The notes under the pieces were generated by a model. That model had not been told where the DNA came from. It saw only the letters and a list, made by a program, of their open reading frames with translations, and did not search any database. From the NCBI GenBank assembly GCA_019326865.1, contig GCA_019326865.1_4101.1: a DNA stretch of 64,000 bases. One strand, written 5' to 3'. This DNA is from a phage. Both the position numbers and the translations under genes were made by a program. The first letter of the stretch is position 1. Each line of letters starts with the position of its first letter. Below, piece after piece: positions 1 through 64,000 of this stretch.

Positions 1-36
1 AAAAAAAAACACTGAAATAAAATTAAGGAGAAATAT

Positions 37-396
37 ATGTTAGAAGCTAAACAGGTAATGTCAGGTGAACATCGTGGAACTATTTTTCTAAAAGAAGATG
101 ATGTTGTAAAAATTGTAGTATCTAAAACTTTTTCCGAAGATGATGAAGTACTATTGAGTACTTTTGATGGTGAGGTTCTACGTGATGTACAGATCAAACA
201 TGAACCAGTAATTGAAGGTGGTCAGCATTTGAATGTAAATGTCTTATCTAAAGAACAACTTATTGATGCACAAAATAATCCAGAAAAATATCCGCAACTT
301 ACCATTCGTGTTAGTGGTTATGCTGTTCGTTTCAATTCACTAACAAAAGAACAACAAGATGATGTAATTTCTCGTACCTTTACAAAGGAAATTTGA
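37..396 (+). CDS. grcA: autonomous glycyl radical cofactor (GrcA/YfiD-like)
   Basis: 119 aa; C-terminus [29 protein letters not shown] matches the glycyl-radical loop (RVSGY) of GrcA and the PFL C-terminus; AAGGAG RBS upstream of ATG. Confidence 0.85.
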
Positions 397-722
397 TGGA
401 TTTAAAGCCAATCGTGGTTAACAAATACAAAGAACCGTATGATGTGTACATTGGTCGTGGGTCTAAATGGGGTAACCCATTTACCCATATCAATGATAAA
501 CAGACGAAAGCCGAGTTCATTGTTGCTACAAGGGAAGAATCAATCGAAAAGTTCAGAGAATACATATTTGAACGTATTTCTAATGGCGAAGTTAAAATTG
601 ATGATTTACTTGAATTAGCAGGGAAACGTCTTGGTTGTTTCTGTAAACCAAAATCATGTCATGGTGATGTTCTCGTTGAAATAGTGAGTGCAATACTAGA
701 TGAATTACCAGACGATAATTAA
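393..722 (+). CDS. DUF4326-family protein
   Basis: 109 aa; [15 protein letters not shown] and [13 protein letters not shown] motifs as remembered for DUF4326; start overlaps upstream stop. Confidence 0.55.
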
Positions 723-1179
723 AGATGACCTTATTAATGGTGAGGGGGTGAGATGTTCTCTTTTTGTTAGTGGGTGTAGTCATGGGTGTGCCGAATGCTT
801 TAACGAAGTTGCATGGGACTACCGAAGTGGACAAGAGTTCAGTACTGAAACAATTGATACAATTTTAGCTGAACTCAGTAAGCCGTACATCAGTGGGTTA
901 TCACTCCTTGGTGGAGATCCTCTAATGAAAAAGAACATCGAAACAATTTTAGAATTATGTAAAATTGTAAAAGATACTTATCCAAATAAAACTATTTGGT
1001 GCTGGAGTGGGTATACTTTAGAAGAGATTATGGATAATCATGCCTCTCCAATACTGGAGTACATTGATGTATTAGTTGATGGTAAATTTATTCTTGAAGA
1101 AAAGAATTTAAAATTACCATTTAGAGGCTCTAATAATCAACGTATTCTTCGCAAAGGCGTAGATTATGCATTATCTTGA
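700..1179 (+). CDS. nrdG: anaerobic ribonucleotide reductase activating protein (radical SAM)
   Basis: N-terminus [33 protein letters not shown] closely parallels E. coli NrdG including the Cys cluster. Confidence 0.9.
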   Translation: MNYQTIIKDDLINGEGVRCSLFVSGCSHGCAECFNEVAWDYRSGQEFSTETIDTILAELSKPYISGLSLLGGDPLMKKNIETILELCKIVKDTYPNKTIWCWSGYTLEEIMDNHASPILEYIDVLVDGKFILEEKNLKLPFRGSNNQRILRKGVDYALS

Positions 1180-1208
1180 TATTACAGAAACGTGGAAATA
1201 TATGAAGA

Positions 1209-1231
1209 AGCACCCTTTGGGTGCTTTTTTT
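1209..1231 (+). terminator. intrinsic terminator after nrdG
   Basis: stem AGCACCC/GGGTGCT, 3-nt loop, T7 run. Confidence 0.6.
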
Positions 1232-1279
1232 ATACTATAATAAATACACTATGGATATCTATATAAAAGGGATATATAT

Positions 1280-3979
1280 ATGGCAAATAAAATATATGGT
1301 GGCATTGATGTTACACACAATGTCACAGTAAAAGGTAAGAGAAGTGCTCAGAGCATTAATGATGACGTATTTGATGAAAACGGTAATCTCACAATAGATG
1401 CATATACACAAGATGATATGTTAGAAATGGTTGGTATGTTACCAATTTCTCGTTATGGTACACAAAACTATCTACCTGCTGGTGTTAATGGTACAACAGT
1501 TGGTTCTTCAGAAAATGTGAATTCCAGAAATACAAAATTATTTTTAGAAGATGATAACACTTTAGTAATGTTACGTCCAGGTACTAATGGTAGTACTCAA
1601 GGTGTTTATTATAGTTATATGACCCAAGCAGTAGGTACAACAAATACAAGTCGTATGGTTAATACTACTCGTGCATATAAACCCAATTACTTTGGTGCAG
1701 CATACGCAGTTTATTTGTACCCAAGTAGTAATGATATTACTTGCGGTTTAGTGAGAATGGAGAATACCGATGGTACATATGTTGATAAAGTTTTTGTGTC
1801 AGATAATAATGGTACATTGAATGATGCAATGCACACTGGTATTATTCTATCAGATCATACAGCAGTACAACCTTTTGGTGCAATACAATTTGTTATTCGT
1901 GCAGAAGATGGTGCATTATATTTTTTTAGTTTAGATACACCAAATAATACTCTTAAAATATCCGTTACTAAAGTTACTTTTAATCCAAGTAATAACCCAG
2001 GTGGTGGTACTTATAGTATTACTAGAATTACTGGTTGGACTACAAGAACTTTTTATAATGCAATGATAGCTGATGAGAACATTGTTCCTACGATGAAAAT
2101 AAATTCAACAAATGCCAATGATACTCCATACGTTTTAATCCCAAGCGGTATTATTGGGTTTGGTGTTTATATGACAGATCCAGATTTATATGTTGCACAG
2201 AAATCAGGTACATCTACATTCAAATTTAGATTATGTGGTGATATGTGGATGAGTAATGGTAGATATGACACACGACCACAACATAGTTTTAGTATGACTT
2301 TTGATGTTGCAACGAAGCAATGTGCACTCGATAATATGACAACGACTGCACCTGTTGCTGTTTATGACAATGGTTCTAGCATGAATGCAACTGGACCTTG
2401 CTTGACAACTGACCCATTTTATCTTCATGCAGGTGCACGTAATATTTTCAGTAATTATTGCTATGTTCCATCAACAGGGGATGCGTTTTGTTCATTTTCA
2501 CCAAACCTAGCAGAACCATTGAATGTATCATATGCAAAATACCCACCAAAATCTTTATTTGATTTGATGGATGTTAGAAGTGTGTCAGCAACTAATTTTA
2601 TTAATGGTGTAGTATCACCAAGATTTGGTTCAGCAGTTGGTTCATACCAAGTAGGTGTAGAGTTATTACCAAATAACAGTACTAAACAATATTCAAGACG
2701 TTCTGGTGATGGTCGTTTTTTTCCATCCTATGCTGTTCATAAATCTACACCAAACTTTACATTCAAGTCATTGAGTTATGGTACAGTTCCTGGTTATGAA
2801 CCAACACCTGACCGAAATTTCATAACAACACCAGAATCACGAATTTTTATAAGTTCAATATCTGGTTCAAACGTCACTACTAATGGTGGTGTTTTGGTTG
2901 CTGACATTAGAACATCAACACCAATTAGTTTTGATTATAAAGGTAATGTACTGAATAATGGTACAATCAGTATGTCTCAAGATATAATGAATGCTATTAG
3001 GAATTCAGAATTTGCTAAAGTTGCTGGTTCTTGGGATATATCCCCAGCATCAGTAAAAACATTATCAGTTTTCGTTCCACAACAAACTGATATTCCTGTT
3101 TTCGCCGTTCTTGCTGCAACAACTAATTCCAGAGGACTATATATTCGTATGATTGAATTAGGTGTTAATACAAGAACAGGAGATATTACAACGTGGGCAT
3201 TTAAACGTTTAGTACATGAAAGTGTTCAAGCCCTGGATTACAAAACTGATGCCGGATATTATCTTGATAGTGGAAGTATTGGTATTACTATATATGATGC
3301 TGGTTCTTTTTACTTCATTGGTGGTGGTATTCCAGGTTTCTTTCCTACAGTTGGTAATACAGCTTCACCTTTTTTTCGTGCTACTGTAGATAAAGCAAGT
3401 AAGCAATTTAATAATTTCCATATAGCTGGTTATCGTCCCATCTATGCATTAGACGGTCAACCGTTCGCTTTACCTGGTATTGGATTTGGTATTCTTCAAA
3501 GTATAGATCTTCAAAACAAAACCATTTTTAGAACATATGGTACTACATTAGAAGATTATAATGCATGGACTGATAAAGGGAATCCATTCATTTGCGTTGT
3601 TTCACAAGACGTTGCTCAAGGTTTTATTATATACTTCACCGAAGAGACACCAGTACTGATATCTGGTAAGCACTATACGTTACCAATATCAAATATTGAT
3701 TTAACAAAAGTGAAAGCAAATCCTGCGAATACTACATTTTATGTGTATATTAAATTAGTGCAGGGTATTGCAAAGTATCATATATCAACAACTGAATTAG
3801 CTGAAACTCAGTCAATATTCTGGATTGGTACAGTGAAAACTAATGATTTACAAATAACCGAAATTAATATCGTTAAACGTTCGCGTTTAGATCTGTTTGG
3901 TGCATCCTATGACGCTGCCGGAAGTTCATTCCCAGTTAGTTCTGGTTTTCCTTCAGGTTCTGGCAATGTGAATTGGTAA
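1280..3979 (+). CDS. tail fibre protein, paralog A
   Basis: 899 aa, S/T/N/G-rich; N-terminal LPISRYGTQNYLP module and C-terminal module shared with ORFs at 3990 and 4595. Confidence 0.6.
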   Translation: MANKIYGGIDVTHNVTVKGKRSAQSINDDVFDENGNLTIDAYTQDDMLEMVGMLPISRYGTQNYLPAGVNGTTVGSSENVNSRNTKLFLEDDNTLVMLRPGTNGSTQGVYYSYMTQAVGTTNTSRMVNTTRAYKPNYFGAAYAVYLYPSSNDITCGLVRMENTDGTYVDKVFVSDNNGTLNDAMHTGIILSDHTAVQPFGAIQFVIRAEDGALYFFSLDTPNNTLKISVTKVTFNPSNNPGGGTYSITRITGWTTRTFYNAMIADENIVPTMKINSTNANDTPYVLIPSGIIGFGVYMTDPDLYVAQKSGTSTFKFRLCGDMWMSNGRYDTRPQHSFSMTFDVATKQCALDNMTTTAPVAVYDNGSSMNATGPCLTTDPFYLHAGARNIFSNYCYVPSTGDAFCSFSPNLAEPLNVSYAKYPPKSLFDLMDVRSVSATNFINGVVSPRFGSAVGSYQVGVELLPNNSTKQYSRRSGDGRFFPSYAVHKSTPNFTFKSLSYGTVPGYEPTPDRNFITTPESRIFISSISGSNVTTNGGVLVADIRTSTPISFDYKGNVLNNGTISMSQDIMNAIRNSEFAKVAGSWDISPASVKTLSVFVPQQTDIPVFAVLAATTNSRGLYIRMIELGVNTRTGDITTWAFKRLVHESVQALDYKTDAGYYLDSGSIGITIYDAGSFYFIGGGIPGFFPTVGNTASPFFRATVDKASKQFNNFHIAGYRPIYALDGQPFALPGIGFGILQSIDLQNKTIFRTYGTTLEDYNAWTDKGNPFICVVSQDVAQGFIIYFTEETPVLISGKHYTLPISNIDLTKVKANPANTTFYVYIKLVQGIAKYHISTTELAETQSIFWIGTVKTNDLQITEINIVKRSRLDLFGASYDAAGSSFPVSSGFPSGSGNVNW

Positions 3980-3989
3980 TGGAGAGAAT

Positions 3990-4580
3990 ATGTCTTATAA
4001 ATTTAGAGCAGATGTGGAAGCTTATGCTTCCGTTAAATCACAAGGAAAAAATACTGGGACCACGATAACTGTTCGTTCTGGTAATGTGTATCAAGCTGAT
4101 GCAAATGGGAATGTTGATATACCAGTCATGAGTACAGATGATGTGAATTACATTACCAGTTCGTTTCCGTTATCACAATTTGGACCACTTTACAGTGATG
4201 AACCATTAGGTATTACTTCTGCGGGTTTCAATTTAACTTTCAGCAAAGAATTACCGTTATTCATGGCGGGAGCGGCGTATACCCTCCCAGCAAAAACAAT
4301 AACAGATCCTGGTGTTTCTGGTACTAATATTGAAACACATTATGTATATGTTATATTAGATGTTGGGGTAGCTGACTACCTCATTTCTAAAACTCAACGA
4401 CCTGAAAGTAGTGTTAATATGTACATCGGAAAACTAACAGTTTTCCCAGATGGCATTACAGGGGTCAGTATAAATAAAGTGTCAAGATTTGACAACTTCA
4501 GAGTAAGTTCTACAAAAATTGGTTCAGCTATCCCTATCAGTTCTGGTTCACCAGATGTGAATGGTATGATAGAATGGTAA
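3990..4580 (+). CDS. tail fibre-associated protein sharing the C-terminal module of the flanking fibres
   Basis: 196 aa; C-terminus VSRFDNFRVSSTKIGSAIPISSGSP resembles the C-termini of both neighbours. Confidence 0.5.
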   Translation: MSYKFRADVEAYASVKSQGKNTGTTITVRSGNVYQADANGNVDIPVMSTDDVNYITSSFPLSQFGPLYSDEPLGITSAGFNLTFSKELPLFMAGAAYTLPAKTITDPGVSGTNIETHYVYVILDVGVADYLISKTQRPESSVNMYIGKLTVFPDGITGVSINKVSRFDNFRVSSTKIGSAIPISSGSPDVNGMIEW

Positions 4581-4594
4581 AGGAATATATATAT

Positions 4595-7336
4595 ATGGCT
4601 TCTAGACGAATTATAGGAAACGCAGATATACTAGGGAATTTAAAAATTAATGGAAAGTATGCATTACGTTCCCTTAATGGTGTTCCTGCTGACTCTGCTG
4701 GTAAAATCACTTATCAATATTATGACAAAGCGGAAGTAAATCAGATGTTTGATATGCTTCCAGTTTCAAGGGTAGGTGATCAAGATTACCTACCAATGAG
4801 TATTAACGGAACTTTTGAAGGTGCTTCTTCCTTTTCATTTGCAAAAATAATGCAACCTTGTATCATTGAAAATGATGGTACTGGTGTAATTTTACGTGCA
4901 GGTACAAATGGAAGTTCTTATGGTTACTATTATACTTATATTAAAAATATAAGAGATATAGAAACACTAACTCAAGATAATATAATTACAACCAATACGA
5001 TGTATAGACCGTCTGTGCTACCAAGTACTGATTACATTTATGAATTTTATGGGTCAAATGCATATGAATTACTATTTTGGGAATCAACTGATAGAACATC
5101 ATATTACCTTACATTAACAAATGAAACATTGAATGAATCAGCACACAAGCATTGCAGAATTCCAAAAACAGCAATAACAAATAAACCAATATATGCACAC
5201 ATCGTAAATGATTCAGTTTATATATGGTGTATGGATTCAAGTGTATTGAGTAGTGTTCGCGGGTGTGCATTTATTATATACACAGTACCTTTAACTGCAT
5301 TTAATACTGGTTCAGTTTCTACCGTAACACAGATTGGTGGTTATTCAGGAAGAACTATAAGAGATGCAACATATACTGCATCTAATAATATTCGCGTTTA
5401 TGATAGCTATTCTATTTTAGGTTCAGGTGGTGATGCACTAATAGTATATGATAATGGTGTTTCCAGAATAGATTATTGGGAAAATAACGTATTTAATACC
5501 CAAGCAGTTCTTAGCCCAGATGGTACAAAAATAAGAGTTGCGATCTATCCAGGGTTTCGTGTCTTTACCAAAACAAAAACATCTAGTGTATATGCACTTG
5601 GTATTAGCTTTACATATGATATCAGTACTAAAACAATGACACTTGATGGTTCTGAACGTGGTCCAATCAGAGTATCAGCTAATACATCAACTGGTAGTAT
5701 AACAGTAAGAAACCCGTTTTCAATCAATATGGAAAACTTTACAGGGTTTTATGACGGTGCACTTGGCAACTATGGTTCAATCTGTCAAACTTCTGATGGT
5801 TTTGTTTTCACTACCAAAGCAAGATGGACATCCACACCAACATATGCAGTACAAACATACAAAGTTTCTGGTACACCTTATGATAGTTGGGTCGCTAAAA
5901 CACGTACTGCTAGTAATTTAAAACGTGTCGAAGTAATGCCAGTTTATGGCTCCCCTGTCGGTGAAAACTTAATAGGTGTTCGTTTCGTAGATAAACGTAA
6001 GATACTTGTTGCATGTTCTGGCACTGCTGATGGAATTTCTTATGGTTATGATAGTACAGTTTTTACTGAAATAGGTGAGAATCCGACTTATGTTTATAAA
6101 AACTTGGAACAAAATACCACAATGAATGGTTTTGCACCATCAAGTAATAGACACTATTTAAGTACTGATTACAAATATGCAGGTATGATAACATTGGTTG
6201 ATGCAAATGGAAATGTCAGCACTTATGGTTCTTCGTTAATAGAAGACATCGATAAACCAGCGTATGGAAAATTCGACCCAGTTACAATGGACTTCGACAG
6301 TAATAGATATGAAATTTCAGGAACAACATTATCAAGTATAGGTGATAATGCAATTGCTAAAGCTGGATTGTCTGGAATAACTGATCATAAAACTGTTTTT
6401 TATTATGTACCTGATACTACATATTCTAAATCGATTGCAGTCACTTCTGCATTAAACGGTACTACCAATGTGTGTTATATTATTTTTTCCGAAATATCAT
6501 GTAGTGCAGTTGGTACAAGTGGTACTATAATTTTACGTGGTATTAATGTTGATACAGCAAGATATACATCAATGACGAATACATACCAAATTTCACCAAA
6601 TGAAATGGTCAAACGTTGGGCTGGTATGACGGTTTCTAAGTTTAATGGTTTTAACTACTTAGGCGTGAACATTTTATATGGCATTGATACCCCAGGTTGG
6701 ACTCGTTATCCTAACATGATTGCTAAAGTGAAAAATGGTATTATTTCAAGTCAACGATATATGGAAACAACTTATATTTCAAACGCACAATTTGATATAG
6801 GTACAATTCCAGGGATTGGGTTTGGATATTACCAAATGAACAAAAACGATTATCAAACTAAATCAGTTTTTGCTGTATGTGGTACTACTGAAGCAGATAT
6901 GGATAAACTAATATCTGGTAATGAAACGATATCACAGTACTTAGTTGTTGCTTCACAGGATGTGGCACAAGGGTTTCACGTATACTTTTCACAAGAAGTA
7001 CCAGTTTTCTTGGGTGGAAAGTTTGCAAAGATACCACCGACTATGATAGACTTATCTACCATAAGTACTACACCAGAGAATTCAACATTCTACATATATG
7101 CGGTGATGGATAGAGATACATCCACAGCATCGTATCAGATATCACTACATCAATTATCAGAAACTATGACATCAACATACATTGGTAAGATAGTAACTAA
7201 TAATAATGGTATTGCATCAATCGAGTCTGAAAAAGTTTCCAGATTCTTGCTATACCGTCCAAGTACCCACAGTCGTGGATCTGCTATCCCAGCTAGTTCT
7301 GGGTTACCATCACAATCTGGCTCCCGTTGGAAATAA
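4595..7336 (+). CDS. tail fibre protein, paralog B
   Basis: start moved to second ATG (MASRR...), which carries the same AAAGGRATATATAT-ATG initiation region as the gene at 1280; N-terminal LPVSRVGDQDYLP module. Confidence 0.6.
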   Translation: MASRRIIGNADILGNLKINGKYALRSLNGVPADSAGKITYQYYDKAEVNQMFDMLPVSRVGDQDYLPMSINGTFEGASSFSFAKIMQPCIIENDGTGVILRAGTNGSSYGYYYTYIKNIRDIETLTQDNIITTNTMYRPSVLPSTDYIYEFYGSNAYELLFWESTDRTSYYLTLTNETLNESAHKHCRIPKTAITNKPIYAHIVNDSVYIWCMDSSVLSSVRGCAFIIYTVPLTAFNTGSVSTVTQIGGYSGRTIRDATYTASNNIRVYDSYSILGSGGDALIVYDNGVSRIDYWENNVFNTQAVLSPDGTKIRVAIYPGFRVFTKTKTSSVYALGISFTYDISTKTMTLDGSERGPIRVSANTSTGSITVRNPFSINMENFTGFYDGALGNYGSICQTSDGFVFTTKARWTSTPTYAVQTYKVSGTPYDSWVAKTRTASNLKRVEVMPVYGSPVGENLIGVRFVDKRKILVACSGTADGISYGYDSTVFTEIGENPTYVYKNLEQNTTMNGFAPSSNRHYLSTDYKYAGMITLVDANGNVSTYGSSLIEDIDKPAYGKFDPVTMDFDSNRYEISGTTLSSIGDNAIAKAGLSGITDHKTVFYYVPDTTYSKSIAVTSALNGTTNVCYIIFSEISCSAVGTSGTIILRGINVDTARYTSMTNTYQISPNEMVKRWAGMTVSKFNGFNYLGVNILYGIDTPGWTRYPNMIAKVKNGIISSQRYMETTYISNAQFDIGTIPGIGFGYYQMNKNDYQTKSVFAVCGTTEADMDKLISGNETISQYLVVASQDVAQGFHVYFSQEVPVFLGGKFAKIPPTMIDLSTISTTPENSTFYIYAVMDRDTSTASYQISLHQLSETMTSTYIGKIVTNNNGIASIESEKVSRFLLYRPSTHSRGSAIPASSGLPSQSGSRWK

Positions 7337-7342
7337 TTTTAA

Positions 7343-7370
7343 AGCTCGTCTATTGACGGGCTTTTCTTTT
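7343..7370 (+). terminator. intrinsic terminator after tail fibre gene
   Basis: 8-bp stem (one G-U), loop TATT, T-rich run. Confidence 0.55.
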
Positions 7371-7404
7371 GTGTGTATAATACAAAGAAATATAGGAGGA
7401 AATT

Positions 7405-7968
7405 ATGGTCAAATCATTACTACCACCACCAAAACGACATAAAATCAAAGAAATGAAAGAACAACGCACATTAAAGATGTACAACAACTTAGTTAAGTTA
7501 CTTTGCAAAAGCCCATCACTCAAAGAAGTATTCACAACAGATGATGATCGTAACGCACTTATTGAGATGAAGTATATGCTCAGTAAAACGTCGTTTTATA
7601 AATTTGTTAAAGAATACTCATCTGATCCATTTAGTCCTCGTTGGCGAGTTAAACCAAGAGAATATTTCTTTGGTGGTGCATATACTGATACAATTCAAGA
7701 TACTGTCATTGGTGTTGAGTTTGAAATAGATTATGAACCTAATGGTGAAAATGTATACAATGATAAAAAAATGCCGAGTGAAGATGAAATTTATGTTTAT
7801 GCAAGAAAACAGACAACCTTCAGTTCGAGAATTGCTCTTAATAATTTAGATTCATTTATTATTTTCTATACACGTGTAGGTGTAGATAAAATGGTAACTA
7901 AGCTCAATGAATTATCATTACAACAAAAACAGATTAATGCATACAAAGACATTACAGATTTATACTAA
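7405..7968 (+). CDS. hypothetical protein, tandem paralog family member 1
   Basis: 187 aa; AGGAGG RBS; shares a D-[DH]-[DN]-R...E-x-KY-x-LSK motif block with the next two ORFs. Confidence 0.7.
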   Translation: MVKSLLPPPKRHKIKEMKEQRTLKMYNNLVKLLCKSPSLKEVFTTDDDRNALIEMKYMLSKTSFYKFVKEYSSDPFSPRWRVKPREYFFGGAYTDTIQDTVIGVEFEIDYEPNGENVYNDKKMPSEDEIYVYARKQTTFSSRIALNNLDSFIIFYTRVGVDKMVTKLNELSLQQKQINAYKDITDLY

Positions 7969-7974
7969 TGAGGA

Positions 7975-8496
7975 TTGGATATGTTTTTTGGACAGTTAAA
8001 AAAACCTAACAGTACTTTAATTTGGCATGAAATCATCTTTAAAATTATATCTAAAAGCTACTCACTAAAAGATATTATCAAAACAGATCATGATCGACGT
8101 GTTCTGTTAGAAGCAAAATATAAATTGAGCAAACACCCGTTACTTTCGTTAATCATTGATTACGTTAATGATTATGAATCCAGTCGTTGGAAGTGGGAAG
8201 ACGGAGGTTTATTTCGTGGAAAAACATTCTACGGTGCTGAACGATATGTATTCAGTGATACAGCAAATGATGTTAAGTTTGCTATTAGAAACTTTAACTC
8301 CAAAGAAAATGATTATCTTGAAAGTGGAGTTAAGGTGTATATAGATAATAATAGCAATGTACTTACATATGACGAATCACTAATTATGTTACAAATAATG
8401 CGTGGAGTTGAAAGTGTAAGACACAATCTTACTAAGTTGAAAATCCAGCAAAATGATATACATAATAGACAGAAAATTAAGGGTTTATATAAATGA
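7975..8496 (+). CDS. hypothetical protein, tandem paralog family member 2
   Basis: 173 aa; KTDHDRRVLLEAKYKLSK matches the motif in members 1 and 3. Confidence 0.7.
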   Translation: MDMFFGQLKKPNSTLIWHEIIFKIISKSYSLKDIIKTDHDRRVLLEAKYKLSKHPLLSLIIDYVNDYESSRWKWEDGGLFRGKTFYGAERYVFSDTANDVKFAIRNFNSKENDYLESGVKVYIDNNSNVLTYDESLIMLQIMRGVESVRHNLTKLKIQQNDIHNRQKIKGLYK

Positions 8497-9002
8497 TTTC
8501 ATTTTTCAAAAAGAAAGAAAAAGTTGATGAAACTGGATTAGAATCGTTTCTATGGACTCTTATCATTAAAAAAAGTCCATTGATGAAAGAATATGCTATC
8601 AATGATGCTAATAGAAAAACTATCATTGAATACAAATATGAATTATCAAAATGTGATCCAATTGTTTATCACTTTGCGAAGTACTGTTCTAACAATTTAT
8701 CGGATATCACTATTGAACACGAGTCAGTACCAATGAGTTTTCCTTATGGTGATTGGGTAGATACTTTTGATATTTTTGATGGTTCAAATGGTTTCAGTTT
8801 CTTTTACTCGTCAAATAAAGCAAATGTTCGTATTAAAACAGAGATAGGTTGGACACAGCATAGCTCAAATAAAGAAGATTATAATTTACTAGCTGACGTA
8901 TACCGAAGTGTGAAGAATTCAAAGGATATTGATGAAAGAATTAAAAAGCAAAATCGTATTTCTTTATCACTTGAAACATACAAGTCAAAGTATGGTGGTT
9001 AA
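8493..9002 (+). CDS. hypothetical protein, tandem paralog family member 3
   Basis: 169 aa; NDANRKTIIEYKYELSK motif; 4-nt overlap with the preceding gene. Confidence 0.7.
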   Translation: MISFFKKKEKVDETGLESFLWTLIIKKSPLMKEYAINDANRKTIIEYKYELSKCDPIVYHFAKYCSNNLSDITIEHESVPMSFPYGDWVDTFDIFDGSNGFSFFYSSNKANVRIKTEIGWTQHSSNKEDYNLLADVYRSVKNSKDIDERIKKQNRISLSLETYKSKYGG

Positions 9003-9004
9003 CT

Positions 9005-9406
9005 ATGACTACAGTTGATGATATCTATAGTACTATACGAAATATGAGTACAGATAGAAAAGTATTTGGTGATAAAGAAAAATCTAAGTGTTATGGTATT
9101 GATTCTTTTGATATAATTTCGTATGAGTACAACACGAATGGAAATAGTTCACTGAATATCGTCTGCCCTCGTGACCCAGAAAATAATTTTATGTATGTTG
9201 AAATTAATAATGATGGGATGTTTTTTACAAAAGTTTTCAAAGGTGGTATTAATTACGAACCTATTGAATGTATGAATGAAGAAACTTTCTTTCAAGAAGA
9301 TACAATTATCAATTTAGGTTTTAGTTTTGCGGATTATAAAACATTAGAACATGACTTTAATCGTTATTATAACGGTTTCTTAAAGGAGTTAACAATTTAT
9401 CTATGA
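9005..9406 (+). CDS. hypothetical protein
   Basis: 133 aa ORF in a co-directional packed array. Confidence 0.6.
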   Translation: MTTVDDIYSTIRNMSTDRKVFGDKEKSKCYGIDSFDIISYEYNTNGNSSLNIVCPRDPENNFMYVEINNDGMFFTKVFKGGINYEPIECMNEETFFQEDTIINLGFSFADYKTLEHDFNRYYNGFLKELTIYL

Positions 9407-10635
9407 ATAACCAATATGTTGAACAAACAATAGTGAAACACTTGGCTGGGTCACAAGCCTACGGAACCAGTACACCTGAAAGTGATACTGATTATCGTGG
9501 TATTTTTCTTGCTAATAAAGAATTTATTCTTACGCCATTCTATAAGGTTAAAGAAGTAGCTGATAAAAATGAAGAAGATACCAAATTCTATGAGTTAAAT
9601 CAGTATTTAAAATTATACACTGATGCTAACCCTAATATTCTGGAATCACTATGGGTTGAACCAGAACACATTGTAGAAAGTACTGAGATTTATGACTATC
9701 TTCGTTCATTTAACCAAAAACTTCTTAGTTCTAAGATTGCATTTTCATATACTGGGTATGCATACAACCAGCTTAAGCGTATGTCAAATCATCATGGTTG
9801 GATGGATAAAGAGCGTATTGCTGAAAAACGATTAAATGAGATTTTAGAAGAACACCCAGTCGATGAGGTTATTGCATGGATGTATGATACATTCCCACAA
9901 TATCTTGTTGAACGTTTAGATACATCTAACTTACATCCATTTAATGCTAAAAAGATCGATTTTGAAAAATATATGCGTGATACGTCATTGCAGTTAGTTT
10001 CGAAAAATCCATTAAAGCAATATCATTTTGTAAGATTAGTGCATAACTACACTACTGACAAAATTCTAGATCGTGATTTCAATTTATTGAATTTTAATAA
10101 TGGCTATGAACTAATTCATTACGGAGAAAACATTTTTGCGATTATTAAAAATCCGAATGAAAGCACTATCAACGGTGATGGTTCATTGCGTTATTTTTCT
10201 AAAGAGCGTAGTTCTGAAGAGTTGAAAACCCAACCAGAACTAATTGTAAAATTTAACGAAAAAGAATATCAGGAGAATAGTGAGAATAGAAAAAGTTATC
10301 ATAAATGGAAAGAAAATCGTAATGCAAAACGTGCTATTTTAGAATCAAAACACGGTTACGATTGCAAAAGTGCAATGCATACAATTAGACTTTTAAATAG
10401 TGCAGAAGATGCATTACAAAGTGGTATTATTCAAGTCAAACGTCCAGATGCACAAATGTTGATGGATATTCGTAATGGTAAATGGAAGTATGAAGAAGTC
10501 TTAGAATATTTCGATGATAAAGTACAATACATTCGTGATGTTCTATATAAGAAATCAGTACTTCCCAAAAAACCTAACATCAAGTTAGCATCGAAAATTA
10601 TAATTGATATTCGAGAAATGCAATGGTATAAGTAA
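9403..10635 (+). CDS. predicted Pol-beta-superfamily nucleotidyltransferase
   Basis: N-terminal GSQAYGTSTPESDTDYRGIF fits the [GS]-x(9-13)-D-x-[DE] NTase signature; 410 aa. Confidence 0.5.
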   Translation: MNNQYVEQTIVKHLAGSQAYGTSTPESDTDYRGIFLANKEFILTPFYKVKEVADKNEEDTKFYELNQYLKLYTDANPNILESLWVEPEHIVESTEIYDYLRSFNQKLLSSKIAFSYTGYAYNQLKRMSNHHGWMDKERIAEKRLNEILEEHPVDEVIAWMYDTFPQYLVERLDTSNLHPFNAKKIDFEKYMRDTSLQLVSKNPLKQYHFVRLVHNYTTDKILDRDFNLLNFNNGYELIHYGENIFAIIKNPNESTINGDGSLRYFSKERSSEELKTQPELIVKFNEKEYQENSENRKSYHKWKENRNAKRAILESKHGYDCKSAMHTIRLLNSAEDALQSGIIQVKRPDAQMLMDIRNGKWKYEEVLEYFDDKVQYIRDVLYKKSVLPKKPNIKLASKIIIDIREMQWYK

Positions 10636-10697
10636 TATATGGGTGTAATAGTTATAAAAATTCCATTACACACCAAATCACTTCAGTGATTTATAAC

Positions 10698-10725
10698 TTG
10701 ACATTGAAAAATAATTATGTATAAT
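10698..10725 (+). promoter_or_regulatory. sigma70-like promoter (TTGACA, 16-nt spacer, TATAAT)
   Basis: consensus hexamers read directly; followed at 10727-10756 by a hairpin plus T6 run upstream of the ACP-like gene. Confidence 0.5.
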
Positions 10726-10769
10726 TAGAGAACTTCATATGGAATTCTCTTTTTTATAAGGGTGATAAA

Positions 10770-11171
10770 ATGTTAAATGAACGTATTAAAAATGCACTAT
10801 ATGTATTGAACCAAGAAGTTAATTCTATTCATAAAAGTACTGAGCGATATAAAGTATTACATGAAATTAGACAAGAATTGGAATCTATTAATAAGGGAAA
10901 ATGGGTTCTTGAACGCGAACGAACTATTGTTGAAAAAGCAATTGCAAAATTCATCTCGGAACGTTATGGTAAAATTTCAGAGGAAGATGTACTAATGAAC
11001 TTACATCTTTCACAAACGGAAGTGATGGAGAAATTTCATTTTGATTCATTAGACTGGTTAGAAATGATCATGGAATTGGAAGAAGAATTCAATGTAGAAG
11101 TAGATTTATATTATGAAAAACAAGAAACCAAACTATATGAACTAGCAGAACACATTAAACTAATGATGTAA
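10770..11171 (+). CDS. acyl carrier protein-like protein with N-terminal extension
   Basis: FHFDSLDWLEMIMELEEEFNVEVD parallels the ACP phosphopantetheine-site helix (DSLDTVELVMALEEEF). Confidence 0.6.
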   Translation: MLNERIKNALYVLNQEVNSIHKSTERYKVLHEIRQELESINKGKWVLERERTIVEKAIAKFISERYGKISEEDVLMNLHLSQTEVMEKFHFDSLDWLEMIMELEEEFNVEVDLYYEKQETKLYELAEHIKLMM

Positions 11172-11224
11172 ACATATACCATTATATACTCTAAATAATA
11201 TCATCAACCACAGGAGATATTATT

Positions 11225-11599
11225 ATGAGTATACTAGAAATAATAGTTTCAAACATTCTTATTCCATATTGGAAACCAATTTCTTTTGCATTATTAATTA
11301 GTGGTTCAGCAATTGCGGGTTGGAAAGCTAATACTTATTATACTGGTTATCAAGAAAGTATAGAGCAACAAATAGCCAAAAAAGTTGATATAGCACTTGA
11401 TAAAATGCAACAAGAAAATACAAAAAGCTATCTTGAAACAAAAAAAATTATGGAAGATAATACAAAAGTCATTGAAACAAAGGTTCCTTATATAGTAGAA
11501 CGTGAAGTTTATAAAAATGTTTGTTTAGATGAAGATGGTGTAAAAGTACTGAATGAACTTAAACAAAATTCTAAAGCGGCAAGGAATAAATTCAAATGA
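11225..11599 (+). CDS. putative i-spanin (Rz-like)
   Basis: 124 aa; N-terminal hydrophobic TM segment then charged helical region; overlaps the next gene by 4 nt. Confidence 0.5.
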   Translation: MSILEIIVSNILIPYWKPISFALLISGSAIAGWKANTYYTGYQESIEQQIAKKVDIALDKMQQENTKSYLETKKIMEDNTKVIETKVPYIVEREVYKNVCLDEDGVKVLNELKQNSKAARNKFK

Positions 11600-11904
11600 A
11601 AAAAATGTTAGTACCGTTTATTTCTTTTTTAATTATAAGTGGATGTGCAGAACAAGTAAAAGTACAATCCCCTGCACCAATTAAACAAGAAATTCTGTTA
11701 GAAAGATGTGATGATGACACACCACTACCACAAAAAATTATGATTGACCAAAACGGATTTAAAGGGTATAGTGGGAGTGAAATTCTCAAAGTTCTTACCC
11801 GTTGGGATGCAATCTATAACGAATGTGCATTGAAACATGATGCATTGATCAAAACCATTCGTGATTTACAAGGTAAAGATATTAAAATAAATATCAAGGA
11901 TTAA
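11596..11904 (+). CDS. putative o-spanin lipoprotein (Rz1-like)
   Basis: 102 aa; signal peptide with lipobox LIISGC; further Cys residues; Pro-rich. Confidence 0.55.
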   Translation: MKKMLVPFISFLIISGCAEQVKVQSPAPIKQEILLERCDDDTPLPQKIMIDQNGFKGYSGSEILKVLTRWDAIYNECALKHDALIKTIRDLQGKDIKINIKD

Positions 11905-11905
11905 A

Positions 11906-12517
11906 ATGAACAAATATCATGTTTATTATACAACAAAGTTATCCCTTCTTGATGAATTAAATCACCGAAGTACTAAGATGAAACGTTATACTTTAAATGG
12001 TATTACTTTTCGATATTTCCCACAAAAAGTCCTTACTTTTGTCAAGAATCCAAAATGCGTGGCATGTGGGATTGAAGCCACTGAAGTACGCATTGAACGT
12101 ACATTTAGTTCTGATCCAGTTTATGGTAAACCACATTTAAATGTATATGCGGTATGTGGTCTTTATGAAGTGTTGATGACAGTTGATCACAACCATCTGG
12201 CATCGAAGGGTGGTTGTGATTTAGAGTCAAACTTTAATACTATGTGCTCCAAATGCAATCAACTACGTTCTAATAAAACCGAAACAGTTGATGAGTTTCT
12301 TGAGAAAGTTAAAGATCGTAATCTTCTCCAAGAACATATGAATAAATTCTTTAACGTACAAAAAAAGAAAAATAACATTGACAAGTCGAAACTACTAGAA
12401 GAACGTAGGTTACGTCAAGAATTATGGGAAACAGACCATCTATGGCATGTTCGAGAATTTGGTCGTCATATGAAAGCTTTGAAAAAAGAACAGAAGAAAT
12501 TGAATAAACATGATTGA
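11906..12517 (+). CDS. HNH endonuclease
   Basis: VDHNHLASKGGCDLESNFNTMCSKCNQLRSNK fits the HNH motif (DH...N...C-x-x-C-N). Confidence 0.6.
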   Translation: MNKYHVYYTTKLSLLDELNHRSTKMKRYTLNGITFRYFPQKVLTFVKNPKCVACGIEATEVRIERTFSSDPVYGKPHLNVYAVCGLYEVLMTVDHNHLASKGGCDLESNFNTMCSKCNQLRSNKTETVDEFLEKVKDRNLLQEHMNKFFNVQKKKNNIDKSKLLEERRLRQELWETDHLWHVREFGRHMKALKKEQKKLNKHD

Positions 12518-12530
12518 TATGATATTATAG

Positions 12531-12558
12531 GGACTTGAGTATTCAAGTCCTTTTTTTT
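12531..12558 (+). terminator. intrinsic terminator
   Basis: stem GGACTTGA/TCAAGTCC, loop GTAT, T8 run. Confidence 0.7.
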
Positions 12559-12569
12559 GGAGAAGATAA

Positions 12570-12926
12570 ATGAAATCTAAAATATTTTTACCACAATTAA
12601 TGTGGCATCTAGCAGAGTTAGATGAAGATGATGAATATACTGACTATGGTGCATGGGATGACAGTACTGAAACTTTTAAATCAGATGTAAAATATAAAAT
12701 CATCTGCAATGAAAGCAAAGGGCACAGAAGGTGGACTGAAGAATTTGATCTCGTATTTCTTGACATGAGTACAAATAAGTTTTATCATTGTACTTATGAA
12801 CGAGGTTTAACAGAAGATAGACCAGTACAACCATTCAGTAATGAAACTGATGGTGTTAAGTGCAATGAAGTTTCTGTAACCAGAGAAGAAATTATCACTT
12901 ATCGAACTTTGTGGAAATATTTGTAA
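12570..12926 (+). CDS. hypothetical protein
   Basis: 118 aa ORF. Confidence 0.6.
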   Translation: MKSKIFLPQLMWHLAELDEDDEYTDYGAWDDSTETFKSDVKYKIICNESKGHRRWTEEFDLVFLDMSTNKFYHCTYERGLTEDRPVQPFSNETDGVKCNEVSVTREEIITYRTLWKYL

Positions 12927-12927
12927 A

Positions 12928-13326
12928 ATGCTTAAAGAATTAGATTTTTCAAACTTAGAAATTATCAGTGCTGTAAAAAACATTTCCGATATGGGTGATG
13001 AGAAAGCAGTTCTTGTTACTATTACTTTTGTAAAAGAAAAAGATAGCTATAGCCATTTAACGGGTATTGAAGAACTAATTCATAAAACCAATCTTGAGAA
13101 TGATGGTAAACTCATCAAGCTTCAGGCTTCCTATACGCAAAAAACGTCAAATTTTATAGACCTAAATAATGTAGTCAAGGTGGTATACAATCATCCTGAA
13201 CACACATATAGGAATACGTCAAGAAATGAAAATGTTGCTAACGATTCGAATATTATCGAAGATGTTGAATTCATAAACACAATTTTTGATCGTTGTTCTA
13301 AGGATTTAAAAAAAGTATACATGTAA
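12928..13326 (+). CDS. hypothetical protein
   Basis: 132 aa ORF. Confidence 0.6.
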   Translation: MLKELDFSNLEIISAVKNISDMGDEKAVLVTITFVKEKDSYSHLTGIEELIHKTNLENDGKLIKLQASYTQKTSNFIDLNNVVKVVYNHPEHTYRNTSRNENVANDSNIIEDVEFINTIFDRCSKDLKKVYM

Positions 13327-13329
13327 TGG

Positions 13330-13355
13330 GACATTATATGTTCCAATGATATAAT
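13330..13355 (+). promoter_or_regulatory. extended -10 promoter element (TGATATAAT)
   Basis: TGaTATAAT at 13347-13355; weak -35; same 9-mer recurs at five other sites. Confidence 0.4.
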
Positions 13356-13632
13356 GTATATAGAAAATGACAACGGACATTGAAAAATGGACACTGAGAA
13401 CCTACTTCTCTTGAAAATGTAAAGGATAGATGAGCTTTACCGTTGTAGCGAACAGCAGAAGAAACCTGTTAGAGTACTGGCATTCAAACAAACACGATAT
13501 AAGACCACGAATCACGGCGACACGGCTGTATAAAGAACTCCGATAAGCATACAGAGAGTTCCTAGATAGATGTATAAGGTTCGCACCTTACCAGATTTGC
13601 TAAGGGAGTTCAAGGATTGCGGACGCATTTTT

Positions 13633-13662
13633 TACAAGAAAGTTGCGTCCAAAATTTGAGAA
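13633..13662 (+). repeat. direct repeat copy 1 (TACAAGAAAGTTGCGTCCAAAATTTGAGAA)
   Basis: 28/30 identical to copy at 13785-13814; both preceded by a T-run. Confidence 0.8.
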
Positions 13663-13784
13663 CAAGTACTACTTTGATCGAATAGAGTTAGTACTGAGTG
13701 CTGTTGATGAAAAGACCAGCGACCGTTGCATATGACTGCGATAGAGAGAAACCGAGCAACCCGCTTTCGCTCTCTAATTTTTGG

Positions 13785-13814
13785 TACAAGAAAGATCCGT
13801 CCAAAATTTGAGAA
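13785..13814 (+). repeat. direct repeat copy 2
   Basis: TACAAGAAAGATCCGTCCAAAATTTGAGAA. Confidence 0.8.
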
Positions 13815-13850
13815 ATTCGCAATTCGATAATATCCGATGCCATCATCGTC

Positions 13851-13878
13851 AAGAGAGACTTAATTGTCTCTTTTTTAT
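13851..13878 (+). terminator. intrinsic terminator closing the ORF-free island
   Basis: stem AAGAGAGAC/GTCTCTTTT (up to 9 bp), loop TTAATT, T6 run. Confidence 0.65.
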
Positions 13879-14016
13879 TACCTTCATTCCCCTGCGGGGG
13901 GATGTAATAGTCCTCAACAAATCCCGTCAAGTCTTTAAAGTACATTATCATTTTTAGAAGGAACTAGTTTACGAAGTAAACGCAGTGACTTCTTGAGTTA
14001 CGAGAGAACGAAGTGA

Positions 14017-14445
14017 ATGAGTAACACAACGAAAATATCCGATAAATCTGAATTAACACAAATGTTATTCAAAGAATATTTTGAGTTTCAGATAAAAGAC
14101 GAACATCAATTACCACAGCAATATTTGAAAAGAATTAAAGATCCGTCAATAATTACTAAAGAAACAAATTTTTATAATAGTATTTTGGATTTCGTTAAAT
14201 CAGTTCATACAACAAGACCTATTGTAGTTTTGTTTTTTGATAAATCTATTCCTTTAGTAGTTCCTGAAAATGTAGTTTTTATTTCAGAAACTGATTTAAA
14301 TAACCAAAGTACTGTAAGTAGACTAAGAAATTGCTTACTTGTAGTATGTGATTCTTCGTTGTATAATAACAGAATACTATGGGATAGAAGTAAACGCAAT
14401 GCAATTGCAGAAATGAATCCTGAAGTTACATTTATTATTAACTAA
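14017..14445 (+). CDS. hypothetical protein
   Basis: 142 aa ORF. Confidence 0.6.
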   Translation: MSNTTKISDKSELTQMLFKEYFEFQIKDEHQLPQQYLKRIKDPSIITKETNFYNSILDFVKSVHTTRPIVVLFFDKSIPLVVPENVVFISETDLNNQSTVSRLRNCLLVVCDSSLYNNRILWDRSKRNAIAEMNPEVTFIIN

Positions 14446-14476
14446 ATACCATATAATAACTCTAAGGAGAGATTTT

Positions 14477-14917
14477 ATGGAAAATATTGAAAATTTAAGA
14501 CATGTTATGGATTTTATCATTGATACTGAAGAAGATAATGCTTATGATGAAATCTTACTAACTTTTATTGAAAATAGTTTGTTTTTAAGTTCTGCTGCAC
14601 ATAGCTGGCATTTACAAAGCCGTTTCTACACAAAGCATCTTCAATTGGATGAACTATACAAAGAGTTACCAGAGTACGTTGATGCATTTGTTGAGGGTAT
14701 AATGAATACTCGTGGGGCATTACAGGTAGGTACTGGTAACAGTTATCGATTTACCCACATTGAGGATTGTGTTCCAATTCTTGAAGAGTATTCTAGCCAA
14801 TGTAAAGCAATTCATGCTATGCTCGAAGAGGCAGAAGACTATGGCAGTACTAACACACTAGAAGATATTATGAGTTTTGTCGATGGTGTGCTTTACAAAC
14901 TTAAAGTGTTACAATAA
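14477..14917 (+). CDS. Dps/ferritin-like protein
   Basis: AAHSWHLQSRFYTKHLQLDELYKELPEYVDAFVE parallels Dps HWN...HEMLD...; AAGGAG RBS. Confidence 0.5.
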   Translation: MENIENLRHVMDFIIDTEEDNAYDEILLTFIENSLFLSSAAHSWHLQSRFYTKHLQLDELYKELPEYVDAFVEGIMNTRGALQVGTGNSYRFTHIEDCVPILEEYSSQCKAIHAMLEEAEDYGSTNTLEDIMSFVDGVLYKLKVLQ

Positions 14918-14924
14918 ACTACAT

Positions 14925-14954
14925 GGAGAGCCGTAACGACTCTCCTTTTCTTTT
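14925..14954 (+). terminator. intrinsic terminator
   Basis: stem GGAGAG/CTCTCC, 9-nt loop, TTTTCTTTT. Confidence 0.6.
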
Positions 14955-14965
14955 GGAGAAATAAA

Positions 14966-15583
14966 ATGAAATCTCATGATTTAGCAAAATTACTACTATC
15001 TCAACCAAATCTAGACATTTATCATTATGATGTGGATAGTGAATTGCATTATCAGAATTTTGATAATAAATTAATGGTCACCCCATCTGGTATTTTCACA
15101 ACGGTAAAACCTACATCAGTTTCTGAAAATGTACTTACACCATACGAAACCCCCCTCTTGGGTCATGTACAAATTTTCTTTAAGGATGGTACTATTACTC
15201 CAAAATTGGAGGGTTCATATATTCAAACTGTTCTTAACTTAGAATCTGGGTTGATATTTAACATTCCTTATGAAAAACCAATTGTTTTATTAGGTAAAAA
15301 TCAATCAGCACTATCAGGGAATCAAAATGCTGTTTGGTATACACCCGATGATATTGATTTCATTTCTGTACTGACAGAATATGAACCTAGCACTTGGCAT
15401 GGAACATGGGAAACTATGTCGTATGATGAAGCAATTGAATGTGGTAAAAATTTAGTTAAAATGTTATTTCCACAAAAAGAAGAACTTTCACAAGAACAAA
15501 TTGATTCATTTTCTAAAGATTTTCCTGATTCTGAATTCAATGTAAAAGTATCACCTTCTATGATTGATAAAATTGAAAAATAA
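14966..15583 (+). CDS. hypothetical protein (paralog of ORF at 16319)
   Basis: 205 aa; N-terminus MKSHDLAKLLLSQPNLDIYH resembles MKAKDLAALLMQNPEMEVYH. Confidence 0.65.
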   Translation: MKSHDLAKLLLSQPNLDIYHYDVDSELHYQNFDNKLMVTPSGIFTTVKPTSVSENVLTPYETPLLGHVQIFFKDGTITPKLEGSYIQTVLNLESGLIFNIPYEKPIVLLGKNQSALSGNQNAVWYTPDDIDFISVLTEYEPSTWHGTWETMSYDEAIECGKNLVKMLFPQKEELSQEQIDSFSKDFPDSEFNVKVSPSMIDKIEK

Positions 15584-15589
15584 AAGAGG

Positions 15590-15949
15590 TTGAACATGAG
15601 TGATTATCGCGTAACATCTGGACTAATGGCACGTCTTATTGAAGCAGTTCCTGAAGATGATTATGAAGCTATTTCAGATCGTCTTTTTGAAGCAGATTCT
15701 AAGCTCCATATTACATATGATGGTACATTAATTTACAGTACTGATATTGATATTCCTAGCTATGAATTTGAGATTTCTTTTGGTAGCAAACTAACTACTG
15801 AAGAATTCGCTCGAAAATGTGAGCGTGAAGGGTTGTGTATTGATATTAGTTCAGTTCAGCCATATACATCACTGTGGTATGATGGTACTGATAGTCCAAT
15901 GTCTACTACATCTTTAAAGGATTTTCTAAATGCAAATCAAAAAGATTAA
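15590..15949 (+). CDS. hypothetical protein
   Basis: 119 aa ORF. Confidence 0.6.
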   Translation: MNMSDYRVTSGLMARLIEAVPEDDYEAISDRLFEADSKLHITYDGTLIYSTDIDIPSYEFEISFGSKLTTEEFARKCEREGLCIDISSVQPYTSLWYDGTDSPMSTTSLKDFLNANQKD

Positions 15950-16322
15950 ATTCCACCAGCATTGTTCTATACATGAATGTGATGATTGTGGTATGAACAT
16001 GAGTAACATTTATACAGTTTCCTGTAAAGGATTTAAATTCACTCACGGTGAACCTGCTTATTGTTATGGCACAGAAGAAGGTGATATCGAGGTAGTTCTG
16101 AAAGAATTATTCCAATACTTGCAAAGTTCTGGACATGATGTTACAATGCCCACATATTACGAAGATGATTATGACTCACATATAGAAGAAAATACATATT
16201 ATAATCAATTCGTTCATGGTAATGGTTTTATCACATACCTTCATGTGAATGGTATTGAGGTAAAAACCAAGTACACTAGTGATGATTACGAAAGTGATGA
16301 CTCTATGGAGATTGAAGATTGA
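15930..16322 (+). CDS. hypothetical protein
   Basis: 130 aa ORF, Cys/His-containing N-terminus. Confidence 0.55.
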   Translation: MQIKKIKFHQHCSIHECDDCGMNMSNIYTVSCKGFKFTHGEPAYCYGTEEGDIEVVLKELFQYLQSSGHDVTMPTYYEDDYDSHIEENTYYNQFVHGNGFITYLHVNGIEVKTKYTSDDYESDDSMEIED

Positions 16323-16900
16323 AAGCAAAAGACCTAGCAGCACTGTTGATGCAGAACCCAGAAATGGAAGTGTATCATGAGCACATGCATATTAATGATA
16401 TGTGTGAATCGTACTATTCACCAGAAAATGTGTCTGGAATTGAAATCACACCAAGTGGTGTATTCATCAGTACTGAATATATTGATTTCGATGACCGTCA
16501 AGAAATCAAAACTCCACACAATAAGCCCAGAATCGGAACTATCGATCTGGTATTCCATCAGGAACGTTTAGTTGAGTACGATGAAGACGATGGTTCTATG
16601 GTAACTGATGTTGAAAATGTCGTTTTTCCTTTTTATAACGCATATGAAGACCCAACTACTGGAGAAGATTTCTTCCGTGAGCTATTCGAGGATGGTCAAG
16701 TTTATGGTCAGGATGGTACTGTTTTTGTACTGGACCCTAACTATGTGCCAGATCACAATACATGGCAATTCTATACACCACAAGATGTAATGGAAGTTAA
16801 AGTACTTACGGACATTGACGAAAAATGGAATCCGGTATATACTACAATGACATATGAAGAGGCTAAAAAATACTTCATTTCTAAATTAAACATTACATAA
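16319..16900 (+). CDS. hypothetical protein (paralog of ORF at 14966)
   Basis: 193 aa; shared N-terminal and C-terminal blocks with ORF 14966. Confidence 0.65.
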   Translation: MKAKDLAALLMQNPEMEVYHEHMHINDMCESYYSPENVSGIEITPSGVFISTEYIDFDDRQEIKTPHNKPRIGTIDLVFHQERLVEYDEDDGSMVTDVENVVFPFYNAYEDPTTGEDFFRELFEDGQVYGQDGTVFVLDPNYVPDHNTWQFYTPQDVMEVKVLTDIDEKWNPVYTTMTYEEAKKYFISKLNIT

Positions 16901-16920
16901 TAGTAAGGATTCATAAATTT

Positions 16921-17202
16921 ATGAAAATTGTTGCAAGTGCATGGATGAAACTGACAGATGGTACAACTGCTTTTGAAGATTATGGTTTTGTTGAAAGTGT
17001 TGATGATTTAAAGCGTTTTAAACGTGATAACAGTGATAATGTATTTGAAATTGTATTTACATATCATCACATTTCAAACGATACTGATTATGAACATTAT
17101 TACTATCATCCTGAGTTATTGGAAATCCTTGTATGTGATAATCATCATGAAATTGATGAAAATACAGCTTTGATTATGTTGAGTACCGTATCTCCGGTAT
17201 AA
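16921..17202 (+). CDS. hypothetical protein
   Basis: 93 aa ORF. Confidence 0.55.
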   Translation: MKIVASAWMKLTDGTTAFEDYGFVESVDDLKRFKRDNSDNVFEIVFTYHHISNDTDYEHYYYHPELLEILVCDNHHEIDENTALIMLSTVSPV

Positions 17203-17210
17203 GGAGTAAT

Positions 17211-17690
17211 ATGTATAATCTTATAATTATCCGAGAGCCACATTATAGTGGTGATGAATCAGTAGAGGGTGAGGTTTTAGTATATCAAAGTTATGAATAC
17301 AGTGGGATTGAAACTGAATTAATGGTTTATTTACGTGAGCATTTGTATCTGTATCGCACAGAACCCCATAAACAGTATGGGGATATAATGTTTATCGTAA
17401 CGCATAATGGTACAGTTATTGAACATGTTAATATGACAAATAACATGGATTTTCATAATTACACACAACCTACTAAACCCATAAGTAATAAATTCATTGA
17501 TGTTTATAATGAATTACGTAAGAATGTTTCCAAAAATGATGCATTCTGTACTAATATTAGGATAGAAGAAAGTAAAACAAAAAGGAATCTTATTAAAAAG
17601 TATGAGGAAGAACGTAAAAAAGATCAGGAGATTAAACGTTTACATGAGTTAATGAAGAAATATCCAGATGAGGTTAAAAGTGGCACTTAG
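17211..17690 (+). CDS. hypothetical protein
   Basis: 159 aa ORF. Confidence 0.6.
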   Translation: MYNLIIIREPHYSGDESVEGEVLVYQSYEYSGIETELMVYLREHLYLYRTEPHKQYGDIMFIVTHNGTVIEHVNMTNNMDFHNYTQPTKPISNKFIDVYNELRKNVSKNDAFCTNIRIEESKTKRNLIKKYEEERKKDQEIKRLHELMKKYPDEVKSGT

Positions 17691-18018
17691 AGGTTCAACT
17701 CAATATAAATGCATTACTGAGATCAGGAAGAAAGACGGAACACTAATTGACAGGCAATTAAAACAGGAGTATAAAGACCTAATAGATGTTCTACGAAATG
17801 AAAGTTTTGGTGGTAAGCGTAGACAGAAGATTTATGAATTCATGAAGAATGGTTTGGAAATTCAAGTTAATGGTATTCATTGTACACAAACCAAAAATGA
17901 TCCAGATATTTTACGTCTTTTAAAAGAGGGTAAAATAGAAATGTTTAATGTCCCTATTTCATCCTACGGCAATAGACTAAAATGTAAGCACACATACTTA
18001 AGGATGAAAAATGGGTAA
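17668..18018 (+). CDS. hypothetical protein
   Basis: 116 aa ORF, basic. Confidence 0.55.
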   Translation: MRLKVALRGSTQYKCITEIRKKDGTLIDRQLKQEYKDLIDVLRNESFGGKRRQKIYEFMKNGLEIQVNGIHCTQTKNDPDILRLLKEGKIEMFNVPISSYGNRLKCKHTYLRMKNG

Positions 18019-18595
18019 ATTAGTATATTACTATGGTAGTATGTCCAGTGGTAAAAGCACTCATCTTTTACAAAACGCATATAACCATAAGAAAAATGGA
18101 ATGAAGGTAATTTACTTAACCAGTGCACTTGATGATCGTTATGGAACCGGAAAGATCACTTCAAGAATTGGTATTGAAGCTGATGCTGAAGTAATTCCAA
18201 AAAATGACATTAGTGTTCTTCTTAAAGTTAAAGAAACACTCAATAATGATGTTGACATTAACAGCATTTATGTTGATGAATGTCAATTTTTAAACAGAGA
18301 GCAGATTGACCATTTGGCTGATATTGCCGATAATTATGGTGTTGATGTTTCCTGTTATGGTATTCGAACAGATTTTGAATCTAATCTATTTGAAGGTTCC
18401 CACCGACTTTTTGAAATAGCTGATGATATACATGAACTTAAGAATGTGTGTGAGAATCAGAAGTGTGGGAAAGAAGCTACCATGAATGCACGTATTGTAG
18501 ACAGTACTGAAAAAGTTTTCATTGGTGGTAACGAATCCTATAAAAGTTTGTGTAGAAAATGTTATAAAGAATATATGAGGAATAAAAATGGCTGA
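18011..18595 (+). CDS. tk: thymidine kinase
   Basis: P-loop YYGSMSSGKST and overall type II thymidine kinase layout with C-terminal Cys pairs. Confidence 0.9.
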   Translation: MGKLVYYYGSMSSGKSTHLLQNAYNHKKNGMKVIYLTSALDDRYGTGKITSRIGIEADAEVIPKNDISVLLKVKETLNNDVDINSIYVDECQFLNREQIDHLADIADNYGVDVSCYGIRTDFESNLFEGSHRLFEIADDIHELKNVCENQKCGKEATMNARIVDSTEKVFIGGNESYKSLCRKCYKEYMRNKNG

Positions 18596-18809
18596 TTCAT
18601 TCATGAAACGAGTTTTAACAGATGTTCTATCTGGATTTAAAAAAGCAACTAATATTATTTTCAGTTCAATTGTGATGGTTATTACTGTATTGACATTTTC
18701 TCTAGTGTTACATTTTGTGCCATTCTGGTTAATCTTTATTGTATTAATTGGTCTTCTATGTGCACATGTTTATCATGTTTACAGTGAAATGTTGGATAAT
18801 GACGATTAA
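18588..18809 (+). CDS. small membrane protein (two predicted TM helices)
   Basis: 73 aa, two long hydrophobic stretches. Confidence 0.55.
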   Translation: MADSFMKRVLTDVLSGFKKATNIIFSSIVMVITVLTFSLVLHFVPFWLIFIVLIGLLCAHVYHVYSEMLDNDD

Positions 18810-18817
18810 ATATATTT

Positions 18818-18841
18818 GACCCCACTATGTGGGGTCTTTTT
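18818..18841 (+). terminator. intrinsic terminator
   Basis: stem GACCCCA/TGGGGTC, loop CTATG, T5 run. Confidence 0.65.
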
Positions 18842-18854
18842 GAAGGTAAATTTT

Positions 18855-19298
18855 ATGTACATTGAAGTTGAAACATTCAAACGATTTATTGACATTTGTC
18901 GTCATACTAATCTTATATATTTGGGTCCAGGAGCAAACTTCAGAACTTTATCTTCAATTTTAGGATATACTGAACCATCATGCTTATATTGCGATGGGAA
19001 CATGATTCATCTCACTGATGGTGATTACAATGTTCAGTACATTTCTCAATGTGATTTGTATGTATTAAATACTCCAGAATATAATATTATTATTGAAGAA
19101 CGTACTAAAGATAATTACCCAACCCAATATGTAAGTTGGGATAGAACAGATTGCGTATATGCCACTGGTCCAGTACAGAAACCTATGAACTATCCTACTA
19201 TTCATTTGAATGTTATCCATGATGAATTGAAAGATTACTGTAACAGTATTTCAGATTCGGAAACAAAATACTTTCCTATTATATTTTATAAGGTTTAA
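18855..19298 (+). CDS. hypothetical protein
   Basis: start moved to internal ATG (MYIEV...) because the first ATG lies inside the terminator hairpin. Confidence 0.55.
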   Translation: MYIEVETFKRFIDICRHTNLIYLGPGANFRTLSSILGYTEPSCLYCDGNMIHLTDGDYNVQYISQCDLYVLNTPEYNIIIEERTKDNYPTQYVSWDRTDCVYATGPVQKPMNYPTIHLNVIHDELKDYCNSISDSETKYFPIIFYKV

Positions 19299-19300
19299 TT

Positions 19301-19690
19301 ATGAGATGGCGTAAACGACATACTAAAAGATTTAATACTATAATTAAGAAATATTATTCCCATAAGTTGGATTCAATGATTCTTCAATTAAGAAGTAGTA
19401 TTTTTGACAGGCGTTATCCACAGTGCCTAGAGTCGTACAGTAGGAGGCGTTCCAAGAATGAGTATCAAGTATATCGTTATGATCTATCCGAATTATTTTT
19501 GAATACCCGTGTTTCTGTACCAATCAGACTGTATTCAAGGTCTAAACGAAGTAGAATTCAAGATATTACCTATGGATATCTTATGCTTGATATTGACGAA
19601 TTGAATGAAAAAATTGGTAGAAACTTCAGCACTTTATGTCTGGAAAACCATAATACCATTAAACATATTATAAAAAATTTGGATAAGTAG
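19301..19690 (+). CDS. hypothetical basic protein
   Basis: 129 aa, Arg/Lys-rich. Confidence 0.55.
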   Translation: MRWRKRHTKRFNTIIKKYYSHKLDSMILQLRSSIFDRRYPQCLESYSRRRSKNEYQVYRYDLSELFLNTRVSVPIRLYSRSKRSRIQDITYGYLMLDIDELNEKIGRNFSTLCLENHNTIKHIIKNLDK

Positions 19691-19713
19691 AAGTTTTAGT
19701 GATATAATTGGAG

Positions 19714-20064
19714 ATGAGTATGAAATATATAGATAAAGGTACAGTGGAGACACAGTACTGGAATATTCATATTGCTGGCGATATTAACACAGCAAGAGAG
19801 TATACAAGAAAGTTTGCGTTTAAGTTTGGATTTTGTGTACAATTGATTCCATGTGAATATATCTACACTGGTGGTCTTGAAAGTGGAATTTGTGCTCGTA
19901 TTATTCAATATCCACGCTTTCCTAAAGAAGAAGTGTACCTAAATCGAGATGTACTAAATTACGCTAAGGGATTGGCTGAAGAGTTGTGTCAGAAGAGCTT
20001 CACTATTGAGAGAAATAATGATACAATCTATTACGAAAGTGATAACCCTTTACACAAGAAATAA
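19714..20064 (+). CDS. hypothetical protein
   Basis: ORF with alternative starts TTG 19708 / ATG 19714 / ATG 19720; TGATATAAT element at 19700-19708 immediately upstream. Confidence 0.5.
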   Translation: MSMKYIDKGTVETQYWNIHIAGDINTAREYTRKFAFKFGFCVQLIPCEYIYTGGLESGICARIIQYPRFPKEEVYLNRDVLNYAKGLAEELCQKSFTIERNNDTIYYESDNPLHKK

Positions 20065-20075
20065 AAGGAAACTAT

Positions 20076-20207
20076 ATGAATGGACTAAAAAAGTTTGGTA
20101 AAGATTTTCTACAGTGCATCAAATATACATATGATGCAAATCCAGAAATGACTGCGATTGTAGGTGTATTTATTGTTCTAGTTGTATTAAGTTTCATTAT
20201 GGGGTAA
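20076..20207 (+). CDS. small membrane protein (43 aa)
   Basis: AAGGA RBS; C-terminal hydrophobic helix; fills the gap between neighbours; below the ORF-track size cutoff. Confidence 0.4.
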   Translation: MNGLKKFGKDFLQCIKYTYDANPEMTAIVGVFIVLVVLSFIMG

Positions 20208-20210
20208 CAT

Positions 20211-20414
20211 ATGATTGAAATTAATGCTGATATCTACTGTAGTGCTTTTCCAAATTACTTCATTTATGCATTAAGTACATTTGGTGAAACTGAAGGCGAG
20301 ACGTTTGTTTTAGTAGATAATACTACTTGGTATAAAACATCTAATAAAATTCCTGAAGATGTATTAAACACATATACTCGTATTGAAAATAAGAATCTGT
20401 ACGTAAATTTATAG
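20211..20414 (+). CDS. hypothetical protein
   Basis: 67 aa ORF. Confidence 0.5.
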   Translation: MIEINADIYCSAFPNYFIYALSTFGETEGETFVLVDNTTWYKTSNKIPEDVLNTYTRIENKNLYVNL

Positions 20415-20421
20415 GTAAAAT

Positions 20422-20832
20422 ATGATTGAAATGGAAGGCATTCTGGTGTATGATCCAGACCGTGGAGCTATGAAAAAGAAGAAGGATTTCTGGTTAGTCC
20501 TACAACTTCCATTACAGTTGGTTAGATACTACCAGTACTTCATTCGAACTGACTTACATATTGACATTAAAGACCCACAATGGGGGGCACATGTCAGTAT
20601 TGTTCGTGGGGAAGTGCCACCGAATCCAGAGTACTGGAAAAAGTACCATGGTAAAAAAATCAAAATAAAATTTAATCCTGATATCATACAAGTGAAAGAT
20701 AAAAAGAACCCTGGTTCGTTCTTTATTATAGAGTTTGATGATGAATTTATTGGTCATATTCGAAATGAATTGGGATTACAATCAAAGTTCTTACGTTATC
20801 ACATTACAGTAGGTAGAACTTACTACGATTAG
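20422..20832 (+). CDS. hypothetical protein
   Basis: 136 aa ORF. Confidence 0.55.
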   Translation: MIEMEGILVYDPDRGAMKKKKDFWLVLQLPLQLVRYYQYFIRTDLHIDIKDPQWGAHVSIVRGEVPPNPEYWKKYHGKKIKIKFNPDIIQVKDKKNPGSFFIIEFDDEFIGHIRNELGLQSKFLRYHITVGRTYYD

Positions 20833-20850
20833 TTTTGTGGTAAATATGTC

Positions 20851-20878
20851 TTGACTGACAACAAAAATATGCTATAAT
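20851..20878 (+). promoter_or_regulatory. strong sigma70-like promoter (TTGACT, 16 nt, TGcTATAAT)
   Basis: near-consensus -35 and extended -10; about 120-nt leader before the lysozyme gene. Confidence 0.6.
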
Positions 20879-20998
20879 ACTTAAACACTTGAAAAGAGAA
20901 CGTTTAAGTACTGTAGAAAGTCCGATGAGGCTTTTGCAAAATGGCCTCTTTGCCATCTTTGTGATTGCCCCGTCTTAACAATCAACAAAGGAGGCGTT

Positions 20999-21925
20999 TT
21001 GAAACAAGCGAAAAAAGCACTGAAAACTAAAATTGCCGTAGGCGTATTAGTTTCATCAGCCCTATTCGCTGCTATTGGATTTTATGGTTTTTCACGACAT
21101 GATCATGTACCATCATTAGACGAAAGTCAGGTGCATAATTTAAAACCACAGTTTACTCAAATTCAAAAGCAGGAACTTCCAGTGGTATCAGCACCGAAAG
21201 AAGTTCCAAGCAGCGAGAAACATTATACGGTTCAACCTGGTGATAGTTATTATTCTATTGCTAAAAAGTTTAAGCCTAAAAATGTGCAACTTGAAGAGTA
21301 TGTTATTTTGTTGAAAAATATCAATTTAAATGCTACGCTTCATACTTCTCAGGGTATCTTTATCCCAACAAAAGAGGATTTGAAAAACATATTATTACCA
21401 GATGTGACTGTACTTTTTGATTATACTGATCCAGAAATTGTCAATCACATCAAAGAAGCTGAAGGTTCAATTGAATTTCAGTCAAAGAATAAACGTCGTT
21501 TACTTGGTGGACAAGTTGGTGTATCATATCGTAATTCTAAATTTTATCCATATCGTGATGTAAAAGGTAACTACACAATTGGATACGGACATTACCTTGG
21601 TAGGAATGCTTCTGATGCAAGTAAATATCGCAATGGAATTACTAAATCGCAAGCACATGAACTTTTATTGGCTGATATGGAACGAATTAACAATGATTTA
21701 ATTTTATTATTGAAGAAAAGAAATGCAACAAACCTTACGGTTGAACAACAAAGAATTTTATTTGAGATGGCATTTACTTTAGGTGTTGATAAGTTAAACA
21801 CTTTCAACAAACTATGGAAAAGTGTTGAAAATCAAAATTACAACAAGTTCAAAAAAGAAATTAAGAATTCTCTATGGTATCGACAAGTTGGTAACCGTGC
21901 AGAATTGTTGTTAAGTTCACTCTAA
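20999..21925 (+). CDS. membrane-anchored LysM-domain lysozyme (GH24-like)
   Basis: TTG start after AGGAGG; N-terminal Gly/Ala-rich hydrophobic segment; LysM-like YTVQPGDSYYSIAKKF; YRDVKGNYTIGYGH parallels T4 lysozyme YKDTEGYYTIGIGH. Confidence 0.65.
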   Translation: MKQAKKALKTKIAVGVLVSSALFAAIGFYGFSRHDHVPSLDESQVHNLKPQFTQIQKQELPVVSAPKEVPSSEKHYTVQPGDSYYSIAKKFKPKNVQLEEYVILLKNINLNATLHTSQGIFIPTKEDLKNILLPDVTVLFDYTDPEIVNHIKEAEGSIEFQSKNKRRLLGGQVGVSYRNSKFYPYRDVKGNYTIGYGHYLGRNASDASKYRNGITKSQAHELLLADMERINNDLILLLKKRNATNLTVEQQRILFEMAFTLGVDKLNTFNKLWKSVENQNYNKFKKEIKNSLWYRQVGNRAELLLSSL

Positions 21926-21942
21926 AAAAAGGTAGGTAAATT

Positions 21943-22275
21943 ATGCTAAATCTAAATATTCAAGGCAACGTTGATATCACTCCAGCAATCCAAGATGCTA
22001 TTTACAATGAAGCAAAAAGTCTGGATAAGTACCGTACTTCTTCAGTACTAGACATTGGTGTTCATGTTAAGAAAGAGCATAAAACTCAATATGCTGTAAC
22101 TTTAACTGCTGGTAGTAAATCAGTAACTGCTGATGATGCTGATTTGTATAAAGCAATTGTTGAATCTTTTGATAAGATGGAAACTGTATTCAGTAAAGAC
22201 AAAAGCATTAAATTACACCGCCGAAACCATCCAGAACACCCCGTTCTTGATGATTTGACAGAAAACGAAGAGTAA
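21943..22275 (+). CDS. hpf: ribosome hibernation promoting factor (HPF/YfiA family)
   Basis: MLNLNIQGNVDITPAIQDAI...YAVTLTAGSKSVTADDADLYKAI aligns along its length with E. coli HPF (MQLNITGNNVEITEALREFV...). Confidence 0.8.
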   Translation: MLNLNIQGNVDITPAIQDAIYNEAKSLDKYRTSSVLDIGVHVKKEHKTQYAVTLTAGSKSVTADDADLYKAIVESFDKMETVFSKDKSIKLHRRNHPEHPVLDDLTENEE

Positions 22276-22285
22276 TATATACTAA

Positions 22286-22314
22286 AGGGACAGATTAATT
22301 CTGTCCCTTTTCTT
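22286..22314 (+). terminator. intrinsic terminator
   Basis: stem AGGGACAGA/TCTGTCCCT, T-run. Confidence 0.7.
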
Positions 22315-22328
22315 ATGGAGTTTTAATT

Positions 22329-22724
22329 ATGAATTATTCCTGGATGGAAATTGTAAAATCTATAATATCAACACATGATATGGACTTACCTGAACACCTA
22401 GTTATTAATAGATGGTTCTATCCATATCCAGATAACCGTTGTGTTGGGATTGGATTTTTTATTAATGAAAAATCTCAATATATTGGATTAATTGAAGATT
22501 ATACAAAACCCAACATTGCGTTCTCTATTGAGTTGAATGTAGATCACATAAAATACTACACTAATAAAATGGACGAAGACGATGGTGATGTTATAATTCC
22601 AGCAGAAATAGACGAAGCTTCATTTTTTCAGTTATCATTAATCCATGATGTATCTGATATTACTTATGATAATGTGAAAGACCTTTTTATATTGTACAAT
22701 AAACTGTATAATTACTTTTTATAA
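22329..22724 (+). CDS. hypothetical protein
   Basis: 131 aa ORF. Confidence 0.55.
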   Translation: MNYSWMEIVKSIISTHDMDLPEHLVINRWFYPYPDNRCVGIGFFINEKSQYIGLIEDYTKPNIAFSIELNVDHIKYYTNKMDEDDGDVIIPAEIDEASFFQLSLIHDVSDITYDNVKDLFILYNKLYNYFL

Positions 22725-22737
22725 TGGAGATAAATTT

Positions 22738-22923
22738 ATGGAATATACAATATGTATAGTTATATGTATCATATCCTTACTAGTCGGGGTTGGTGTGATG
22801 ATTTATTGTGATGCAGAACCAAGTACAGAAGCAGGAACAACTATTGAACTTAAGCCTGGTATTAAGGTAAATGATTCATATTGTTACGATCCACATAGTA
22901 ATAAGTATGCGATTTGTCTATGA
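22738..22923 (+). CDS. small membrane protein
   Basis: 61 aa; N-terminal TM helix ICIVICIISLLVGVGVMIY. Confidence 0.5.
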   Translation: MEYTICIVICIISLLVGVGVMIYCDAEPSTEAGTTIELKPGIKVNDSYCYDPHSNKYAICL

Positions 22924-23330
22924 AAAAGTTTGATATTAAACCTATGATTGATGCTATCGAAATTAAATTAAAAAATACTAAAAAGCCAGATAGTACAGGT
23001 TTGTTCTTTAGTTTAGATAAAATGTATTATGAAACACACGTGTCAAGTTATGATAGAACAGGAAATCTCTTCATCCGTACATATAACTTATTTTATAGTG
23101 AAGATGTTTTTATGATAGATATAAATCTGGATGAAAGTATAGTGTTGATGTATATTGAGGATGTTCAATCCACAGAACAACGAAACGGGACTCTTCCTAT
23201 TGCTGCTACAGAGGAAGAGTTTTTGCAATATCAGTTCATTGAGGATACCTTTGGTATTGACTTTGATACATATCAGAGTATAATGAGGGTATACGAACTT
23301 TATGAGGATTATGTGATTGGACGTTACTAA
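22914..23330 (+). CDS. hypothetical protein (paralog pair with ORF at 23317)
   Basis: C-terminal block QYQFIEDTFGIDFDTYQSIMRVYELYEDY resembles QYMFIDDTFSIDYPSFQCILDIHAKYYDR. Confidence 0.6.
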   Translation: MSMKKFDIKPMIDAIEIKLKNTKKPDSTGLFFSLDKMYYETHVSSYDRTGNLFIRTYNLFYSEDVFMIDINLDESIVLMYIEDVQSTEQRNGTLPIAATEEEFLQYQFIEDTFGIDFDTYQSIMRVYELYEDYVIGRY

Positions 23331-23739
23331 AATTCCAAAATTTAATGAAACGTTAAAGTACTTTGCTGAACACGAAATCAGTACTGAAAGACGTGGTTTA
23401 ATTACATATAATCAACATCGTGTTATGTACACTAATAATTTTCAGGGTACTGTTCGTATTAAATATCGTAATGCACTCGAAGACAATGATGAATTGTTAA
23501 TTTTACTAAGAAAAAGTAAGATTGAATTGACATACGTAACTCACCATATTGAAAGTGAGTTGATGTGGCACACCCTATCAAAAAAAGAAGGTTCATTACC
23601 AGTTGTTGATAATGGTCCTGAAACACTTGATCAGTACATGTTCATTGATGATACATTTAGTATTGACTATCCTTCATTTCAGTGTATACTAGATATACAT
23701 GCAAAATATTACGACCGTCTACGTGACAGATTAATTTAA
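23317..23739 (+). CDS. hypothetical protein (paralog pair with ORF at 22914)
   Basis: 140 aa; see paralog. Confidence 0.6.
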   Translation: MDVTKIPKFNETLKYFAEHEISTERRGLITYNQHRVMYTNNFQGTVRIKYRNALEDNDELLILLRKSKIELTYVTHHIESELMWHTLSKKEGSLPVVDNGPETLDQYMFIDDTFSIDYPSFQCILDIHAKYYDRLRDRLI

Positions 23740-23874
23740 TTGGAGGCATTGTGATTACGGTATTAGAAGAAGATTGGGGTGTTTCCGAACAAGGAACTGA
23801 TGAATATGAATACCCAGAATATAAGCCTAAAGGATTCTGGGAACGTCTACGTGATTGGTTGATGGGGGAATAAT

Positions 23875-24987
23875 ATGAAAAAGTATTTGGTTGGAGGTTA
23901 TACGAGAGATCGTTTAATGGGCATCCGTGCAAAAGACAAAGATTATGTCATTGTTGGTGCAACTGAATCCGATATTAAGTACTTGCAAAGTATTGGTTAT
24001 AAGCAAGTAGGCAAGGACTTCCCTGTGTACTTGAGTCCAGAGGGTAATGAACACGCATTGGCTCGTACCGAGCGTAAGACTGGTACTGGATATGGTGGCT
24101 TCGAAGTGAATACAAAAGGTGTAACACTAGAACAAGATCTATATCGCCGTGATCTCACAATCAATAGTATTGCGTATGATCCAGTACTACAGATTCACAT
24201 CGACCCTTATGGTGGGAAAGCTGATATCAAGAACAAAGTACTTCGTCATGTATCAGAACACTTTAAAGAAGATCCATTGCGTGTTCTACGTTTGGCCCGT
24301 TTCGCTACACGTTACTCAGACTTTTCTATCCATGAAAGTACAGAGGAACTTGCTATTGGTATGGTCAATAGTGGTGAATTAGATCATCTTGTTCCAGACC
24401 GTGTTTTTGTAGAATTTGAAAAAGCATTTTCTGAAGAAAAACCTGCAAAGTTCCTTAAGACGCTAAGTAAATTTGGTTATTATGAGAAAGTTTTCAAAAC
24501 ATCTCTAACTAAAAAGAATTTAGACCTAATTGATTATATTTCTGAAAACTGTACTGATGTATATAAGCCATATTTTTTATGGTCAGTACTTCTTGAAAAT
24601 GAAGAAGTAAATAATGATTCAGTACTTAACGGTGCTATTAAAGTTCCAGTTAAGTATGTTAAATTTAGCAATTATATCAAACGTTTCCGTGATGATATCA
24701 AAACATTTCGTAAAAAGACCCCAAATGAAATGGGACAGTTATTACTGGAAATGAATATCAAGAATAACGGTGGTGAAGAATTTCTTTACAAAGTACTGGA
24801 ATATTTCATTCTAAGTAAAGAAATTGATTTAGAACTTGAAGATCTAATTATTAAAGTTTATGATCGATATACTGATGTTGAATTACCTGATATTCAGCAA
24901 TTGGTTAAAGATGGTGAACTAGAAACGTCAGAAATTCGTGATTTTGTTTGTGAACTTCGTTACGAAGCAATCAAACAAATGTTCTAA
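23875..24987 (+). CDS. cca: tRNA nucleotidyltransferase (CCA-adding enzyme, class II)
   Basis: LVGGYTRDRLMG...KDKDYVIVGAT...DFPVYLSPEGNEHALARTERKTGTGYGGFEV...RRDLTINSIAYD parallels the E. coli Cca head domain; 370 aa, no obvious HD domain. Confidence 0.8.
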   Translation: MKKYLVGGYTRDRLMGIRAKDKDYVIVGATESDIKYLQSIGYKQVGKDFPVYLSPEGNEHALARTERKTGTGYGGFEVNTKGVTLEQDLYRRDLTINSIAYDPVLQIHIDPYGGKADIKNKVLRHVSEHFKEDPLRVLRLARFATRYSDFSIHESTEELAIGMVNSGELDHLVPDRVFVEFEKAFSEEKPAKFLKTLSKFGYYEKVFKTSLTKKNLDLIDYISENCTDVYKPYFLWSVLLENEEVNNDSVLNGAIKVPVKYVKFSNYIKRFRDDIKTFRKKTPNEMGQLLLEMNIKNNGGEEFLYKVLEYFILSKEIDLELEDLIIKVYDRYTDVELPDIQQLVKDGELETSEIRDFVCELRYEAIKQMF

Positions 24988-25094
24988 AAATAGTGAGACA
25001 AAAAACCAATAACTGATATAATTATTAGTATCTGAACATCGATTGATGAAAAAGAGATAAGATATGCGTTATAGTTGTGGTATAATATTTTATC

Positions 25095-25496
25095 GTGATG
25101 GTCAGATACTTATCGGACATACAACACGGACAGAAACATTGGGATTTACCTAAAGGAAAAGCAGAGGGCGATGAAACGTTCAAAGAAGCTGCTGTGCGTG
25201 AATGTTTTGAAGAGACAGGATATAAAATCGATGAAGATGATCTTCTGTTTCTTGGTGATGTATCCTATAGAAAGGGAAAAAGGTTGGTTCTTTTCTTTTA
25301 TACTGCTAAAGACAAGCCTGTACCAGATGAATTAGTATGTAAAAGCACTTATACTAATAGATATGGTAAGAGTCATCCAGAATTGGATAAGTTCATGTAT
25401 ATTGATGTACGAGAATGTCAAAAGTATTTGACTGAACGAATGTGTAACAGTATTATAAAAGCTGTTAAAGCTTTTCAAAGAAATAAAAGGAAATAA
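25095..25496 (+). CDS. Nudix hydrolase (N-terminal strand encoded in another frame at 25064-25153)
   Basis: Nudix box GKAEGDETFKEAAVRECFEETGY; GTG start; upstream frame encodes MRYSCGIIFYRDGQILIGHT. Confidence 0.7.
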   Translation: MMVRYLSDIQHGQKHWDLPKGKAEGDETFKEAAVRECFEETGYKIDEDDLLFLGDVSYRKGKRLVLFFYTAKDKPVPDELVCKSTYTNRYGKSHPELDKFMYIDVRECQKYLTERMCNSIIKAVKAFQRNKRK

Positions 25497-25497
25497 T

Positions 25498-25746
25498 ATG
25501 AAAGTTAAAATTTATGGTCGCACGACTGGATGTAAATTTTGTGATACTGCAAAAGCTGTGTGTGAACAAAATAATTTTGATATGGAGTTCATTGATATTG
25601 TTGCTGAAGGTATTGATGGTGCTAAACTATCAGAAATTTGTGGTGAACCAGTTCGTCAAGTTCCACAGATTTTCGTGAATGATGTTTATGTACCAGGTGG
25701 TTGTACTGGATTTATCGAAGGACTTAAAGAAGGTCGTTGGAAATAA
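25498..25746 (+). CDS. nrdC: glutaredoxin (NrdC-like)
   Basis: 82 aa; CKFC redox motif near N-terminus; overall similarity to T4 NrdC layout. Confidence 0.75.
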   Translation: MKVKIYGRTTGCKFCDTAKAVCEQNNFDMEFIDIVAEGIDGAKLSEICGEPVRQVPQIFVNDVYVPGGCTGFIEGLKEGRWK

Positions 25747-25988
25747 TGGATATTGAAAAAGTATCATCTCGTGCAAAACAACTAGCAGATACGTTGGGAG
25801 TAGAGTTTAAAATTCCTGATATCACTATCGCTAAAGAAAAAGCACAGAATAGAATTAATAAGATGAAAGAATATCTATCTAAACAGGAACAATATGATTC
25901 TGCCGTTGAATTTATTGTAAAATCGTTTAGTAAAGATGATATTTTGGCATTCATCAAATATGTGAAGGTTTCTAGTAACCCTAAATAA
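25737..25988 (+). CDS. hypothetical protein
   Basis: 83 aa ORF. Confidence 0.5.
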   Translation: MEIMDIEKVSSRAKQLADTLGVEFKIPDITIAKEKAQNRINKMKEYLSKQEQYDSAVEFIVKSFSKDDILAFIKYVKVSSNPK

Positions 25989-26018
25989 TAATGAAGAACA
26001 AAAGTTCTTCTTAACAAT

Positions 26019-26273
26019 TTGGGAGATACTATTATGCTCAGTTTTCGTGAACAATTAGCAAAAGGTCAAATTAAGACTCAAGCTCAAACTAATATTCCTA
26101 AAAAATCTGCATTTTTGGGAACAATTACGGAAGATGGATATTGTGACTATGATGCACCAGAAGATTCATGGTATATTACAAAAGACACAAAACGCAGTAA
26201 TAGACTTCACAAAAGTACAATAGCCAGAAAGCATCGAAAAGAATTGAAAAAAATTCGTTTCGGTGAAGAATAA
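26019..26273 (+). CDS. hypothetical protein
   Basis: 84 aa ORF. Confidence 0.5.
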   Translation: MGDTIMLSFREQLAKGQIKTQAQTNIPKKSAFLGTITEDGYCDYDAPEDSWYITKDTKRSNRLHKSTIARKHRKELKKIRFGEE

Positions 26274-26286
26274 TAAAATACAAATT

Positions 26287-26316
26287 AAGGACTCTGTAAT
26301 TGGAGTCCTTTCTTTT
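26287..26316 (+). terminator. intrinsic terminator
   Basis: stem AAGGACTC/GAGTCCTT, T-run. Confidence 0.65.
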
Positions 26317-26327
26317 CGGAGAATATA

Positions 26328-26804
26328 ATGATTCATGAACACCGAGGTAATCTGTTTGAATTATTCAGTACTGTTACCGATGATCAAAATGCATTACATA
26401 TTATTGCTCACGGATGTAATGCTCAAGGTAAGATGGGTTCCGGTTTCGCAAAGGAACTAAGGAATCGCTACCCAATGGCATATGATGATTATAAAGCATA
26501 TGAAAAGGAAATGGGATTTCTTAGAATTGGACAAATTGCATATTCAGCAATTAACGATAATTTGATTATTGCAAACTGTATTACCCAAAAAATGTACGGT
26601 AATGACGGTGCTAAATATGTCAGTTATGATGCAATTGACGATGTGTTCAAACATCTAAATTATTTTTGTAAAGTTGATCAAGATGTTCATGTACATTTCC
26701 CGAAAATTGGAGCCGATTTGGGTGGCGGTAACTGGAACGTTATCAAAGAAATCATTGATCACCGACTGGTCAATGCAGAAAAACACTTATACATTCTAAA
26801 ATAA
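26328..26804 (+). CDS. macro domain protein (ADP-ribose binding/processing)
   Basis: HIIAHGCNAQGKMGSGFAKEL and FPKIGADLGGGNW match the macro-domain N-x(6)-G-x-G and hydrophobic-P-x-I-G-x-G signatures. Confidence 0.65.
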   Translation: MIHEHRGNLFELFSTVTDDQNALHIIAHGCNAQGKMGSGFAKELRNRYPMAYDDYKAYEKEMGFLRIGQIAYSAINDNLIIANCITQKMYGNDGAKYVSYDAIDDVFKHLNYFCKVDQDVHVHFPKIGADLGGGNWNVIKEIIDHRLVNAEKHLYILK

Positions 26805-26817
26805 ACAAAAAAAGGAC

Positions 26818-27135
26818 TTGACAAAAATGACTATGACCGTTAAACTACTAAACATCAATAACATTGGCCCAGTACTAGCAGTTCTTCAAACTGATTCTGC
26901 TGAAGCAGTGGTAGTTAACTACCCAGCACAACTAGGTACTGATGAAAATGGTGAAATCATTCTTCGTGATTATCTAGAGTTTGTTAGTATGGAGAAAAAT
27001 GTTATTTTTTATAAATCCAACATTATTAGTGTTAGTGATGCAAACCCTGCATTGGTTGATGCTTATGTTGATGCTATTAAAGCAATCGAAGATACTCCAA
27101 AAGTTTTTGTTCCTGAGAATAAAATTATTCTATAA
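26818..27135 (+). CDS. hypothetical protein
   Basis: 105 aa ORF. Confidence 0.55.
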   Translation: MTKMTMTVKLLNINNIGPVLAVLQTDSAEAVVVNYPAQLGTDENGEIILRDYLEFVSMEKNVIFYKSNIISVSDANPALVDAYVDAIKAIEDTPKVFVPENKIIL

Positions 27136-27149
27136 TAGAGGTATATAAA

Positions 27150-27527
27150 ATGGCTGCTAATGACGTTAAAGTAAAAACTATTCAAGCTATCGTAGTACTG
27201 AAAGATTCAACTCCATCTCCTAAAGAATTGGTAATGGCTGGGATGACAATGCTTCATCAATACAATCCTGAATCACCAAATTATGTTCAAGAATACGAAG
27301 CAAAGCAGTTTAAAGAACATTGGCAGTCATGGATTAAAGATAATGAAATGGAGCAAGTTGTTTATGCTGCTGATGACATTTTCGAATTAGAACAAATTGA
27401 ATATCTAGCAGGTCAACAATCTGTGCCGTTGAGTATCTTCGGTAATGGTGAAGAAGTCTTAGTTCTAGGACCATTCACTGCCGATGTAATTACACACTTA
27501 CTAAGTAATTGTGAAAAAATTGGCTAA
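27150..27527 (+). CDS. hypothetical protein
   Basis: 125 aa ORF. Confidence 0.55.
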   Translation: MAANDVKVKTIQAIVVLKDSTPSPKELVMAGMTMLHQYNPESPNYVQEYEAKQFKEHWQSWIKDNEMEQVVYAADDIFELEQIEYLAGQQSVPLSIFGNGEEVLVLGPFTADVITHLLSNCEKIG

Positions 27528-27790
27528 ATGCTTAAAATTATCAGGATACCGAAACAATACATTGATGTTAAATAATATAAAGTATTGGGTTGATCCATAC
27601 TTTAATAATTCATTGTTAATGTACAGAGATAAAAGTCGAGATTTATACGGAATATATGTTACACAGTTAATATATGCTATAGATTCAGAACATTTTACTC
27701 CGTTGGTATACCTGTACTGTTTGTATAATTCAGAATAAGTATTAGCACCTCTAAATAATGTATATATAAACATTAATGAGGTGCTTTTTT

Positions 27791-28582
27791 ATGTCTTACA
27801 ATTATATGGGTGGAAATCCAGATGCTCCTAACTTTGATCATCGTGAAAAACTGAAAGATGTTATCACTCAAATGTTGGGAGCAGGTGCAGTTGAGGTAGA
27901 AATTACTGATGGTCAATTAGAAATTGCAATTGATAATGCTGTATCAAATTACAGAGCGTGGAGTTCTGCTTCTAAAGAAGAAGCTTTTTTAAATATGAAA
28001 TTTTATGATTCACAATCTGTATATATGCTCCCAACTGAAGTTGAAATAGTTAAAAAGATTTACCGCTATGGTAATGGTTATTTAAGTTCTGGGTCAGGTA
28101 ACAGCGTAGACCCATTCTCATTGGCATTCACGAATACATATCTATTGACGTCGGCTAGGAATGCAGGTGGATATGATCTAACAACTTATGATTTCAGCTT
28201 TCAATTTCAAGAATTGGTTGGTCGTATGTTTGGACGTGAAATTATATTCCAATTTAACCCAATGACTAAGAAACTTATTATTGATCGTGATATTCGCGGT
28301 ACAGAAGAAGTATTACTACATGTGTATCATAATATTCCAGAACCATTATTGTTCCAACGTCAGCAAAGCTACCCGTGGCTTCGTGATTGGGCATTGTCTG
28401 AAGCAATGATTATGCTTGGTCGTAACCGTGCTAAGTTTGCTAGTTTGCCTGGACCACAAGGGACATTTTCAATGGATGGTGATACATTAAGAAATGAAGG
28501 TATCCAATTACAAGAACAACTTAAAGAACAGTTGAAGCGATATAAAGATGGTGGAGAACCACTTGGAATGATTATCGGGTAA
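27791..28582 (+). CDS. putative virion structural protein
   Basis: start at second ATG (MSYNY...) with GAGGTG RBS; position at the head of the structural block; no family recognised. Confidence 0.5.
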   Translation: MSYNYMGGNPDAPNFDHREKLKDVITQMLGAGAVEVEITDGQLEIAIDNAVSNYRAWSSASKEEAFLNMKFYDSQSVYMLPTEVEIVKKIYRYGNGYLSSGSGNSVDPFSLAFTNTYLLTSARNAGGYDLTTYDFSFQFQELVGRMFGREIIFQFNPMTKKLIIDRDIRGTEEVLLHVYHNIPEPLLFQRQQSYPWLRDWALSEAMIMLGRNRAKFASLPGPQGTFSMDGDTLRNEGIQLQEQLKEQLKRYKDGGEPLGMIIG

Positions 28583-28609
28583 ATTTTAAACATTAAAAAA
28601 GAGTACTAT

Positions 28610-30604
28610 ATGAATAATGAAGAATTGAAAAAACTTTTGTTGTCAAAACATATTAATTCATGGGTACATTTATACAAAGGGGACTCTCATGTGAGGGATC
28701 TCCTTTCTGTTTTTGGAATAGAACCAAAAACTGATTTCGAAATATATAAAATTCTATATATGTTCATGAATGATATAACAACAGTTCCAACTGCATATTG
28801 TGGAAAAAAAGCAAGATACAAAAATTATCAAAAAGGATTTTATAAATTTTGTGATGATTATGTAATTAATAAGAAAAATACGTGTAATGTATGCCATGAG
28901 ATGTATTATAAAAATCGAACTAATAAAACAAAATCAACATTAATGAATATGTATGGTGTATCTAATGTATCCCAGATCCAAGAAGTAAAACAAAAGAAAG
29001 AAAAAACTAACATTGAACGTTATGGTGTCTCTACTAATTTACAGACAACAGAATCTAAAGAGAAAATCAAACAAACTAATATAGAGCGATATGGATGTGA
29101 ATATCCAAATCAAAACCCTGAAATATTCAATAAAGTAAAAGAAACAAATTTAAAAAAGTACGGTGTTGAATTCCAAAGTAAAAGAAATGAAGTAAAAGAG
29201 AAAGCCAAAAATACAAATATATTAAGATACGGAACTGAGTATTCTTTATCATCACCGACTATTCGTGAAAAAATCAATAAAACAAATCTTGAACGATATG
29301 GTGGAAACCCACTATCAAATAAATTTATCCAAGATAAAATAAAAAACACCAACACATTGAAGTATAATTCATTTTACCCAATGAGCAATATGAGTGTTCA
29401 GGAAAAAGTTCATAATACCAATGTGGAGAGATATGGTGTAAAACACCCAGCCCAAAATAATTCTATTATTGAAAAAATGAAAGAAACCACAAAAAATAGA
29501 TATGGTTCAGAACATTACTCACAAACTGATGAGTATAAAGAAAAAATGTCATTTGCTCGTCTAGATGAAAGATATAATATAATTGTTGCAAATATTGATA
29601 AAAACTATATTCCATTATTTGAAAACACCGACCTGATGATGAAAGTTAATACAGACGAATACCCATTTTGGTGTGAGTATTGTGATGATTTGTTTTATAG
29701 TAAGTATAAAAATCATAAAGTGAAATGTAAGTGTCAGAAAAATAATGGTCATTCATTGAAAGAGAAAGATTTAGTTGATTATATAAAATCATTAATACCA
29801 AATATGCAAATTATAGAAAATGACCGTTCAGTACTGAAACCTAAAGAGTTGGATGTGTATATCCCTGACCGAAATCTAGCTATTGAATTTAATGGTGTGT
29901 ATTGGCATAATGATGAAAATGTCAATTCCACTAAACATCAAGATAAGGTATTGGATTGTTTAAAACATGGGGTAAATCTTATTCACATTTATGAAGATGA
30001 ATGGGATAACCCATTAACAAATAAAATTATCAAGGAACGTTTAAAGAATAAACTTCTAGTGTCAAATAGAATTTATGCTAGAAAATGTACTGTTAGAAAT
30101 ATAGACAAACAAGTAAGTAATATGTTTACTAAATCACACCATATTCAAGGTGTTGCACAAGCAAGTATTCACATTGGTCTTTATTATGGAAGTGATTTAG
30201 TTGCAGTTATGACCTTTGGTAAATCAAGGTTTGATAAAAACTATGAATATGAATTAATCAGATACTGTTCATCCGGTACAGTTGTTGGTGGTGCATCAAA
30301 ATTACTAAAATATTTTGAAACAGTATATAATCCACAATCATTATTGACATATGCTGATATGGATTGGAGTAGTGGTGATCTTTATACAGTTCTTGGCTTT
30401 GAGTTTGATAGCTATACAGAACCTGGATATTTTTATTATGACCCACAAACACATGAGAGGATTTCACGTCAGAAATGTCAAAAACATAAATTGGTCAAGA
30501 AAGGTCATGATATCAACTTAACCGAGAGACAAATTTGCTGTGAGGTATTGGGATATTATAAGATTTACAACTCTGGTAATATAAAATACACAAAAAAATA
30601 TTAA
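28610..30604 (+). CDS. multidomain protein: Cys-rich N-terminus, nine tandem repeats of about 23 aa, PD-(D/E)XK nuclease-like domain, C-terminal domain of unknown function
   Basis: repeat core K-x-T-N-x-E-R-Y-G occurs nine times; ELDVYIPDRNLAIEFNGVYWH resembles the DUF559/Vsr-like nuclease core. Confidence 0.6.
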   Translation: MNNEELKKLLLSKHINSWVHLYKGDSHVRDLLSVFGIEPKTDFEIYKILYMFMNDITTVPTAYCGKKARYKNYQKGFYKFCDDYVINKKNTCNVCHEMYYKNRTNKTKSTLMNMYGVSNVSQIQEVKQKKEKTNIERYGVSTNLQTTESKEKIKQTNIERYGCEYPNQNPEIFNKVKETNLKKYGVEFQSKRNEVKEKAKNTNILRYGTEYSLSSPTIREKINKTNLERYGGNPLSNKFIQDKIKNTNTLKYNSFYPMSNMSVQEKVHNTNVERYGVKHPAQNNSIIEKMKETTKNRYGSEHYSQTDEYKEKMSFARLDERYNIIVANIDKNYIPLFENTDLMMKVNTDEYPFWCEYCDDLFYSKYKNHKVKCKCQKNNGHSLKEKDLVDYIKSLIPNMQIIENDRSVLKPKELDVYIPDRNLAIEFNGVYWHNDENVNSTKHQDKVLDCLKHGVNLIHIYEDEWDNPLTNKIIKERLKNKLLVSNRIYARKCTVRNIDKQVSNMFTKSHHIQGVAQASIHIGLYYGSDLVAVMTFGKSRFDKNYEYELIRYCSSGTVVGGASKLLKYFETVYNPQSLLTYADMDWSSGDLYTVLGFEFDSYTEPGYFYYDPQTHERISRQKCQKHKLVKKGHDINLTERQICCEVLGYYKIYNSGNIKYTKKY

Positions 30605-30610
30605 TAAAAA

Positions 30611-30639
30611 GACTCCTACATGGGGTCTTTTTTCTTTTT
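30611..30639 (+). terminator. intrinsic terminator
   Basis: stem GACTCC/GGGGTC (one G-U), long T-run. Confidence 0.6.
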
Positions 30640-30642
30640 CTG

Positions 30643-30651
30643 TGATATAAT
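30643..30651 (+). promoter_or_regulatory. extended -10 element TGATATAAT
   Basis: exact 9-mer; directly after the terminator and upstream of ORF 30679 and the dNMP kinase gene. Confidence 0.4.
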
Positions 30652-30678
30652 GTTAATATTAATAGAAGAGAATATATC

Positions 30679-30948
30679 ATGAATGATAATATAAATGTAA
30701 TGTATAACAGATATCGTTGTGGGAAACCAACGCTTGATTATGAATCCACGGAAAAGTACTGGAAATTTATAAAAGATTCAATAGTAGATGTCTTCGGTAG
30801 AGATCGTATAAATGCGTGGGCCAGTATATATCGTGATGAGCACGGAGAAACATTTTTCATTACTTATGTTTCTGTTTATAATAGTAACGAATCAATAGTT
30901 AAATTGCTTCAATGTTTGGTGGGGAAGGATTTGATTGTATTGGAATAA
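30679..30948 (+). CDS. hypothetical protein
   Basis: 89 aa ORF. Confidence 0.5.
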   Translation: MNDNINVMYNRYRCGKPTLDYESTEKYWKFIKDSIVDVFGRDRINAWASIYRDEHGETFFITYVSVYNSNESIVKLLQCLVGKDLIVLE

Positions 30949-30965
30949 TTTCATGGAGAAATATT

Positions 30966-31592
30966 ATGGAAAGACAAATAATCGCAATTAATGGAACAAT
31001 AGGAAGTGGAAAAGATACTTTTGCACAAACATTTATTGAAAATGGATATACAAAAATGTCATTTGCCACTAATTTAAAAGACTCAGTATCTTCTATTTTT
31101 GGGTGGGATCGTGAAATGCTTGAGGGAACGACTAAGGAAAGTCGCATGATTCGTGAAAAACCGGATAAGTACTGGTGTGAAAAATTGGGGCGTGATGATG
31201 TATCTCCTAGATGGGTATTACAAAATTACGGTACTAATATACTACGTAAGTATTTTCATAATGATATTTGGGTATTCAGTTTAGAAAAATCTATGCAAGA
31301 AGTAAATGGAAATATCATCATCACTGATTGTCGTTTTCCTAATGAATTAAAAATGATTAGATCTCAACATGGTACTATTATTGAAGTGCAACGTGTACTT
31401 CCACATTGGTATGGATTGGCGGCATCTTATAATAAAGGAAATATTAAAATTAAACCAGTAGAACTTGAATCAGTACATGAATCTGAGTGGGCGTGGATTG
31501 GAATAAACAAACCTGATATAATTATTCATAATAGCAGCACACTAGATGACTTACATCAAAAAGCAATGGCGATTATTTATTCTAATATGTAA
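30966..31592 (+). CDS. deoxynucleoside monophosphate kinase (T4 gp1-like)
   Basis: start moved to MERQ with GGAG RBS; P-loop INGTIGSGKDT parallels T4 gp1 LSGVKRSGKDT. Confidence 0.7.
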   Translation: MERQIIAINGTIGSGKDTFAQTFIENGYTKMSFATNLKDSVSSIFGWDREMLEGTTKESRMIREKPDKYWCEKLGRDDVSPRWVLQNYGTNILRKYFHNDIWVFSLEKSMQEVNGNIIITDCRFPNELKMIRSQHGTIIEVQRVLPHWYGLAASYNKGNIKIKPVELESVHESEWAWIGINKPDIIIHNSSTLDDLHQKAMAIIYSNM

Positions 31593-31689
31593 AATATAAA
31601 CAATAAAGACTTGTCATTTAGATCCTTCAATAAATAAGATTATACGAATATATAATTCGAACAACCAATTATTTTTGGAGGATTTTAAT

Positions 31690-34353
31690 ATGGCAGGAGA
31701 TCTACTCTCACCTGGCGTGTCTATCTCAGTAACTGATAACAGTATGAGTACTGCTGCTGCTCCAGGCACAGTACCACTATTTGTAATTGCTACTGCTGAA
31801 GACAAACTTGTTCCTGGTAGCAATGCAATTGCTGTAGGGACTACTAAAGCAAATGCAGGAAAACTACAGCTTTTGACATCACAGAAAAGCTCACTTGATA
31901 CCTATGGTACACCAATTTTCCAAACGAATAACGGTTCTGTTGTTCAGGGAGATGAACTAAACGAATATGGTCTACATGCAGTATATTCTTATCTAGGTAT
32001 TACTAATCGTGCGTATGTGATTCGTGCTGATATTGATCTAGCACAACTAGCACCAAGTGCACAAGCCCCAACAGGTCCAGTATCTAATGGCACGTTGTGG
32101 TTGGATACAGCACAATCACAAGTTGAGGCATATGTAGCTAAGAAAGACAACCCTAGTAGTTTTTATGATTGGCAACTTAAACCAGTTACTATTGTAAGTG
32201 CAGAAGAAATTGAGGATGTAAGTTTAGTAGGTTTGAATGTTGATGATTTGGTTCTACGTTATAAACCAAGTAATGGTCAGATGCTAATGTATAAACGTTC
32301 TGCTTCTGGTTTGGTGCAAATGGAAACTTACCTATCACCAATCAACAAAGTTCCAGTAGGCTCCACTGTGGAGAAAGGTAACATTTGGATTCGTGATGGA
32401 TATACCCAAAATGGCTCAAACTATTTTGGTACTCGTTTTGTTATTAAACGTTATGCATCTTTAACTCAAGTTTGGAATATTGTACCAGCATTTACTGGTA
32501 ATTCATTCCAAGAAATTGAAGCGAAAAGTGGTGTTCTAAACAATAGTTATATCGCATCTCGCTTTGATGATGATAGCAAAAGTTTCACTTTTTATATTCA
32601 AAGTGCAAAACTATCAACAATTAGTGCTCCTGCTTTGCCATTAGGTGAAACCATTATTGAACAAGCAGGTGATGATAGTTATATGATTTTTACTTATTTG
32701 AACAAATCTGTTAAAGTTCTAGCAGTACCGAACGGTGGTGTTATCAATACACAAACTATCATCAATAATCTAAATTCCAATGCTGAAGTAATTAACGATG
32801 GTTTTAAATTCAAACGTGAAACTAATGGTGGTTTGGTTATTACCAACACTAAAGGGTACAGTTTCAAAATTACCCAAAGTGGTGATGATATTTTTGCAGC
32901 AGATGAGCTACAAAAACTAACTGTAAACAGTAACAACTACTCCCAAATCAATCTTAAAAACTTCCGTGTTAGTTATGAAGTACCACGTAATATCGCAAAA
33001 GATGGTACATTATGGTATAATTTTGGAAACTCTGATAATTTAAATGTTACTTTGTATGTAGCTGATGTAGCAAACGACAAATGGGAACTTGTTCAAGACG
33101 AAAACAAATATGTACAAGTCGATGAGCCAGCAGCAGATCGTACAATTTGGGTATGCCCTCTTTCACAAGGTATCGATGGATACGAATTCTATCGTAATGT
33201 CGATGGTGAATGGGTTAAACTTGACAATACAGATCAAAGCACATTAAATGGTATGGTTTTCCATGACTTTAATACTCCATCAAAAGTTCCCGCTGCTGCA
33301 TTGTATCAAAATGGTATGTTGGCAGTAGACTTAGGCAATACTGAAGGTGTTGTTAAGAAAATGGTTAATGGAAAATGGGAAGTTGTTAGTGGTGTAAGTA
33401 TTGATGGTGCTGGTTTGTTTGGTCGTGCTGCACAACGTCAACTTGTCGTCGAAGCACTGGCAGCAGTTATTGTTGGTAATGATGAAATTCGTTCCGAATT
33501 TATTGATTTCAATCTAATTTGTGTACCTGGTTATGTTGAAACTCTAGCTGAATGTGTAACTTTAAATACAGATCGTAAAGAAACTGCATTTATCGTAACT
33601 GACGTTCCTGCACGATTGGACCCAACTGGTAATGGTAGTGCTGTTCAGAAATGGGCTACTAATGCTAATAATGCACCAAGTAATGGCCCAGTTGGTAGAA
33701 CAACTGCATATGATTATGCAGCCCAGTACATGGGGTGGTGTCTAAGTACAAACGTAGATGGTATGGAAGTTGCTGTACCAGGAAGCACTATTGCAATGCG
33801 TACTTATGCATATAGTGATAGCGTTAGTTATGTGTGGTATCCACCTGCTGGTACAACTCGTGGCGTTGTGACTAATGCTGCAAGTACTGGTTTCATTAAT
33901 AGTGAAGGTGAATATCAACCAGTTGTATACAATCAAGGCCAACGTGATGTTATGTATACAAACAACATTAACCCAATTGCAATGCGTCCGAATCGTGGTT
34001 TACTTGTGTATGGAGATAAAACGCTATCTGCTAATCAAACATCAGCACTAAGCCGCGTTAACGTCGCACGTTTAGTTGTTTATATTCGTCGTCAACTTGA
34101 AATTATTTCTGAACCATTCCTATTCCGTTTGAATACCCCAAGTACTCGTCAGGAATTCAGTGGTGTAGTTAATAGTTTCTTGGCAGAAATTGTTCAACAA
34201 CAAGGTCTATATAATTTCGCAGTAGTTTGTGACGAAAGTAACAACACTTCTGAACGTATTGACCGTAATGAACTTTGGATGGATATTGCAATCCAACCAA
34301 CCAAGTCTATTAACTTCATATACGTACCAATTCGTATTGAAAAGACTCAATAA
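31690..34353 (+). CDS. tail sheath protein (T4 gp18-like)
   Basis: start at MAGDLLSPG with GGAGG RBS; LLSPGV N-terminal signature and about 890 aa as in contractile sheath proteins. Confidence 0.8.
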   Translation: MAGDLLSPGVSISVTDNSMSTAAAPGTVPLFVIATAEDKLVPGSNAIAVGTTKANAGKLQLLTSQKSSLDTYGTPIFQTNNGSVVQGDELNEYGLHAVYSYLGITNRAYVIRADIDLAQLAPSAQAPTGPVSNGTLWLDTAQSQVEAYVAKKDNPSSFYDWQLKPVTIVSAEEIEDVSLVGLNVDDLVLRYKPSNGQMLMYKRSASGLVQMETYLSPINKVPVGSTVEKGNIWIRDGYTQNGSNYFGTRFVIKRYASLTQVWNIVPAFTGNSFQEIEAKSGVLNNSYIASRFDDDSKSFTFYIQSAKLSTISAPALPLGETIIEQAGDDSYMIFTYLNKSVKVLAVPNGGVINTQTIINNLNSNAEVINDGFKFKRETNGGLVITNTKGYSFKITQSGDDIFAADELQKLTVNSNNYSQINLKNFRVSYEVPRNIAKDGTLWYNFGNSDNLNVTLYVADVANDKWELVQDENKYVQVDEPAADRTIWVCPLSQGIDGYEFYRNVDGEWVKLDNTDQSTLNGMVFHDFNTPSKVPAAALYQNGMLAVDLGNTEGVVKKMVNGKWEVVSGVSIDGAGLFGRAAQRQLVVEALAAVIVGNDEIRSEFIDFNLICVPGYVETLAECVTLNTDRKETAFIVTDVPARLDPTGNGSAVQKWATNANNAPSNGPVGRTTAYDYAAQYMGWCLSTNVDGMEVAVPGSTIAMRTYAYSDSVSYVWYPPAGTTRGVVTNAASTGFINSEGEYQPVVYNQGQRDVMYTNNINPIAMRPNRGLLVYGDKTLSANQTSALSRVNVARLVVYIRRQLEIISEPFLFRLNTPSTRQEFSGVVNSFLAEIVQQQGLYNFAVVCDESNNTSERIDRNELWMDIAIQPTKSINFIYVPIRIEKTQ

Positions 34354-34360
34354 AACACAA

Positions 34361-34387
34361 AGGGAACCTCGTGGTTCCCTTTTTTAT
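34361..34387 (+). terminator. intrinsic terminator after sheath gene
   Basis: stem AGGGAACC/GGTTCCCT, loop TCGT, T7 run. Confidence 0.75.
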
Positions 34388-34741
34388 TATTTAAAATTAA
34401 ATATATTATCTATTAATCACACTTTTTGGATATATTATGGAAGAAATACTCAAAAAAACATTACAAGAAGTTAGTAACACCGTATCAACACAGGCTGAAT
34501 CATTATTAATATTAAAAGCATTTATGGAGAATTTAGAACATTGTCGGTATTATTTGTGGTTATACTGTATACACAAATGGTAAATGGTCTATTGGAATAA
34601 ATTATATAGATTATAAACAAACTAAAAAATACTTGTATTGTGTTAATATAGATTGGTTCCCATGTTAATGACATACTTGAATAAAAGTATAAGTAATCGA
34701 TAAATAAAATAAAGATGTCATTCCATGATAGGAGAATATAA

Positions 34742-35428
34742 ATGGCTACAATGCTTGATCGATATGGCGTGCCGCTGGCAGGTGGTGGTCGTATCTCTAT
34801 GAAACAACCGAAGGCAAAATATAAATTTCGTGTCATTTTCTTTGGTTTCGGTACTAATGATGATGGTAATATGATTACACTAGACACTAATACCGTAGGT
34901 GCAGTATCGGTATCACATGAAAACGTTACTGTTCATAGTTATAACAGTTCTGCACACTATAAAGGTAAGTACACATGGGATACTATTGAAATTGCTTTCC
35001 GTGATTCAGTTGGTAATGCTTCTGCTAAAGCACTATATAACCAAATGCGTAAAGAATTTAACTATTATAGTCAAGAATCACGTATGACCGATTCTCAATT
35101 CAAGTTCGAAATGTGGATTCAAGAACTTGATGGCTCTAATAGTGAAAATACGTCAAACCTGTTTGAAGGTACATTAAGTACTTGGGTATGTCAAGGTTGC
35201 TTTATTGAATCTAGTAACTTTGGTGATTGGGACTATTCTTCAAGTGATGCACAAGTCATTTCTATGACAGTACAACCTGATGGGTGTGCCAAGTTGGGTC
35301 CAAACGGTGAAGCATTTGGTGATGAAGTTAGTGGTTTCGGTAATCCATCAACAGCTACTTCTATTTCTGGTGCACAAACTAATATTAGTAGCACTACACT
35401 ACCAGATAGTAATTTCTATGAAAAATAA
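34742..35428 (+). CDS. putative tail tube protein, paralog 1
   Basis: immediately downstream of the sheath gene; N-terminus YGVPLAGGGRISMKQPKAKYKFRVIFFGFG paralogous to the next ORF. Confidence 0.5.
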   Translation: MATMLDRYGVPLAGGGRISMKQPKAKYKFRVIFFGFGTNDDGNMITLDTNTVGAVSVSHENVTVHSYNSSAHYKGKYTWDTIEIAFRDSVGNASAKALYNQMRKEFNYYSQESRMTDSQFKFEMWIQELDGSNSENTSNLFEGTLSTWVCQGCFIESSNFGDWDYSSSDAQVISMTVQPDGCAKLGPNGEAFGDEVSGFGNPSTATSISGAQTNISSTTLPDSNFYEK

Positions 35429-35447
35429 TTTCATTTAAACTTAATAT

Positions 35448-35476
35448 AGCCTCGAATCATTTCGAGGCTTTTTTTA
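35448..35476 (+). terminator. intrinsic terminator
   Basis: stem AGCCTCGAA/TTCGAGGCT, loop TCAT, T7 run. Confidence 0.75.
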
Positions 35477-35520
35477 TGCTAAATAAAGTATAATACCTTA
35501 TAAAATAAAAAGAGGTTGCT

Positions 35521-36297
35521 ATGGCAAATAACATGATTAATAAATATGGGGTTCCTTTACCATCAGGGCGTAATAGATCTATGCTACAACCAAAAGCAAA
35601 ATACAAGTTTCGTGTTATTGTATATAATTTCGGTACTGAAATAAATGAACGAGATCACATTGCACTTGATGTGGATAAAATAGATAGACCTACTGTCACA
35701 TTTAGTACACATAAACTGTATCAATTTACTACAAATACATCATATATTGGCAGTTATGATTGGGAACCAATCACATTATCGATCCGTGATTCGGTTGGTA
35801 ACGCTTCTGCAAAAGCATTATCTAGACAGTTACAAAAACAACTTGACTTTCAACGTAGAATAACATCAAGAAGAGTTCATGACTATGGTTCATATAAATT
35901 TGGATTAGTTATACAAATGCTTAGTGGACGTAACTCTGATGATACATTAGATAATTTGGGTAGAGATACATTAGTTGATGCATCCACCGCAGCAACAAAT
36001 AATACTGGATTGGTTAATGCTGTCGATCAATTTATAGGTGGTTCGTCTTATAATAGTGCTGGTGTCATGGAATACTTTGTTTTAACGGGATGTGTTATAC
36101 AAAACATAACATATGACTCTCTTGATTATAGTTCAAGTTCACCAGTTGAAATGGTAGTAACAATAAAACCAGATAACTGTATACAATTTGATAACATTGA
36201 AGAAATGTATAGTACCAGAATAAATTCTCTTTTACCTGAAAATGTCAATCAAGGATTAGATATCATTGATCGTGTTTTTGGTAATGTTGGATTTTAA
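35521..36297 (+). CDS. putative tail tube-family protein, paralog 2
   Basis: YGVPLPSGRNRSMLQPKAKYKFRVIVYNFG and SIRDSVGNASAKAL shared with paralog 1. Confidence 0.5.
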   Translation: MANNMINKYGVPLPSGRNRSMLQPKAKYKFRVIVYNFGTEINERDHIALDVDKIDRPTVTFSTHKLYQFTTNTSYIGSYDWEPITLSIRDSVGNASAKALSRQLQKQLDFQRRITSRRVHDYGSYKFGLVIQMLSGRNSDDTLDNLGRDTLVDASTAATNNTGLVNAVDQFIGGSSYNSAGVMEYFVLTGCVIQNITYDSLDYSSSSPVEMVVTIKPDNCIQFDNIEEMYSTRINSLLPENVNQGLDIIDRVFGNVGF

Positions 36298-36308
36298 GGA
36301 GATGATGG

Positions 36309-37403
36309 ATGAGTGATTTTTTTGATTCATTTGTCAGTACTGGCACAAGTATTGTAAATGGGGTTGTTGATAATATAGAAATAGTAAAAGACCCTGCATT
36401 CAAAAACTATAATGCTGCTCAACGTGTTTTTGGAACAGCAGGTGAAATGGGTTTTTCATTTTATAATTTACCTAAATTTAAAAATAGTTTTATAATTGAA
36501 TTTGTGTTAACTCCTTTTGCAAAAAACTTTATTAAAACTCAATTACCAGACACACATACTGGTTTTGACGTTAATAATGTATCATGTTTTGTTAAAGATG
36601 TTACATTACCAAGCTTTTCATTTAATATTGAAACAGTCAATCAATATAATAAAAAACGATTAGTTACTGGAGACATAGTTTATAAACCAAGTAATGTGGT
36701 TTTTTATGATACTGTTGATGGTGCTGGGTACTTATTATTGGATGCATATAGAAAGTTTTATTATGGTGATTTCTTTGATAAAAATCCCCAATCGTACCGT
36801 AATGATGTTCTAAGTACACCTGATAACTTTAATGGTTTGGGGGGTAACTGGGGTCGTTCCGTTATGAACAACGGTAATTATGATAACCAATACTTTTTTA
36901 AATCAATTAATATATATGAAATTGATAATGAAACATACACAGTACATAATATGATAAACGTATTCATCGAAGATGTACAGTTAGAAACTAAATCTATGGA
37001 AAGTGAAGCAGAACCGTCTGTTATTTCTTTAACTATGAGATACGAAGCATGTAACAACTTTGGACCTGATGGATATTTGAGTATTAGTGTACCTTCAATG
37101 GAGATTGCACATTTGATTACAAACACAGAAGGACTTGGTGTTAGTGGTTTCTTCAAATATTTTGGTGAATTGGATGATAAAACAACAGGAATAGAGACAG
37201 TTGGCAAAATTATCCGAGCAGGTACGTCAGTTAGTGATATAATCAGTAGTGTTGATGATATATTGCGTGGGGACACTACACCTGACACTATTAGAAACAT
37301 CGGGGCGGCTGTAACCAGAGGTTCTAATGCTATTGGATTTGGTAGTGTTGTGTCTGAAGCAAGTTCTAAATTTGGACTTGGTAATATACTAGGAGATTTC
37401 TAA
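36309..37403 (+). CDS. putative virion structural protein
   Basis: 364 aa ORF in the structural block. Confidence 0.5.
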   Translation: MSDFFDSFVSTGTSIVNGVVDNIEIVKDPAFKNYNAAQRVFGTAGEMGFSFYNLPKFKNSFIIEFVLTPFAKNFIKTQLPDTHTGFDVNNVSCFVKDVTLPSFSFNIETVNQYNKKRLVTGDIVYKPSNVVFYDTVDGAGYLLLDAYRKFYYGDFFDKNPQSYRNDVLSTPDNFNGLGGNWGRSVMNNGNYDNQYFFKSINIYEIDNETYTVHNMINVFIEDVQLETKSMESEAEPSVISLTMRYEACNNFGPDGYLSISVPSMEIAHLITNTEGLGVSGFFKYFGELDDKTTGIETVGKIIRAGTSVSDIISSVDDILRGDTTPDTIRNIGAAVTRGSNAIGFGSVVSEASSKFGLGNILGDF

Positions 37404-37475
37404 CACACATTTCGTGGAATATTGAAATGTTTAGAATTAAATATTGTTAAATTAATAAAATCAAAAGGTATATAA

Positions 37476-38486
<1,011 letters not shown>

Positions 38487-38515
38487 CTAAAACATCTATT
38501 TAATGGAGTTATTAA

Positions 38516-39052
38516 ATGAACAAGCTACAACAAATTCTAACACAAAATAAGCCTGTATATGAATATCGTGTCAAATTTGCATTTGAGCCTAGTGCTGAAC
38601 AATTGAGTAAAGTAACGCAACGTCTTGTTGATCGTTATGATGCTTTTGAAGTTGGGGCGTTAAAGAAAACAATTTTTATGGAAAAACCACTAGATTTTTA
38701 TGAACTTGATTGTGGTGAAATTTGGATGTTTGATTTTAAATGCAATCGTGGTGTACAGTCTAATGTACTAATGTATGAAATTGGAAATCTTCTATCTGTC
38801 ACCGAAGCACTTATTCGTGTTCGTAATAAAGATGAACCTCGTCAAATTGAAATGACTGATTTGGAAGATGATATTGATTTTGATGATATCGATGAACCAA
38901 TTATCGGGGTGGATTTTGGGAAACCAGAAGACAGTTATGATTTAGCAGGACAAGAACGTGCTGATACAGCAGTTTCTGATGCAATTGATGCATTTACAAA
39001 AGACAATAAATACTCTCAATATATGAGTGCTGGTTTTGGTAAAAAGGATTAA
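38516..39052 (+). CDS. hypothetical protein
   Basis: 178 aa ORF. Confidence 0.55.
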   Translation: MNKLQQILTQNKPVYEYRVKFAFEPSAEQLSKVTQRLVDRYDAFEVGALKKTIFMEKPLDFYELDCGEIWMFDFKCNRGVQSNVLMYEIGNLLSVTEALIRVRNKDEPRQIEMTDLEDDIDFDDIDEPIIGVDFGKPEDSYDLAGQERADTAVSDAIDAFTKDNKYSQYMSAGFGKKD

Positions 39053-39055
39053 CAC

Positions 39056-39607
39056 ATGAGTATACTTAATGAAATGTTAGACTATGATGACAAAGAGTTA
39101 AACGAGGCTCGCCCATATAGTCGTTCACAAAGTGCTATTGATAGTGCTAAAGGTAAAGTGAAAGGTTTTTTTGGTAGTGGGCAAATTGAACAAGGTGCAC
39201 AAGAAGTTGGTGCTGAAGCGAACAAGTTGTGGGCTGAGTTTAAACGATATGTAGGCCGCAAATATGGAAAAGCACAGCCAACAGTACCTTACGCTGATGT
39301 TGCACAGTTTTTTAAAGGGAACAATCTTGATATTAAATACTTGGGTAATAATACACGTCGTTCTTTTACACCAAAAGATGTAGGTACTGCTTTATTAAAC
39401 GCTGCTCGTGATCTAATGAATGACTATCGTGACCAACAAGGCGAGGAAGAACGTTCTGAACCACAACAGTCACAGCGTACTGCACCAGAACAGCAAGAAC
39501 AGCCAGCACAACAAGAACAACCAAAAGCACAAGGTTCCAGTATCCCTGATGCTCTACAAAAATTAAGTCCAGAGCAACGCGACCAACTGTTACGTATGCT
39601 TTCTTAA
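39056..39607 (+). CDS. hypothetical protein with Q/E-rich C-terminal segment
   Basis: 183 aa ORF. Confidence 0.55.
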   Translation: MSILNEMLDYDDKELNEARPYSRSQSAIDSAKGKVKGFFGSGQIEQGAQEVGAEANKLWAEFKRYVGRKYGKAQPTVPYADVAQFFKGNNLDIKYLGNNTRRSFTPKDVGTALLNAARDLMNDYRDQQGEEERSEPQQSQRTAPEQQEQPAQQEQPKAQGSSIPDALQKLSPEQRDQLLRMLS

Positions 39608-39620
39608 GGAGAATCAACGC

Positions 39621-41126
39621 ATGGATAATTTTTTCAGTACTGAAACTGTCACCGTTCCTAATGGTTATGTATATACGTCACATACTGGTGCAAAATATGT
39701 ATTTCTTGAAGGATTCTGGTTTAATGACAGCAACATGTTAATGGTAGACCCTAGAAAATACCCATCCATGTACGCAAGTGCTCGTCAACAAATTGTCGAG
39801 CATAATCTAGCCTCAAATGAATATAAGATTGGTAAAAAATATATTGTTGAAGGTAAAGAGTGTACATTTATTGGTGAAAACCGTTTCAAAACAAAAGATG
39901 GAATTCTGCTGTCTGAAAATGAAATCATCACAGAATTAATGGCAGATGATCATCGTGTATATAACGTTTCAAAAGAAACACTCCAAAAAGAATGGAATGC
40001 ATTAAAATTTTACATTCTTCCTCCCTATGCTGATGATATATCAATTCCAGCAGGTATGGAAATTAGTGGTTTTAAGTTTGTTCCAAAGAATCACCGTTTT
40101 GTCGATATGAAATCAGGCAGACCAGTTGATCCAGCAATGACCCGCAAGCTATCCGATGAAGGCATACGTATTGCTCGTCAGTTAGCTTCAAAAAACAAAC
40201 TAATTCCAATCAAATCAACTTTAGTTCAAGGTAATACACGTTGTGAGTGGAATGGTAAAGACTTTTGCGATAACGATGGTAATGTGGTAATTCCAGAACA
40301 AAATGCACATGCAATTATTAAGGCATATCAGCAATTTGTTAATGATAACCCAAGTGATTTTCCTACATTGACGGGCGAACAAGACCACAGTGAACAACGT
40401 TTTGGTTCAGGTGAAAAGCCACAACAATCAACACAACCTGTTAAACAGCCTGTATTTGCAACCAAAGAATCAATCAATGAAGCAGACGAAGAAATTGAAG
40501 AATTTGAAAGTATTACAGTACCTGATGGTTATAGAATGACTTCTTCTAAAGGAAAAACATACACTAAGAAAAACAACTTGTGGTATGATATTGACAGCAA
40601 AAAGCAACTTAACACTAGTGCTTCTAAAAGTGTTGAAAGAGCAGCCCAACGTGATATTTTCCGTCATAACAACTCTGGTGCTATGAAAATTGGAACAAAA
40701 GTTAAATCCAAACAAGGTAAAGAATATTCTTATGTTGGTGGTGACCGATTCATTAGTGCTGATGGTAAATTTATTCCGAAAGCAACCGCAGCTAAATTAC
40801 TTGCTAAGTACAATGACGAGAAAGAAGATGTAAAACCAGATAATTCTAGTACTGATCAAATTCAATCAAAAGAAGAACCTAGGAAAGAACCAGAATCTGA
40901 ACAAAAACCAGACGAAGTTTCTGGTTCAGAAACTAAATCTGAAACAATTGCTGGTGATGACGTACAATCATTAGCTTCTAAAATCAAAGAGTCACCTTAT
41001 GCTAAAAAAATCACAGTTCTTTTAACTCGTGGTGATGAGGTTTCTCTACTTGCTGCTGATATTCTACTTTCAGGCAAAAAGGATGAAACAGTGCAAATTT
41101 TAAAATCATTAAATAATAATGATTGA
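39621..41126 (+). CDS. hypothetical protein
   Basis: 501 aa ORF. Confidence 0.6.
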   Translation: MDNFFSTETVTVPNGYVYTSHTGAKYVFLEGFWFNDSNMLMVDPRKYPSMYASARQQIVEHNLASNEYKIGKKYIVEGKECTFIGENRFKTKDGILLSENEIITELMADDHRVYNVSKETLQKEWNALKFYILPPYADDISIPAGMEISGFKFVPKNHRFVDMKSGRPVDPAMTRKLSDEGIRIARQLASKNKLIPIKSTLVQGNTRCEWNGKDFCDNDGNVVIPEQNAHAIIKAYQQFVNDNPSDFPTLTGEQDHSEQRFGSGEKPQQSTQPVKQPVFATKESINEADEEIEEFESITVPDGYRMTSSKGKTYTKKNNLWYDIDSKKQLNTSASKSVERAAQRDIFRHNNSGAMKIGTKVKSKQGKEYSYVGGDRFISADGKFIPKATAAKLLAKYNDEKEDVKPDNSSTDQIQSKEEPRKEPESEQKPDEVSGSETKSETIAGDDVQSLASKIKESPYAKKITVLLTRGDEVSLLAADILLSGKKDETVQILKSLNNND

Positions 41127-41148
41127 TAACTAAAAGGATTTATTTAAA

Positions 41149-42129
41149 ATGGCTAAAAAAATTAATGAAGCACAAGTTAAAATCGATATCGCAGGTTTAG
41201 AATCTGATGATTTGGAAACACTATCCCGTATGTTAGCTCTTGCTGGTCAAGCTGAACGTCAAGACCCTGTGGTTGCTGCTCCAGTATCATCTATTGGGTC
41301 TATGGCTCCATCTCTACCACCTATTGCACCACTAGATCTTGATTCTATTAGTGCCGAAAAAGAAATTGGTGGAATTGAAACTTCAGTTGAAGATCCATTG
41401 GCAGCAGCAGTTGATGGTCTTTCCGCTGATGATGGTGATTTTGGTGCTGACACCGATGAAGTTGGTATTGATGCTGAATTTTCAGAACCAGGCGTAGAAG
41501 GTGAAGAAGATTTTTCTCTTGACCTTAGTGGTCAACCTCAACTAGAATCAGTTGAAGAAGACGACGATGAGGAAGAAGAAATCATCGAAGAAGAATTCGA
41601 TTTTAGTCGTATGCTATCTCTTGCTGGTATTAACGAAGAAGAAGACGACGATTTTTCCGTAGAGGGTAATACTGCTACTGATAGAGAAATGAAAGATACT
41701 CAATTTCTACCAGATCTAAGTATCTCTGAAGATGAAGAACCATCTGACAGTACTGATTATGGTCCATATAATACTGAAGTTGATGCAGTTCGTGATGGTC
41801 AACTTAAGACTAATGGTGTTGAAGGTGATCATTTTGTTGTAATTGCGAAAGGGAACCAGTTTTATTGGAGACGTGTTGTAGATGAAGATGTTGACAATCG
41901 TCCAGAACCAGAGTATTATGACAATGAAGGAAACGAAAATCGCGTTCATAAATTTGAACCAAAATCTCCAGGTACTGCATTAGGAGATAACCCACTCAAT
42001 GTTAATGAAAGTGAAGAAGATGATTCACCAGAAGGTAACACTGACTTGGAAGATGACTCTGATGAAGAAGTAGAAGATATTTTCGAAAGTCTCCAAGAAA
42101 AATATAAAAAATTTTTAGGAGACAAATAA
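41149..42129 (+). CDS. highly acidic protein
   Basis: 326 aa with long D/E runs such as SVEEDDDEEEEIIEEEFDF. Confidence 0.6.
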   Translation: MAKKINEAQVKIDIAGLESDDLETLSRMLALAGQAERQDPVVAAPVSSIGSMAPSLPPIAPLDLDSISAEKEIGGIETSVEDPLAAAVDGLSADDGDFGADTDEVGIDAEFSEPGVEGEEDFSLDLSGQPQLESVEEDDDEEEEIIEEEFDFSRMLSLAGINEEEDDDFSVEGNTATDREMKDTQFLPDLSISEDEEPSDSTDYGPYNTEVDAVRDGQLKTNGVEGDHFVVIAKGNQFYWRRVVDEDVDNRPEPEYYDNEGNENRVHKFEPKSPGTALGDNPLNVNESEEDDSPEGNTDLEDDSDEEVEDIFESLQEKYKKFLGDK

Positions 42130-42130
42130 T

Positions 42131-42526
42131 ATGCAATATAATTATCGTGAACTAGTTGAAGCGTTGGACGAAATCACCGGACGAGATGAAGAAGGAAGTT
42201 TTTCCGTTGAAGTTGATTCCGATGTTGTAGCAATTGATGTTCTTAAAGATATTACCAAATGTCTCGTTGATATTGTTGATAAGATTAAATCTGGTGAAGA
42301 TCAAAAAGAAATCGTTGATAAACTACAAAAAGCATGTGACATTTTGTCTGACATTCGATATAATGATGAAAGTACTGAAGTCGATGATGATGAAGTGATG
42401 GAAGCTATTGCTGGATGTTTTGGAACTGAAGGTATGGGTCCAACGATTGACAAAGATGGCGTACAGCACTATAATGAACCAGATGCACCATCTTATGCTG
42501 CACGCCAAGGTTATGTTGGAGACTAA
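42131..42526 (+). CDS. hypothetical acidic protein
   Basis: 131 aa ORF. Confidence 0.55.
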   Translation: MQYNYRELVEALDEITGRDEEGSFSVEVDSDVVAIDVLKDITKCLVDIVDKIKSGEDQKEIVDKLQKACDILSDIRYNDESTEVDDDEVMEAIAGCFGTEGMGPTIDKDGVQHYNEPDAPSYAARQGYVGD

Positions 42527-42531
42527 AATAT

Positions 42532-42912
42532 ATGTTTCCTGTACCATCACATAACAGTACTGAATATCAAAATGATGTACTTTCCAAAGTTAGGGAAGTA
42601 CATGAATCAGATTCAGAAATAACAGACCGTATGCTTCTGATGTCAATTTTTGAAAATTTCAGAACTGGCGGTGGTTTACGTCTTAGCAAGTTTGGGTATG
42701 GAATTTGTAAAGAAAATAATCTTTATGAATTTACAAAAATCCCCTTGCAAAGAGAATTTAAAAGTTCTATAATGTTTACATCACTTGACAGAATATGTAC
42801 TTCACCTTATTATGTTGAAGGTCAGTACATATATCTGACAGATGCAATGATAATAACTGAATTAACATTGTGTTGTGATGATTTTAAACAATTATTTTCT
42901 ATTCATATGTAA
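42532..42912 (+). CDS. hypothetical protein
   Basis: 126 aa ORF. Confidence 0.55.
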   Translation: MFPVPSHNSTEYQNDVLSKVREVHESDSEITDRMLLMSIFENFRTGGGLRLSKFGYGICKENNLYEFTKIPLQREFKSSIMFTSLDRICTSPYYVEGQYIYLTDAMIITELTLCCDDFKQLFSIHM

Positions 42913-42924
42913 GAAAAATAAATG

Positions 42925-42952
42925 TTGACAAGATAGAATGATGTGATATAAT
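42925..42952 (+). promoter_or_regulatory. sigma70-like promoter P1 (TTGACA, 16 nt, TGaTATAAT)
   Basis: consensus -35 and extended -10; duplicated about 100 bp downstream. Confidence 0.6.
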
Positions 42953-43027
42953 AAGCATCAGACATAAAGTTTTCAAGCGACACAAGATGTGAGTTTGAAA
43001 AAAATAAAAAAAAGTGATTGACAAGTT

Positions 43028-43055
43028 GAAACGATGTGATATAATGTTCACATCA
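43028..43055 (+). promoter_or_regulatory. sigma70-like promoter P2 (TTGACA, 16 nt, TGaTATAAT)
   Basis: near-identical copy of P1; A-tract immediately upstream. Confidence 0.6.
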
Positions 43056-43215
43056 AGGCAGCAAAGAGATTTACCTTTTTAAACACACGGATGATTCATG
43101 AAGTAATAAAGGAACTGATAAGTTAAATTATTTTAACACAGTTCCTTTACTTTTGCCCACGGATTGGCTATAATAGAAACTTAAACGATTTTATCCAACA
43201 AAAGGAAATATATAC

Positions 43216-44541
43216 ATGACTACTCAAAACGATATCCTGAATGTTAAACTGACTCCAAAGAAAGCTAAAGAAGCAATGGCACTAGCTGACATGATTCAAG
43301 ATAGCCTGATGATTTGGGGTAGCCCAGGTATCGGTAAGTCTGCAATTGCTCGTCAATACGCTGATGAAAATTACCCTCTGCGTAAAGATAACGAAGCTAA
43401 AATCGAGTTCATGAAACAACAAATTGAAGCTGACCCTGAAAATGCTGATCAGCTACGCCGTGAACTGGCTGCATTTGAAGCTAAACTAATCGACCAAGAT
43501 ACTAACTTCATCGATTTCCGTTTGTCTCAAATTGAACCAAGTGACCTCCGTGGTATCCCTGTACCAGAGAAGCTTTTCCGTAAAACTGACGGTTCTCTTC
43601 TCAAAGAATCTGAGCTTGCTGAAGCAAAAGATTATGTTGCTGAAACTGCTGTAGTTTGGGCTGCACCTAAAGTGCTGAAATTGCCAGAAGATTGGAAAGG
43701 GGTTATTCTGTTTGACGAAATTAACTCTGCAATGCCAATTGTTCAGGCAGCGTCTTATCAGCTAATCCTCGACCGTTGTGTTGGTGAGATGAAGCTACCT
43801 AAAACTGCACTGATTCTTGCAGCAGGTAACCGTGAAACTGATGGCGGTGTAACGTTCTCACTGGCTACACCACTACGTGACCGTATGACACACATTGAGA
43901 TGATTCCTTATCATCAAGATTGGATTAACGATTATGCAATTGGTAAACGTTTGAACCCAGCAACTGTTGCGTTCATCAACAACACAGGTTCTAAGTACTT
44001 TAACACTCTTAGCCCACAAGATCCTTCTCACAGTGGTGGTACTTCTCCACGTTCATGGGAAGCTGTAGCACGCTACGAAGATCTCAAGAAAACTAAGACA
44101 ATTGATAAAGAAGTGTTCCGTGCAATGATTGCTGGGCGTGTAGGTGAAGGTGTAGCAACTGAATACATTGAGTACGTTGATAACGTTGCTAAACTACCAG
44201 ATACTATGTCTATTCTGTCTGGTGAAATCAAAGATATCGATGCAACTCTTGATATTTCTGCGAATTATTTTATTACTTTGAACTTGGTTTATAAAATTAT
44301 CGACCTGTTCAATGAGAAGCAAGAACAACGTCTACCAGTGGAAGAATGGGGTAAACTGTGCAACAACTTCATTACCTTCCTTGACCATAACTTCTCTGCA
44401 ACTCAAGCAGAACTGGCAGTTCTGGCAATTCGCACCATTACGCTTCATAAGGTTGCGATTTCCATTAAAGATGTACCAGCGTTTAAAGATTTTATCGCTA
44501 AGTACTCTGAACTAGTTCGTAAAGCACGCTCTCTTGGGTAA
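43216..44541 (+). CDS. MoxR-like AAA+ ATPase
   Basis: Walker A GSPGIGKS, Walker B ILFDEINSA, single AAA module; 441 aa. Confidence 0.75.
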   Translation: MTTQNDILNVKLTPKKAKEAMALADMIQDSLMIWGSPGIGKSAIARQYADENYPLRKDNEAKIEFMKQQIEADPENADQLRRELAAFEAKLIDQDTNFIDFRLSQIEPSDLRGIPVPEKLFRKTDGSLLKESELAEAKDYVAETAVVWAAPKVLKLPEDWKGVILFDEINSAMPIVQAASYQLILDRCVGEMKLPKTALILAAGNRETDGGVTFSLATPLRDRMTHIEMIPYHQDWINDYAIGKRLNPATVAFINNTGSKYFNTLSPQDPSHSGGTSPRSWEAVARYEDLKKTKTIDKEVFRAMIAGRVGEGVATEYIEYVDNVAKLPDTMSILSGEIKDIDATLDISANYFITLNLVYKIIDLFNEKQEQRLPVEEWGKLCNNFITFLDHNFSATQAELAVLAIRTITLHKVAISIKDVPAFKDFIAKYSELVRKARSLG

Positions 44542-44562
44542 TTAACAAAGAGTGGTTGACAA

Positions 44563-44591
44563 GAAGGATACGATATAGTATCCTTCTTTTA
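44563..44591 (+). terminator. intrinsic terminator
   Basis: perfect 9-bp stem GAAGGATAC/GTATCCTTC, loop GATATA, T-run. Confidence 0.7.
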
Positions 44592-44615
44592 TCTTAACTA
44601 AACGAGGAAATATAC

Positions 44616-46040
44616 ATGTCGGATAACAAATCTTCATCTAAGTTTAATGAAGTATCACCAGAACTCCAAAAGGAATGTCAAGATCGATTGGTTCTGGCTC
44701 GTACATCTTTGATGTTAACTGCTCCGTTCTTTGGTGTTTTGGCTTCGCGTTTACGTCCTGTTCCTAATAATACATGGTGTCGTACACTAGCAGTTGATGG
44801 GAAACATTTATTCTACAATGTAGAATTTGTTATGGGCATCCAAGATCAATCTAAAAAGAAAGAGTACGAAGATGCTATTCGTGAAAAACATCCAGAGGTT
44901 ACTGATGAACAATTAAAAGAAATGACAGAAGGTCTGACAGATGAAAACCTCATTGCAGTGATTTGTCATGAAATTTTGCATTGTGCTTACGACCACTTCC
45001 TTCGTCGTGGAATGCGTGATCCACAACGATACAATCGTGCAGCAGATTATGCAATTAACCAAATTATTGTCCGTGAGAAAATTGGAAAAATCCAAAGCTC
45101 ATGGTTATATGATAAAAAATATGAAGGAATGACCGCTGAAGAGATTTATATTCTTCTGGAAGATGAAGAACAAAAAGAAGAAGGTGAAGGGAACGGTCAA
45201 CCACAAAGCGGTGGTGGTGAAGGTGAAGGTAAAAATCGCGGAACTTTTGGTGATATCAAAGATGGTAAGGGTAAACCAAAAGGTACAACAATTGACCAAC
45301 ATGACGTTCCACAAGAAGGCCAAGACGGTGGTTCAAGTGAACAGCAAAAACGCGATTATATGGATGATTTCAAAACAGCAATGATGAATGCTGCACGTGC
45401 TGGTGGCACACCAGCAGAAATCGCTCGTATGATTAATAACTTCAAAGAACCAAAGATTGATTGGCGTTCTAAACTTCAACGCACTCTTCGTAGCTGGTTG
45501 AAGTCTGATGCAACTTATCAAAATCCAGCACGTCGTTCATGGGGTGCAGGTTTTGGTTCTAATGGTTCATTTTATGGTAATCCAATTTATCCAGGGATGA
45601 AACCAGATGATGATATTGATATTGCAATTGCACTCGATGCTTCTGGTTCTATTTCCGAAGACATGCTTCGTGATTTTATTAGTGAAGTTCTTGGTATCAC
45701 TAAACAATTTAAACAGTTTAAAATTCGTATCATGACATTTGATACTGAAGTTTATACTGTAAAAGATTACAAAACTGGTGAAGAACGTAAGATTCTGGAA
45801 TATCCAGTAAAAGGTGGTGGTGGTACTGACTTTGAAGCAGTATGGGTTCATATGAAGAATGACAACTATAAGCCTAAACAGCTTGTAATGTTTACTGATG
45901 GTGAACCGTGGCAGTCATGGGGTGATCCTAACTACTGTAAAACACTGTTTGTGATTCACAGTAACCCAAATAAAGTTGCACCATTTGGTGAAACAGTACA
46001 CTACGAGTATGAAGCAGACAAAAAACGTCAACGTAGTTAA
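44616..46040 (+). CDS. VWA-domain protein with N-terminal HExxH metallopeptidase-like domain
   Basis: HEILH zinc-binding-type motif; MIDAS motif DASGS in IAIALDASGSISEDM; 474 aa. Confidence 0.7.
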   Translation: MSDNKSSSKFNEVSPELQKECQDRLVLARTSLMLTAPFFGVLASRLRPVPNNTWCRTLAVDGKHLFYNVEFVMGIQDQSKKKEYEDAIREKHPEVTDEQLKEMTEGLTDENLIAVICHEILHCAYDHFLRRGMRDPQRYNRAADYAINQIIVREKIGKIQSSWLYDKKYEGMTAEEIYILLEDEEQKEEGEGNGQPQSGGGEGEGKNRGTFGDIKDGKGKPKGTTIDQHDVPQEGQDGGSSEQQKRDYMDDFKTAMMNAARAGGTPAEIARMINNFKEPKIDWRSKLQRTLRSWLKSDATYQNPARRSWGAGFGSNGSFYGNPIYPGMKPDDDIDIAIALDASGSISEDMLRDFISEVLGITKQFKQFKIRIMTFDTEVYTVKDYKTGEERKILEYPVKGGGGTDFEAVWVHMKNDNYKPKQLVMFTDGEPWQSWGDPNYCKTLFVIHSNPNKVAPFGETVHYEYEADKKRQRS

Positions 46041-46052
46041 GTACTAAATAAT

Positions 46053-46084
46053 GAGAACGGAAATTTTCCGTTCTCTTCTTTTAT
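46053..46084 (+). terminator. intrinsic terminator
   Basis: stem GAGAACGG/CCGTTCTC, T-run. Confidence 0.7.
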
Positions 46085-46087
46085 AAG

Positions 46088-46116
46088 TGAGACAACTCAC
46101 AAAAATATGATATAAT
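46088..46116 (+). promoter_or_regulatory. extended -10 promoter (TGaTATAAT)
   Basis: exact 9-mer at 46108-46116, weak -35. Confidence 0.4.
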
Positions 46117-46151
46117 AGTTATTGTACCAATATACATGGAGAGTATTAAAA

Positions 46152-46397
46152 ATGGAACAAGAAAATAATCAAATTCAACTAACCCTTCTAGACCTAATCA
46201 ATGCAGCAAAAATCATGGAAGCTGCTGTTGCCCGAAATACATTTAAAGTTGAAGAACTCGTGGATGTTTCCCCAGTTGTCGCCAAATTTGTTTCTTTTGC
46301 AAATGAAGCACTTGAAGATATTAAAGCTCAAGAAGACGCTGCTAAAGAAGAATCTGAATCACAAGATATTAAAGCTCAAGAAGATAAAGGAGAATAA
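46152..46397 (+). CDS. hypothetical protein
   Basis: start moved to MEQENNQ with GGAGAG RBS. Confidence 0.55.
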   Translation: MEQENNQIQLTLLDLINAAKIMEAAVARNTFKVEELVDVSPVVAKFVSFANEALEDIKAQEDAAKEESESQDIKAQEDKGE

Positions 46398-46399
46398 TT

Positions 46400-47056
46400 A
46401 TGGCAGCTATTCGTCATGTTGGTGTAATGCGTAATACAGGTTCACGTGTTTTTGTTGTTTGGCGTTCACTACCAGATGATCCTGACCACTGCCTTATTGT
46501 TTATCGTGATTCCTTACCAGAAGCATATGTTCATGCAGTAACTGATATTGTGATGGGTCATGGTCAATCAAACATTGATTTGTGGGAAGTAATGCATAAA
46601 ATTGGTTACCTGGATGGTCGTAAAATGCTAGATGTACTACACAATATGCAACATTTACGTCGAGTTCGCACTTGTGATATTGATATGCATACTGGTGGTA
46701 ATAATAAAATTTCTCTTGATGTTCTAAACAAAGCATTAGATGAAAATCAAGCGAAAGTACAAGAAGATGGTAAAGTAAAAGACTTTAACCCATTTAACCC
46801 ACAAGAAGTAGACACAAAAGTGGAAGAAGCAACTATTGTTGAACAACTTATCTCTGACGCTAAAAAATATGAAAAACTTGCCCAAGAGCACTATGAACGT
46901 GCATACAATTTAGAGCCAAGTTTGCGTCCACAGACACAAGTTGTTGAGCAACCGAAAGACAGTAAGACCATTTATCTAGAAATTCCAGAAGGTATTTCAC
47001 AGACTAAAGCTATTGAGAAAGTAAAACAACTATTTGCAGAACGTAAAGCAAAATAA
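46400..47056 (+). CDS. hypothetical protein
   Basis: 218 aa ORF. Confidence 0.6.
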   Translation: MAAIRHVGVMRNTGSRVFVVWRSLPDDPDHCLIVYRDSLPEAYVHAVTDIVMGHGQSNIDLWEVMHKIGYLDGRKMLDVLHNMQHLRRVRTCDIDMHTGGNNKISLDVLNKALDENQAKVQEDGKVKDFNPFNPQEVDTKVEEATIVEQLISDAKKYEKLAQEHYERAYNLEPSLRPQTQVVEQPKDSKTIYLEIPEGISQTKAIEKVKQLFAERKAK

Positions 47057-47059
47057 AAT

Positions 47060-47653
47060 ATGACAAAGAATGAATTAGATGAAGCAATTAAAGGTTTATC
47101 TAATGTATGTTTTAGTGGCGGGGCAGCAGGTGCTGACCGCCTTTTTTCTATCTATGCAAAAAATAATGGATTTGAAGTTATTAATTTTTCATTCAAAGGT
47201 CATGTGCATAGTGTAGATGAAAGTACTATATTAGAAATACCACCCAATATTCTATCTGATATTTCTATATTAAATCAACTAAATATTGCATGTTACTCGT
47301 TACAGCGAAAAGTTCCAAAGCCTGGCTCCTATGTTTATAATTTACTTGCAAGGAATAGTTATCAGATACTTAATACAGAAAGAATATATTGTATTGCAAA
47401 TATCACATCACCAACTAAGGTAAGTGGTGGTACTGCATGGGCAGTACAGATGTATATGGATTCAGTTGAAAATCCTGAAATTTATTGTTATGATATGAAT
47501 TCACGTTCTGTGTTTTACTTCGACACAGTTCTGAAAGAGTTCAAACAATCATTAGTGGTTCCACCACCACATGGTAACTGGACTGGTATTGGTTCACGCA
47601 ATGCCACAGAAAAACATATGCAACATTTTATTACATTTTTCAAGGAAGTATAA
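47060..47653 (+). CDS. Rossmann-fold protein of SLOG/DprA-like type (tentative)
   Basis: FSGGAAGADRLF glycine-rich motif near the N-terminus and later VSGGTAWA. Confidence 0.35.
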   Translation: MTKNELDEAIKGLSNVCFSGGAAGADRLFSIYAKNNGFEVINFSFKGHVHSVDESTILEIPPNILSDISILNQLNIACYSLQRKVPKPGSYVYNLLARNSYQILNTERIYCIANITSPTKVSGGTAWAVQMYMDSVENPEIYCYDMNSRSVFYFDTVLKEFKQSLVVPPPHGNWTGIGSRNATEKHMQHFITFFKEV

Positions 47654-48582
47654 TGAAACAACTACAAGAACTATATCAAAAAATTCTAGATGAAGGCGTA
47701 GAAAGCGTTGACCGTACTGGTGTTGGAACAATTAAACTTATTGGTCAACAAATGCGTTTTGACCTTAAAGATGGTTTCCCAGCCGTGACGACAAAACGTC
47801 TAGCTTGGAAAGCAATGACTTCAGAATTACTATGGTTTATTGAAGGTTCCCATGATGAACGTCGCCTTTGTGAAATTTTGCATGGAACTCGTGATACAAA
47901 AAAGAAAACTATTTGGACAGATAATTATCTAAATCAAGGTGTTGCTCTTGGTTATACTGATGGTGAGTTGGGTCCAGTGTATGGTAAGCAATGGCGTGAA
48001 TGGGAAGATTATAAATTTAGTTCCAGAACTGAAGAAATTCAAGAATTAAAAGATAAAGGATACAAAGTTATCGATTATACTGGTTCACATGGTGTTGTTA
48101 TGAAACGTACAACTGACCAATTACAGGAACTAATCAAAGGTATAAAGTCCGATCCATATGGTCGTCGCCACATTCTAAGTGCATGGAACGTTGGTGAGCT
48201 TGATGATATGACGTTACCACCTTGTCATAGCTTTGTGCAATTTTGTGTAGTACAAGGGAAACTAAGCTGCATTCTACATCAACGCTCCGCTGATCTTTTT
48301 TTGGGAGTTCCATTTAATATCAGTAGTTACTCACTACTAACTCATATGATTGCACAAATTACTGGTTTAGATGTTGGTGAATTTATTTGGAATGGTGGTG
48401 ATTGTCACATTTATAAAAACCACGTTGAACAAGTAAAAGAACAACTACTGCGAGAACCCCGTGAATTACCTGAATTGTGGCTTGATCCTACAATTACTAA
48501 TATTGAAGATTTCACAATGGATTCTTTCAAATTAGTGAATTACAACCCAATGCCAACAATTAAAGCACCGATGGCTGTATAA
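47653..48582 (+). CDS. td: thymidylate synthase
   Basis: LPPCHSFVQFCVVQGKLSCILHQRSADLFLGVPFNISSYSLLTHMIAQ contains the catalytic Cys region and conserved ThyA blocks; ORF uninterrupted. Confidence 0.9.
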   Translation: MKQLQELYQKILDEGVESVDRTGVGTIKLIGQQMRFDLKDGFPAVTTKRLAWKAMTSELLWFIEGSHDERRLCEILHGTRDTKKKTIWTDNYLNQGVALGYTDGELGPVYGKQWREWEDYKFSSRTEEIQELKDKGYKVIDYTGSHGVVMKRTTDQLQELIKGIKSDPYGRRHILSAWNVGELDDMTLPPCHSFVQFCVVQGKLSCILHQRSADLFLGVPFNISSYSLLTHMIAQITGLDVGEFIWNGGDCHIYKNHVEQVKEQLLREPRELPELWLDPTITNIEDFTMDSFKLVNYNPMPTIKAPMAV

Positions 48583-48584
48583 AC

Positions 48585-48614
48585 GAAAAGGGAGAACATC
48601 AGTTCTCCCTTTTT
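48585..48614. terminator. bidirectional intrinsic terminator between td and the minus-strand fibre gene
   Basis: stem GGGAGAAC/GTTCTCCC flanked by an A-run upstream and T-run downstream. Confidence 0.75.
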
Positions 48615-48615
48615 A

Positions 48616-50886
48616 TTATCTAATTGTTACCAATGTTCTTCCGTCGAAACGTACATCAGGAGTTGAAGGTATACTGAACACTACGTTAGTGCCGTTAAAC
48701 GTCACGCTATCGACCTCAACACGAGTATAGACCCCAGGACTAACCTGTTCCTGTATCTCTGCTGTGACGATGTTTGAGGCTGTTACAGTAAGGGTGTAGT
48801 AATTACCACTTAATACCCAAGATGAAATGGTAAATGCATCGGTTCTTACTGAACCTGAACCAATTGGAACCCATTGACCTTGAACTTTTTGCATTGAAGT
48901 ACGCTCGGTATTGGAGTATGCAATCATACCATCAACACCGACAGAGTTATCAATAGTAGCTAGTACTGGTAATTGAATACCATATCTATTGAAACGTGTT
49001 CTAATAGTTCCATTATCATAGATACTTACATCAGCATAATCACCCATTGAAAGTTTCAAATCTGAATCAACTAATTGCATTGTACTTTGATTAGTAGGGC
49101 TTTCTAACGTAATTATTCCATTTGCCAATAAGCTTAAGTTTTTAAATTTATTCGAAACACCATTAAATGTCGTATTAGCATTGAAAGTACTCGTGCCATT
49201 AACTACTATTGTGTTTTCTGCGGCTGCACCTAATATAGTATTACTTTGAACAATCAAATTACCACTTGTAGTAATATTAGTAGCTGTAGTATCACCATTT
49301 AATTTTGTATTAGCATTGAAAGTACTAGTACTATTAACTACTAATGTGTTTGTAGCGTTGTCACCTAATATAGTATCACTTTGAACATTCAAATTACCAC
49401 TTGCAGTAATATTAGTTGCTGTAGTATCACCATTTAATCTACTTGTACCATCAACTACAATATTACTATTAAATTTTGTATTAGCTTTAAAAGTACTAGT
49501 ACTATTAACTACTAACGTGTTTGCTGCGGTGTCACCTAATATTGTATTGCTTTGAACATTCAAATTACCACTTGCAGTAATGTTACTAGCTGAAGTATCA
49601 CCAATTAATCTACTTGTACCATCAACTACGATATTACCATGAAAATCGCTTTCACCGTTTTTAAATTCAACTTGTACTGAATACATAGAACTAAATGAAA
49701 TTATATTACTACTTGCACTTATACCAACATTAGTATTAGTTGGATTATCGAAGTGTAATATTGGAGTTAATGCTGGTGTTGTTGTTGTTTGATAGAGTGT
49801 TAGTGATGAGTTGTTAATTCTCACACGTTCATTTCCAGCAGTACTAAATCCAATAGCATCATCAGCAGGATGAAAAATACCAGTATTAGTATCAGACCAT
49901 TTATCAGGATCATTTCCAGGATTACTTGTTGGGTCGAATGGCTTATTATTAAATGCAATCGCTGGGGCAGAAGCACTCCCATATATAACACCAAAACGCC
50001 CAGACCCTATTGTACCGTCATCGTACATTGAATCGCCTGTTCTACGTAAACATTCAATTACAACATTATCTATGGAAGTTTGAACTGTACCAGCATTAGT
50101 TCTGAATTGGCGATTATTTGCAATCATAATAGTGTTATCATATAACACAGAAGCTGCTGAAATACTTGTTCTAGATTGGCGAAGGCGTATGTTTTTATCT
50201 TCAGTAATAATAATCCAGTCACCATCAGATAGTGCTGTTTGATTCATTGGTACACCGGAAGCAAACGGCTTAGTTAAATCATCATCAGTTACCAAATTAA
50301 CAAGTCCACTATGTCCCTCACTAGGGATAGAAGTTGAAATAATTCTCGCAAAAGCGTATGTTACTAGCTTTTCACCCGATATATTTGGGTTAGAATCAAC
50401 ATAATATAAAATTTCAACCCAATTCCCTTGCCCAGTTGGGTTGGTTGGAGTAAATGTAACAGGGCTTGTTTTTGGTTTATTCGCTTCAAAATGTGCTTGG
50501 GCGGCATCCATAATACCACGCACAACATAATAATCACCACTAAGTGATGATGATGGTGCAGGTAGTGGGCTTTGGGCTAACGGTGGGTCAATATCATCTG
50601 GAATTGGATTATATGTACCAACAAACTGTAAACCGCTAGTTACTGAGTCTGGTAATTGAGATGTGAGAAGTTTACCATTTGCATCTAAGTTAGCGAAACG
50701 CCTATATGCCATTGAACCATCTTCAAAATCCAGAACGCCCTCAAACGATTTCCATTCTTTATTGTATCTAATCATCCCTGATCTTATTACATCAGCGGTT
50801 TCTTTTGATGGTGCTTTTGGTAATTCTAAAAAAGATTTACTATCAATAATTACACCACCATCACCTCTAATTCGATTTATACTCAT
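48616..50886 (-). CDS. tail fibre protein with internal tandem repeats
   Basis: 756 aa; repeated NANTKFNSNIVVDGTSRLNGDTTATNITASGNLNVQS-type units. Confidence 0.65.
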   Translation of the reverse strand: MSINRIRGDGGVIIDSKSFLELPKAPSKETADVIRSGMIRYNKEWKSFEGVLDFEDGSMAYRRFANLDANGKLLTSQLPDSVTSGLQFVGTYNPIPDDIDPPLAQSPLPAPSSSLSGDYYVVRGIMDAAQAHFEANKPKTSPVTFTPTNPTGQGNWVEILYYVDSNPNISGEKLVTYAFARIISTSIPSEGHSGLVNLVTDDDLTKPFASGVPMNQTALSDGDWIIITEDKNIRLRQSRTSISAASVLYDNTIMIANNRQFRTNAGTVQTSIDNVVIECLRRTGDSMYDDGTIGSGRFGVIYGSASAPAIAFNNKPFDPTSNPGNDPDKWSDTNTGIFHPADDAIGFSTAGNERVRINNSSLTLYQTTTTPALTPILHFDNPTNTNVGISASSNIISFSSMYSVQVEFKNGESDFHGNIVVDGTSRLIGDTSASNITASGNLNVQSNTILGDTAANTLVVNSTSTFKANTKFNSNIVVDGTSRLNGDTTATNITASGNLNVQSDTILGDNATNTLVVNSTSTFNANTKLNGDTTATNITTSGNLIVQSNTILGAAAENTIVVNGTSTFNANTTFNGVSNKFKNLSLLANGIITLESPTNQSTMQLVDSDLKLSMGDYADVSIYDNGTIRTRFNRYGIQLPVLATIDNSVGVDGMIAYSNTERTSMQKVQGQWVPIGSGSVRTDAFTISSWVLSGNYYTLTVTASNIVTAEIQEQVSPGVYTRVEVDSVTFNGTNVVFSIPSTPDVRFDGRTLVTIR

Positions 50887-50929
50887 TTAAATATTTCCTC
50901 AGAATAGATTATATATGATGTATTTATTT

Positions 50930-50965
50930 TAGATAAAAGAAAAGGCCAAGTATAAACTTGACCTT
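50930..50965 (-). terminator. intrinsic terminator (minus strand)
   Basis: imperfect 10-bp inverted repeat AAGGCCAAGT/ACTTGACCTT with A-run on + strand (U-run on minus transcript). Confidence 0.5.
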
Positions 50966-50970
50966 GAAAA

Positions 50971-51750
50971 TTATTTAGTACGTTCAGGTATATCAATATC
51001 TTCATATACCCAACTCGCAGCTTGTTGTGCTTTATAAATTGCGTTAGGGTCAGAATCATCAACTGCATCAATTGCTTCACATTGTTTATCACAATCAGAA
51101 AATAGTTTTTCAACCATTGCAAGTGATTCAGTATATAGTTGTGTCATTTCTTCCGCTGTTAGTTTTACTATAGCATCATCAAGAATAATAGTAACATTTT
51201 CAGCACCAGATACAACTTGTGTATAATAATTAAGAAGCATTTGGCGACCCGCAAGATCTGTATTATAACGATGTTCTTTGAATACATAACCAGCATTAAT
51301 TCGATTAGTACGTTCTGATAAAGTTCGTTCTTTCAAATCTTTTTTCACATCGGAAATTGGTACATCGACATAATTGTATGTTTTAAGTACAGTCAATGCT
51401 TTGTATTCACCAGTTGCATCTTCTAAAAATTCAACGACTGGTTGTTTTTCATCTTTTAATCTAATATATTCCAATGGTTGACCATTCTTGTTTATATTGC
51501 CTACATTTTTATACTCTAACCACCAAAAACCTTCTTCTTTTCTCACCTCATCATTTGGTTCCACTGGAGAACCATCATAACTGGAAATACCATACAAAGT
51601 TCTAATATCGCTATAAAGATAACGATAGGTCTGTGAATCATCTGGAATTGCACCAGGGCGTTCTTTAAGACCTTTAACACCGATTGGGTTTGAGATGATA
51701 CTACCCAATTCATAGTTTTCCTTTGAATTACCTTTCACATATGTGAACAT
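50971..51750 (-). CDS. hypothetical protein (tail fibre-associated?)
   Basis: 259 aa ORF between two fibre genes; GAGGTAG RBS. Confidence 0.6.
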   Translation of the reverse strand: MFTYVKGNSKENYELGSIISNPIGVKGLKERPGAIPDDSQTYRYLYSDIRTLYGISSYDGSPVEPNDEVRKEEGFWWLEYKNVGNINKNGQPLEYIRLKDEKQPVVEFLEDATGEYKALTVLKTYNYVDVPISDVKKDLKERTLSERTNRINAGYVFKEHRYNTDLAGRQMLLNYYTQVVSGAENVTIILDDAIVKLTAEEMTQLYTESLAMVEKLFSDCDKQCEAIDAVDDSDPNAIYKAQQAASWVYEDIDIPERTK

Positions 51751-51815
51751 ATAACTACCTCACTTGTTACGATGGTGTCACCCAAGTAAGGTGACACCTT
51801 TTATTTTAATTATTA

Positions 51816-54800
51816 TTAAGCAGTACGTTGAGCAATAAACATATCTGCTACTGAACTTACACCATCATAAATTACCTGATAGATAGTTACAGAGTTTGCA
51901 GTTTTGTTAAGTGTTCCATCAACTACAGCATATGTACCATCGGTAGTAAAGTTTCTATTACCAGTTGCATCTTGTTTAACATAAATGTATACTGACGATG
52001 CTTTACCACCACCAATTAGACCAGTAATAGGTGCTAGTGTTGTATCTTGATCAAGTGTGATAAAGTATACGTTGCTAGTCCCGTCAGGTGTCCAAGTACC
52101 AGATGGTGCAATAACAGAAGAAGTTACTTGATTTGGGATAACATCATATTTTTTGGTAGTTACTTTTGTCGTAGTGAAGTCTGCGTTGGTTGTAGATAAA
52201 TGTCCTGTTACAGTTACACCTTTGTCAAATACCGCATTTTCTTTGAAAGAAGATGTTGCATTAACAGTTAATGTATCAGAATCAGCATCACCTAACACAA
52301 CACTGCCATTTGCTGTCATTAAACCAGTAACAGTTAGCGTACCACCGATTGTTGCTTCACCAATTACAGATGCACTAGCAAGTGTAGCTGCACTAGATGT
52401 TGTAATAGTGGTAACAGTAGCGTCTTCAAGTGTGATGTTTGATGCTGTTAATTTACCATCAACCGTTAGGCTACCAGTAACATTTGCACCCGCTGACATG
52501 GTTACTGCTCCACCAAATGAACCTGTGGTAGTAACTTCAAGTGTATTACCTTTAAGTAATTTAGTTGCAGTTATATTTTCACCAGCAGTAATACTAGTAC
52601 CAGCAGCAACACCATTGGTTGCAGTTAGGGATTTAACGGATACATCAGAGTTTGATTGGTTAAGTGTAGCGTTTAGAGTGCCTGTTACAGTGAAGTCACC
52701 GTTGTTAACTACGTTACCGTTGATTGTTAAGTTATTATTTTTAGAACCAACATCACCGATGGTTGCAGATTTAGAAATCAATTCTGCACCAGATGTAATG
52801 TTACCTGCGGCACTAATGGTGTTAGCTGCATTAACTGCATAAGGTTCAATAGTTTGTCCACTAACATCGATATCAGCATTAATACCACCATCTACACGCA
52901 AAGAACCAGCAATGTAAGTGTTAGGGAAAATTTGAACAGTTTCTGTGTGTTCACCAACCTGTGTACCAATAATAACATTTGATCCAGTTTTTACTAAACC
53001 TTCAGATGTTATTGCACCCACAGTTGTTGTACCAGTAACGTCTAGTCTGCCACCAACTGTAGCGTTATTAGTTACTTTTAACGCAACATCTTCACCATTG
53101 ATAGTCATTGATGGTACAGATGCGTTTCCAGTAACATCTAGTGTTCCACCAATAGTTGCATTACCATCAGAATGTAAAGTTTTTGTAACAGAAAGACTGT
53201 TTGCAATTACATCCGCACCAGTCAAATCCAATGCACCTGGTGTTAATGTACCAGTAATGTTAACATTATTATCAAAGGTTGCTGCACCAGTAACATCTAG
53301 GGTAGAGCTAAATGTACCAGAAGTTGCAGAGATTGCACCAGATTCAAGTGAACCAACAGTGGTTTTTCCAGTTACACCTAGTGTACCGCCAACTGTTCCA
53401 TTTGTTGTAACTTCTAGTGTTCCAGTACTTAGATCTTTTGCTGTCACTTTGCCAGATGCGTTAATGGTTGTTGTTGTAACACCACCACTTAGAGTGCTTG
53501 CCCCAGTAACACTGAGTGTTTTTGCTGCACTAACGCTGTTTACAGTAAGATCAGCACCTGATAGGTCTAATCCACCTTCAGGAATAAAATTACCCTTAAC
53601 TGTTAGCTGTTGAACAGTACTGTCACCAGTGACATCTAGTGTAGAAGCAGTTAGACCACCATTCAGACTTGTTTCCCCAGTAACATCTAGTGTAGTTGTT
53701 ACAGTTGCACTGTTAAGAGTGGAGATACCGGAAATATTAGCACTTTGTGCAGTGATTGAGCCTTTATCAACTTGTACATCACCAGAAACAACTTTAATAC
53801 CACCAGCACTAACTGTTAGTTTTTCAGCAGTGTTCAAAGTACTTGAAATTGTTGTTGCACCAGTTAAGGTTGTAGTTCCAGCTACACTCATGTTTCCAGA
53901 GATAGATGGATTGCCTGTAATGTCACCAGTAGTGAGAACCAATTCAGTACCTACAGTAGTAGAACCAGTACTTTCTAATGTTACACCGACAATATTTGCA
54001 GATTTAAGGTCAATGGAGCCATCAACAGTCAAGTTGCCATGTACTGTTGCATCACCGAGTGAATTTAATGATTTCACAGAAACATCAGTTTTACTAAGGT
54101 CAATTACACCAGCAGTAAGTGTTCCAGATACTGCCAAATCACCAGTAATTGCTGTATTTTTCGTAATAGATACAGTTTCTGTTCCTGACGTAATTGAGCC
54201 AACAGTAAGTACACCACCAATGGTTGCATTGTTAGTTACAGTTAACGCTGTTTCTTCACCAGATAGTGTTAAAGAAATACCATTCATTTCACCAGTAATA
54301 TTTGCAGATGCCGCAGATATATCGCCAGCAACTACCGCATTTGTTGCGTTTAGAGTTGTTGTAGCAATTTCAGTACTTTTCACTTTAGGAAGTGCGTTGA
54401 TACCATCTTTACTATTAACTGTAATAATACCAGAACTTGTTAGAGATTTAACAGAAACATCTGCACCACTTAAGTTTACTGTTCCAGAAACAACTAGATC
54501 GCCACCAATATTAGCACCTTCTGTTGTAGTGATTGATTTTGCATTAACTTCAGTTTGGCTCAAATCAATTGTACCAGGTGATACAGTTCCAGAAACAGTA
54601 AGATTACCAGTAATGGTGGTATCATTAGAAATAGATACACCATCATCATTGCTAATTGTTGGGGTTTCAATAGTAACAGCTTTAACTTTACCTGAAGAAG
54701 TCATATCAGCAACAGTTGATGTACCAGTAACCTTTAGATTAGTAATATTTGCAGTAGTTGAACCAAGTGTAGTAATCGTACCATCAGTACTTTCTAGTTT

Positions 54801-57317
54801 AGGAAGAACACTGGCAATAGAAGATTCATTACTAACAATTGCACCAGTACTGGTTAGCGATTTTGCAGTTACATCAGCATTAGTAAGATCAACAGTTCCA
54901 TTAACGGTTAGATCTCCCCCGACTGTTGCACCAGCAGTAGTAGTAATTGAATTAGCATTAACATCTGCTTTAGTTAGATCGATTGAACCTGGAGTGATAG
55001 AGCCACTTACTGTTAGATCGCCAGTTACTTTTGTATTATTAGCAATTGTAATTCCATTTTCATTGGAAATATTAGGAGTCACCAATGAAGGTGTAGTAGT
55101 TTCGCCAGATACAGTTAATGTTGTACCAACTAATACACTTGAGCTTGTGTAAACACTTGATAGATTAGATGGTCCAGTTACGTGAAGTTCATCTGCATTA
55201 GCAGTTGTTACAGTTGCAGTTGTACTTTTAAGTACTGGTAGTACGTTTTCGGACACACTATCATTACTTTTAATAACACCAGAAGTAGTAAGTGATTTAA
55301 CATTAAGTTCGGCTTCTGATAAATCAAAAGAACCTTTAACTACTAGGTCACCACCAACTGTTGCACCAGCAGTAGTAGTAATTGAATTAGCATTAAGGTC
55401 GGCAGCACTTAAATCTAGTGAACCAACAGTTAAGCTACCAGTGATATCAACATTTTCTGTAAAGTTTGTATTACCACTAATAGTTGGGGCAGTTAAACTC
55501 GTTGCAGTGATATTAGTACCTTTGATTGTTTCACCACTTAATGTACCACTAGCAGTGATAGTTGGTGCGGTAACTTCGGTAGATGCACTAATTGTTGGTG
55601 CGGAAACCGAAGTTGTACCAGTAATAACACCAGAACTTACTGAACCAGCGGATAATGCACCAGAAAGAGTTGCAGTTGTTCCAGTAATATCACCAGTAAC
55701 AGTTAGTGCTCCACCAACAGTAGTATCACCTGTACTTTCCAAAGTTGCACCTTTGACATGTTCGGCTGCCACAACTGATTTTGGTGTTAAATCTTGTCCA
55801 CTAACGTCAACGGTTAAACCAGTTACTTTACCAGTGAAATCAACATCATTAAGAATTGCCTTACCACCAACTTGTAGGAATGGTGTACTTGGGTCTTGTG
55901 TTTCGTTACCTGTAATTGTTAGATAATCTAATTTGTTTAGACCATTACCAGTAATACCATATGTTGATAGTGATGCATTGCCAAATGTTGCAGTTTTAAG
56001 AACTTTCAATGTAGCTGGAGAAACCAACTCAGATTGAACTTCATTCGGTAAAATAACAGTTGGTCGTTGTTCTGGTGTAGTATATGCAAAACCGAGTTTA
56101 ACCGCTGGGTCTTGACTATTTTTACCTAAACTGATAGATTTGAAAGTTGCAGTACCGTTTAAACCAGTAATATTAGAACCTAGTGTAACACCACCCACCA
56201 ATGAAGTAGTTCCTGATACATTCAATGTGGTTGCATTAATATCATCCAACTGGAATTCGCCACCAAGAAGACCAGAAACATTAATGTTATTAAAATTAGC
56301 TGTGCCAGTACTTTCAATATTTGGGATAGTTGCAGTACCAGTAACTTCAAAATCAGCAACTTTAGTTTTACCTTTTTTTACTTCTAGAAGTGGTGTGTCT
56401 GGTGATTGAGTATCGTTACCAGAAACAGTTAGATAATCTAATTTGTTTAGACCATTACCAGTAATGCCATAGGTTGGCAATGATGCATTACCAAATGTTG
56501 CAGATGTCAAAACAGTCAATTTTGCTGGTGACATTAGTTCAGATTGAATTTCGTTTTGTAGAATTACAGTAGGACGCTTATCAGGAGCACTATAAGGGAA
56601 ACTTAGTCTAAAGGTTTGTGATTCAGAGTTAGATCCAATACGTATGTCTTTAAATGTAGCAGTGCTATTAATACCAGTTACATTAGCACCAAAAGTTACA
56701 GAACCTTTTTGGTTAGATGCACCAGTAACGTTCAATGTTTCAGCATTCAAATCAGAAAGATTAAACTCACCGCCCAGTGTACCATTAATGTTTACATCGT
56801 TGAATTCAGCAGTACCAGTACTAGTAATATCAGTTGCAGACACAGTTGTGATTTCTGCGGAATTAGCAGTAATTTTATCAAAAGCAGCAGTTGTGCCAAC
56901 ATCAGCAGTTAAGTTACCTTTAAGTGTTGTTACTCCATCAACTTCTAAGCTTTTTACTTTAGTTTCTTGTAGTGCTGTTGAACCCGCAGTTTGTGTCAAA
57001 TTACCACCAACTGACATAGTACCGTTGAATGTAGCATTTGCATTGATTGTTGCTGTATCAGAATCACCATCTGCACTACCGATAGTAGTGTTACCTTTAA
57101 CATCAAGACCACCACTTAATGTTGCTTTTCCAGCAACATCTAATGTGGATGTAATATTGGCAGTTTCGGTTTCAATGGCAGTAAAAGTTGCATTTGTGAA
57201 AGATATACTCCCATTTACAGTTAGGTTATTCTTGAATACAGCATTCCCTTTGACTAAAAGATCCTTACCAACCGTACCAGTACCAGTAATATCCAAGTCA
57301 GTTTTTATTGAGTACAT
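51816..57317 (-). CDS. giant tail fibre/adhesin-like protein (1833 aa)
   Basis: T/G/S/N-rich with pervasive short repeats; in fibre cluster. Confidence 0.7.
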   Translation of the reverse strand: MYSIKTDLDITGTGTVGKDLLVKGNAVFKNNLTVNGSISFTNATFTAIETETANITSTLDVAGKATLSGGLDVKGNTTIGSADGDSDTATINANATFNGTMSVGGNLTQTAGSTALQETKVKSLEVDGVTTLKGNLTADVGTTAAFDKITANSAEITTVSATDITSTGTAEFNDVNINGTLGGEFNLSDLNAETLNVTGASNQKGSVTFGANVTGINSTATFKDIRIGSNSESQTFRLSFPYSAPDKRPTVILQNEIQSELMSPAKLTVLTSATFGNASLPTYGITGNGLNKLDYLTVSGNDTQSPDTPLLEVKKGKTKVADFEVTGTATIPNIESTGTANFNNINVSGLLGGEFQLDDINATTLNVSGTTSLVGGVTLGSNITGLNGTATFKSISLGKNSQDPAVKLGFAYTTPEQRPTVILPNEVQSELVSPATLKVLKTATFGNASLSTYGITGNGLNKLDYLTITGNETQDPSTPFLQVGGKAILNDVDFTGKVTGLTVDVSGQDLTPKSVVAAEHVKGATLESTGDTTVGGALTVTGDITGTTATLSGALSAGSVSSGVITGTTSVSAPTISASTEVTAPTITASGTLSGETIKGTNITATSLTAPTISGNTNFTENVDITGSLTVGSLDLSAADLNANSITTTAGATVGGDLVVKGSFDLSEAELNVKSLTTSGVIKSNDSVSENVLPVLKSTTATVTTANADELHVTGPSNLSSVYTSSSVLVGTTLTVSGETTTPSLVTPNISNENGITIANNTKVTGDLTVSGSITPGSIDLTKADVNANSITTTAGATVGGDLTVNGTVDLTNADVTAKSLTSTGAIVSNESSIASVLPKLESTDGTITTLGSTTANITNLKVTGTSTVADMTSSGKVKAVTIETPTISNDDGVSISNDTTITGNLTVSGTVSPGTIDLSQTEVNAKSITTTEGANIGGDLVVSGTVNLSGADVSVKSLTSSGIITVNSKDGINALPKVKSTEIATTTLNATNAVVAGDISAASANITGEMNGISLTLSGEETALTVTNNATIGGVLTVGSITSGTETVSITKNTAITGDLAVSGTLTAGVIDLSKTDVSVKSLNSLGDATVHGNLTVDGSIDLKSANIVGVTLESTGSTTVGTELVLTTGDITGNPSISGNMSVAGTTTLTGATTISSTLNTAEKLTVSAGGIKVVSGDVQVDKGSITAQSANISGISTLNSATVTTTLDVTGETSLNGGLTASTLDVTGDSTVQQLTVKGNFIPEGGLDLSGADLTVNSVSAAKTLSVTGASTLSGGVTTTTINASGKVTAKDLSTGTLEVTTNGTVGGTLGVTGKTTVGSLESGAISATSGTFSSTLDVTGAATFDNNVNITGTLTPGALDLTGADVIANSLSVTKTLHSDGNATIGGTLDVTGNASVPSMTINGEDVALKVTNNATVGGRLDVTGTTTVGAITSEGLVKTGSNVIIGTQVGEHTETVQIFPNTYIAGSLRVDGGINADIDVSGQTIEPYAVNAANTISAAGNITSGAELISKSATIGDVGSKNNNLTINGNVVNNGDFTVTGTLNATLNQSNSDVSVKSLTATNGVAAGTSITAGENITATKLLKGNTLEVTTTGSFGGAVTMSAGANVTGSLTVDGKLTASNITLEDATVTTITTSSAATLASASVIGEATIGGTLTVTGLMTANGSVVLGDADSDTLTVNATSSFKENAVFDKGVTVTGHLSTTNADFTTTKVTTKKYDVIPNQVTSSVIAPSGTWTPDGTSNVYFITLDQDTTLAPITGLIGGGKASSVYIYVKQDATGNRNFTTDGTYAVVDGTLNKTANSVTIYQVIYDGVSSVADMFIAQRTA

Positions 57318-57394
57318 TTATACCCTCCATTATAACCTTGTTAATATGTATATATTTAGTTTTATTCGTTTGTTAACTAATAATTTGTCAAAAT

Positions 57395-57436
57395 AAAAAA
57401 CTGGGCTTATTTAGAATAAGCCCAGTTTCATTTTTC
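57395..57436. terminator. bidirectional intrinsic terminator
   Basis: 11-bp stem CTGGGCTTATT/AATAAGCCCAG flanked by A-run and T-run. Confidence 0.75.
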
Positions 57437-58334
57437 ACTTACCAGAGATAACAATCTTCCCGCTGAATGTAACATCAGAAGTAAAGATCACATCACCAGC
57501 ATTGCTAATTTGTGTACCTGTTATCACCAATTCAAATGGTGATGACGAAACACTACCAGGTATCTTATTTGCATAAATCGAAACATACAAATTTTCTGGT
57601 GATTGTTTATGTTCAGATGCTGGAATTGTGATGGTGAACTCATCTTTATTAGAAATCCAATCAGCTTGGTTTACCAATTTACTATAAGGTGCTGTCATTG
57701 TTGTTGCTCCTATAATGTTTACTATAACATTTTCATAATCCGTAATTTTTCCAATTACATCGATTGTAATATCACCAGTACCGCTTACTACTACAGAGGT
57801 TTGAAATACGGAATCCAATGTTATACTACCAGGAGGATCACCCTGTAGTTGTACCATGATATCAGGCCCACGCCCATGTACAGATGCTGGAAGGGTGTAT
57901 GTGTAATGGTCGGTAGTATCTGAAACTAATGTAAATGAAGATACTGGTATAGTTTCAGTTGTTACATATGGACTATCAGTTTCATGTGAACTACCTTTGA
58001 ATGATTTCCAAATACCAAGATCTTTAATATAAATTTGAAGAACATTAGTTTCATCAACTAAAAAATACACATCACCATCTAACCCAATAGTTTCATCCGG
58101 TGCACTGGTTCCACGCAAAATACCAGAACTCCCACCACCACTATATGCGTTTAGATATCCTAACGTAACCAGGTGTGTGTTAGCGGTCGGTTCACCTGCT
58201 GAAATTGGAAGAAGTTTTGTTCCTGAGTAGTTTTGTATTTGCACAACACTACCATTTGTGGTAATCTGTGCACCATTCTTCCCAAGAATGAAGGACTTCT
58301 TCATGGTTCCTTCTAAATTAGAAAAAACTGCCAT
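57435..58334 (-). CDS. tailspike/tail fibre protein sharing N-terminal module with ORF 58351-60492
   Basis: N-terminus MAVFSNLEGTMKKSFILGKNGAQ resembles MAVFSNFEGTMKPKMILGKNGAS. Confidence 0.6.
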   Translation of the reverse strand: MAVFSNLEGTMKKSFILGKNGAQITTNGSVVQIQNYSGTKLLPISAGEPTANTHLVTLGYLNAYSGGGSSGILRGTSAPDETIGLDGDVYFLVDETNVLQIYIKDLGIWKSFKGSSHETDSPYVTTETIPVSSFTLVSDTTDHYTYTLPASVHGRGPDIMVQLQGDPPGSITLDSVFQTSVVVSGTGDITIDVIGKITDYENVIVNIIGATTMTAPYSKLVNQADWISNKDEFTITIPASEHKQSPENLYVSIYANKIPGSVSSSPFELVITGTQISNAGDVIFTSDVTFSGKIVISGK

Positions 58335-58350
58335 TTTAATTTAATCTCCT

Positions 58351-60492
58351 TTATGGTAGGGTTATGTACGTTACTGGTTGGGCGGCTTTTAATGATGCAC
58401 CAGCGGCAGTTGCTGTTATGATGGGATCTGCAATATCAATTCTATATACGTTATTAACAACATATACTGCACGAGTTATATACGTTTTCAAATCATCACC
58501 ATTTTCTCCAGCACCAGATATGATGATCTCAGTTCCCGCCGCTTTTGCATATTGGTTATCACCCCATGACACACCCAATGCTTCTATGTACGTTTGTCCT
58601 ACTACCGTTTGTCTAATTGTGTCATATTTTCCAAAAAATGAACCACCCACTGTTACAATATATTTTCCACCTGATTTTTTATGTATAATCGTTCCTTCTG
58701 GGAAGTATCTTCCACCAGGGAAAGTATCATATGGAATATAATATTGTTCAACTACAGGTATTAGTACTGGGCCACGATGACCAGTACCGTCAATAGCAGT
58801 TGTTACTTTAAAATTATTAGATGATTGGTCGATTCTATCTACATACATTTTAGAAAAACTATATTTTGAAACATTACAATCATCTTGAACAACACAGTTA
58901 GTCCAATTAGTATAAGTATATTTAGAGCGAGTATACATTCCCCCACCCTCACCTTCAGTGGAAAGGTGTTGTCCTATTACATCTAATTCTTTTGTTCTGA
59001 TATCACTAAACTTAGATGAAGATGGTAGACCACGCCAAAGAATTTTAGAACAAGTGATATTACTTAATTCTGTACTATTCAGCCAATTATCAGAACCAGA
59101 AGTATAAACGAATACGGAAGACTCTGGTATATAGAGATTGGAAATTTTAAAGTTTCTAGGTGGTCCAGCAAATCGACCAGCAGTTACCCCCCAGTTAATA
59201 GATACCATACGGTTTGTGATTGTAGGATCATTAAGTAAATGTCCGGTTAAACCATCAATTACAAACTCTTTTGAGCCATAAGTTATCACACCAGCAGTTG
59301 TTAATCCTGTACCAACAGAAATTAAAGATGATGGGTACACCTCATTGTCAAGTATTTTGAAATCCATCCCCAATTCGACATGGATGCATTGTCTAACATT
59401 ATAAAGTCTATTATTCTTAATAACAAAGTTTCTAACATATTGAGTATCAGGGGCATCCAAATCATAAGGACCAGAACCAGCTACACCGATACCAATACCC
59501 CAGTTTGAAAGCGGGATTGGTGCATCAGAGCCATCAACATTTTCAATTATATTACCTTCGATCACAAAACCATCAGGATAATGTGAGTTAATAACGTTCA
59601 ATTCAATTGCATCCCCGTAGATATCATGAATGTGGTTATATGAATAACGACCAACTTTCATTTTCTCACCAGTACCCTGTTGGAGAACGCCATATTTGCA
59701 TTTAGTCATTTCATTAAAGCAAAAATCAATTGTACCTGGTTGAGTCATACCTTGCATCAAAAACGCAGCAGTACTGGTAATGTTTATAAATTTATTAAAA
59801 TAAAATTTACCATCCCCACCAAAGAATTTCAAATAACATCCAGTAAGTGTGGTGAATTGAATTTGTGAATTAATAACGGATATCATAGTACCACCATTAC
59901 CAGTAATAGTGCCACCAAACCAAGTTACATCTTCCAAATATACTGCTTTTTTGATACGATAATTACCACCTGCTTGAATTTGTATTTTATTTTCTTTGGC
60001 ATAAGTTGCACACAAATTTACAGCTTCAGTGTCATCGGTTTCCCCATCTCCTTTCGCACCAAATTCTTCTGGTGTTATATAGAACTGTGCTTGTTGAACT
60101 GTGCCACCAGTAATAAGGCCAATGAAATCACCACCATTTTTACTTGATAGTACTTTTTTATTAATGTATAGTGATTTAATCCATGTGCCATTTGTTTTTA
60201 CGAAAATATCAACAATACCATCTTCATCAATTTGAAAATAAGTGTTATTGTTTTTTCCAATATCGCCAGACGGTGGTTGAACGCCAAATAAGGCATTTGG
60301 ATTATCTTCAAGGTATCTAACATTAACTGCTGAATCTTGGTCTGATGGTGTTCCTATCTTTAGTGGTAGGAACTTTTCACCGAGATAATCTTTTATCGAT
60401 ACGGAATCATTGACGAAATTTATCGAAGCACCATTTTTACCCAATATCATTTTTGGTTTCATGGTTCCTTCAAAATTAGAAAATACTGCCAT
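58351..60492 (-). CDS. tailspike with pectate-lyase-type beta-helix domain (putative depolymerase)
   Basis: FGAKGDGETDDTEAVNLCATYA is the hallmark start of pectate-lyase-superfamily beta-helix domains. Confidence 0.65.
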   Translation of the reverse strand: MAVFSNFEGTMKPKMILGKNGASINFVNDSVSIKDYLGEKFLPLKIGTPSDQDSAVNVRYLEDNPNALFGVQPPSGDIGKNNNTYFQIDEDGIVDIFVKTNGTWIKSLYINKKVLSSKNGGDFIGLITGGTVQQAQFYITPEEFGAKGDGETDDTEAVNLCATYAKENKIQIQAGGNYRIKKAVYLEDVTWFGGTITGNGGTMISVINSQIQFTTLTGCYLKFFGGDGKFYFNKFINITSTAAFLMQGMTQPGTIDFCFNEMTKCKYGVLQQGTGEKMKVGRYSYNHIHDIYGDAIELNVINSHYPDGFVIEGNIIENVDGSDAPIPLSNWGIGIGVAGSGPYDLDAPDTQYVRNFVIKNNRLYNVRQCIHVELGMDFKILDNEVYPSSLISVGTGLTTAGVITYGSKEFVIDGLTGHLLNDPTITNRMVSINWGVTAGRFAGPPRNFKISNLYIPESSVFVYTSGSDNWLNSTELSNITCSKILWRGLPSSSKFSDIRTKELDVIGQHLSTEGEGGGMYTRSKYTYTNWTNCVVQDDCNVSKYSFSKMYVDRIDQSSNNFKVTTAIDGTGHRGPVLIPVVEQYYIPYDTFPGGRYFPEGTIIHKKSGGKYIVTVGGSFFGKYDTIRQTVVGQTYIEALGVSWGDNQYAKAAGTEIIISGAGENGDDLKTYITRAVYVVNNVYRIDIADPIITATAAGASLKAAQPVTYITLP

Positions 60493-60504
60493 TGTGACAC
60501 CCCC

Positions 60505-61632
60505 TTAAATATTATCTTGAATAGGTTGGACCGGAGCTTGCCACGAAAGAGTACAAATAATTTCCATTTTACCATAAGGACTGTTATTTACTGAATCATT
60601 GAATACACATGAAATAATTTCATCTACATCTGAAACTTCATGATTTGTTTCATTAACGATAAAACGCATCTGGTGATTAATATCAAAGTAGGATGTTGGT
60701 GCAATGACTGTACCACCAATATTTTCGTTGGCTTCACCACCAAAACGAACAAACATATCGGTCACAGGAAGGGAGTAAGGTTGAAGAATATTTACATCAA
60801 TATTTGAAACCACATAACCCGCCGGACAAGTTCCTATAACTAATAGTGCGTTTGTCCATGAACGGTCAATAATATTTCTTATAGAAATTGTATCTTTACC
60901 TGGTGCACCCGGTTCACCTTGCTTACCTTGAATACCTTGTGGACCTTCTTTACCACGGAATAAAATACCACTACTCCATTCTTTTGATGGTGGGGTGGTA
61001 GTTGTTACTTCATCCACATAATAAAGCTTACCATCAGTGTTGTTATAGAAACAATAATCAATTGGGAGGTTTTCAATACTTGGAAATTGATCACCACTAC
61101 CATCAATATGAAAACGACCACGTGGACCTTGCTCACCACGGAAAGGAATACCATCACTCCATGTAGCTGTTACTTTTTGATAAAAATATAGTTTACCATC
61201 TTGTGTATTGTAAAATGTATAGTTATCAAAAAGACCAGAACTTGGAAAAGTAGTCCCTGCACTATCGATATGAAAAGGCTTACCAGCTTCACCAGTATCA
61301 CCTTTACCAAATTCTACACTAATCCATGTACTGGTTTGTTCTTGTGCATCATTTGATTTAAAATACAAAGTACTTGTGTTATTTGCCAAACTAAGGTAGC
61401 ACCAACCAAGTTGTTCACCAACTTTAAATTTGTCAGATGGTACTTCAAAACCAATCTCATTTGGATAAAAGTTCTTACCATTCTCACCATTCTGTCCGAC
61501 CACAAGACCCAAATCTTGAATTGTATTATCTGTATAGGTTACAATTAAATGACCAGCAGCATTAATAACTAGACTTTTGATGCCGGAGTTATTACATGAA
61601 CCACTGGACCCATTGTTAAATGTAATTGTCAT
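60505..61632 (-). CDS. collagen-like repeat-containing tail fibre protein
   Basis: G-X-Y runs: GEQGPRGRF, GKEGPQGIQGKQGEPGAPGKD. Confidence 0.65.
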   Translation of the reverse strand: MTITFNNGSSGSCNNSGIKSLVINAAGHLIVTYTDNTIQDLGLVVGQNGENGKNFYPNEIGFEVPSDKFKVGEQLGWCYLSLANNTSTLYFKSNDAQEQTSTWISVEFGKGDTGEAGKPFHIDSAGTTFPSSGLFDNYTFYNTQDGKLYFYQKVTATWSDGIPFRGEQGPRGRFHIDGSGDQFPSIENLPIDYCFYNNTDGKLYYVDEVTTTTPPSKEWSSGILFRGKEGPQGIQGKQGEPGAPGKDTISIRNIIDRSWTNALLVIGTCPAGYVVSNIDVNILQPYSLPVTDMFVRFGGEANENIGGTVIAPTSYFDINHQMRFIVNETNHEVSDVDEIISCVFNDSVNNSPYGKMEIICTLSWQAPVQPIQDNI

Positions 61633-61741
61633 ATTATTTCCCTTTTATGAGTTAATGTCATATACCAATATTTATCAGTACAAAATACATTTCGCCGCCA
61701 TTAATAAATAAATGAAAGTTCACTACTAAAAGGGCTTAACA

Positions 61742-62239
61742 ATGGCATTAAGATCAAAAAACTTTCTTTTTAAAAGAAAAACAAAAGATGGTTCATGGCA
61801 AGATTTTCCTGAATCCGATAGTTGGTATCCAGCTAATCTGGATTATCTTTGGAATGAACAAACATTACCACTGGCAAGTGGTGGCTACTATGGTAGCACT
61901 ACTGGGTTGCATACCATTTCATTTACACTACGTAATTTTATTGGTAGAATTTATGTATTAGCAACATTAGCTAGTAATCCAACAGACGATGATTGGTTCC
62001 CAATTAAATTCACTGAAAGTTGTAAATATTATCTTGAATTTACTGATATGGTTATTTTAAATCCAAACGGTGGTGATTTAATTAGACAACAAGGAACTAC
62101 TGGAACATTTGCTGAAACAGTAATAGGCAACTTTACATATATTAAAGTTGGTATTGATCGTGATTATATTAGTAAGTACCCGTCTGATGTACAAAAAAGT
62201 TTAGCGGGTAAGTTAGAACAAATTTTAATTAACTACTAA
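61742..62239 (+). CDS. hypothetical protein (structural?)
   Basis: 165 aa ORF after divergent intergenic region. Confidence 0.55.
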   Translation: MALRSKNFLFKRKTKDGSWQDFPESDSWYPANLDYLWNEQTLPLASGGYYGSTTGLHTISFTLRNFIGRIYVLATLASNPTDDDWFPIKFTESCKYYLEFTDMVILNPNGGDLIRQQGTTGTFAETVIGNFTYIKVGIDRDYISKYPSDVQKSLAGKLEQILINY

Positions 62240-62248
62240 GGATTAGAA

Positions 62249-62857
62249 ATGAAATTAGAAGCAGAACAACCAAAACTATTTGTTAAAGGTCATGTCCTAA
62301 TTACCGACGTTACTGATCCATCAAATCAAAAGGTCGTTTTAGATAAATCTAACGCTATTCACCCAGAAAATATGAGTACTGCGATTGCTAATTCTTTAGC
62401 ATATAATCAAGATAGTACCAGTATTCCTATTGGTTCAATTAGCGAGATGCGTTTTGGTAATGGTGGTACTGTAGTGTTAAGTACTGGGCGTGTCACTTAC
62501 AAAAAACCACGTGTAACTTCATTTGGTGGTTTGTATTCACAAACATATTTAAAAAAAATTAACCCTAGAATCACTGCTGGTATTGATTCACAATATAATA
62601 ATATAACAACGGTACATATCCCAGGACAATCATATACTGACATTGTGTGCATTTGTACTCTTGGTTTAGGTGAACCATCAGATCAAGGCGTAAGTTCAGG
62701 TACAAGTATGGATGGTACTTATGTGTTTGATGAATTGGGTCTATATACTGATGGTGATAGCGGTATTCCGTTAACACATATCATTTTTCACCCAGTTGAG
62801 AAAAGTGCAAACCGTGTGTTGCAAATTAAATACACAGTTCGTGTACAACTACAATAA
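62249..62857 (+). CDS. hypothetical protein (structural?)
   Basis: 202 aa ORF. Confidence 0.55.
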   Translation: MKLEAEQPKLFVKGHVLITDVTDPSNQKVVLDKSNAIHPENMSTAIANSLAYNQDSTSIPIGSISEMRFGNGGTVVLSTGRVTYKKPRVTSFGGLYSQTYLKKINPRITAGIDSQYNNITTVHIPGQSYTDIVCICTLGLGEPSDQGVSSGTSMDGTYVFDELGLYTDGDSGIPLTHIIFHPVEKSANRVLQIKYTVRVQLQ

Positions 62858-62869
62858 TGGGGTCAAATA

Positions 62870-63970
62870 ATGAGTATAAGTTATACAATTTATAGAAGTA
62901 ATGGTAGTGTTTATGCTACTATTCCAAATAATGTTATTCTGGGGCCAAACCAACCAGGAAGTAATCCAGTTCCGTTAAATTTCGTTGGCAGGAATAAAGT
63001 AAGTTACGGGCAAGCATGGAATGAAAACTTTTTACATTTAGTTGAGAACTTCAGTTCAGCTTCTGCCCCACGCGGGAACGTTAAAGGACAACTTTGGTAC
63101 AAAAATGCTGGCAGTACTGGTGAATTGTTGATATCATTAGTAGATAATGCCAGACAACCAGTAGATGTTGCAAGTGAAGCTGAGTGGGCTTCTATTCCCA
63201 TGATTACAGTGTTCAATACCGTACCGGATGGTGAAAATAGCGTCATGGGTCGCATGGTATTAACTAGTAATGGTGACTCACTTCGTGTATTAATGAAAAA
63301 CAAAGAATGGCGTGAAATCCAAACATCACGACCAGAGAACAAAGAATATTCATCATTATTGGATATTAATTATGATAATGGAAAAAAATACATCGAGTTC
63401 ACACAAAATGATAGTACCAAGCCCATTGCATATTTTAACTTAGGCGGCACTTCTCAAGTAGATACTAACAACTGGACAACCTTAACTAATGGTACTGGTG
63501 TATTTGAATTCGGTAGTAACTATTTTTATGAATTAAAAATTATGATTAGAGAGGTAAATGATTCATCTGGTGAAATTGTCTCAATTCCATACAACTCCAA
63601 AACATTTTTTATTAAAGGACAATTTTATGTAGATAATCAAGGAACTTTTGTTCCTGGTTCAGTTGGGGCAAGTCAAATGCCAGATCCACGTAGAATTACA
63701 CAGTTAGAATCAATTAAGGACGTTATCACCAGTACTCGCCCGAACTGGGACGTGAATATTGTTATTAATGGGGTTGATCCATCTCTACCTAATCCTAATG
63801 GTACATCCAAAGCAGACTATGAAAGCTGGGTTATCAACTCACTAAACTCAAATAAAAACTTAGGTTTTAGAGTAGATGGAAGTATTGGTAATCTTGCTCC
63901 AGGTGAATCTGTGAAGCTTCAAGCATCAGTTCTATTAAATATTACAGGTATTCCAATTATTGGTGTGTAA
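62870..63970 (+). CDS. hypothetical protein (structural?)
   Basis: 366 aa ORF. Confidence 0.55.
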   Translation: MSISYTIYRSNGSVYATIPNNVILGPNQPGSNPVPLNFVGRNKVSYGQAWNENFLHLVENFSSASAPRGNVKGQLWYKNAGSTGELLISLVDNARQPVDVASEAEWASIPMITVFNTVPDGENSVMGRMVLTSNGDSLRVLMKNKEWREIQTSRPENKEYSSLLDINYDNGKKYIEFTQNDSTKPIAYFNLGGTSQVDTNNWTTLTNGTGVFEFGSNYFYELKIMIREVNDSSGEIVSIPYNSKTFFIKGQFYVDNQGTFVPGSVGASQMPDPRRITQLESIKDVITSTRPNWDVNIVINGVDPSLPNPNGTSKADYESWVINSLNSNKNLGFRVDGSIGNLAPGESVKLQASVLLNITGIPIIGV

Positions 63971-63975
63971 AAAAA

Positions 63976-63998
63976 AGGAGCCACTTGGCTCCTTTTTT
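63976..63998 (+). terminator. intrinsic terminator
   Basis: stem AGGAGCC/GGCTCCT, loop ACTT, T6 run. Confidence 0.7.
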
Positions 63999-64000
63999 AA

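Follow-up and report, generated by a model that had tools for sequence, protein, structure and literature searches.

The window analyzed here, a 64,000-nucleotide stretch of phage DNA, is part of a jumbo coliphage of E. coli, a 121Q/PBECO4-like Asteriusvirus, and it raises the question of what an open reading frame (ORF) encoding a 664-aa protein with tandem repeats and a nuclease-like segment is doing between structural genes. The locus is laid out as follows.

27776 to 28582, + strand: gp13-like neck gene, the upstream host gene of the ORF, annotated in 121Q as 'neck (T4-gp13-like)'
28586 to 30604, + strand: inserted cassette of 2,019 bp (the ORF preceded by a 24-nt leader that holds a ribosome-binding site), its bounds set against relatives lacking the homing endonuclease gene (HEG)
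28610 to 30604, + strand: probable Hef-like homing endonuclease ORF (ATG start, 664 aa, PHROG 3339 match)
30606 to 30632, + strand: intrinsic terminator, the neck gene's pre-existing one, pushed downstream by the insertion
30641 to 30651, + strand: extended -10-like element TGTGATATAAT for the downstream genes, kept in HEG-less 121Q
about 27400 to 31400, no strand: putative co-conversion tract, the gene with ~1.2 kb upstream and ~0.8 kb downstream at high identity with TH47

A first, sequence-only reading had described a gene that lies between a virion gene and the dNMP kinase (dNMK) and sheath genes, and this description holds: the ORF is ATG-initiated and on the + strand, the neck gene, whose orthologues bear PF26809 (Phage_T4_gp13), is on the upstream side, and an 89-aa ORF, the dNMP kinase and the sheath genes are on the other. 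Its main proposal, a free-standing selfish endonuclease of the homing type, is supported by the PHROG 3339 match, the EDxHD/Vsr-like core, the sporadic presence of the gene, an island of identity with TH47 and the intactness of the copies, which are under purifying selection. We conclude that the ORF is very probably a homing endonuclease gene, free-standing and belonging to the Hef-like branch of the EDxHD family (Vsr-like, I-Bth0305I-type). Elsewhere the ORF is annotated as 'hypothetical protein' (UE-S1) or 'endonuclease domain-containing protein' (ph0011).

When the window was compared with 121Q by blastn, the alignment broke at 28585 and 30605, with both ends on the same 121Q base. The insertion is thus a clean one of 2,019 bp, and the empty site, found in 121Q, G17, BF17 and SD-15_S21, is conserved as TAAATT on one side of the insertion point and AAAA(G/A)GACTCC on the other. 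Neither a target-site duplication nor a terminal inverted repeat was found at the ends of the insertion, and transposon-type insertion was rejected for that reason. An Rfam scan of positions 27000 to 32000, at E values up to 0.1, returned no match, so the ORF is not intron-encoded. The terminator that had been credited to the gene as its own belongs to its neighbor: the same hairpin directly follows the neck stop codon in the gene-less 121Q, SD-15_S21 and G17, and the G17 annotation includes the terminator. A promoter element following the gene had also been noted; it is present, but is not the gene's own, and by comparison with gene-less relatives that keep it the extended -10 element is pre-existing and outside the mobile gene.

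The sequence-only reading had proposed to compare the locus across related phages, and the gene proved not to be universally conserved there: it is carried by 3 of 46 matching related records, and in at least 26 precisely this segment is missing, which makes up 30% of the query. A structural virion component was rejected as an identity since the gene is missing from most relatives. The lower-coverage Salmonella Asteriusvirus records (H30 to H35) are represented in our analysis by one case, SD-15_S21, whose reduced coverage is explained by deletions that bear no relation to the insertion and affect the neck gene and the 89-aa ORF/dNMK region. The window and TH47 are 96.8% identical from 27500 to 31500, across the gene and ~1 kb of each flank, as against 83.3% over the other ~38 kb compared, and the best 4-kb stretch of the whole comparison is centered on the gene. 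In the HEG-less G17, identity in those flanks is 86% vs its own average of 90%. The TH47 island is a putative co-conversion signature that would reflect recent lateral movement of the gene with its flanks, a signal that comes mainly from one genome pair (window and TH47) among genomes that are mosaic everywhere.

The protein itself is composed of five parts, mapped to the window below.

28610 to 28909, + strand: N-terminal domain, aa 1-100 (AF2 model, pLDDT 84-94)
28910 to 29596, + strand: DUF7487 array, aa 101-329 (nine 23-aa repeats and a degenerate tenth)
29672 to 29734, + strand: CxxC...CxC motif (C355, C358, C373, C375) between repeats and nuclease
29750 to 30025, + strand: Vsr-like/EDxHD PD-(D/E)xK nuclease domain, aa 381-472 (3r3p and Vsr matches)
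30041 to 30601, + strand: Mom-like GNAT domain, aa 478-664 (Foldseek and profile-profile match to phage Mu Mom)

The segment ELDVYIPDRNLAIEFNGVYWH, which had been recognized as resembling a PD-(D/E)XK, Vsr-like nuclease core, is present in the ORF and aligns to the Vsr-like nuclease domain of I-Bth0305I (PDB 3r3p) with an E value of 0.006 as a single sequence and 3e-8 as a family profile. The AF2 model of the domain (pLDDT 94.5) matches E. coli Vsr (1cw0) with a Foldseek E value of 8e-4 and a TMt of 0.53. In profile searches neither the repeats nor the nuclease-like region fell to a non-nuclease family, and an NCBIfam search with the 664-aa protein gave no match. Using the 3r3p alignment and the published residue list (PMC3239194), we mapped the I-Bth0305I catalytic residues E170, D196, N208, H213 and D222 (PMC3239194) to E385, D415, N428, H433 and D445, respectively; with E426 these make up the residues predicted by alignment to be catalytic. 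Across 100 homologues D415, E426 and K446 are invariant, H433 is 99% and E385 86% conserved, position 428 is Asn in 66% and Asp in 29%, and position 445 is variable (Asn in 44, Asp in 16, with Asp in the 664-aa protein). Among the EDxHD homing endonucleases, a family with I-Bth0305I as its prototype, Hef-type enzymes are listed as members (Taylor et al. 2011, PMC3239194). I-Bth0305I and the 664-aa protein both place their DNA-binding region, a probable one in the latter, N-terminal to the nuclease. Their sequence similarity is low. They differ in that I-Bth0305I has its gene inside a group I intron in recA and carries two NUMOD2/HTH motifs and no GNAT domain, whereas the gene studied here is free-standing and its product has DUF7487 repeats and a GNAT domain.

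Family membership points the same way. PHROG 3339, 'homing endonuclease', matches residues 233-664 at 1.4e-164, and tblastn with the 664-aa protein identified 419 phage records, many of them annotated as Hef-like or homing endonuclease. By tblastn, identity over aa 379-662 is 41-46% to the genes in H70 and H74, whose annotation reads 'Hef-like homing endonuclease', and Hef-like genes more widely align at 31-46% to residues ~380-664, which comprise a common core of Vsr-like nuclease and Mom-like GNAT domain; Hef-likeness was judged here against such annotated genes. Like the gene in the window, they are free-standing between conserved, often structural, genes, sporadic and often multi-copy: several copies per genome are common by tblastn (Campylobacter phages have as many as 12 places, UE-S1 has 4), and none besides the ORF itself was found by tblastn within the 64-kb window. 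At an E value of 1e-5 the family exceeds 3,700 proteins among the candidates scored. Many Hef-like matches span only the C-terminal ~40-45% of the 664-aa protein (aa ~380-664) and apparently consist of nuclease and GNAT domain only; to this core the 664-aa protein adds a 100-aa Cys4 N-terminus, the DUF7487 array of 9-10 units and a second zinc-ribbon-like motif. Hef-like genes also occur in Acj9, 133, LIMEstone (F-LimIII/VII/VIII/X) and Campylobacter phages of the CP81/CP220 type. Hef of phage U5, of the T4-related phages, was reportedly described by Sandegren, Nord and Sjoberg in 2005, in the single paper that is cited for experiments on Hef.

The C-terminal ~200 residues had been taken to be of unknown fold; the last ~190 form a GNAT domain with Mom as the closest solved structure. 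The top Foldseek match is phage Mu Mom (8bv8; E value 1e-7), about 1,000-fold ahead of the next GNAT, and the profile-profile probability for Mom is 95%, at an identity of only 17-19%. Mom, a GNAT enzyme, takes glycine from Gly-tRNA and attaches it to the N6 of adenine in double-stranded DNA (Silva et al. 2026, PMC13219725). The modified base made by the Mom family is N6-carbamoylmethyl-adenine. The Mom residues H58, R111, S124, D149 and Y159 correspond to H511 (99% conserved), R551 (99%), S563 (85%), D583 (79%) and Y592 (99%). The residues essential for momylation are R111, S124, D149 and R151, to which H58, Y59 and Y159 are added, and R151A abolishes Mom activity (PMC13219725); in the profile-profile alignment the position of R151 is occupied by D585 in the 664-aa protein and by Arg in ~40% of the family. 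Mom Y59 (I512 in the 664-aa protein) and W48 are not conserved. In the model of the GNAT domain, helices occupy the place of the HTH-like insertion of Mom, between the last strands, and the loop V-V-G-G-A-S-K looks nearer to the canonical GNAT CoA-pyrophosphate loop than that of Mom. Mom stands alone, whereas the Mom-like GNAT domain here is fused to a nuclease.

This fusion bears on an alternative in which the protein is a single-polypeptide conflict system resembling restriction-modification: the GNAT domain would modify adenines of its own phage, the nuclease would attack unmodified host or competitor DNA, and mobility would be secondary or absent. Such a role has been predicted explicitly for the Mom-REase fusions of jumbo phages, described as modification and restriction modules (Iyer et al. 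2021, PMC7824862). These share with the 664-aa protein an architecture class, a Mom-family GNAT with a nuclease of the restriction-endonuclease fold in a jumbo-phage genome, and are probably the same protein family. The words 'homing' and 'Vsr' are absent from the text of that paper, which therefore draws no connection of the fusions to homing endonucleases. The specific likeness of the C-terminal domain to Mom, the 79-99% conservation of H511, R551, S563, D583 and Y592, and a dN/dS in the GNAT domain of 0.04-0.09, the lowest in the protein, all speak for a conflict system. However, most close relatives lack the gene while infecting the same host species, and hence it is not a needed anti-restriction function; paralogues at different intergenic sites and the co-conversion island fit homing better; and the equivalent of Mom R151 is Asp. 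In addition, the Pfam Mom profile (PF25680) scores 18.0 bits against a gathering cut-off of 27.1 (E value 0.0025) over its first 50 positions only, and the PADLOC defence models do not match the 664-aa protein. Precomputed PF25680 matches are present in some homologues. The alternative is also not exclusive of homing, since modification could instead confer self-immunity at the homing site. The evidence at the locus favors homing over the modification and restriction reading of PMC7824862, and we consider a dedicated conflict system quite unlikely.

N-terminal to the nuclease the protein is built from zinc-ribbon-like elements and repeats. The first 100 residues are modeled as four helices and a β-hairpin pair with four cysteines (C64, C81, C92 and C95), and for three of these, C64, C81 and C95, conservation is 90% or more; by the model, this Cys4 hairpin pair is probably a zinc ribbon. 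The CxxC...CxC motif, modeled likewise as a β-hairpin pair and kept in 71-84% of homologues, is a probable zinc ribbon joining the repeats to the nuclease.

Between them, nine tandem 23-aa repeats had been described, and these are indeed in register at aa 101-306 (one unit has 22 residues), with a degenerate tenth added at aa 307-329. The core T-N-x-x-[RK]-Y-G occurs 7 times, where 20,000 shuffled versions of the protein never gave more than 3, and a single-repeat HMM recovers all nine units. The repeat had been thought to belong to no named domain; it is Pfam DUF7487, with a score of 136.2 bits where the gathering threshold is 27 (E value 2e-39), the match being limited to profile positions 1-118, the repeat part of the model. 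Model positions 119-220 correspond to another PD-ExK nuclease domain, which shorter members carry. The name DUF7487 occurred in none of the papers searched. In the AF2 model of the array (pLDDT 92.7) each repeat forms a helix of 15 residues and then a short turn, and no solved structural relative was found for the array. Its net charge is +16 in the 664-aa protein, with +1.4 per unit across the family. In nearly all of 240 relatives classified, which fall into three architectures of DUF7487-nuclease fusion, the array is followed by a PD-(D/E)xK-type nuclease (a few have no detectable one), and no other recognizable domain type accompanies it. These features suggest that the array is probably a DNA-binding module. 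Kinship with NUMOD3 was not supported: hhalign against I-TevI from the T4 genome aligned the repeats best at residues 108-120, outside NUMOD3 (E value 0.027, probability 1.8%), and Pfam detected no NUMOD match in the 664-aa protein. I-TevI and I-HmuI, with their NUMOD modules, and TALE proteins share with the 664-aa protein the logic of a nuclease tethered to an extended modular DNA-binding region.

The sequence-only reading had also offered a repeat-guided targeting factor, of which the probable DNA-binding module stands and a TALE-like code finds no evidence. In its full form this alternative holds that the protein is programmable: a few specificity residues in each 23-aa unit would read a single base, or else a short step, of DNA (or RNA), and the target would thus be spelled by the array. 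The period is strict (exactly 23 residues in 1,029 of ~1,075 successive pairs from 121 family members), the array runs from 3 to 18 units across the family and is nearly always fused to a nuclease, variable positions (5, 7, 17-19 and 21-23) alternate with the invariant K4, T8, Y13, G14 and Q20, and the confident helical-repeat model has no solved relative to constrain it. Yet the units are ~35-50% identical in protein sequence, with variation spread over many positions and no di-residue focus. At the DNA level, copies set apart by multiples of 69 nt have 61-73% identity, TRF reported no DNA tandem repeat in the region, and the units are old, with no sign of recent shuffling. Repeat-less Hef proteins exist, so the array is not required for family function. 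The TALE-like class is marked by two-helix repeats, 33-35 aa long and almost identical, that contain a hypervariable di-residue, and by structural similarity to TALEs; these marks were not found in the array, whose unit has one helix in 23 aa as opposed to two in 34 aa for TALE. A base-reading code is very improbable on this evidence.

Could the gene be a long-term resident? The orthologue in ph0011 (P0001) is 95% identical, and the four gene copies are all intact, at 1,995 nt each. In three more divergent pairs dN/dS is 0.04-0.15 per domain, and the highest value, up to 0.22, comes from the N-terminal domain in the nearly identical window/UE-S1 pair; all domains are under purifying selection, at a dN/dS of about 0.1. 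Two distant metagenomic jumbo phages carry orthologues of 52-56% identity at the same gp13/dNMK junction, where the macro and dNMK genes are 62-64% and 52-71% identical, respectively. The divergence of these orthologues resembles that of neighboring non-structural genes and would also fit long vertical residence followed by loss, and the presence of the gene in the four carrier phages could in part be common by descent. Nonetheless, a resident, immobile or domesticated nuclease (a regulator, or one excluding competitor phages) that has passed down vertically and disappeared from most Asteriusviruses, for which this matched divergence and the selection on all domains argue, is very unlikely given the TH47 island centered on the gene, the intact catalytic residues and a micro-position relative to the neck terminator that differs between lineages, which argues for separate insertions and thus for repeated use of the niche.

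For the homing endonuclease that we favor, the following course of events may be proposed. The gene has no recognizable promoter of its own and is probably expressed by read-through of the late neck-gene message, as it sits between the neck stop codon and the neck terminator; the neck gene is thus the likely source of its transcription, and is also a candidate location of the target site. On co-infection with a gene-less relative, the protein would bind a long target on or close to the neck/dNMP-kinase junction, where the basic helical array of 9-10 units and the zinc-ribbon modules would probably give an extended, degenerate grip on DNA. The Mom-like GNAT domain may help in DNA binding, being the sole extra domain in repeat-less Hef proteins. 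The Vsr-like domain would then cut, with E385, D415, E426/N428, H433 and D445 as its aligned active-site residues, and repair by recombination from the carrier genome would bring the gene, together with ~1 kb from either flank, into the recipient, and the pattern to be expected of such a step is seen in the TH47 comparison. The gene is dispensable to the phage, yet every domain is under purifying selection.

The conservation of a Mom-like active site is unaccounted for under a plain homing model. A broader reading would take the Hef-like family as 'homing restriction-modification' enzymes and the DUF7487 array as a previously unrecognized class of helical-repeat DNA-binding domains. In it, an active Mom-type GNAT domain may mark adenines at the element's target site, or more broadly across the genome that carries it, so that self-immunity may come from modification instead of target-sequence divergence and the Vsr-like nuclease may home into unmodified relatives; the number of DUF7487 units, one helix per 23 aa, may set the length of the recognized site across thousands of nuclease fusions. 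We regard this joint reading as unlikely.

The identity of the gene is settled for the purposes of annotation, and the neck/sheath boundary of Asteriusvirus genomes emerges as a recombination hotspot. One protein family joins the 'Hef-like homing endonucleases' of phage genetics and the 'Mom-REase fusions' of comparative genomics, for which different functions have been predicted. The family is large and contains, besides the nuclease, a Mom-like GNAT that keeps most of the Mom catalytic residues and a confidently predicted helical array. The array, should it read DNA in modular fashion, and the GNAT domain, should it modify DNA site-specifically, could each hold interest as tools; at present the gene stands as an ordinary selfish element of a catalogued family.

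The source phage belongs to the 121Q/PBECO4-type jumbo coliphages (Asteriusvirus; ~350 kb), and the closest relative of the window is Escherichia phage UE-S1 (97% identity over 6.7 kb). The 664-aa ORF proposed by the sequence-only reading is real, begins with ATG and has a G+C content of 26-29% versus 33-40% in adjoining genes. The locus is arranged as follows.

27776-28582: T4 gp13-like neck gene, directly upstream of the gene
28586-30604: clean insertion of 2,019 bp, from nucleotide alignment
28610-30604 (+): the 664-aa ORF
30606-30632: terminator hairpin of the neck gene
30641-30651: promoter element TGTGATATAAT
30679-30948: 89-aa ORF (phrog_34967), followed by a dNMP kinase and then the tail sheath gene

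Comparison of this locus across related phages revealed a sporadic distribution: only UE-S1, TH47 and ph0011 among 46 matching phage records carry the gene, and 26 other records align in two pieces, lacking exactly 30% of the query. In 121Q the sequence of the empty site is ...GGTTAAATT|AAAAGGACTCCTATATGGAGTCTTTTTT, and G17, BF17 and Salmonella phage SD-15_S21 share this empty site. The insertion point lies between the neck-gene stop codon and the neck-gene terminator hairpin; therefore the hairpin, previously attributed to the inserted gene itself, and TGTGATATAAT predate the insertion as the neck gene's terminator and the downstream promoter. The insert contains no target-site duplication or terminal inverted repeats, and no intron RNA was detected at the locus. 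With a start at 30912, the longest dNMP kinase ORF shares 30912-30948 with the 3' end of the 89-aa ORF; relatives are annotated from a later start (208 aa, 627 nt), so dNMP kinase in the window probably starts downstream of 30948. In SD-15_S21, 110 bp of the neck gene (corresponding to window 28353-28463) and ~400 bp over the 89-aa ORF and dNMP kinase start (30708-31113) are missing as well. These gaps could be real deletions adjoining the homing site or assembly artefacts; the SD-15_S21 record falls short of its relatives by 20-40 kb.

When blastn identity was projected onto the window over ~40 kb, TH47 was 96.8% identical across 27500-31500 versus an average of 83.3%, and the best 4-kb window of the entire TH47 comparison was centred on the gene. 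For ph0011, identity is 96-99% over the neck gene upstream; within the gene itself it is 92-97% (mostly 93-95%), with a sharp fall to ~80% at the gene's 3' end. Outside the flanks of the gene, the window is often more similar to G17, which lacks the gene, than to TH47; within those flanks G17 falls below its own average (86% versus 90%). Homing with co-conversion of flanking markers would be expected to leave such a pattern. All four gene copies (the window and the three carriers) are intact at 1,995 nt each, with dN/dS of 0.04-0.15 in each of the four domains for the three more divergent pairs; only in the window/UE-S1 comparison, between nearly identical copies, does the N-terminal domain reach 0.22.

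The gp13/dNMP-kinase junction also houses an orthologue, 52-56% identical to the window protein, in each of two metagenomic contigs from distant jumbo phages (L010 5001-7004, contig of 186 kb; L011 5001-7004, contig of 103 kb), neither of which has the 89-aa ORF. Relative to gp13, one orthologue follows the terminator and the other is placed just 3 nt past the stop codon, and this niche has therefore probably been entered more than once. The divergence of these orthologues resembles that of adjoining non-structural genes and is thus compatible with another history, in which the gene may have resided vertically for a long period before being lost.

The phage genomes compared here are mosaic, with local identity ranging from 70% to 99% over a few hundred bases. 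Within the same 40-kb comparison, a 205-aa ORF of unknown function (14966-15583, within window 14960-15596; phrog_18200) is another presence/absence polymorphism, found in the window and G17 and not in ph0011 or TH47. G17 lacks window 18014-18576 at a thymidine kinase ORF (18011-18595; Pfam TK, 9e-49). Extra DNA relative to the window, at ~10670 and ~23886, amounts to ~3.4 kb in G17 (L007 1485-4915, encoding tail-fibre-like ORFs) and ~1 kb in TH47 (L006 16512-17563).

PHROGs assigns the whole protein to phrog_3339, "homing endonuclease" (1.4e-164). The anticipated repeats are present as nine 23-aa units (one of 22 aa) in strict register at aa 101-306, followed by a degenerate tenth at aa 307-329. 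Seven copies of the core T-N-x-x-[RK]-Y-G are present, versus a maximum of three in 20,000 protein shuffles. The units are old at the DNA level: at spacings that are multiples of 69 nt, copies share 61-73% identity, and Tandem Repeats Finder reported nothing on the repeat DNA. Although not initially recognised as a named domain, the repeat matches Pfam DUF7487 (136 bits versus a cut-off of 27) over model positions 1-118 only. The 220-position model (PF24308) is a composite of about five repeats (1-118) and a classical PD-ExK nuclease domain (119-220), as seen on P0126, P0127 and P0129; the window protein has a Vsr-like domain in place of the latter. An AF2 model of aa 1-340 was confident locally (pLDDT 92.7, pTM 0.53), predicting a small helical and Cys4 N-terminal domain followed by repeats that would each form one 15-residue helix and a short turn. 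No solved structural relative of the array was found.

The nuclease-like segment ELDVYIPDRNLAIEFNGVYWH proved to be a genuine nuclease core by its match to I-Bth0305I (3r3p), the sole single-sequence match among PDB sequences (E 0.006, improving to 3e-8 with the family profile). This enzyme is the prototype of the EDxHD homing endonucleases. Taylor et al. 2011 (PMC3239194) named its catalytic residues and placed Hef-type phage endonucleases in the same family. Residues E170, D196, N208, H213 and D222 of I-Bth0305I correspond to E385, D415, N428, H433 and D445; among 100 homologues H433 is kept in 99%, and D415, E426 and K446 do not vary. The C-terminal ~200 aa, initially regarded as of unknown fold, match the Mom family alignment in profile-profile comparison (probability 95%, E 4e-8), with H58, R111, S124, D149 and Y159 of Mom, the phage Mu DNA adenine modification enzyme, aligned to H511, R551, S563, D583 and Y592 (79-99% conserved), and are therefore a Mom-like GNAT domain. 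In contrast, the essential R151 of Mom corresponds to D585, and Arg occurs there in only ~40% of the family.

Of the candidates scored, >3,700 proteins match at E < 1e-5. The family shows 3 to 18 repeats, a 23-residue period in 1,029 of ~1,075 spacings and the consensus [IV]-K-E-K-I-K-Q-T-N-L-E-[KR]-Y-G-V-E-N-P-x-Q. In nearly all of 240 relatives the array precedes a PD-(D/E)xK-type nuclease, a few having no detectable nuclease. Three architectures occur.

Array, Vsr-like domain and GNAT domain, as in the window protein
Array and Vsr-like domain alone
Array and classical D...E-x-K domain (members of 400-450 aa), whose nuclease is a relative of the Vsr-like domain (hhalign 96.6%, E 6e-10)

Many "Hef-like homing endonuclease" phage genes match only aa 380-664, the nuclease and GNAT domains without repeats. 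This modular spread would be expected of a DNA-binding accessory module. By tblastn the family is found in 419 phage records, often in multiple copies, with up to 12 places in a Campylobacter phage and 4 in UE-S1 (ON568341.1); this phage lineage therefore probably has three further Hef-like paralogues elsewhere in the genome, and no paralogue was found in the 64-kb window. Such genes are classed as free-standing homing endonuclease genes in the LIMEstone and T4-like genome papers (PMC3296691, PMC2993671).

A free-standing, selfish homing endonuclease, as first suggested, is the best-supported account of the gene, given the family assignment, intact catalytic residues, insertion polymorphism, identity island and purifying selection. 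For expression, target location, DNA binding by the repeats and cleavage, we infer the following. The gene would probably be expressed from the late neck-gene message through read-through; it has no evident promoter of its own, sigma-70-like matches not exceeding shuffled expectation. Binding to an extended site, located at the junction or close to it, would involve the repeat array, the putative zinc-ribbon motifs and possibly the GNAT domain, the Vsr-like domain would make the cut, and recombinational repair would copy the gene with ~1 kb of either flank.

The restriction-modification-like system envisaged by Iyer et al. (PMC7824862) for Mom domains fused to REase-fold nucleases in jumbo phages agrees with the strong conservation of Mom-like active-site residues, but we consider it improbable here, as R151 is not conserved and a genome-wide role does not fit either the distribution, which is sporadic, multi-copy and locus-specific, or the signal of co-conversion. 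The two ideas may be combined if site-specific modification gives self-immunity. A TALE-like code in the repeats is unlikely because the units diverge at many positions and are structurally unrelated to TALEs, and a structural role of the protein is ruled out by the gene's absence from most relatives.

The gene is already present in published genomes at 95-98% identity, and the PHROGs homing-endonuclease family, the Pfam DUF for the repeat and the Mom-nuclease architecture were already known. The remaining interest lies in two accessory domains of putative function and in a repeat array without a solved relative. Two literatures, one on the "Hef homing endonuclease" and one on the "Mom-REase fusion", seem to deal with a single set of proteins, for which they predict different functions.

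Follow-up and report, generated by a model that had tools for sequence, protein, structure and literature searches.

The gene pair and its distribution

The window analysed here, a 64,000-nucleotide stretch, derives from an Asteriusvirus, a 121Q-like jumbo coliphage, sharing 99.9% identity with UE-S1 and 94% with 121Q. It harbors a two-gene unit encoding a putative MoxR-class AAA+ ATPase and a partner protein with a VWA domain (Table 1). The ATPase is orthologous to 121Q gp563, phAPEC6 gp265c, and N4 gp24, and the partner to 121Q gp564, phAPEC6 gp264c, and N4 gp25; the phAPEC6 record labels its two proteins 'MoxR ATPase' and 'N4 gp25-like protein' (gp264c). BLASTP against N4 returned gp24 at 2e-29 and gp25 at 1e-26, which are neighbors in the same gene order. 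As judged from sequence, the two ORFs constitute an N4 gp24/gp25-type phage module.

Table 1. Features of the two-gene unit and its flanks, with positions in the window
Feature	Coordinates	Strand	Details
A-tract (UP-like) and P1	42913..42952	+	TTGACA 42925-42930, 16-nt spacer, TGaTATAAT 42944-42952
Hairpin 1, P1 transcript	42970..43001	+	dG -10.8 kcal/mol, z -4.96; A-run follows
A-tract (UP-like) and P2	42997..43045	+	TTGACA 43018-43023, 16-nt spacer, TGaTATAAT 43037-43045
Leader hairpin	43108..43154	+	10-bp outer stem AAAGGAACUG/CAGUUCCUUU, U-rich tail UUUACUUUU; dG -17.4 kcal/mol, z -5.3
Candidate P3	43146..43174	+	TTTACT-17-TATAAT, 10/12; overlaps leader hairpin tail
ATPase gene (putative MoxR-class AAA+)	43216-44541	+	441 aa, 49.5 kDa; RBS AAGGA 43202-43206
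Walker A	43318-43341		GSPGIGKS, aa 35-42
Walker B	43705-43731		ILFDEINSA, aa 164-172
Intercistronic terminator	44556..44592	+	Hairpin 44561-44588, 11-bp stem and T-run; dG -18 kcal/mol, z -5.0
Partner gene	44616-46040	+	474 aa; RBS GAGGA 44604-44608
HExxH motif	44967-44981		HEILH, aa 118-122
MIDAS motif	45636-45650		DASGS, aa 341-345
Intrinsic terminator closing the two-gene unit	46053..46083	+	Bidirectional hairpin 46053-46075 and T-run; dG -14.7 kcal/mol, z -3.4
Downstream promoter	46088..46116	+	TGAGACA-N13-TGATATAAT; 3' boundary of the two-gene unit

This pair has been described before and is widespread. A literature search found no experiment on any member of the gp24/gp25-type pair, CRISPRi-ART and phage Tn-seq papers cover neither N4 nor this family, and neither the UE-S1 nor the Sharanji paper analyses promoters or transcripts at the locus. 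The ATPase and the partner occur in 840 and 684 phage records, respectively, with agreeing taxon counts (approximately 700-800 phage genomes), and the partner family comprises about 18,000 representatives (50% identity, E <= 1e-10). Linkage of the ATPase and its VWA partner is maintained in N4, rV5-like, PA5oct-like, and prophage-like loci, the two genes lying at most about 4 kb apart in rV5-like and PA5oct-like phages; in alphaproteobacterial loci, a DUF2201 protein is accompanied by an AAA_5 protein. In N4-like phages, the pair belongs to the 14 core genes, together with polymerases and SSB. Two candidates for a third conserved partner gene were rejected: the 'anti-sigma factor' beside the rV5-type partner is confined to Vequintavirinae, and Cassandra_0138 maps elsewhere in the window (29393-30580).

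The ATPase

The Walker A and Walker B motifs on which a sequence-only reading had based its MoxR-type assignment lie where it implied, and G35, G38, K41, S42, and E168 are invariant across 43 homologues. Other invariant residues of this alignment, assigned by position, probably represent sensor 1 (N205), the arginine finger before strand 5 (R223, followed by a strand at 225-229), and sensor 2 (R279). A Foldseek search with the structure model (pLDDT 86) placed NorQ chains at ranks 1-7 (E 2e-7 to 1e-6; target TM 0.55-0.63) and CbbQ2 at rank 20, with McrB and dynein also among the matches. In the secondary-structure string of the model, a long beta-hairpin (114-123/140-149) separates strand 2 from Walker B, and strand 4 is preceded by short strands (188-193); these are candidates for the helix-2 insert and the pre-sensor-1 beta-hairpin of the MoxR clade. 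The protein matches phrog_1297 at 1e-106, while PDB sequence searches gave noise or motif-level matches only. A profile search for AAA_5/CbbQ had been suggested. The ATPase itself stays under every Pfam cut-off (AAA_3 at 16.3 bits vs a cut-off of 27; no AAA_5 match), but its homologues do match: AAA_5 is found in 26 of the 43, AAA_3 in 19, and bpMoxR in eight, and a relative from alphaproteobacteria exceeds the AAA_5 cut-off (28.4 vs 22). CbbQ_C and other specific MoxR subfamilies are without a match in Pfam and NCBIfam, and a CobS/CobT identity was rejected, as neither family matches (Pfam E <= 0.01; NCBIfam none). Taken together, sequence and model indicate that the protein is a MoxR-class AAA+ ATPase, nearest in its model to NorQ and CbbQ.

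The partner protein

The partner consists of a putative N-terminal zincin-type domain, a low-complexity linker (about 186-330), and a C-terminal VWA domain. Both motifs that had been predicted for it, HEILH and the DASGS MIDAS, are in place, their HExxH and MIDAS residues being invariant, and the VWA domain carries the full DxSxS...T...D set (D341-x-S-x-S, T404, and D428) on a Rossmann-like alpha/beta fold. Invariance extends from H118, E119, and H122 of the HExxH motif to C123 and D144, and almost to H127; the latter three are candidates for further zinc ligands. The linker, otherwise disordered, carries an invariant D227-x-H229 motif. The protein is predicted to be soluble, with no transmembrane segments and a maximum hydropathy of 1.66.

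A DUF2201-like identity, also proposed from the sequence, was recovered above gathering score (PF13203 DUF2201_N, 120.3 bits, cut-off 23.2; PF09967 DUF2201, 75.1 bits, cut-off 26.4), and both families match in 40 of 40 homologues; Peptidase_M48 and VWA_CoxE each match in 11 of these. With hhalign, the partner scored 77.6% against E. coli HtpX, confined to 26 columns around HExxH, and 20% against SprT. Fold searches yielded VWA matches only, those of NorD and midasin among them, and the N-terminal domain was matched to no solved peptidase. PDB sequence searches with the partner and its profile gave noise or motif-level matches, e.g., to an integrin I-domain and, around HExxH, to MJ1213 (E about 0.7). 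As no HNH Pfam family matches the partner or its 40 homologues, the name 'HNH endonuclease' carried by PHROG 1314 (phrog_1314) and many records is a propagated misannotation, a point of practical relevance.

Promoters, leader, and terminators

The sequence-only reading had placed two near-identical promoters, each behind an A-tract, in a 303-bp intergenic region upstream of the ATPase gene. The region (42913-43215), the A-tracts, and two perfect promoters are indeed present; P1 lies at 42925-42952 as given, whereas P2 lies at 43018-43045 instead of 43028-43055, a difference of 10 nt. The two 28-mers, which start 93 bp apart, agree at 24 of their 28 positions. They are two of the four perfect TTGACA-N16-18-TATAAT sites in the 64 kb, where 0.11 would be expected; none of 100 shuffles reached four. 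Substitutions within P1 and P2 in 121Q, Turkey3, and A4 fall nearly all into the spacers, the sole hexamer change being TATAAT to TACAAT in the P1 -10 of 121Q. P1 is retained, with divergent spacers, in Turkey3, A4, and Klebsiella phage OU509535; P2 is retained in 121Q, Turkey3, and A4, has a TTGACA-17-TATAAT equivalent in EJP2, and is degenerate in OU509535. A candidate third promoter, P3, shows no difference from 121Q or Turkey3 over its length (29/29), whereas its -10 varies to TTATAAT in A4 and TATCAT in OU509535.

Further promoter-like sites occur in the upstream ORFs (42447, perfect; 41744, 41891, 42336, and 42785, 11/12). Those at 41744, 42447, and 42785 lose the consensus in Turkey3 and were taken as chance occurrences in AT-rich coding sequence; the site at 42336 retains it in both 121Q and Turkey3, and that at 41891 does so for the most part, which leaves these two as candidates. 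The promoter beyond the partner gene corresponds to the CBB 'Promoter 1' class site Porf_218, is kept in 121Q, Turkey3, EJP2, and Erwinia pEa19, and is predicted to serve a small ORF, a 218-aa ORF, and the SLOG/DprA-like and ThyA genes; the downstream 81-aa and 218-aa ORFs match no Pfam family.

Hairpin 1, with an A-run behind it, was ruled out as a terminator on both strands; its stems are retained in Turkey3 and A4 and deleted in OU509535. The leader hairpin, between the promoters and the ATPase start, appears terminator- or attenuator-like. In OU509535, it has one base pair fewer on both arms with pairing preserved, and a GC hairpin with a T-run occupies the same relative place in CBB, Erwinia pEa19, and EJP2. 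The leader (43046-43215) is 92.9% identical to that of Turkey3, compared with 85-88% for the two coding sequences; a degenerate pattern scan of IMG/VR for further leader sequences returned two contigs only. The 303-bp spacer contains implausible ORFs of 22-50 aa only and matches no Rfam family. A terminator anticipated between the two genes was found there; in 121Q and Turkey3, the loop and the top of its stem are changed with pairing preserved, and a -35-like TTGACA (44556-44561) with a weak -10 TATCCT overlaps it. The hairpin closing the unit carries a terminator annotation in UE-S1.

Expression and genomic setting

Among 69 ORFs, the ATPase gene has the highest GC and the highest optimal-codon use (Fop 0.611, compared with 0.517 for the tail sheath and 0.534 for the partner), and the protein looks very highly expressed. 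Six of its peptides were detected in phAPEC6 virion preparations, whereas the partner was not; because the virion list also holds ThyA, RecA, SSB, and topoisomerase, the ATPase might be an abundant contaminant of virions. The promoters of the pair differ from the proposed late type. Early expression is plausible, but the phage encodes its own sigma factor.

The location 'inside the structural region' described earlier applies only in part. The pair directly follows tail and neck genes, a position conserved in Asteriusvirus, Eneladusvirus, and Mimasvirus, but it heads a 5.4-kb non-structural island that extends from the ATPase gene to that for thymidylate synthase, and the genome as a whole intersperses structural with metabolic genes.

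Proposed mechanism and alternatives

The observed orthology, domain content, conserved ATPase, HExxH, and MIDAS residues, promoters, and hairpins are best accommodated by an N4-type MoxR ATPase acting with a zincin-VWA co-chaperone; together with the mechanism and expression scheme proposed below, this reading is given a probability of roughly 50%. On the model of NorQ-NorD and CbbQ-CbbO, the ATPase would form a hexameric ring onto which one partner docks via its VWA domain, in a 6:1 ratio. ATP hydrolysis might twist or stretch the long, flexible linker of the partner, so that a client held by the MIDAS is remodelled and then presented for limited proteolysis, or the peptidase is unlatched for it. 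Transcription would proceed from two strong sigma-70-type promoters with UP-like A-tracts; therefore, no late factor should be needed and synthesis could start before the late phase. The conserved leader hairpin may throttle transcription toward the ATPase, and the intercistronic hairpin may lower the partner relative to it, in keeping with about six subunits of the ATPase for each partner.

The best guess for the client process, though a tentative one, follows the proposal of Iyer et al.: the pair would help to assemble or mature large protein complexes of the phage. Consistent with this are the conserved place after tail and neck genes in three genera, the 'second structural module' adjoining the gp24/25 homologues of N4-like roseophages (PMC4193335), and the p618/p892 pair of Acidianus two-tailed virus as a precedent, while the CBB orthologues lack the 'structural protein' label that neighboring genes bear. 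Other contexts would fit the same machine serving a client from the replication, nucleotide-metabolism, or host-takeover phase, e.g., by stripping or cleaving DNA-bound proteins or by bringing an enzyme complex of the replication phase to maturity. In N4, gp24 and gp25 belong to the middle genes, set among nucleotide-metabolism genes beside dCTP deaminase and upstream of replication genes; SLOG/DprA-like and ThyA genes lie downstream of the pair here, and ThyX just downstream in a metagenomic phage; an ATP-dependent DNA ligase and a beta clamp adjoin the pair in alphaproteobacteria. The polymerases and SSB of the N4-like core and the departure from the proposed late promoter type agree with such a client. 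Phage gene neighborhood, however, often mirrors timing and not function, assembly chaperones may also be synthesized early, and the pair has no DNA-binding domain and a poor similarity to SprT (20%); a replication-phase client appears rather unlikely.

For the promoters alone, a different role can be envisaged, in which P1 and P2 mainly yield a short abundant RNA (about 100 and 195 nt) ending at the leader hairpin, with the ATPase mRNA arising by regulated read-through or from the weaker P3. The position of the hairpin and its U-rich tail 60-100 nt downstream of P2, the promoter-terminator-ATPase order repeated in CBB, Erwinia pEa19, EJP2, and the Klebsiella phage, the conservation of the leader in excess of flanking coding sequence, and the identity of P3 in three phages would fit this; besides, the related PA5oct makes non-coding RNAs from ORF-free regions. 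Nevertheless, the idea is doubtful: termination may be weak because the U-tract (UUUACUUUU) is interrupted, no Rfam family matched, and the high codon bias of the ATPase, like its detection by proteomics, speaks for substantial transcription into the gene.

A bolder version of the co-chaperone reading, and quite an improbable one, would make the pair a latent two-component AAA+ metalloprotease, essential in mid-infection from N4 to 350-kb jumbo phages. D227-x-H229 would keep the zincin domain inactive until the MoxR ring unlatches it by pulling on the VWA domain, and the promoter-then-terminator leader would gate synthesis by requiring read-through. Its client would be common to the phage groups, e.g., the folding or processing of a giant virion protein, or a protein to be stripped off replicating DNA.

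It is very unlikely that the pair is a chaperone for metal or cofactor insertion like NorQD, CbbQO, CoxDE, or CobST, activating a phage or host metalloenzyme such as ribonucleotide reductase. NorQ and CbbQ are the nearest solved structures, VWA_CoxE matches 11 of 40 partner homologues, and NrdD/NrdG and other metalloenzymes are encoded nearby; yet those systems have no counterpart of the invariant HExxH domain, the CbbQ_C, CobS, and CobT family domains are not matched, and no candidate target enzyme common to all phage groups with the pair was found. A counter-defence device degrading or remodelling a host immunity protein is hardly probable, since, even though bacterial conflict systems use MoxR-vWA pairs (PMC7159879) and early-type promoters would fit such a gene, N4-like core status and stable synteny over several genera contrast with the patchy spread expected, and PADLOC models match neither protein.

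This gene pair is among the most widespread phage pairs without experimental function. N4-like, rV5-like, and RaK2/121Q-like phages include several in therapeutic use, and finding the client would close a gap in what is known of their biology; MoxR-VWA chaperones would also gain a variant that involves proteolysis. The present analysis adds little to published work, and its novelty is modest: new are the apparent very high expression of the ATPase, the conserved terminator-like leader upstream of it, and genomic contexts that give no clear favor to the published virion-assembly idea.

Comparison with known systems

Among M48 zincins (HtpX/Ste24-type), E. coli HtpX aligns to the putative active-site helix of the partner and the '...E..A.I.HE..H' context that precedes it; however, the alignment is limited to 26 columns, the partner is soluble, and its third zinc ligand is a candidate only. 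The CobS/CobT-like genes of T4-like phages, to which the pair had been likened, combine an ATPase of the same broad AAA+ clade with a VWA partner, but that partner has a different architecture without the HExxH domain; in the absence of any CobS/CobT family match, the likeness does not extend to the same family. Another virus-encoded MoxR-VWA pair, p618 (MoxR)/p892 (VWA) of Acidianus two-tailed virus, has an experimentally supported role in tail development according to the accounts in PMC7159879 and PMC7824862; it belongs to an archaeal virus, lacks a peptidase domain, and is likened here by description.

NorQ-NorD and CbbQ-CbbO provide the nearest solved ATPase structures and share the partner order of N-domain, linker, and VWA, and their 'finger-in-pore' and linker-stretching model is the template for the proposed mechanism. 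They differ in being cellular, with metalloenzymes (cNOR, Rubisco) as clients, in a sequence identity of 12-15%, in partners without a peptidase domain, and in having no equivalent of the extra helical domain at the C-terminus of the phage ATPase.

Iyer, Anantharaman, Krishnan, Burroughs, and Aravind (2021, Viruses 13:63; PMC7824862) described a MoxR AAA+ and a vWA protein with an N-terminal metallopeptidase in 'group 2.2' jumbo phages and proposed that they function in virion assembly, where structural proteins would be processed by proteolysis. The architecture is the same and structurally there is no difference; 121Q, a candidate member of group 2.2, is discussed there, while the promoters, N4 orthology, and replication-module contexts covered here lie outside that paper. 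N4 gp24/gp25, core genes of Schitoviridae, agree in domain content, adjacency, and order, and are orthologous by sequence. Compared with gp24, the jumbo-phage ATPase is longer (441 vs 352 aa) and carries two additional helices inserted behind the Walker A helix (aa 54-92), seen as a gap in the BLASTP alignment and as helices in the model, and the low-complexity linker of the partner is longer than that of gp25. The N4 pair are middle genes read by the phage RNAPII, whereas sigma-70-type promoters precede the pair described here.

Genomic setting and distribution

The MoxR-class ATPase and the peptidase-VWA (DUF2201) protein encoded downstream of it (the partner) form an already described, widespread module; its regulatory anatomy is the part absent from the literature searched. 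Exactly the same architecture was described in 'group 2.2' jumbo phages by Iyer et al. (2021), who proposed a role in virion assembly and proteolytic processing of structural proteins by analogy with p618/p892 of Acidianus two-tailed virus (PMC7824862), and the phAPEC6 genes are labelled 'MoxR ATPase' and 'N4 gp25-like protein' in GenBank, so the finding was already known. The 'MoxR ATPase' label is also carried by genes of rV5 and PVP-SE1. A tblastn search of 50,697 phage records recovered 684 with the partner and 840 with the ATPase, with matching taxon counts, and a profile search at E <= 1e-10 returned about 17,900 cluster representatives. The carriers include RaK2/121Q-like jumbo phages, PA5oct-like phages, rV5-like Vequintavirinae, myoviruses of Cronobacter, Klebsiella, and Erwinia, as well as N4 and N4-like podoviruses. 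The N4 orthologs, gp24 and gp25, are middle genes, belong to the N4-like core set of 14 genes, and are listed as being of unknown function (PMC4193335, PMC2784036); the literature searched yielded no experimental study of any member of the pair family.

Over 3.9 kb, the region matches Escherichia phage UE-S1 at 99.9% identity; its identity to other Asteriusvirus jumbo coliphages, among them 121Q, PBECO4, and phAPEC6, is about 94%. The 121Q counterparts are gp563 ('ATPase') and gp564, the latter labelled 'HNH endonuclease' in RefSeq with the note 'Zn-dependent hydrolase'. The endonuclease label recurs on partner homologs in RefSeq (121Q, PBECO4, GAP32, KB57, and many N4-like phages) and in PHROG 1314, and other homologs are called 'homing endonuclease' (Cassandra) or 'putative membrane protein' (CBB). 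The HNH endonuclease and membrane protein labels were rejected for the partner, which has no HNH domain and no transmembrane segment.

On the 5' side, the pair is preceded by genes for the tail sheath, tail tube (three genes), and head completion and by five virion structural genes. On the 3' side, it is followed by two small ORFs, a SLOG/DprA-like gene, and thymidylate synthase, and then by convergent structural and tail-fibre genes. Farther upstream, structural genes alternate with those for NrdD/G, dNMP kinase, tRNA nucleotidyltransferase, Nudix, and glutaredoxin; therefore the placement of the pair 'inside the structural region' by the sequence-only reading holds just locally. Such mixing of structural and metabolic genes is normal for the present genome. 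An 81-aa ORF past the pair contains a perfect 22-nt direct repeat, AAGATATTAAAGCTCAAGAAGA, whose copies lie 48 nt apart and encode a repeated acidic peptide segment.

Other arrangements are found elsewhere. In Escherichia phage CarlMeissner (Bas48, genes 0063/0055, locus positions 159-6455), as in rV5-like phages, the MoxR and peptidase-VWA genes are encoded on opposite strands with about 3.6 kb between them, and a Vequintavirinae-specific 'anti-sigma factor' gene precedes the rV5-type peptidase-VWA gene. In loci of the alphaproteobacteria Brucella pecoris and Ancylobacter sp., genes for an AAA_5 ATPase and for a DUF2201 protein are separated by 1-2 kb and surrounded by small ORFs; in the Brucella locus the pair adjoins an ATP-dependent DNA ligase and the DNA polymerase III beta clamp, and the neighborhood resembles a replication module belonging to a prophage-like element.

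Protein families, proposed mechanism, and possible client

The ATPase gives sub-threshold matches to Pfam (AAA, Mg_chelatase, AAA_3, and TniB) and none to NCBIfam or in a sequence search of PDB, and it is a member of PHROG 1297 (1e-106). The nearest structural match of its AlphaFold model (43 sequences, pLDDT 86) is NorQ, with CbbQ2, McrB, and dynein AAA modules next; AAA_5, AAA_3, and bpMoxR matches appear among its more distant homologs. Invariant features are Walker A, Walker B, an asparagine at sensor 1, an arginine at sensor 2, and another arginine immediately ahead of strand 5. The 'MoxR class' is therefore accepted on the strength of fold and family, in place of a direct profile match. 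The families named from the sequence alone were right; the analogy drawn there with CobS/CobT was judged wrong.

Given the conserved catalytic residues and the precedent of NorQD and CbbQO, we favor a biochemical picture in which the ATPase would form a ring and the partner would dock to it via the VWA domain; the ring would remodel the partner linker, and a client bound at the MIDAS would undergo limited proteolysis. The linker (residues 186-330, disordered) contains invariant Asp227, His229 (in IDQHD), Trp309 (in RRSW), Pro326, and Gly327, and a nearly invariant Arg306; the stretch from RRSW to PG falls in a conserved loop (297-329). These residues could constitute a latch on the zinc site or a segment engaged by the ATPase pore.

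A client in virion assembly (probability about 0.35-0.4) is favored by the conserved place after tail genes, the 'second structural module' beside gp24/25 homologs in roseophages, the Acidianus two-tailed virus precedent, and a proteomic match: in phAPEC6 virion preparations the 49.5-kDa ATPase was detected (6 peptides) and the partner was not. As the same list includes ThyA, RecA, SSB, and topoisomerase, this detection may reflect abundance, not true incorporation. A client of the replication phase, favored by the N4, prophage-like, and thymidylate-synthase neighborhoods, is rated somewhat less likely. Metal insertion and counter-defence are minor possibilities.

Promoters and leader

The two ORFs, the four quoted motifs (GSPGIGKS, ILFDEINSA, HEILH, and DASGS), the 303-bp spacer, and the intercistronic terminator are all present, and what the sequence-only reading observed is correct save for one coordinate slip. 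Of the duplicated promoters that it described in the spacer, P1 lies exactly where it was placed; P2 has the reported architecture (TTGACA-16-TGaTATAAT) but lies 10 nt farther left.

P1 and P2 are identical at 24 of 28 positions and 93 bp apart, each preceded by an A-tract. Perfect TTGACA-N16-18-TATAAT sites number four in the 64 kb (0.11 expected). In 121Q, Turkey3, and A4, almost all substitutions in P1 and P2 fall in the spacers, the sole hexamer change being TATAAT to TACAAT in P1 of 121Q; the Klebsiella phage OU509535 has kept P1 and lost P2. Retention of hexamers with varying spacers is the pattern that would be expected of working promoters. Near-perfect sigma-70-like sites also cluster in three upstream structural ORFs. 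In Turkey3 the consensus is lost at 41744, 42447, and 42785, which are most simply explained as chance matches in AT-rich coding sequence; 121Q and Turkey3 both retain the site at 42336.

In all compared phages (Asteriusvirus, the Klebsiella jumbo phage, Mimasvirus CBB, and Eneladusvirus), a terminator-like hairpin of differing sequence separates the promoter(s) from the ATPase start. From P2 to the start codon, the leader is 93% identical to that of Turkey3; in the two coding regions, identity is 88% and 85%. In the Klebsiella phage, one base pair is gone from both arms of the hairpin with pairing intact, and CBB, Erwinia pEa19, and EJP2 show the same order in a different sequence (promoter over the upstream stop codon, GC hairpin with T-run, ATPase). 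From these features, some form of attenuation or regulated read-through before the ATPase appears conserved; the conserved hairpin position points to such control or to a short leader RNA. The intercistronic hairpin keeps its pairing in 121Q and Turkey3 despite a differing loop and stem top.

Features of the pair and its surroundings, other promoter-like sites in the window, and leader hairpins of other loci
Feature	Position	Strand	Remarks
P1, preceded by an A-tract	42925-42952	+	first after stop codon of upstream gene
Stable hairpin, then A-run	42970-43001		after P1
P2, preceded by a second A-tract	43018-43045		after the preceding hairpin
10-bp terminator-like hairpin, U-rich tail	43108-43154		~60 nt past P2; dG -17.4 kcal/mol, z -5.3
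P3, weaker promoter-like site	43146-43174		overlaps the U-rich tail; ribosome-binding site next
ATPase ORF	43216-44541	+	441 aa
Intercistronic terminator	44561-44588		stability well above shuffled controls
Partner ORF	44616-46040	+	474 aa
Terminator past partner	46053-46075		stability well above shuffled controls
Promoter TGAGACA-N13-TGATATAAT	46088-46116	+	precedes small ORF, 218-aa ORF, SLOG/DprA-like, and ThyA genes
81-aa ORF	46152-46397		repeat copies at 46315-46336 and 46363-46384
Fourth perfect TTGACA-16-TATAAT	10698-10725	+
Near-perfect sigma-70-like sites	41744-41772, 41891-41919, 42336-42364, 42447-42475, 42785-42813
Extended -10 elements TGNTATAAT	9109, 13347, 19700, 20870, 22589, 25014, 25078, 30643, 31514, 33013, 37235, 42944, 43037, 46108	+
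Extended -10 element TGNTATAAT	24679	-
Terminator-like hairpin, locus L044	3605-3645
Terminator-like hairpin, locus L006	2519-2552
Terminator-like hairpin, locus L005	2339-2388

Timing of expression

With consensus -35/-10 hexamers and UP-like tracts, P1 and P2 should be usable by the host holoenzyme unaided. In the related CBB, promoters of the consensus -35/-10 class cluster in what is presumed to be the early region (PMC5259590), and PA5oct depends on the rifampicin-sensitive host polymerase. A firm 'early' call is weakened by the sigma-70-family factor encoded by phages of the present group, by the other TGnTATAAT elements in the window (14, of which 12 share the strand of P1 and P2; several stand before structural genes), and by the Erwinia and Pectobacterium relatives, in which the ATPase lies instead behind a promoter of the 'TGAAACG' class, tied by CBB's authors to DNA-synthesis genes. 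Expression of the pair may fairly be termed 'pre-late'.

Conservation of the TGAGACA-N13-TGATATAAT promoter past the partner extends to 121Q, Turkey3, EJP2, and Erwinia pEa19; the promoter is the counterpart of Porf_218, of the published CBB 'Promoter 1' (TGAAACG) class. Of the 15 extended -10 elements, 14 are on the plus strand, and in many of them TATAAT is preceded at about 23 nt by a TGGAC, TGAGAC, or TTGAC-like element. This suggests that a promoter class is used phage-wide, before structural genes too; the site at 30643 lies directly behind a terminator hairpin.

Relative abundance of the two proteins

The ATPase ORF ranks first among the 69 window ORFs that reach 100 aa, both in G+C content (41.6%; window mean 34.3%) and in its share of E. 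coli-preferred codons (0.611). It stands above the partner (codon fraction 0.534), tail sheath (0.517), and tail tube; the codon scores are based on an assumed set of E. coli optimal codons. The top codon score and the intercistronic terminator together suggest that the ATPase is made in large excess over the partner, which fits the detection of the ATPase, but not of the partner, in phAPEC6 virion preparations. Such an excess would be expected of a ring with a single adaptor, as in NorQD (PMC13036017).

What the first reader, a model, noticed from the sequence alone, without database searches (positions are those of the whole stretch)
57435..61632. Tailspike pair with common N-terminal anchor, one with a pectate-lyase-type depolymerase domain, plus a collagen-like fibre
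Two adjacent minus-strand genes begin MAVFSN[LF]EGTMK, suggesting a shared attachment module with different distal domains. The 713-aa one carries the FGAKGDGETDDT beta-helix hallmark typical of polysaccharide depolymerases. The next gene has Gly-X-Y collagen-like runs. This points to capsule or O-antigen recognition.
Basis: partly seen in the sequence, partly recalled or inferred. Interest (0 to 1): 0.45.

Follow-up and report, generated by a model that had tools for sequence, protein, structure and literature searches.

The report
Jumbo-phage colanic-acid tailspike gene cassette
Three adjacent tail genes of a 121Q/PBECO4-type giant E. coli phage: one is an enzyme that digests the host's colanic-acid slime, its neighbour begins with the same likely virion-docking module, and the third is a short collagen-like fibre; all three are real but already annotated, so the finding is ordinary.

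Summary
The window is an Asteriusvirus jumbo coliphage; this locus is 96% identical to phage ph0011. Three tightly packed minus-strand genes (375, 713 and 299 aa) sit between a promoter-like site and a strong terminator hairpin.

- **Shared N-terminus.** The 713- and 299-aa proteins share about 110 N-terminal residues (40% identity, E=7e-21) and nothing beyond.
- **The 713-aa protein.** Residues ~96-712 are 57% identical to the phi92 gp150 colanidase tailspike (PDB 6E0V, E=5e-236). The whole protein is 94% identical to PBECO4's colanic-acid-degrading protein. The substrate is therefore colanic acid, not K capsule or O antigen, and the closest characterised enzyme is a hydrolase, not a lyase.
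- **The 299-aa protein.** It is the ancestral carrier of the N-module, conserved in the RaK2-like jumbo phages examined, and its CBB orthologue is a virion protein. Its C-terminal part models as two Ig-like sandwiches with no enzyme domain.
- **The colanidase gene is an insertion.** Only Asteriusvirus has it, placed between the other two genes.
- **The first ~66 residues.** They also head metagenomic proteins with beta-helix, BNR or S74-chaperone distal domains, which supports a docking role.
- **The 375-aa protein.** It has four short Gly-X-Y runs with conserved glycines and a jelly-roll C-terminal domain.

Verdict: already known, low interest.

The parts
60505..61632 (-). 375-aa tail protein (121Q gp574 / RaK2 ORF062w / GAP32_222 / CBB_228 orthologue). 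It has an N-terminal beta region, three small beta units separated by short Gly-X-Y runs, and a C-terminal jelly-roll domain.
   Evidence: ORF. phrog_13565 'tail protein', E=5.7e-218. 68 homologues. The CBB_228 orthologue is in virions (13 peptides, 44% coverage), as is phAPEC6 gp253 (65.6% coverage). AF2 model: mean pLDDT 78.8, pTM 0.37.
60892..60954 (-). Longest collagen-like run, (G-X-Y)7, residues 227-247 of the 375-aa protein. Shorter (G-X-Y)3 runs lie at 61471-61497, 61276-61302 and 61111-61137.
   Evidence: Glycines are invariant or nearly invariant in 45 homologues. AF2 pLDDT is below 50 at three of the four runs (segments 109-114, 166-173, 227-233), which would fit segments that fold only as trimers.
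60541..60891 (-). C-terminal jelly-roll beta-sandwich domain of the 375-aa protein (residues 248-364).
   Evidence: pLDDT above 90 for most of the domain. Foldseek matches the trimeric cement/decoration proteins of phages KHP40 and KHP30, Pam1 and GP4, with probability 1.0 and target TM 0.49-0.64.
58351..60492 (-). 713-aa colanidase tailspike (121Q gp573 / PBECO4 AGC35227 orthologue).
   Evidence: phrog_6117 'colanic acid degradation', E=2.7e-259. 94% identical to the PBECO4 protein. Precomputed Pfam PF27800 WcaM. TIGR04004 WcaM E=1e-25 over residues 262-458, far below the equivalog cut-off.
60163..60492 (-). N-terminal module of the 713-aa protein (residues 1-110). Residues 1-~66 are the anchor sub-module; residues ~67-110 are one copy of a ~42-aa repeat found in fibre and collagen-containing proteins.
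58357..60192 (-). Colanic-acid hydrolase domain (residues 101-712), homologous to phi92 gp150 (PDB 6E0V).
   Evidence: E=5.4e-236 against 6E0V. 349/617 (57%) identical to a Justusliebigvirus colanidase tailspike from residue 96 on. Family-invariant D290, D294, E297 (window 59602-59625), R367, Q368, H371 and E373 (59374-59376) are all present.
60028..60063 (-). FGAKGDGETDDT motif (residues 144-155) at the start of the enzyme domain.
   Evidence: It lies within the sub-threshold PF12708 match at residues 143-251. It is conserved only in the phi92-like relative, not in the other five colanidases aligned.
57435..58334 (-). 299-aa virion structural protein (121Q gp572 / GAP32_221 / CBB_227 orthologue): the N-module plus two Ig-like beta-sandwich domains.
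   Evidence: phrog_10468, E=8.6e-88. 72 homologues, nearly all full-length at 284-309 aa, including GAP32, Eneladusvirus, EJP2 and Yersinia phage records. CBB_227 is in virions (5 peptides, 32% coverage). AF2 mean pLDDT 82.8.
57990..58334 (-). N-terminal module of the 299-aa protein (residues 1-115).
   Evidence: Residues 1-11 and 65-70 have pLDDT below 50 in the monomer model.
57438..57977 (-). C-terminal part of the 299-aa protein (residues 120-299): two beta-sandwich (Ig-like) domains, no enzyme signature.
57397..57429 (-). Intrinsic-terminator-like hairpin (15-pair stem followed by a T-rich tail), 6 nt after the stop codon of the 299-aa gene.
61633..61661 (-). Promoter-like site (10 of 12 consensus positions) directly upstream of the 375-aa gene, in the divergent intergenic region.
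   Evidence: This is a consensus match only.
48616..57317 (-). Context: the downstream fibre genes. They encode 1833 aa (long tail fibre, 51816-57317), 259 aa (DUF4376, 50971-51750) and 756 aa (phrog_14293, 48616-50886).
   Evidence: The CBB orthologues CBB_226, CBB_225 and CBB_224 are in virions.

Best explanation
This is the tail-accessory cassette of an Asteriusvirus (121Q/PBECO4-like) jumbo myophage. It is probably one late transcription unit, in the order 375-aa, 713-aa, 299-aa gene.

The 713-aa protein is a colanidase tailspike. Its first ~110 residues are a module specific to RaK2-like phages that most likely fixes the presumably trimeric protein to the virion. The other ~610 residues are a WcaM/phi92-gp150-type glycoside hydrolase that cuts colanic acid, the slime E. 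coli over-produces under envelope stress or as a phage-resistance response. Cutting it lets the phage reach the cell surface.

The 299-aa protein carries the older copy of the same module, followed by two Ig-like domains. It is a non-enzymatic virion protein found in nearly all the relatives examined; in RaK2 only the module survives.

The colanidase gene arose when a copy of the module was joined to an enzyme domain that circulates among unrelated coliphages. The new gene was inserted between the 375-aa and 299-aa genes.

The 375-aa protein is probably a trimer. Short collagen-like triple helices would alternate with small beta domains and end in a jelly-roll head.

Shown here: the homologies, the domain boundaries, the gene order across genera, and the conserved residues. 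Taken from the literature: enzyme activity in orthologues, and virion presence of the 299- and 375-aa orthologues. Inferred: the docking role of the module, the trimeric state, virion attachment of the colanidase, and co-transcription.
For: - **Identity of the phage.** This locus is 96% identical in DNA to ph0011 and 87% to 121Q/PBECO4.
- **Shared module.** E=7e-21 over 109 residues.
- **Enzyme domain.** PDB 6E0V E=5.4e-236; 57% identity to a phi92-like colanidase tailspike whose own ~190-residue N-terminus is unrelated; 94% identity to PBECO4's colanic-acid-degrading protein.
- **Activity in relatives.** phi92 gp150 hydrolyses the beta-1,4 Glc-Fuc bond of colanic acid (Xu 2025, as cited in PMC13450770). 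PBECO4 gp547 is linked to Kim et al. [quoted passage not shown]
- **Conserved residues.** D290, D294, E297, E373, H371, R367 and W331 are invariant in seven colanidases, including NST1 CAE. All seven have different N-termini. The core also matches WcaM.
- **Gene order.** GAP32 and CBB have 375-like, 299-like, then long fibre, with no enzyme gene between them. The module occurs twice per genome only in Asteriusvirus records and once in the other RaK2-like genera.
- **Virion presence.** CBB_227 and CBB_228 and phAPEC6 gp253.
- **Anchor elsewhere.** The anchor sub-module sits at residue 1 of proteins of 113-1366 aa that carry Peptidase_S74, Beta_helix, BNR or CBM5_12 domains. Two such tailspikes lie on one distant jumbo-phage contig.
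- **Operon signals.** Gaps of 12 and 16 nt, an AGGAG before the 299-aa gene, and a terminator hairpin straight after it.
Against: - No direct evidence places the 713-aa protein in virions. The phAPEC6 virion proteome lists gp253 and gp256 but neither gene product in between. The 121Q record marks gp572 and gp574 as structural but not gp573.
- The beta-helix fold of the enzyme domain was not modelled here. It rests on 57% identity to a solved structure and a sub-threshold PF12708 match.
- ph0011 gave no plaque halo.
- Kim et al. 2015 could not be read in the library. Its content is from my recollection plus its title and the way it is cited.
Confidence: 0.85

Rival explanations
1. The 713-aa colanidase is not a virion-attached tailspike. 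It is a soluble enzyme released at lysis that strips slime from neighbouring cells, and its N-module serves oligomerisation or folding rather than docking.
For: The orthologue is not listed in the phAPEC6 virion proteome. 121Q annotates the two neighbours as structural but not gp573. By my recollection of Kim et al. 2015, purified PBECO4 enzyme works in trans.
Against: The same module heads the CBB_227 virion protein. The catalytic-domain homologue in phi92 is described as a tailspike. The gene sits inside a block of tail and fibre genes. The 299-aa orthologue is also missing from the phAPEC6 list although it is found in CBB, so that list is incomplete.
Confidence: 0.12
2. The shared N-module is a trimerisation and assembly unit rather than the contact with the virion. 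Attachment would be made by another protein, for example the 375-aa protein acting as an adaptor.
Against: Residues 1-66, with the near-invariant first 11 residues, always sit at the extreme N-terminus of otherwise unrelated proteins. That is the usual signature of a particle-binding domain. In the distant contig, no gene of comparable size lies next to either anchor-bearing gene. The two roles are not mutually exclusive.
Confidence: 0.1
3. The enzyme targets a K capsule or an O antigen, rather than colanic acid.
For: Beta-helix tailspikes commonly change specificity with few substitutions. Activity was not assayed for this exact sequence.
Against: 94% identity to the PBECO4 protein, 57% to phi92 gp150, and 31-32% identity to NST1 CAE with the family-invariant residues conserved. 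The core is homologous to WcaM, encoded in the host's colanic-acid gene cluster.
Confidence: 0.04

Closest known systems
PBECO4 ORF547 / 121Q gp573 colanic-acid-degrading enzyme (Asteriusvirus)
   Same: Orthologue: same length (713 aa), 94% identical over the full length including the N-module, and in the same position between the same neighbours.
   Different: 43 substitutions, 15 of them in the first 110 residues. Nothing suggests a different function.
Phage phi92 gp150 colanidase tailspike (PDB 6E0V/6E0W) and other Justusliebigvirus colanidases
   Same: The catalytic and C-terminal part is 57% identical over 617 residues with only 4 gap positions. Its activity on colanic acid has been shown.
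   Different: The phi92-type protein has an unrelated ~190-residue N-terminus for a different baseplate. Here that is replaced by the ~100-residue RaK2-type module.
Phage NST1 colanic-acid-degrading enzyme and the colanidases of Vequintavirinae, Ackermannviridae, Phapecoctavirus and GAP32_128
   Same: The same enzyme family, 26-37% identical, with a shared set of invariant acidic, His, Arg and Trp residues.
   Different: Each has its own N-terminal region. GAP32_128 lies at another locus and lacks the N-module.
E. coli WcaM (colanic acid cluster protein; TIGR04004 / PF27800)
   Same: The core is homologous (residues 262-458, E=1e-25).
   Different: The score of 90 bits is far below the 795-bit equivalog cut-off. 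WcaM is a bacterial protein without a phage anchor or the long C-terminal extension.
Branched tailspike systems built on conserved N-terminal assembly domains (CBA120 TSP1-4; RaK2 gp526-gp534)
   Same: The same design principle: receptor-binding proteins of one phage share N-terminal domains and differ in distal domains, which are exchanged horizontally (PMC10253068).
   Different: No sequence or convincing fold similarity to T4 gp10-like XD or CBA120 D1 domains. The RaK2 study does not mention this locus (gp060-062). Only two carriers exist here, and one is not enzymatic.
Collagen-like trimeric surface fibres with a globular jelly-roll head (for example Bacillus BclA; from my own knowledge)
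   Same: Gly-X-Y repeats followed by a C-terminal jelly-roll domain, the fold of trimeric phage cement proteins.
   Different: The runs are only 3-7 triplets, are interrupted by ~45-55-residue beta units, and fall below the Pfam Collagen threshold. Trimer formation is not shown.

Membership tests
Phage colanidase (colanic-acid-degrading tailspike; phi92 gp150 / NST1 CAE / PBECO4 ORF547 family, phrog_6117) | Full-length homology of the catalytic domain to characterised members | tested here: met
   6E0V E=5.4e-236. 57% identity to a phi92-like colanidase. 94% to the PBECO4 protein. phrog_6117 E=2.7e-259.
Phage colanidase (colanic-acid-degrading tailspike; phi92 gp150 / NST1 CAE / PBECO4 ORF547 family, phrog_6117) | Conservation of the family-invariant polar residues (candidate active site) | tested here: met
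   D290, D294, E297, R367, Q368, H371, E373 and W331 are invariant in all 7 aligned proteins. Which of them are catalytic has not been established in anything I could read.
Phage colanidase (colanic-acid-degrading tailspike; phi92 gp150 / NST1 CAE / PBECO4 ORF547 family, phrog_6117) | Hydrolysis of colanic acid | not testable with these tools
   Reported for phi92 gp150. By my recollection of Kim et al. 2015, also for PBECO4 ORF547; that paper's title is cited.
Phage colanidase (colanic-acid-degrading tailspike; phi92 gp150 / NST1 CAE / PBECO4 ORF547 family, phrog_6117) | Presence on the virion as a tailspike | not testable with these tools
   There is only indirect support (the module is shared with virion protein CBB_227). 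The orthologue is absent from the phAPEC6 proteome list.
Pectate-lyase-like right-handed beta-helix (Pfam PF12708 Pect-lyase_RHGA_epim) | Match above the Pfam gathering score | tested here: not met
   19.8 bits against a cut-off of 27, E=7e-4, residues 143-251. No model of this protein was built, so the fold is inferred from the solved homologue only.
Polysaccharide lyase (beta-elimination mechanism) | Lyase rather than hydrolase chemistry | not testable with these tools
   The closest characterised homologue is described as a hydrolase of a glycosidic bond, which argues against lyase chemistry.
WcaM (TIGR04004 / NF007517 equivalog) | Score above the equivalog cut-off | tested here: not met
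   90 bits against 795-808 bits. Only residues 262-458 align. It is homologous to WcaM, not an equivalog of it.
Modular tailspike / receptor-binding proteins with a conserved N-terminal particle-binding domain | The same N-terminal domain on proteins with different distal domains | tested here: met
   Within the genome. Across metagenomes, with S74 chaperone, Beta_helix, BNR and CBM5_12 distal domains.
Modular tailspike / receptor-binding proteins with a conserved N-terminal particle-binding domain | Physical binding of the N-domain to the baseplate or to another fibre | not testable with these tools
   No solved homologue. Residues 1-11 are invariant yet disordered in the monomer model, which fits an interface but does not prove one.
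T4 gp10-like XD / CBA120 D1 branching domains | Fold similarity to XD or D1 domains | tested here: not met
Collagen triple-helix repeat proteins (Pfam PF01391) | Uninterrupted (G-X-Y)n above the family threshold | tested here: not met
   17.3 bits against a cut-off of 27.2, E=0.0042. The longest run is 7 triplets.
Collagen triple-helix repeat proteins (Pfam PF01391) | Glycine conserved at every third position, beyond chance | tested here: met
   Four runs against 0.37 expected (P about 2e-4). The glycines are invariant or nearly so in 45 homologues while X and Y vary.

The most novel reading that the evidence does not exclude
The ~110-residue N-module may be more than a handle. It could be an obligatory plug for a conserved site on all RaK2-like virions, one that must stay filled whatever is attached to it.

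Three observations fit this. RaK2 and several metagenomic phages keep 'anchor-only' proteins of 112-117 aa. JP4 and an independent E. coli-labelled record keep a 201-aa form in which residues 152-659 (nearly the whole enzyme domain) are removed precisely in frame. Asteriusvirus keeps two paralogous carriers.

The two paralogues would then either share or compete for the same sites. That would give particles with a mixed, and possibly adjustable, complement of colanidase and Ig-like spikes, with the neighbouring 375-aa collagen-like trimer as the hub.
Probability: 0.2. Interest if true: 0.45.

Novelty: already known. Interest (0 to 1): 0.2.

Why it matters
Colanic-acid over-production is a common route to broad phage resistance in E. 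coli. A phage-borne colanidase lets the phage, and other phages in a cocktail, get through that slime, and the phi92 enzyme is already used to make colanic-acid oligosaccharides. For this window the practical result is a correct annotation: a colanidase with a RaK2-type N-terminal module, not a capsule or O-antigen depolymerase. There is also a useful warning. The paper on the closest relative, ph0011, stated that the phage has no depolymerase because no halo was seen. The modest new point is that the N-module is a portable unit shared across RaK2-like jumbo phages. That gives a defined junction, at about residue 96-110, for swapping distal domains when engineering these phages.

Tried and rejected
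1. **Is the 375-aa protein built from the same ~42-aa repeat as the second half of the N-module?** Both show a Y-x-(D/N)...G-x-(L/I)-Y...W pattern by eye. It is not supported. hhalign of the two family alignments gave probability 0.3% and E=0.18. A profile built from 603 repeat copies gave E=0.11 for the 375-aa protein. Single-sequence and profile searches gave nothing.

2. **A solved structure for the N-module or the 375-aa protein by sequence profile.** None was found.

4. **Is RaK2 ORF060w the missing C-terminus of the RaK2 anchor-only protein?** No. It is the orthologue of the window's 756-aa protein (phrog_14293), with no similarity to the 299-aa protein.

5. **Word-indexed protein search with the N-module alignment.** It returned only 11 mostly short proteins and missed the known full-length carriers. 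The exhaustive representative search was needed.

6. **Kim et al. 2015 (PMC4292498).** It is not held in the library.

7. **Papers on Sharanji, JP4, fEgEco12 and EJP2.** They contain nothing on the function of this locus.

8. **A model of the 713-aa protein.** None was made. The two structure jobs went to the two proteins that have no solved homologue.

Full report
**What is at the coordinates.** The three minus-strand ORFs exist exactly as described: 60505-61632 (375 aa), 58351-60492 (713 aa) and 57435-58334 (299 aa). They are separated by 12 and 16 nt, with an AGGAG ahead of the 299-aa gene. Directly upstream of the first gene is a promoter-like site (61661-61633). Six nucleotides after the last stop codon is a 15-pair hairpin with a T-rich tail (57429-57397). 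I read this as one transcription unit. That is an inference from spacing and consensus matches, not from expression data. A second block follows on the same strand: an 1833-aa long tail fibre, a 259-aa DUF4376 protein and a 756-aa protein.

**Where the window comes from.** The locus is 96% identical in DNA to Escherichia phage ph0011, 95.5% to UE-S1 and about 87% to 121Q, PBECO4, phAPEC6 and other members of the genus Asteriusvirus. These are ~350-kb jumbo myophages of the RaK2-like group. In 121Q the genes are gp574 (tail protein), gp573 (colanic acid degradation) and gp572 (virion structural protein), followed by gp571 (long tail fibre), gp570 and gp569. Identical proteins occur on a 342-kb metagenome scaffold and on a 348.5-kb contig of an NCBI assembly (GCA_024875585.1).

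**The shared N-terminus is real and not chance.** The 299- and 713-aa proteins align over residues 1-109 with 44 identities (40%, E=7e-21). Nothing beyond that is significant. No third copy exists in the window.
- Translated searches of phage genomes find the module twice per genome only in Asteriusvirus records. They find it once in RaK2, K64-1, GAP32, CBB, Eneladusvirus, Munch, EJP2 and Xanthomonas jumbo phages.
- In an alignment of 19 divergent copies (25-40% identical to the 713-aa copy), the first eleven residues MA[VI]FSN[LF][ED]GTM are nearly invariant.
- These same residues are disordered in the AlphaFold monomer model. That fits a peptide that orders only against a partner, but does not prove it.

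**Which copy is ancestral.** The 299-aa form has full-length homologues of 284-309 aa in many RaK2-like lineages. In GAP32 and CBB the order is 375-like, 299-like, long fibre, with no enzyme gene between them. So the 713-aa gene is an Asteriusvirus-specific insertion. RaK2 itself keeps only the module, as a 115-aa protein (ORF061w), followed by the orthologue of the window's 756-aa protein. At 40% identity, the duplication of the module is old.

**The module has two parts.** An exhaustive profile search of 1.84 billion representative proteins found 362 matches at E<=0.001.
- *Positions 1-~66.* These match only at the extreme N-terminus of proteins of 113 to 1366 aa. Their distal parts carry a Peptidase_S74 intramolecular chaperone, a right-handed beta-helix, BNR/sialidase-like propellers or CBM5/12. 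Two of these (780 aa with S74; 705 aa with Beta_helix) lie on one 120-kb contig of a distant jumbo phage. They share their first ~175 residues at 41% identity (63% over the first 65) and nothing else. This is the pattern expected of a particle-binding domain that is reused with interchangeable receptor-binding domains.
- *Positions ~67-110.* This is one copy of a ~42-residue repeat (consensus ...LSGTGAPASSLGNDGDFYLDTDTTNTVDIYVKSNGAWV...). It occurs up to 14 times in tandem in large proteins that often also contain true collagen repeats, and one of them has an LPXTG anchor.

**The 713-aa protein is a colanidase.**
- Residues 101-712 match PDB 6E0V/6E0W, 'Bacteriophage Phi92 gp150', at E=5.4e-236.
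- Against a full-length Justusliebigvirus 'colanidase tailspike' (804 aa), identity is 57% over 617 residues starting at residue 96. The first ~190 residues of that protein are unrelated to the N-module.
- phi92 gp150 is reported to hydrolyse the beta-1,4 bond between glucose and fucose in colanic acid (Xu et al. 2025, as cited in PMC13450770). It is called a tailspike colanidase in reviews.
- The window protein is 94% identical (670/713) to PBECO4's 'putative colanic acid degrading protein' AGC35227. PMC10059673 links PBECO4 gp547 to Kim et al. [quoted passage not shown]
- I could not open that paper. From memory, it showed activity of purified ORF547 and rescue of T7 infection of mucoid mutants.
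- Across seven colanidases from six phage groups, including the original NST1 enzyme, the residues D290, D294, E297, W331, R367, Q368, H371 and E373 are invariant, while every N-terminus differs.
- The core (residues 262-458) is also homologous to E. coli WcaM, at E=1e-25 but far below the equivalog threshold, and a precomputed PF27800 WcaM hit is on record. This explains the 'colanic acid biosynthesis protein' label in some genomes.
It is conserved only in the phi92-like relative, so it is a fold-cap motif rather than a family signature.

**The 375-aa protein.** The four Gly-X-Y runs (3, 3, 3 and 7 triplets) exceed chance, and their glycines are conserved across 45 homologues while the X and Y positions vary.
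- In the monomer model, three of the four runs coincide with low-confidence segments (pLDDT below 50) and separate better-modelled small beta units.
- Residues 248-364 form a confident jelly-roll that resembles trimeric phage cement and decoration proteins (Foldseek probability 1.0, target TM 0.49-0.64).
- Orthologues are well represented in virions: CBB_228 at 44% coverage and phAPEC6 gp253 at 65.6%. RaK2 gp062 was not detected.
- The most likely form is a short trimeric 'beads-and-triple-helix' fibre with a globular head. Trimer formation is inferred.
- Whether it is the hub that receives the N-modules is an open idea. The only support is gene adjacency in four genera, and in the distant contig no gene of comparable size lies next to the anchor-bearing genes.

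**How it most likely works.**
1. Stress-induced or mutational over-production of colanic acid shields E. coli from phage adsorption (established knowledge of the Rcs/lon system).
2. The colanidase, held on the tail by its N-module, would cut the polymer and let the particle reach its cell-surface receptor.
3. The receptor itself is not known for this genus. One cited suggestion is flagella, and LPS is the receptor for the more distant EJP2.

The weakest link is virion attachment of the enzyme. It is absent from the phAPEC6 proteome list. That list also lacks the 299-aa orthologue, which is detected in CBB, so the list is incomplete.

**The halo test.** The ph0011 paper reports tiny clear plaques without halos and concludes that the genome encodes no depolymerase. 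Yet the ph0011 enzyme domain is 99.5% identical to the one here. Colanic acid is poorly made at 37 °C on rich medium, and jumbo phages diffuse badly (my own knowledge). The lack of a halo on a standard lawn therefore does not refute the enzyme.

**Verdict.** The genes are orthologues of annotated genes, and an orthologue of the enzyme has been characterised experimentally, so this is already known. None of the papers I read here describes the two-part N-module, the anchor-only and enzyme-deleted variants, or the insertion history. These are modest additions.

Noticed in passing
window 1280-7336 (+); L014 and L016: Three paralogous genes of 899, 196 and 920 aa (phrog_3573 / phrog_26864, function unknown) lie next to an NrdG-like gene. 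The block is hypervariable within Asteriusvirus: only ph0011 (97.5%) and A4 (91%) cover it, and the other records listed cover 21% or less. In a distant jumbo-phage contig (42% aa identity) the syntenic trio (902, 199 and 919 aa) is flanked by two tailspikes that start with the same MAIFS.L.GTM anchor as the proteins studied here. This suggests the trio is linked to fibres or host range.
   Followed up: partly
L008 3701-4306 (phage JP4); also protein P0149: JP4 carries a 201-aa version of the colanidase gene in which residues 152-659 are removed exactly in frame (junction within the bases GAAA). The N-module, the linker and the last 54 residues remain. A 201-aa protein from a separate E. coli-labelled NCBI record (P0149, 85% identical to the N-module) appears to be the same form.
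   Followed up: partly
L002 9001-9348 (RaK2 ORF061w); proteins P0142, P0145, P0150: 'Anchor-only' proteins of 112-117 aa consist of just the N-module. In RaK2 the C-terminal Ig-like domains and the long-fibre gene are absent from this locus. The 2023 study of the RaK2 adsorption complex does not mention this locus (gp060-062).
   Followed up: partly
Literature on ph0011 (PMC9692438): The paper on the closest relative states that the genome encodes no depolymerase and that plaques lack halos. The GenBank record of the same phage annotates a colanic acid-degrading protein whose enzyme domain is 99.5% identical to the one here.
   Followed up: yes
residues ~67-110 of both N-modules (window 60163-60294 and 58005-58136); proteins P0152-P0295: A ~42-residue repeat (G-x-x-x-P-x-x-x-x-G-x-x-G-D-x-Y-x-x-x-D...Y-x-K-x-x-x-x-W) is present in hundreds of metagenomic proteins, in up to 14 tandem copies. 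It is often interleaved with true collagen repeats, and in one case the protein has an LPXTG anchor. No model in the local Pfam copy matched it in the seven multi-copy proteins tested.
   Followed up: partly
window 48616-50886 (-): The 756-aa distal protein (phrog_14293) is about 100 residues longer than 121Q gp569 (654 aa) and than the RaK2 orthologue (510 aa). It has a weak bactofilin-like match at residues 412-497, which hints at a beta-helical segment.
   Followed up: no
L007 2683-4704 (GAP32_128): GAP32 also has a colanidase-family gene (about 27% identical). It lies at an unrelated locus among small hypothetical genes and lacks the N-module, so it was acquired independently.
   Followed up: no
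L014, L016 and L018 (precomputed Pfam column): Two Pfam families on record are newer than the local Pfam copy. PF27800 WcaM hits the 713-aa protein. PF27114 Phage_tail_beta hits the two distant anchor-bearing tailspikes but neither window protein. I could not determine what PF27114 covers.
   Followed up: no
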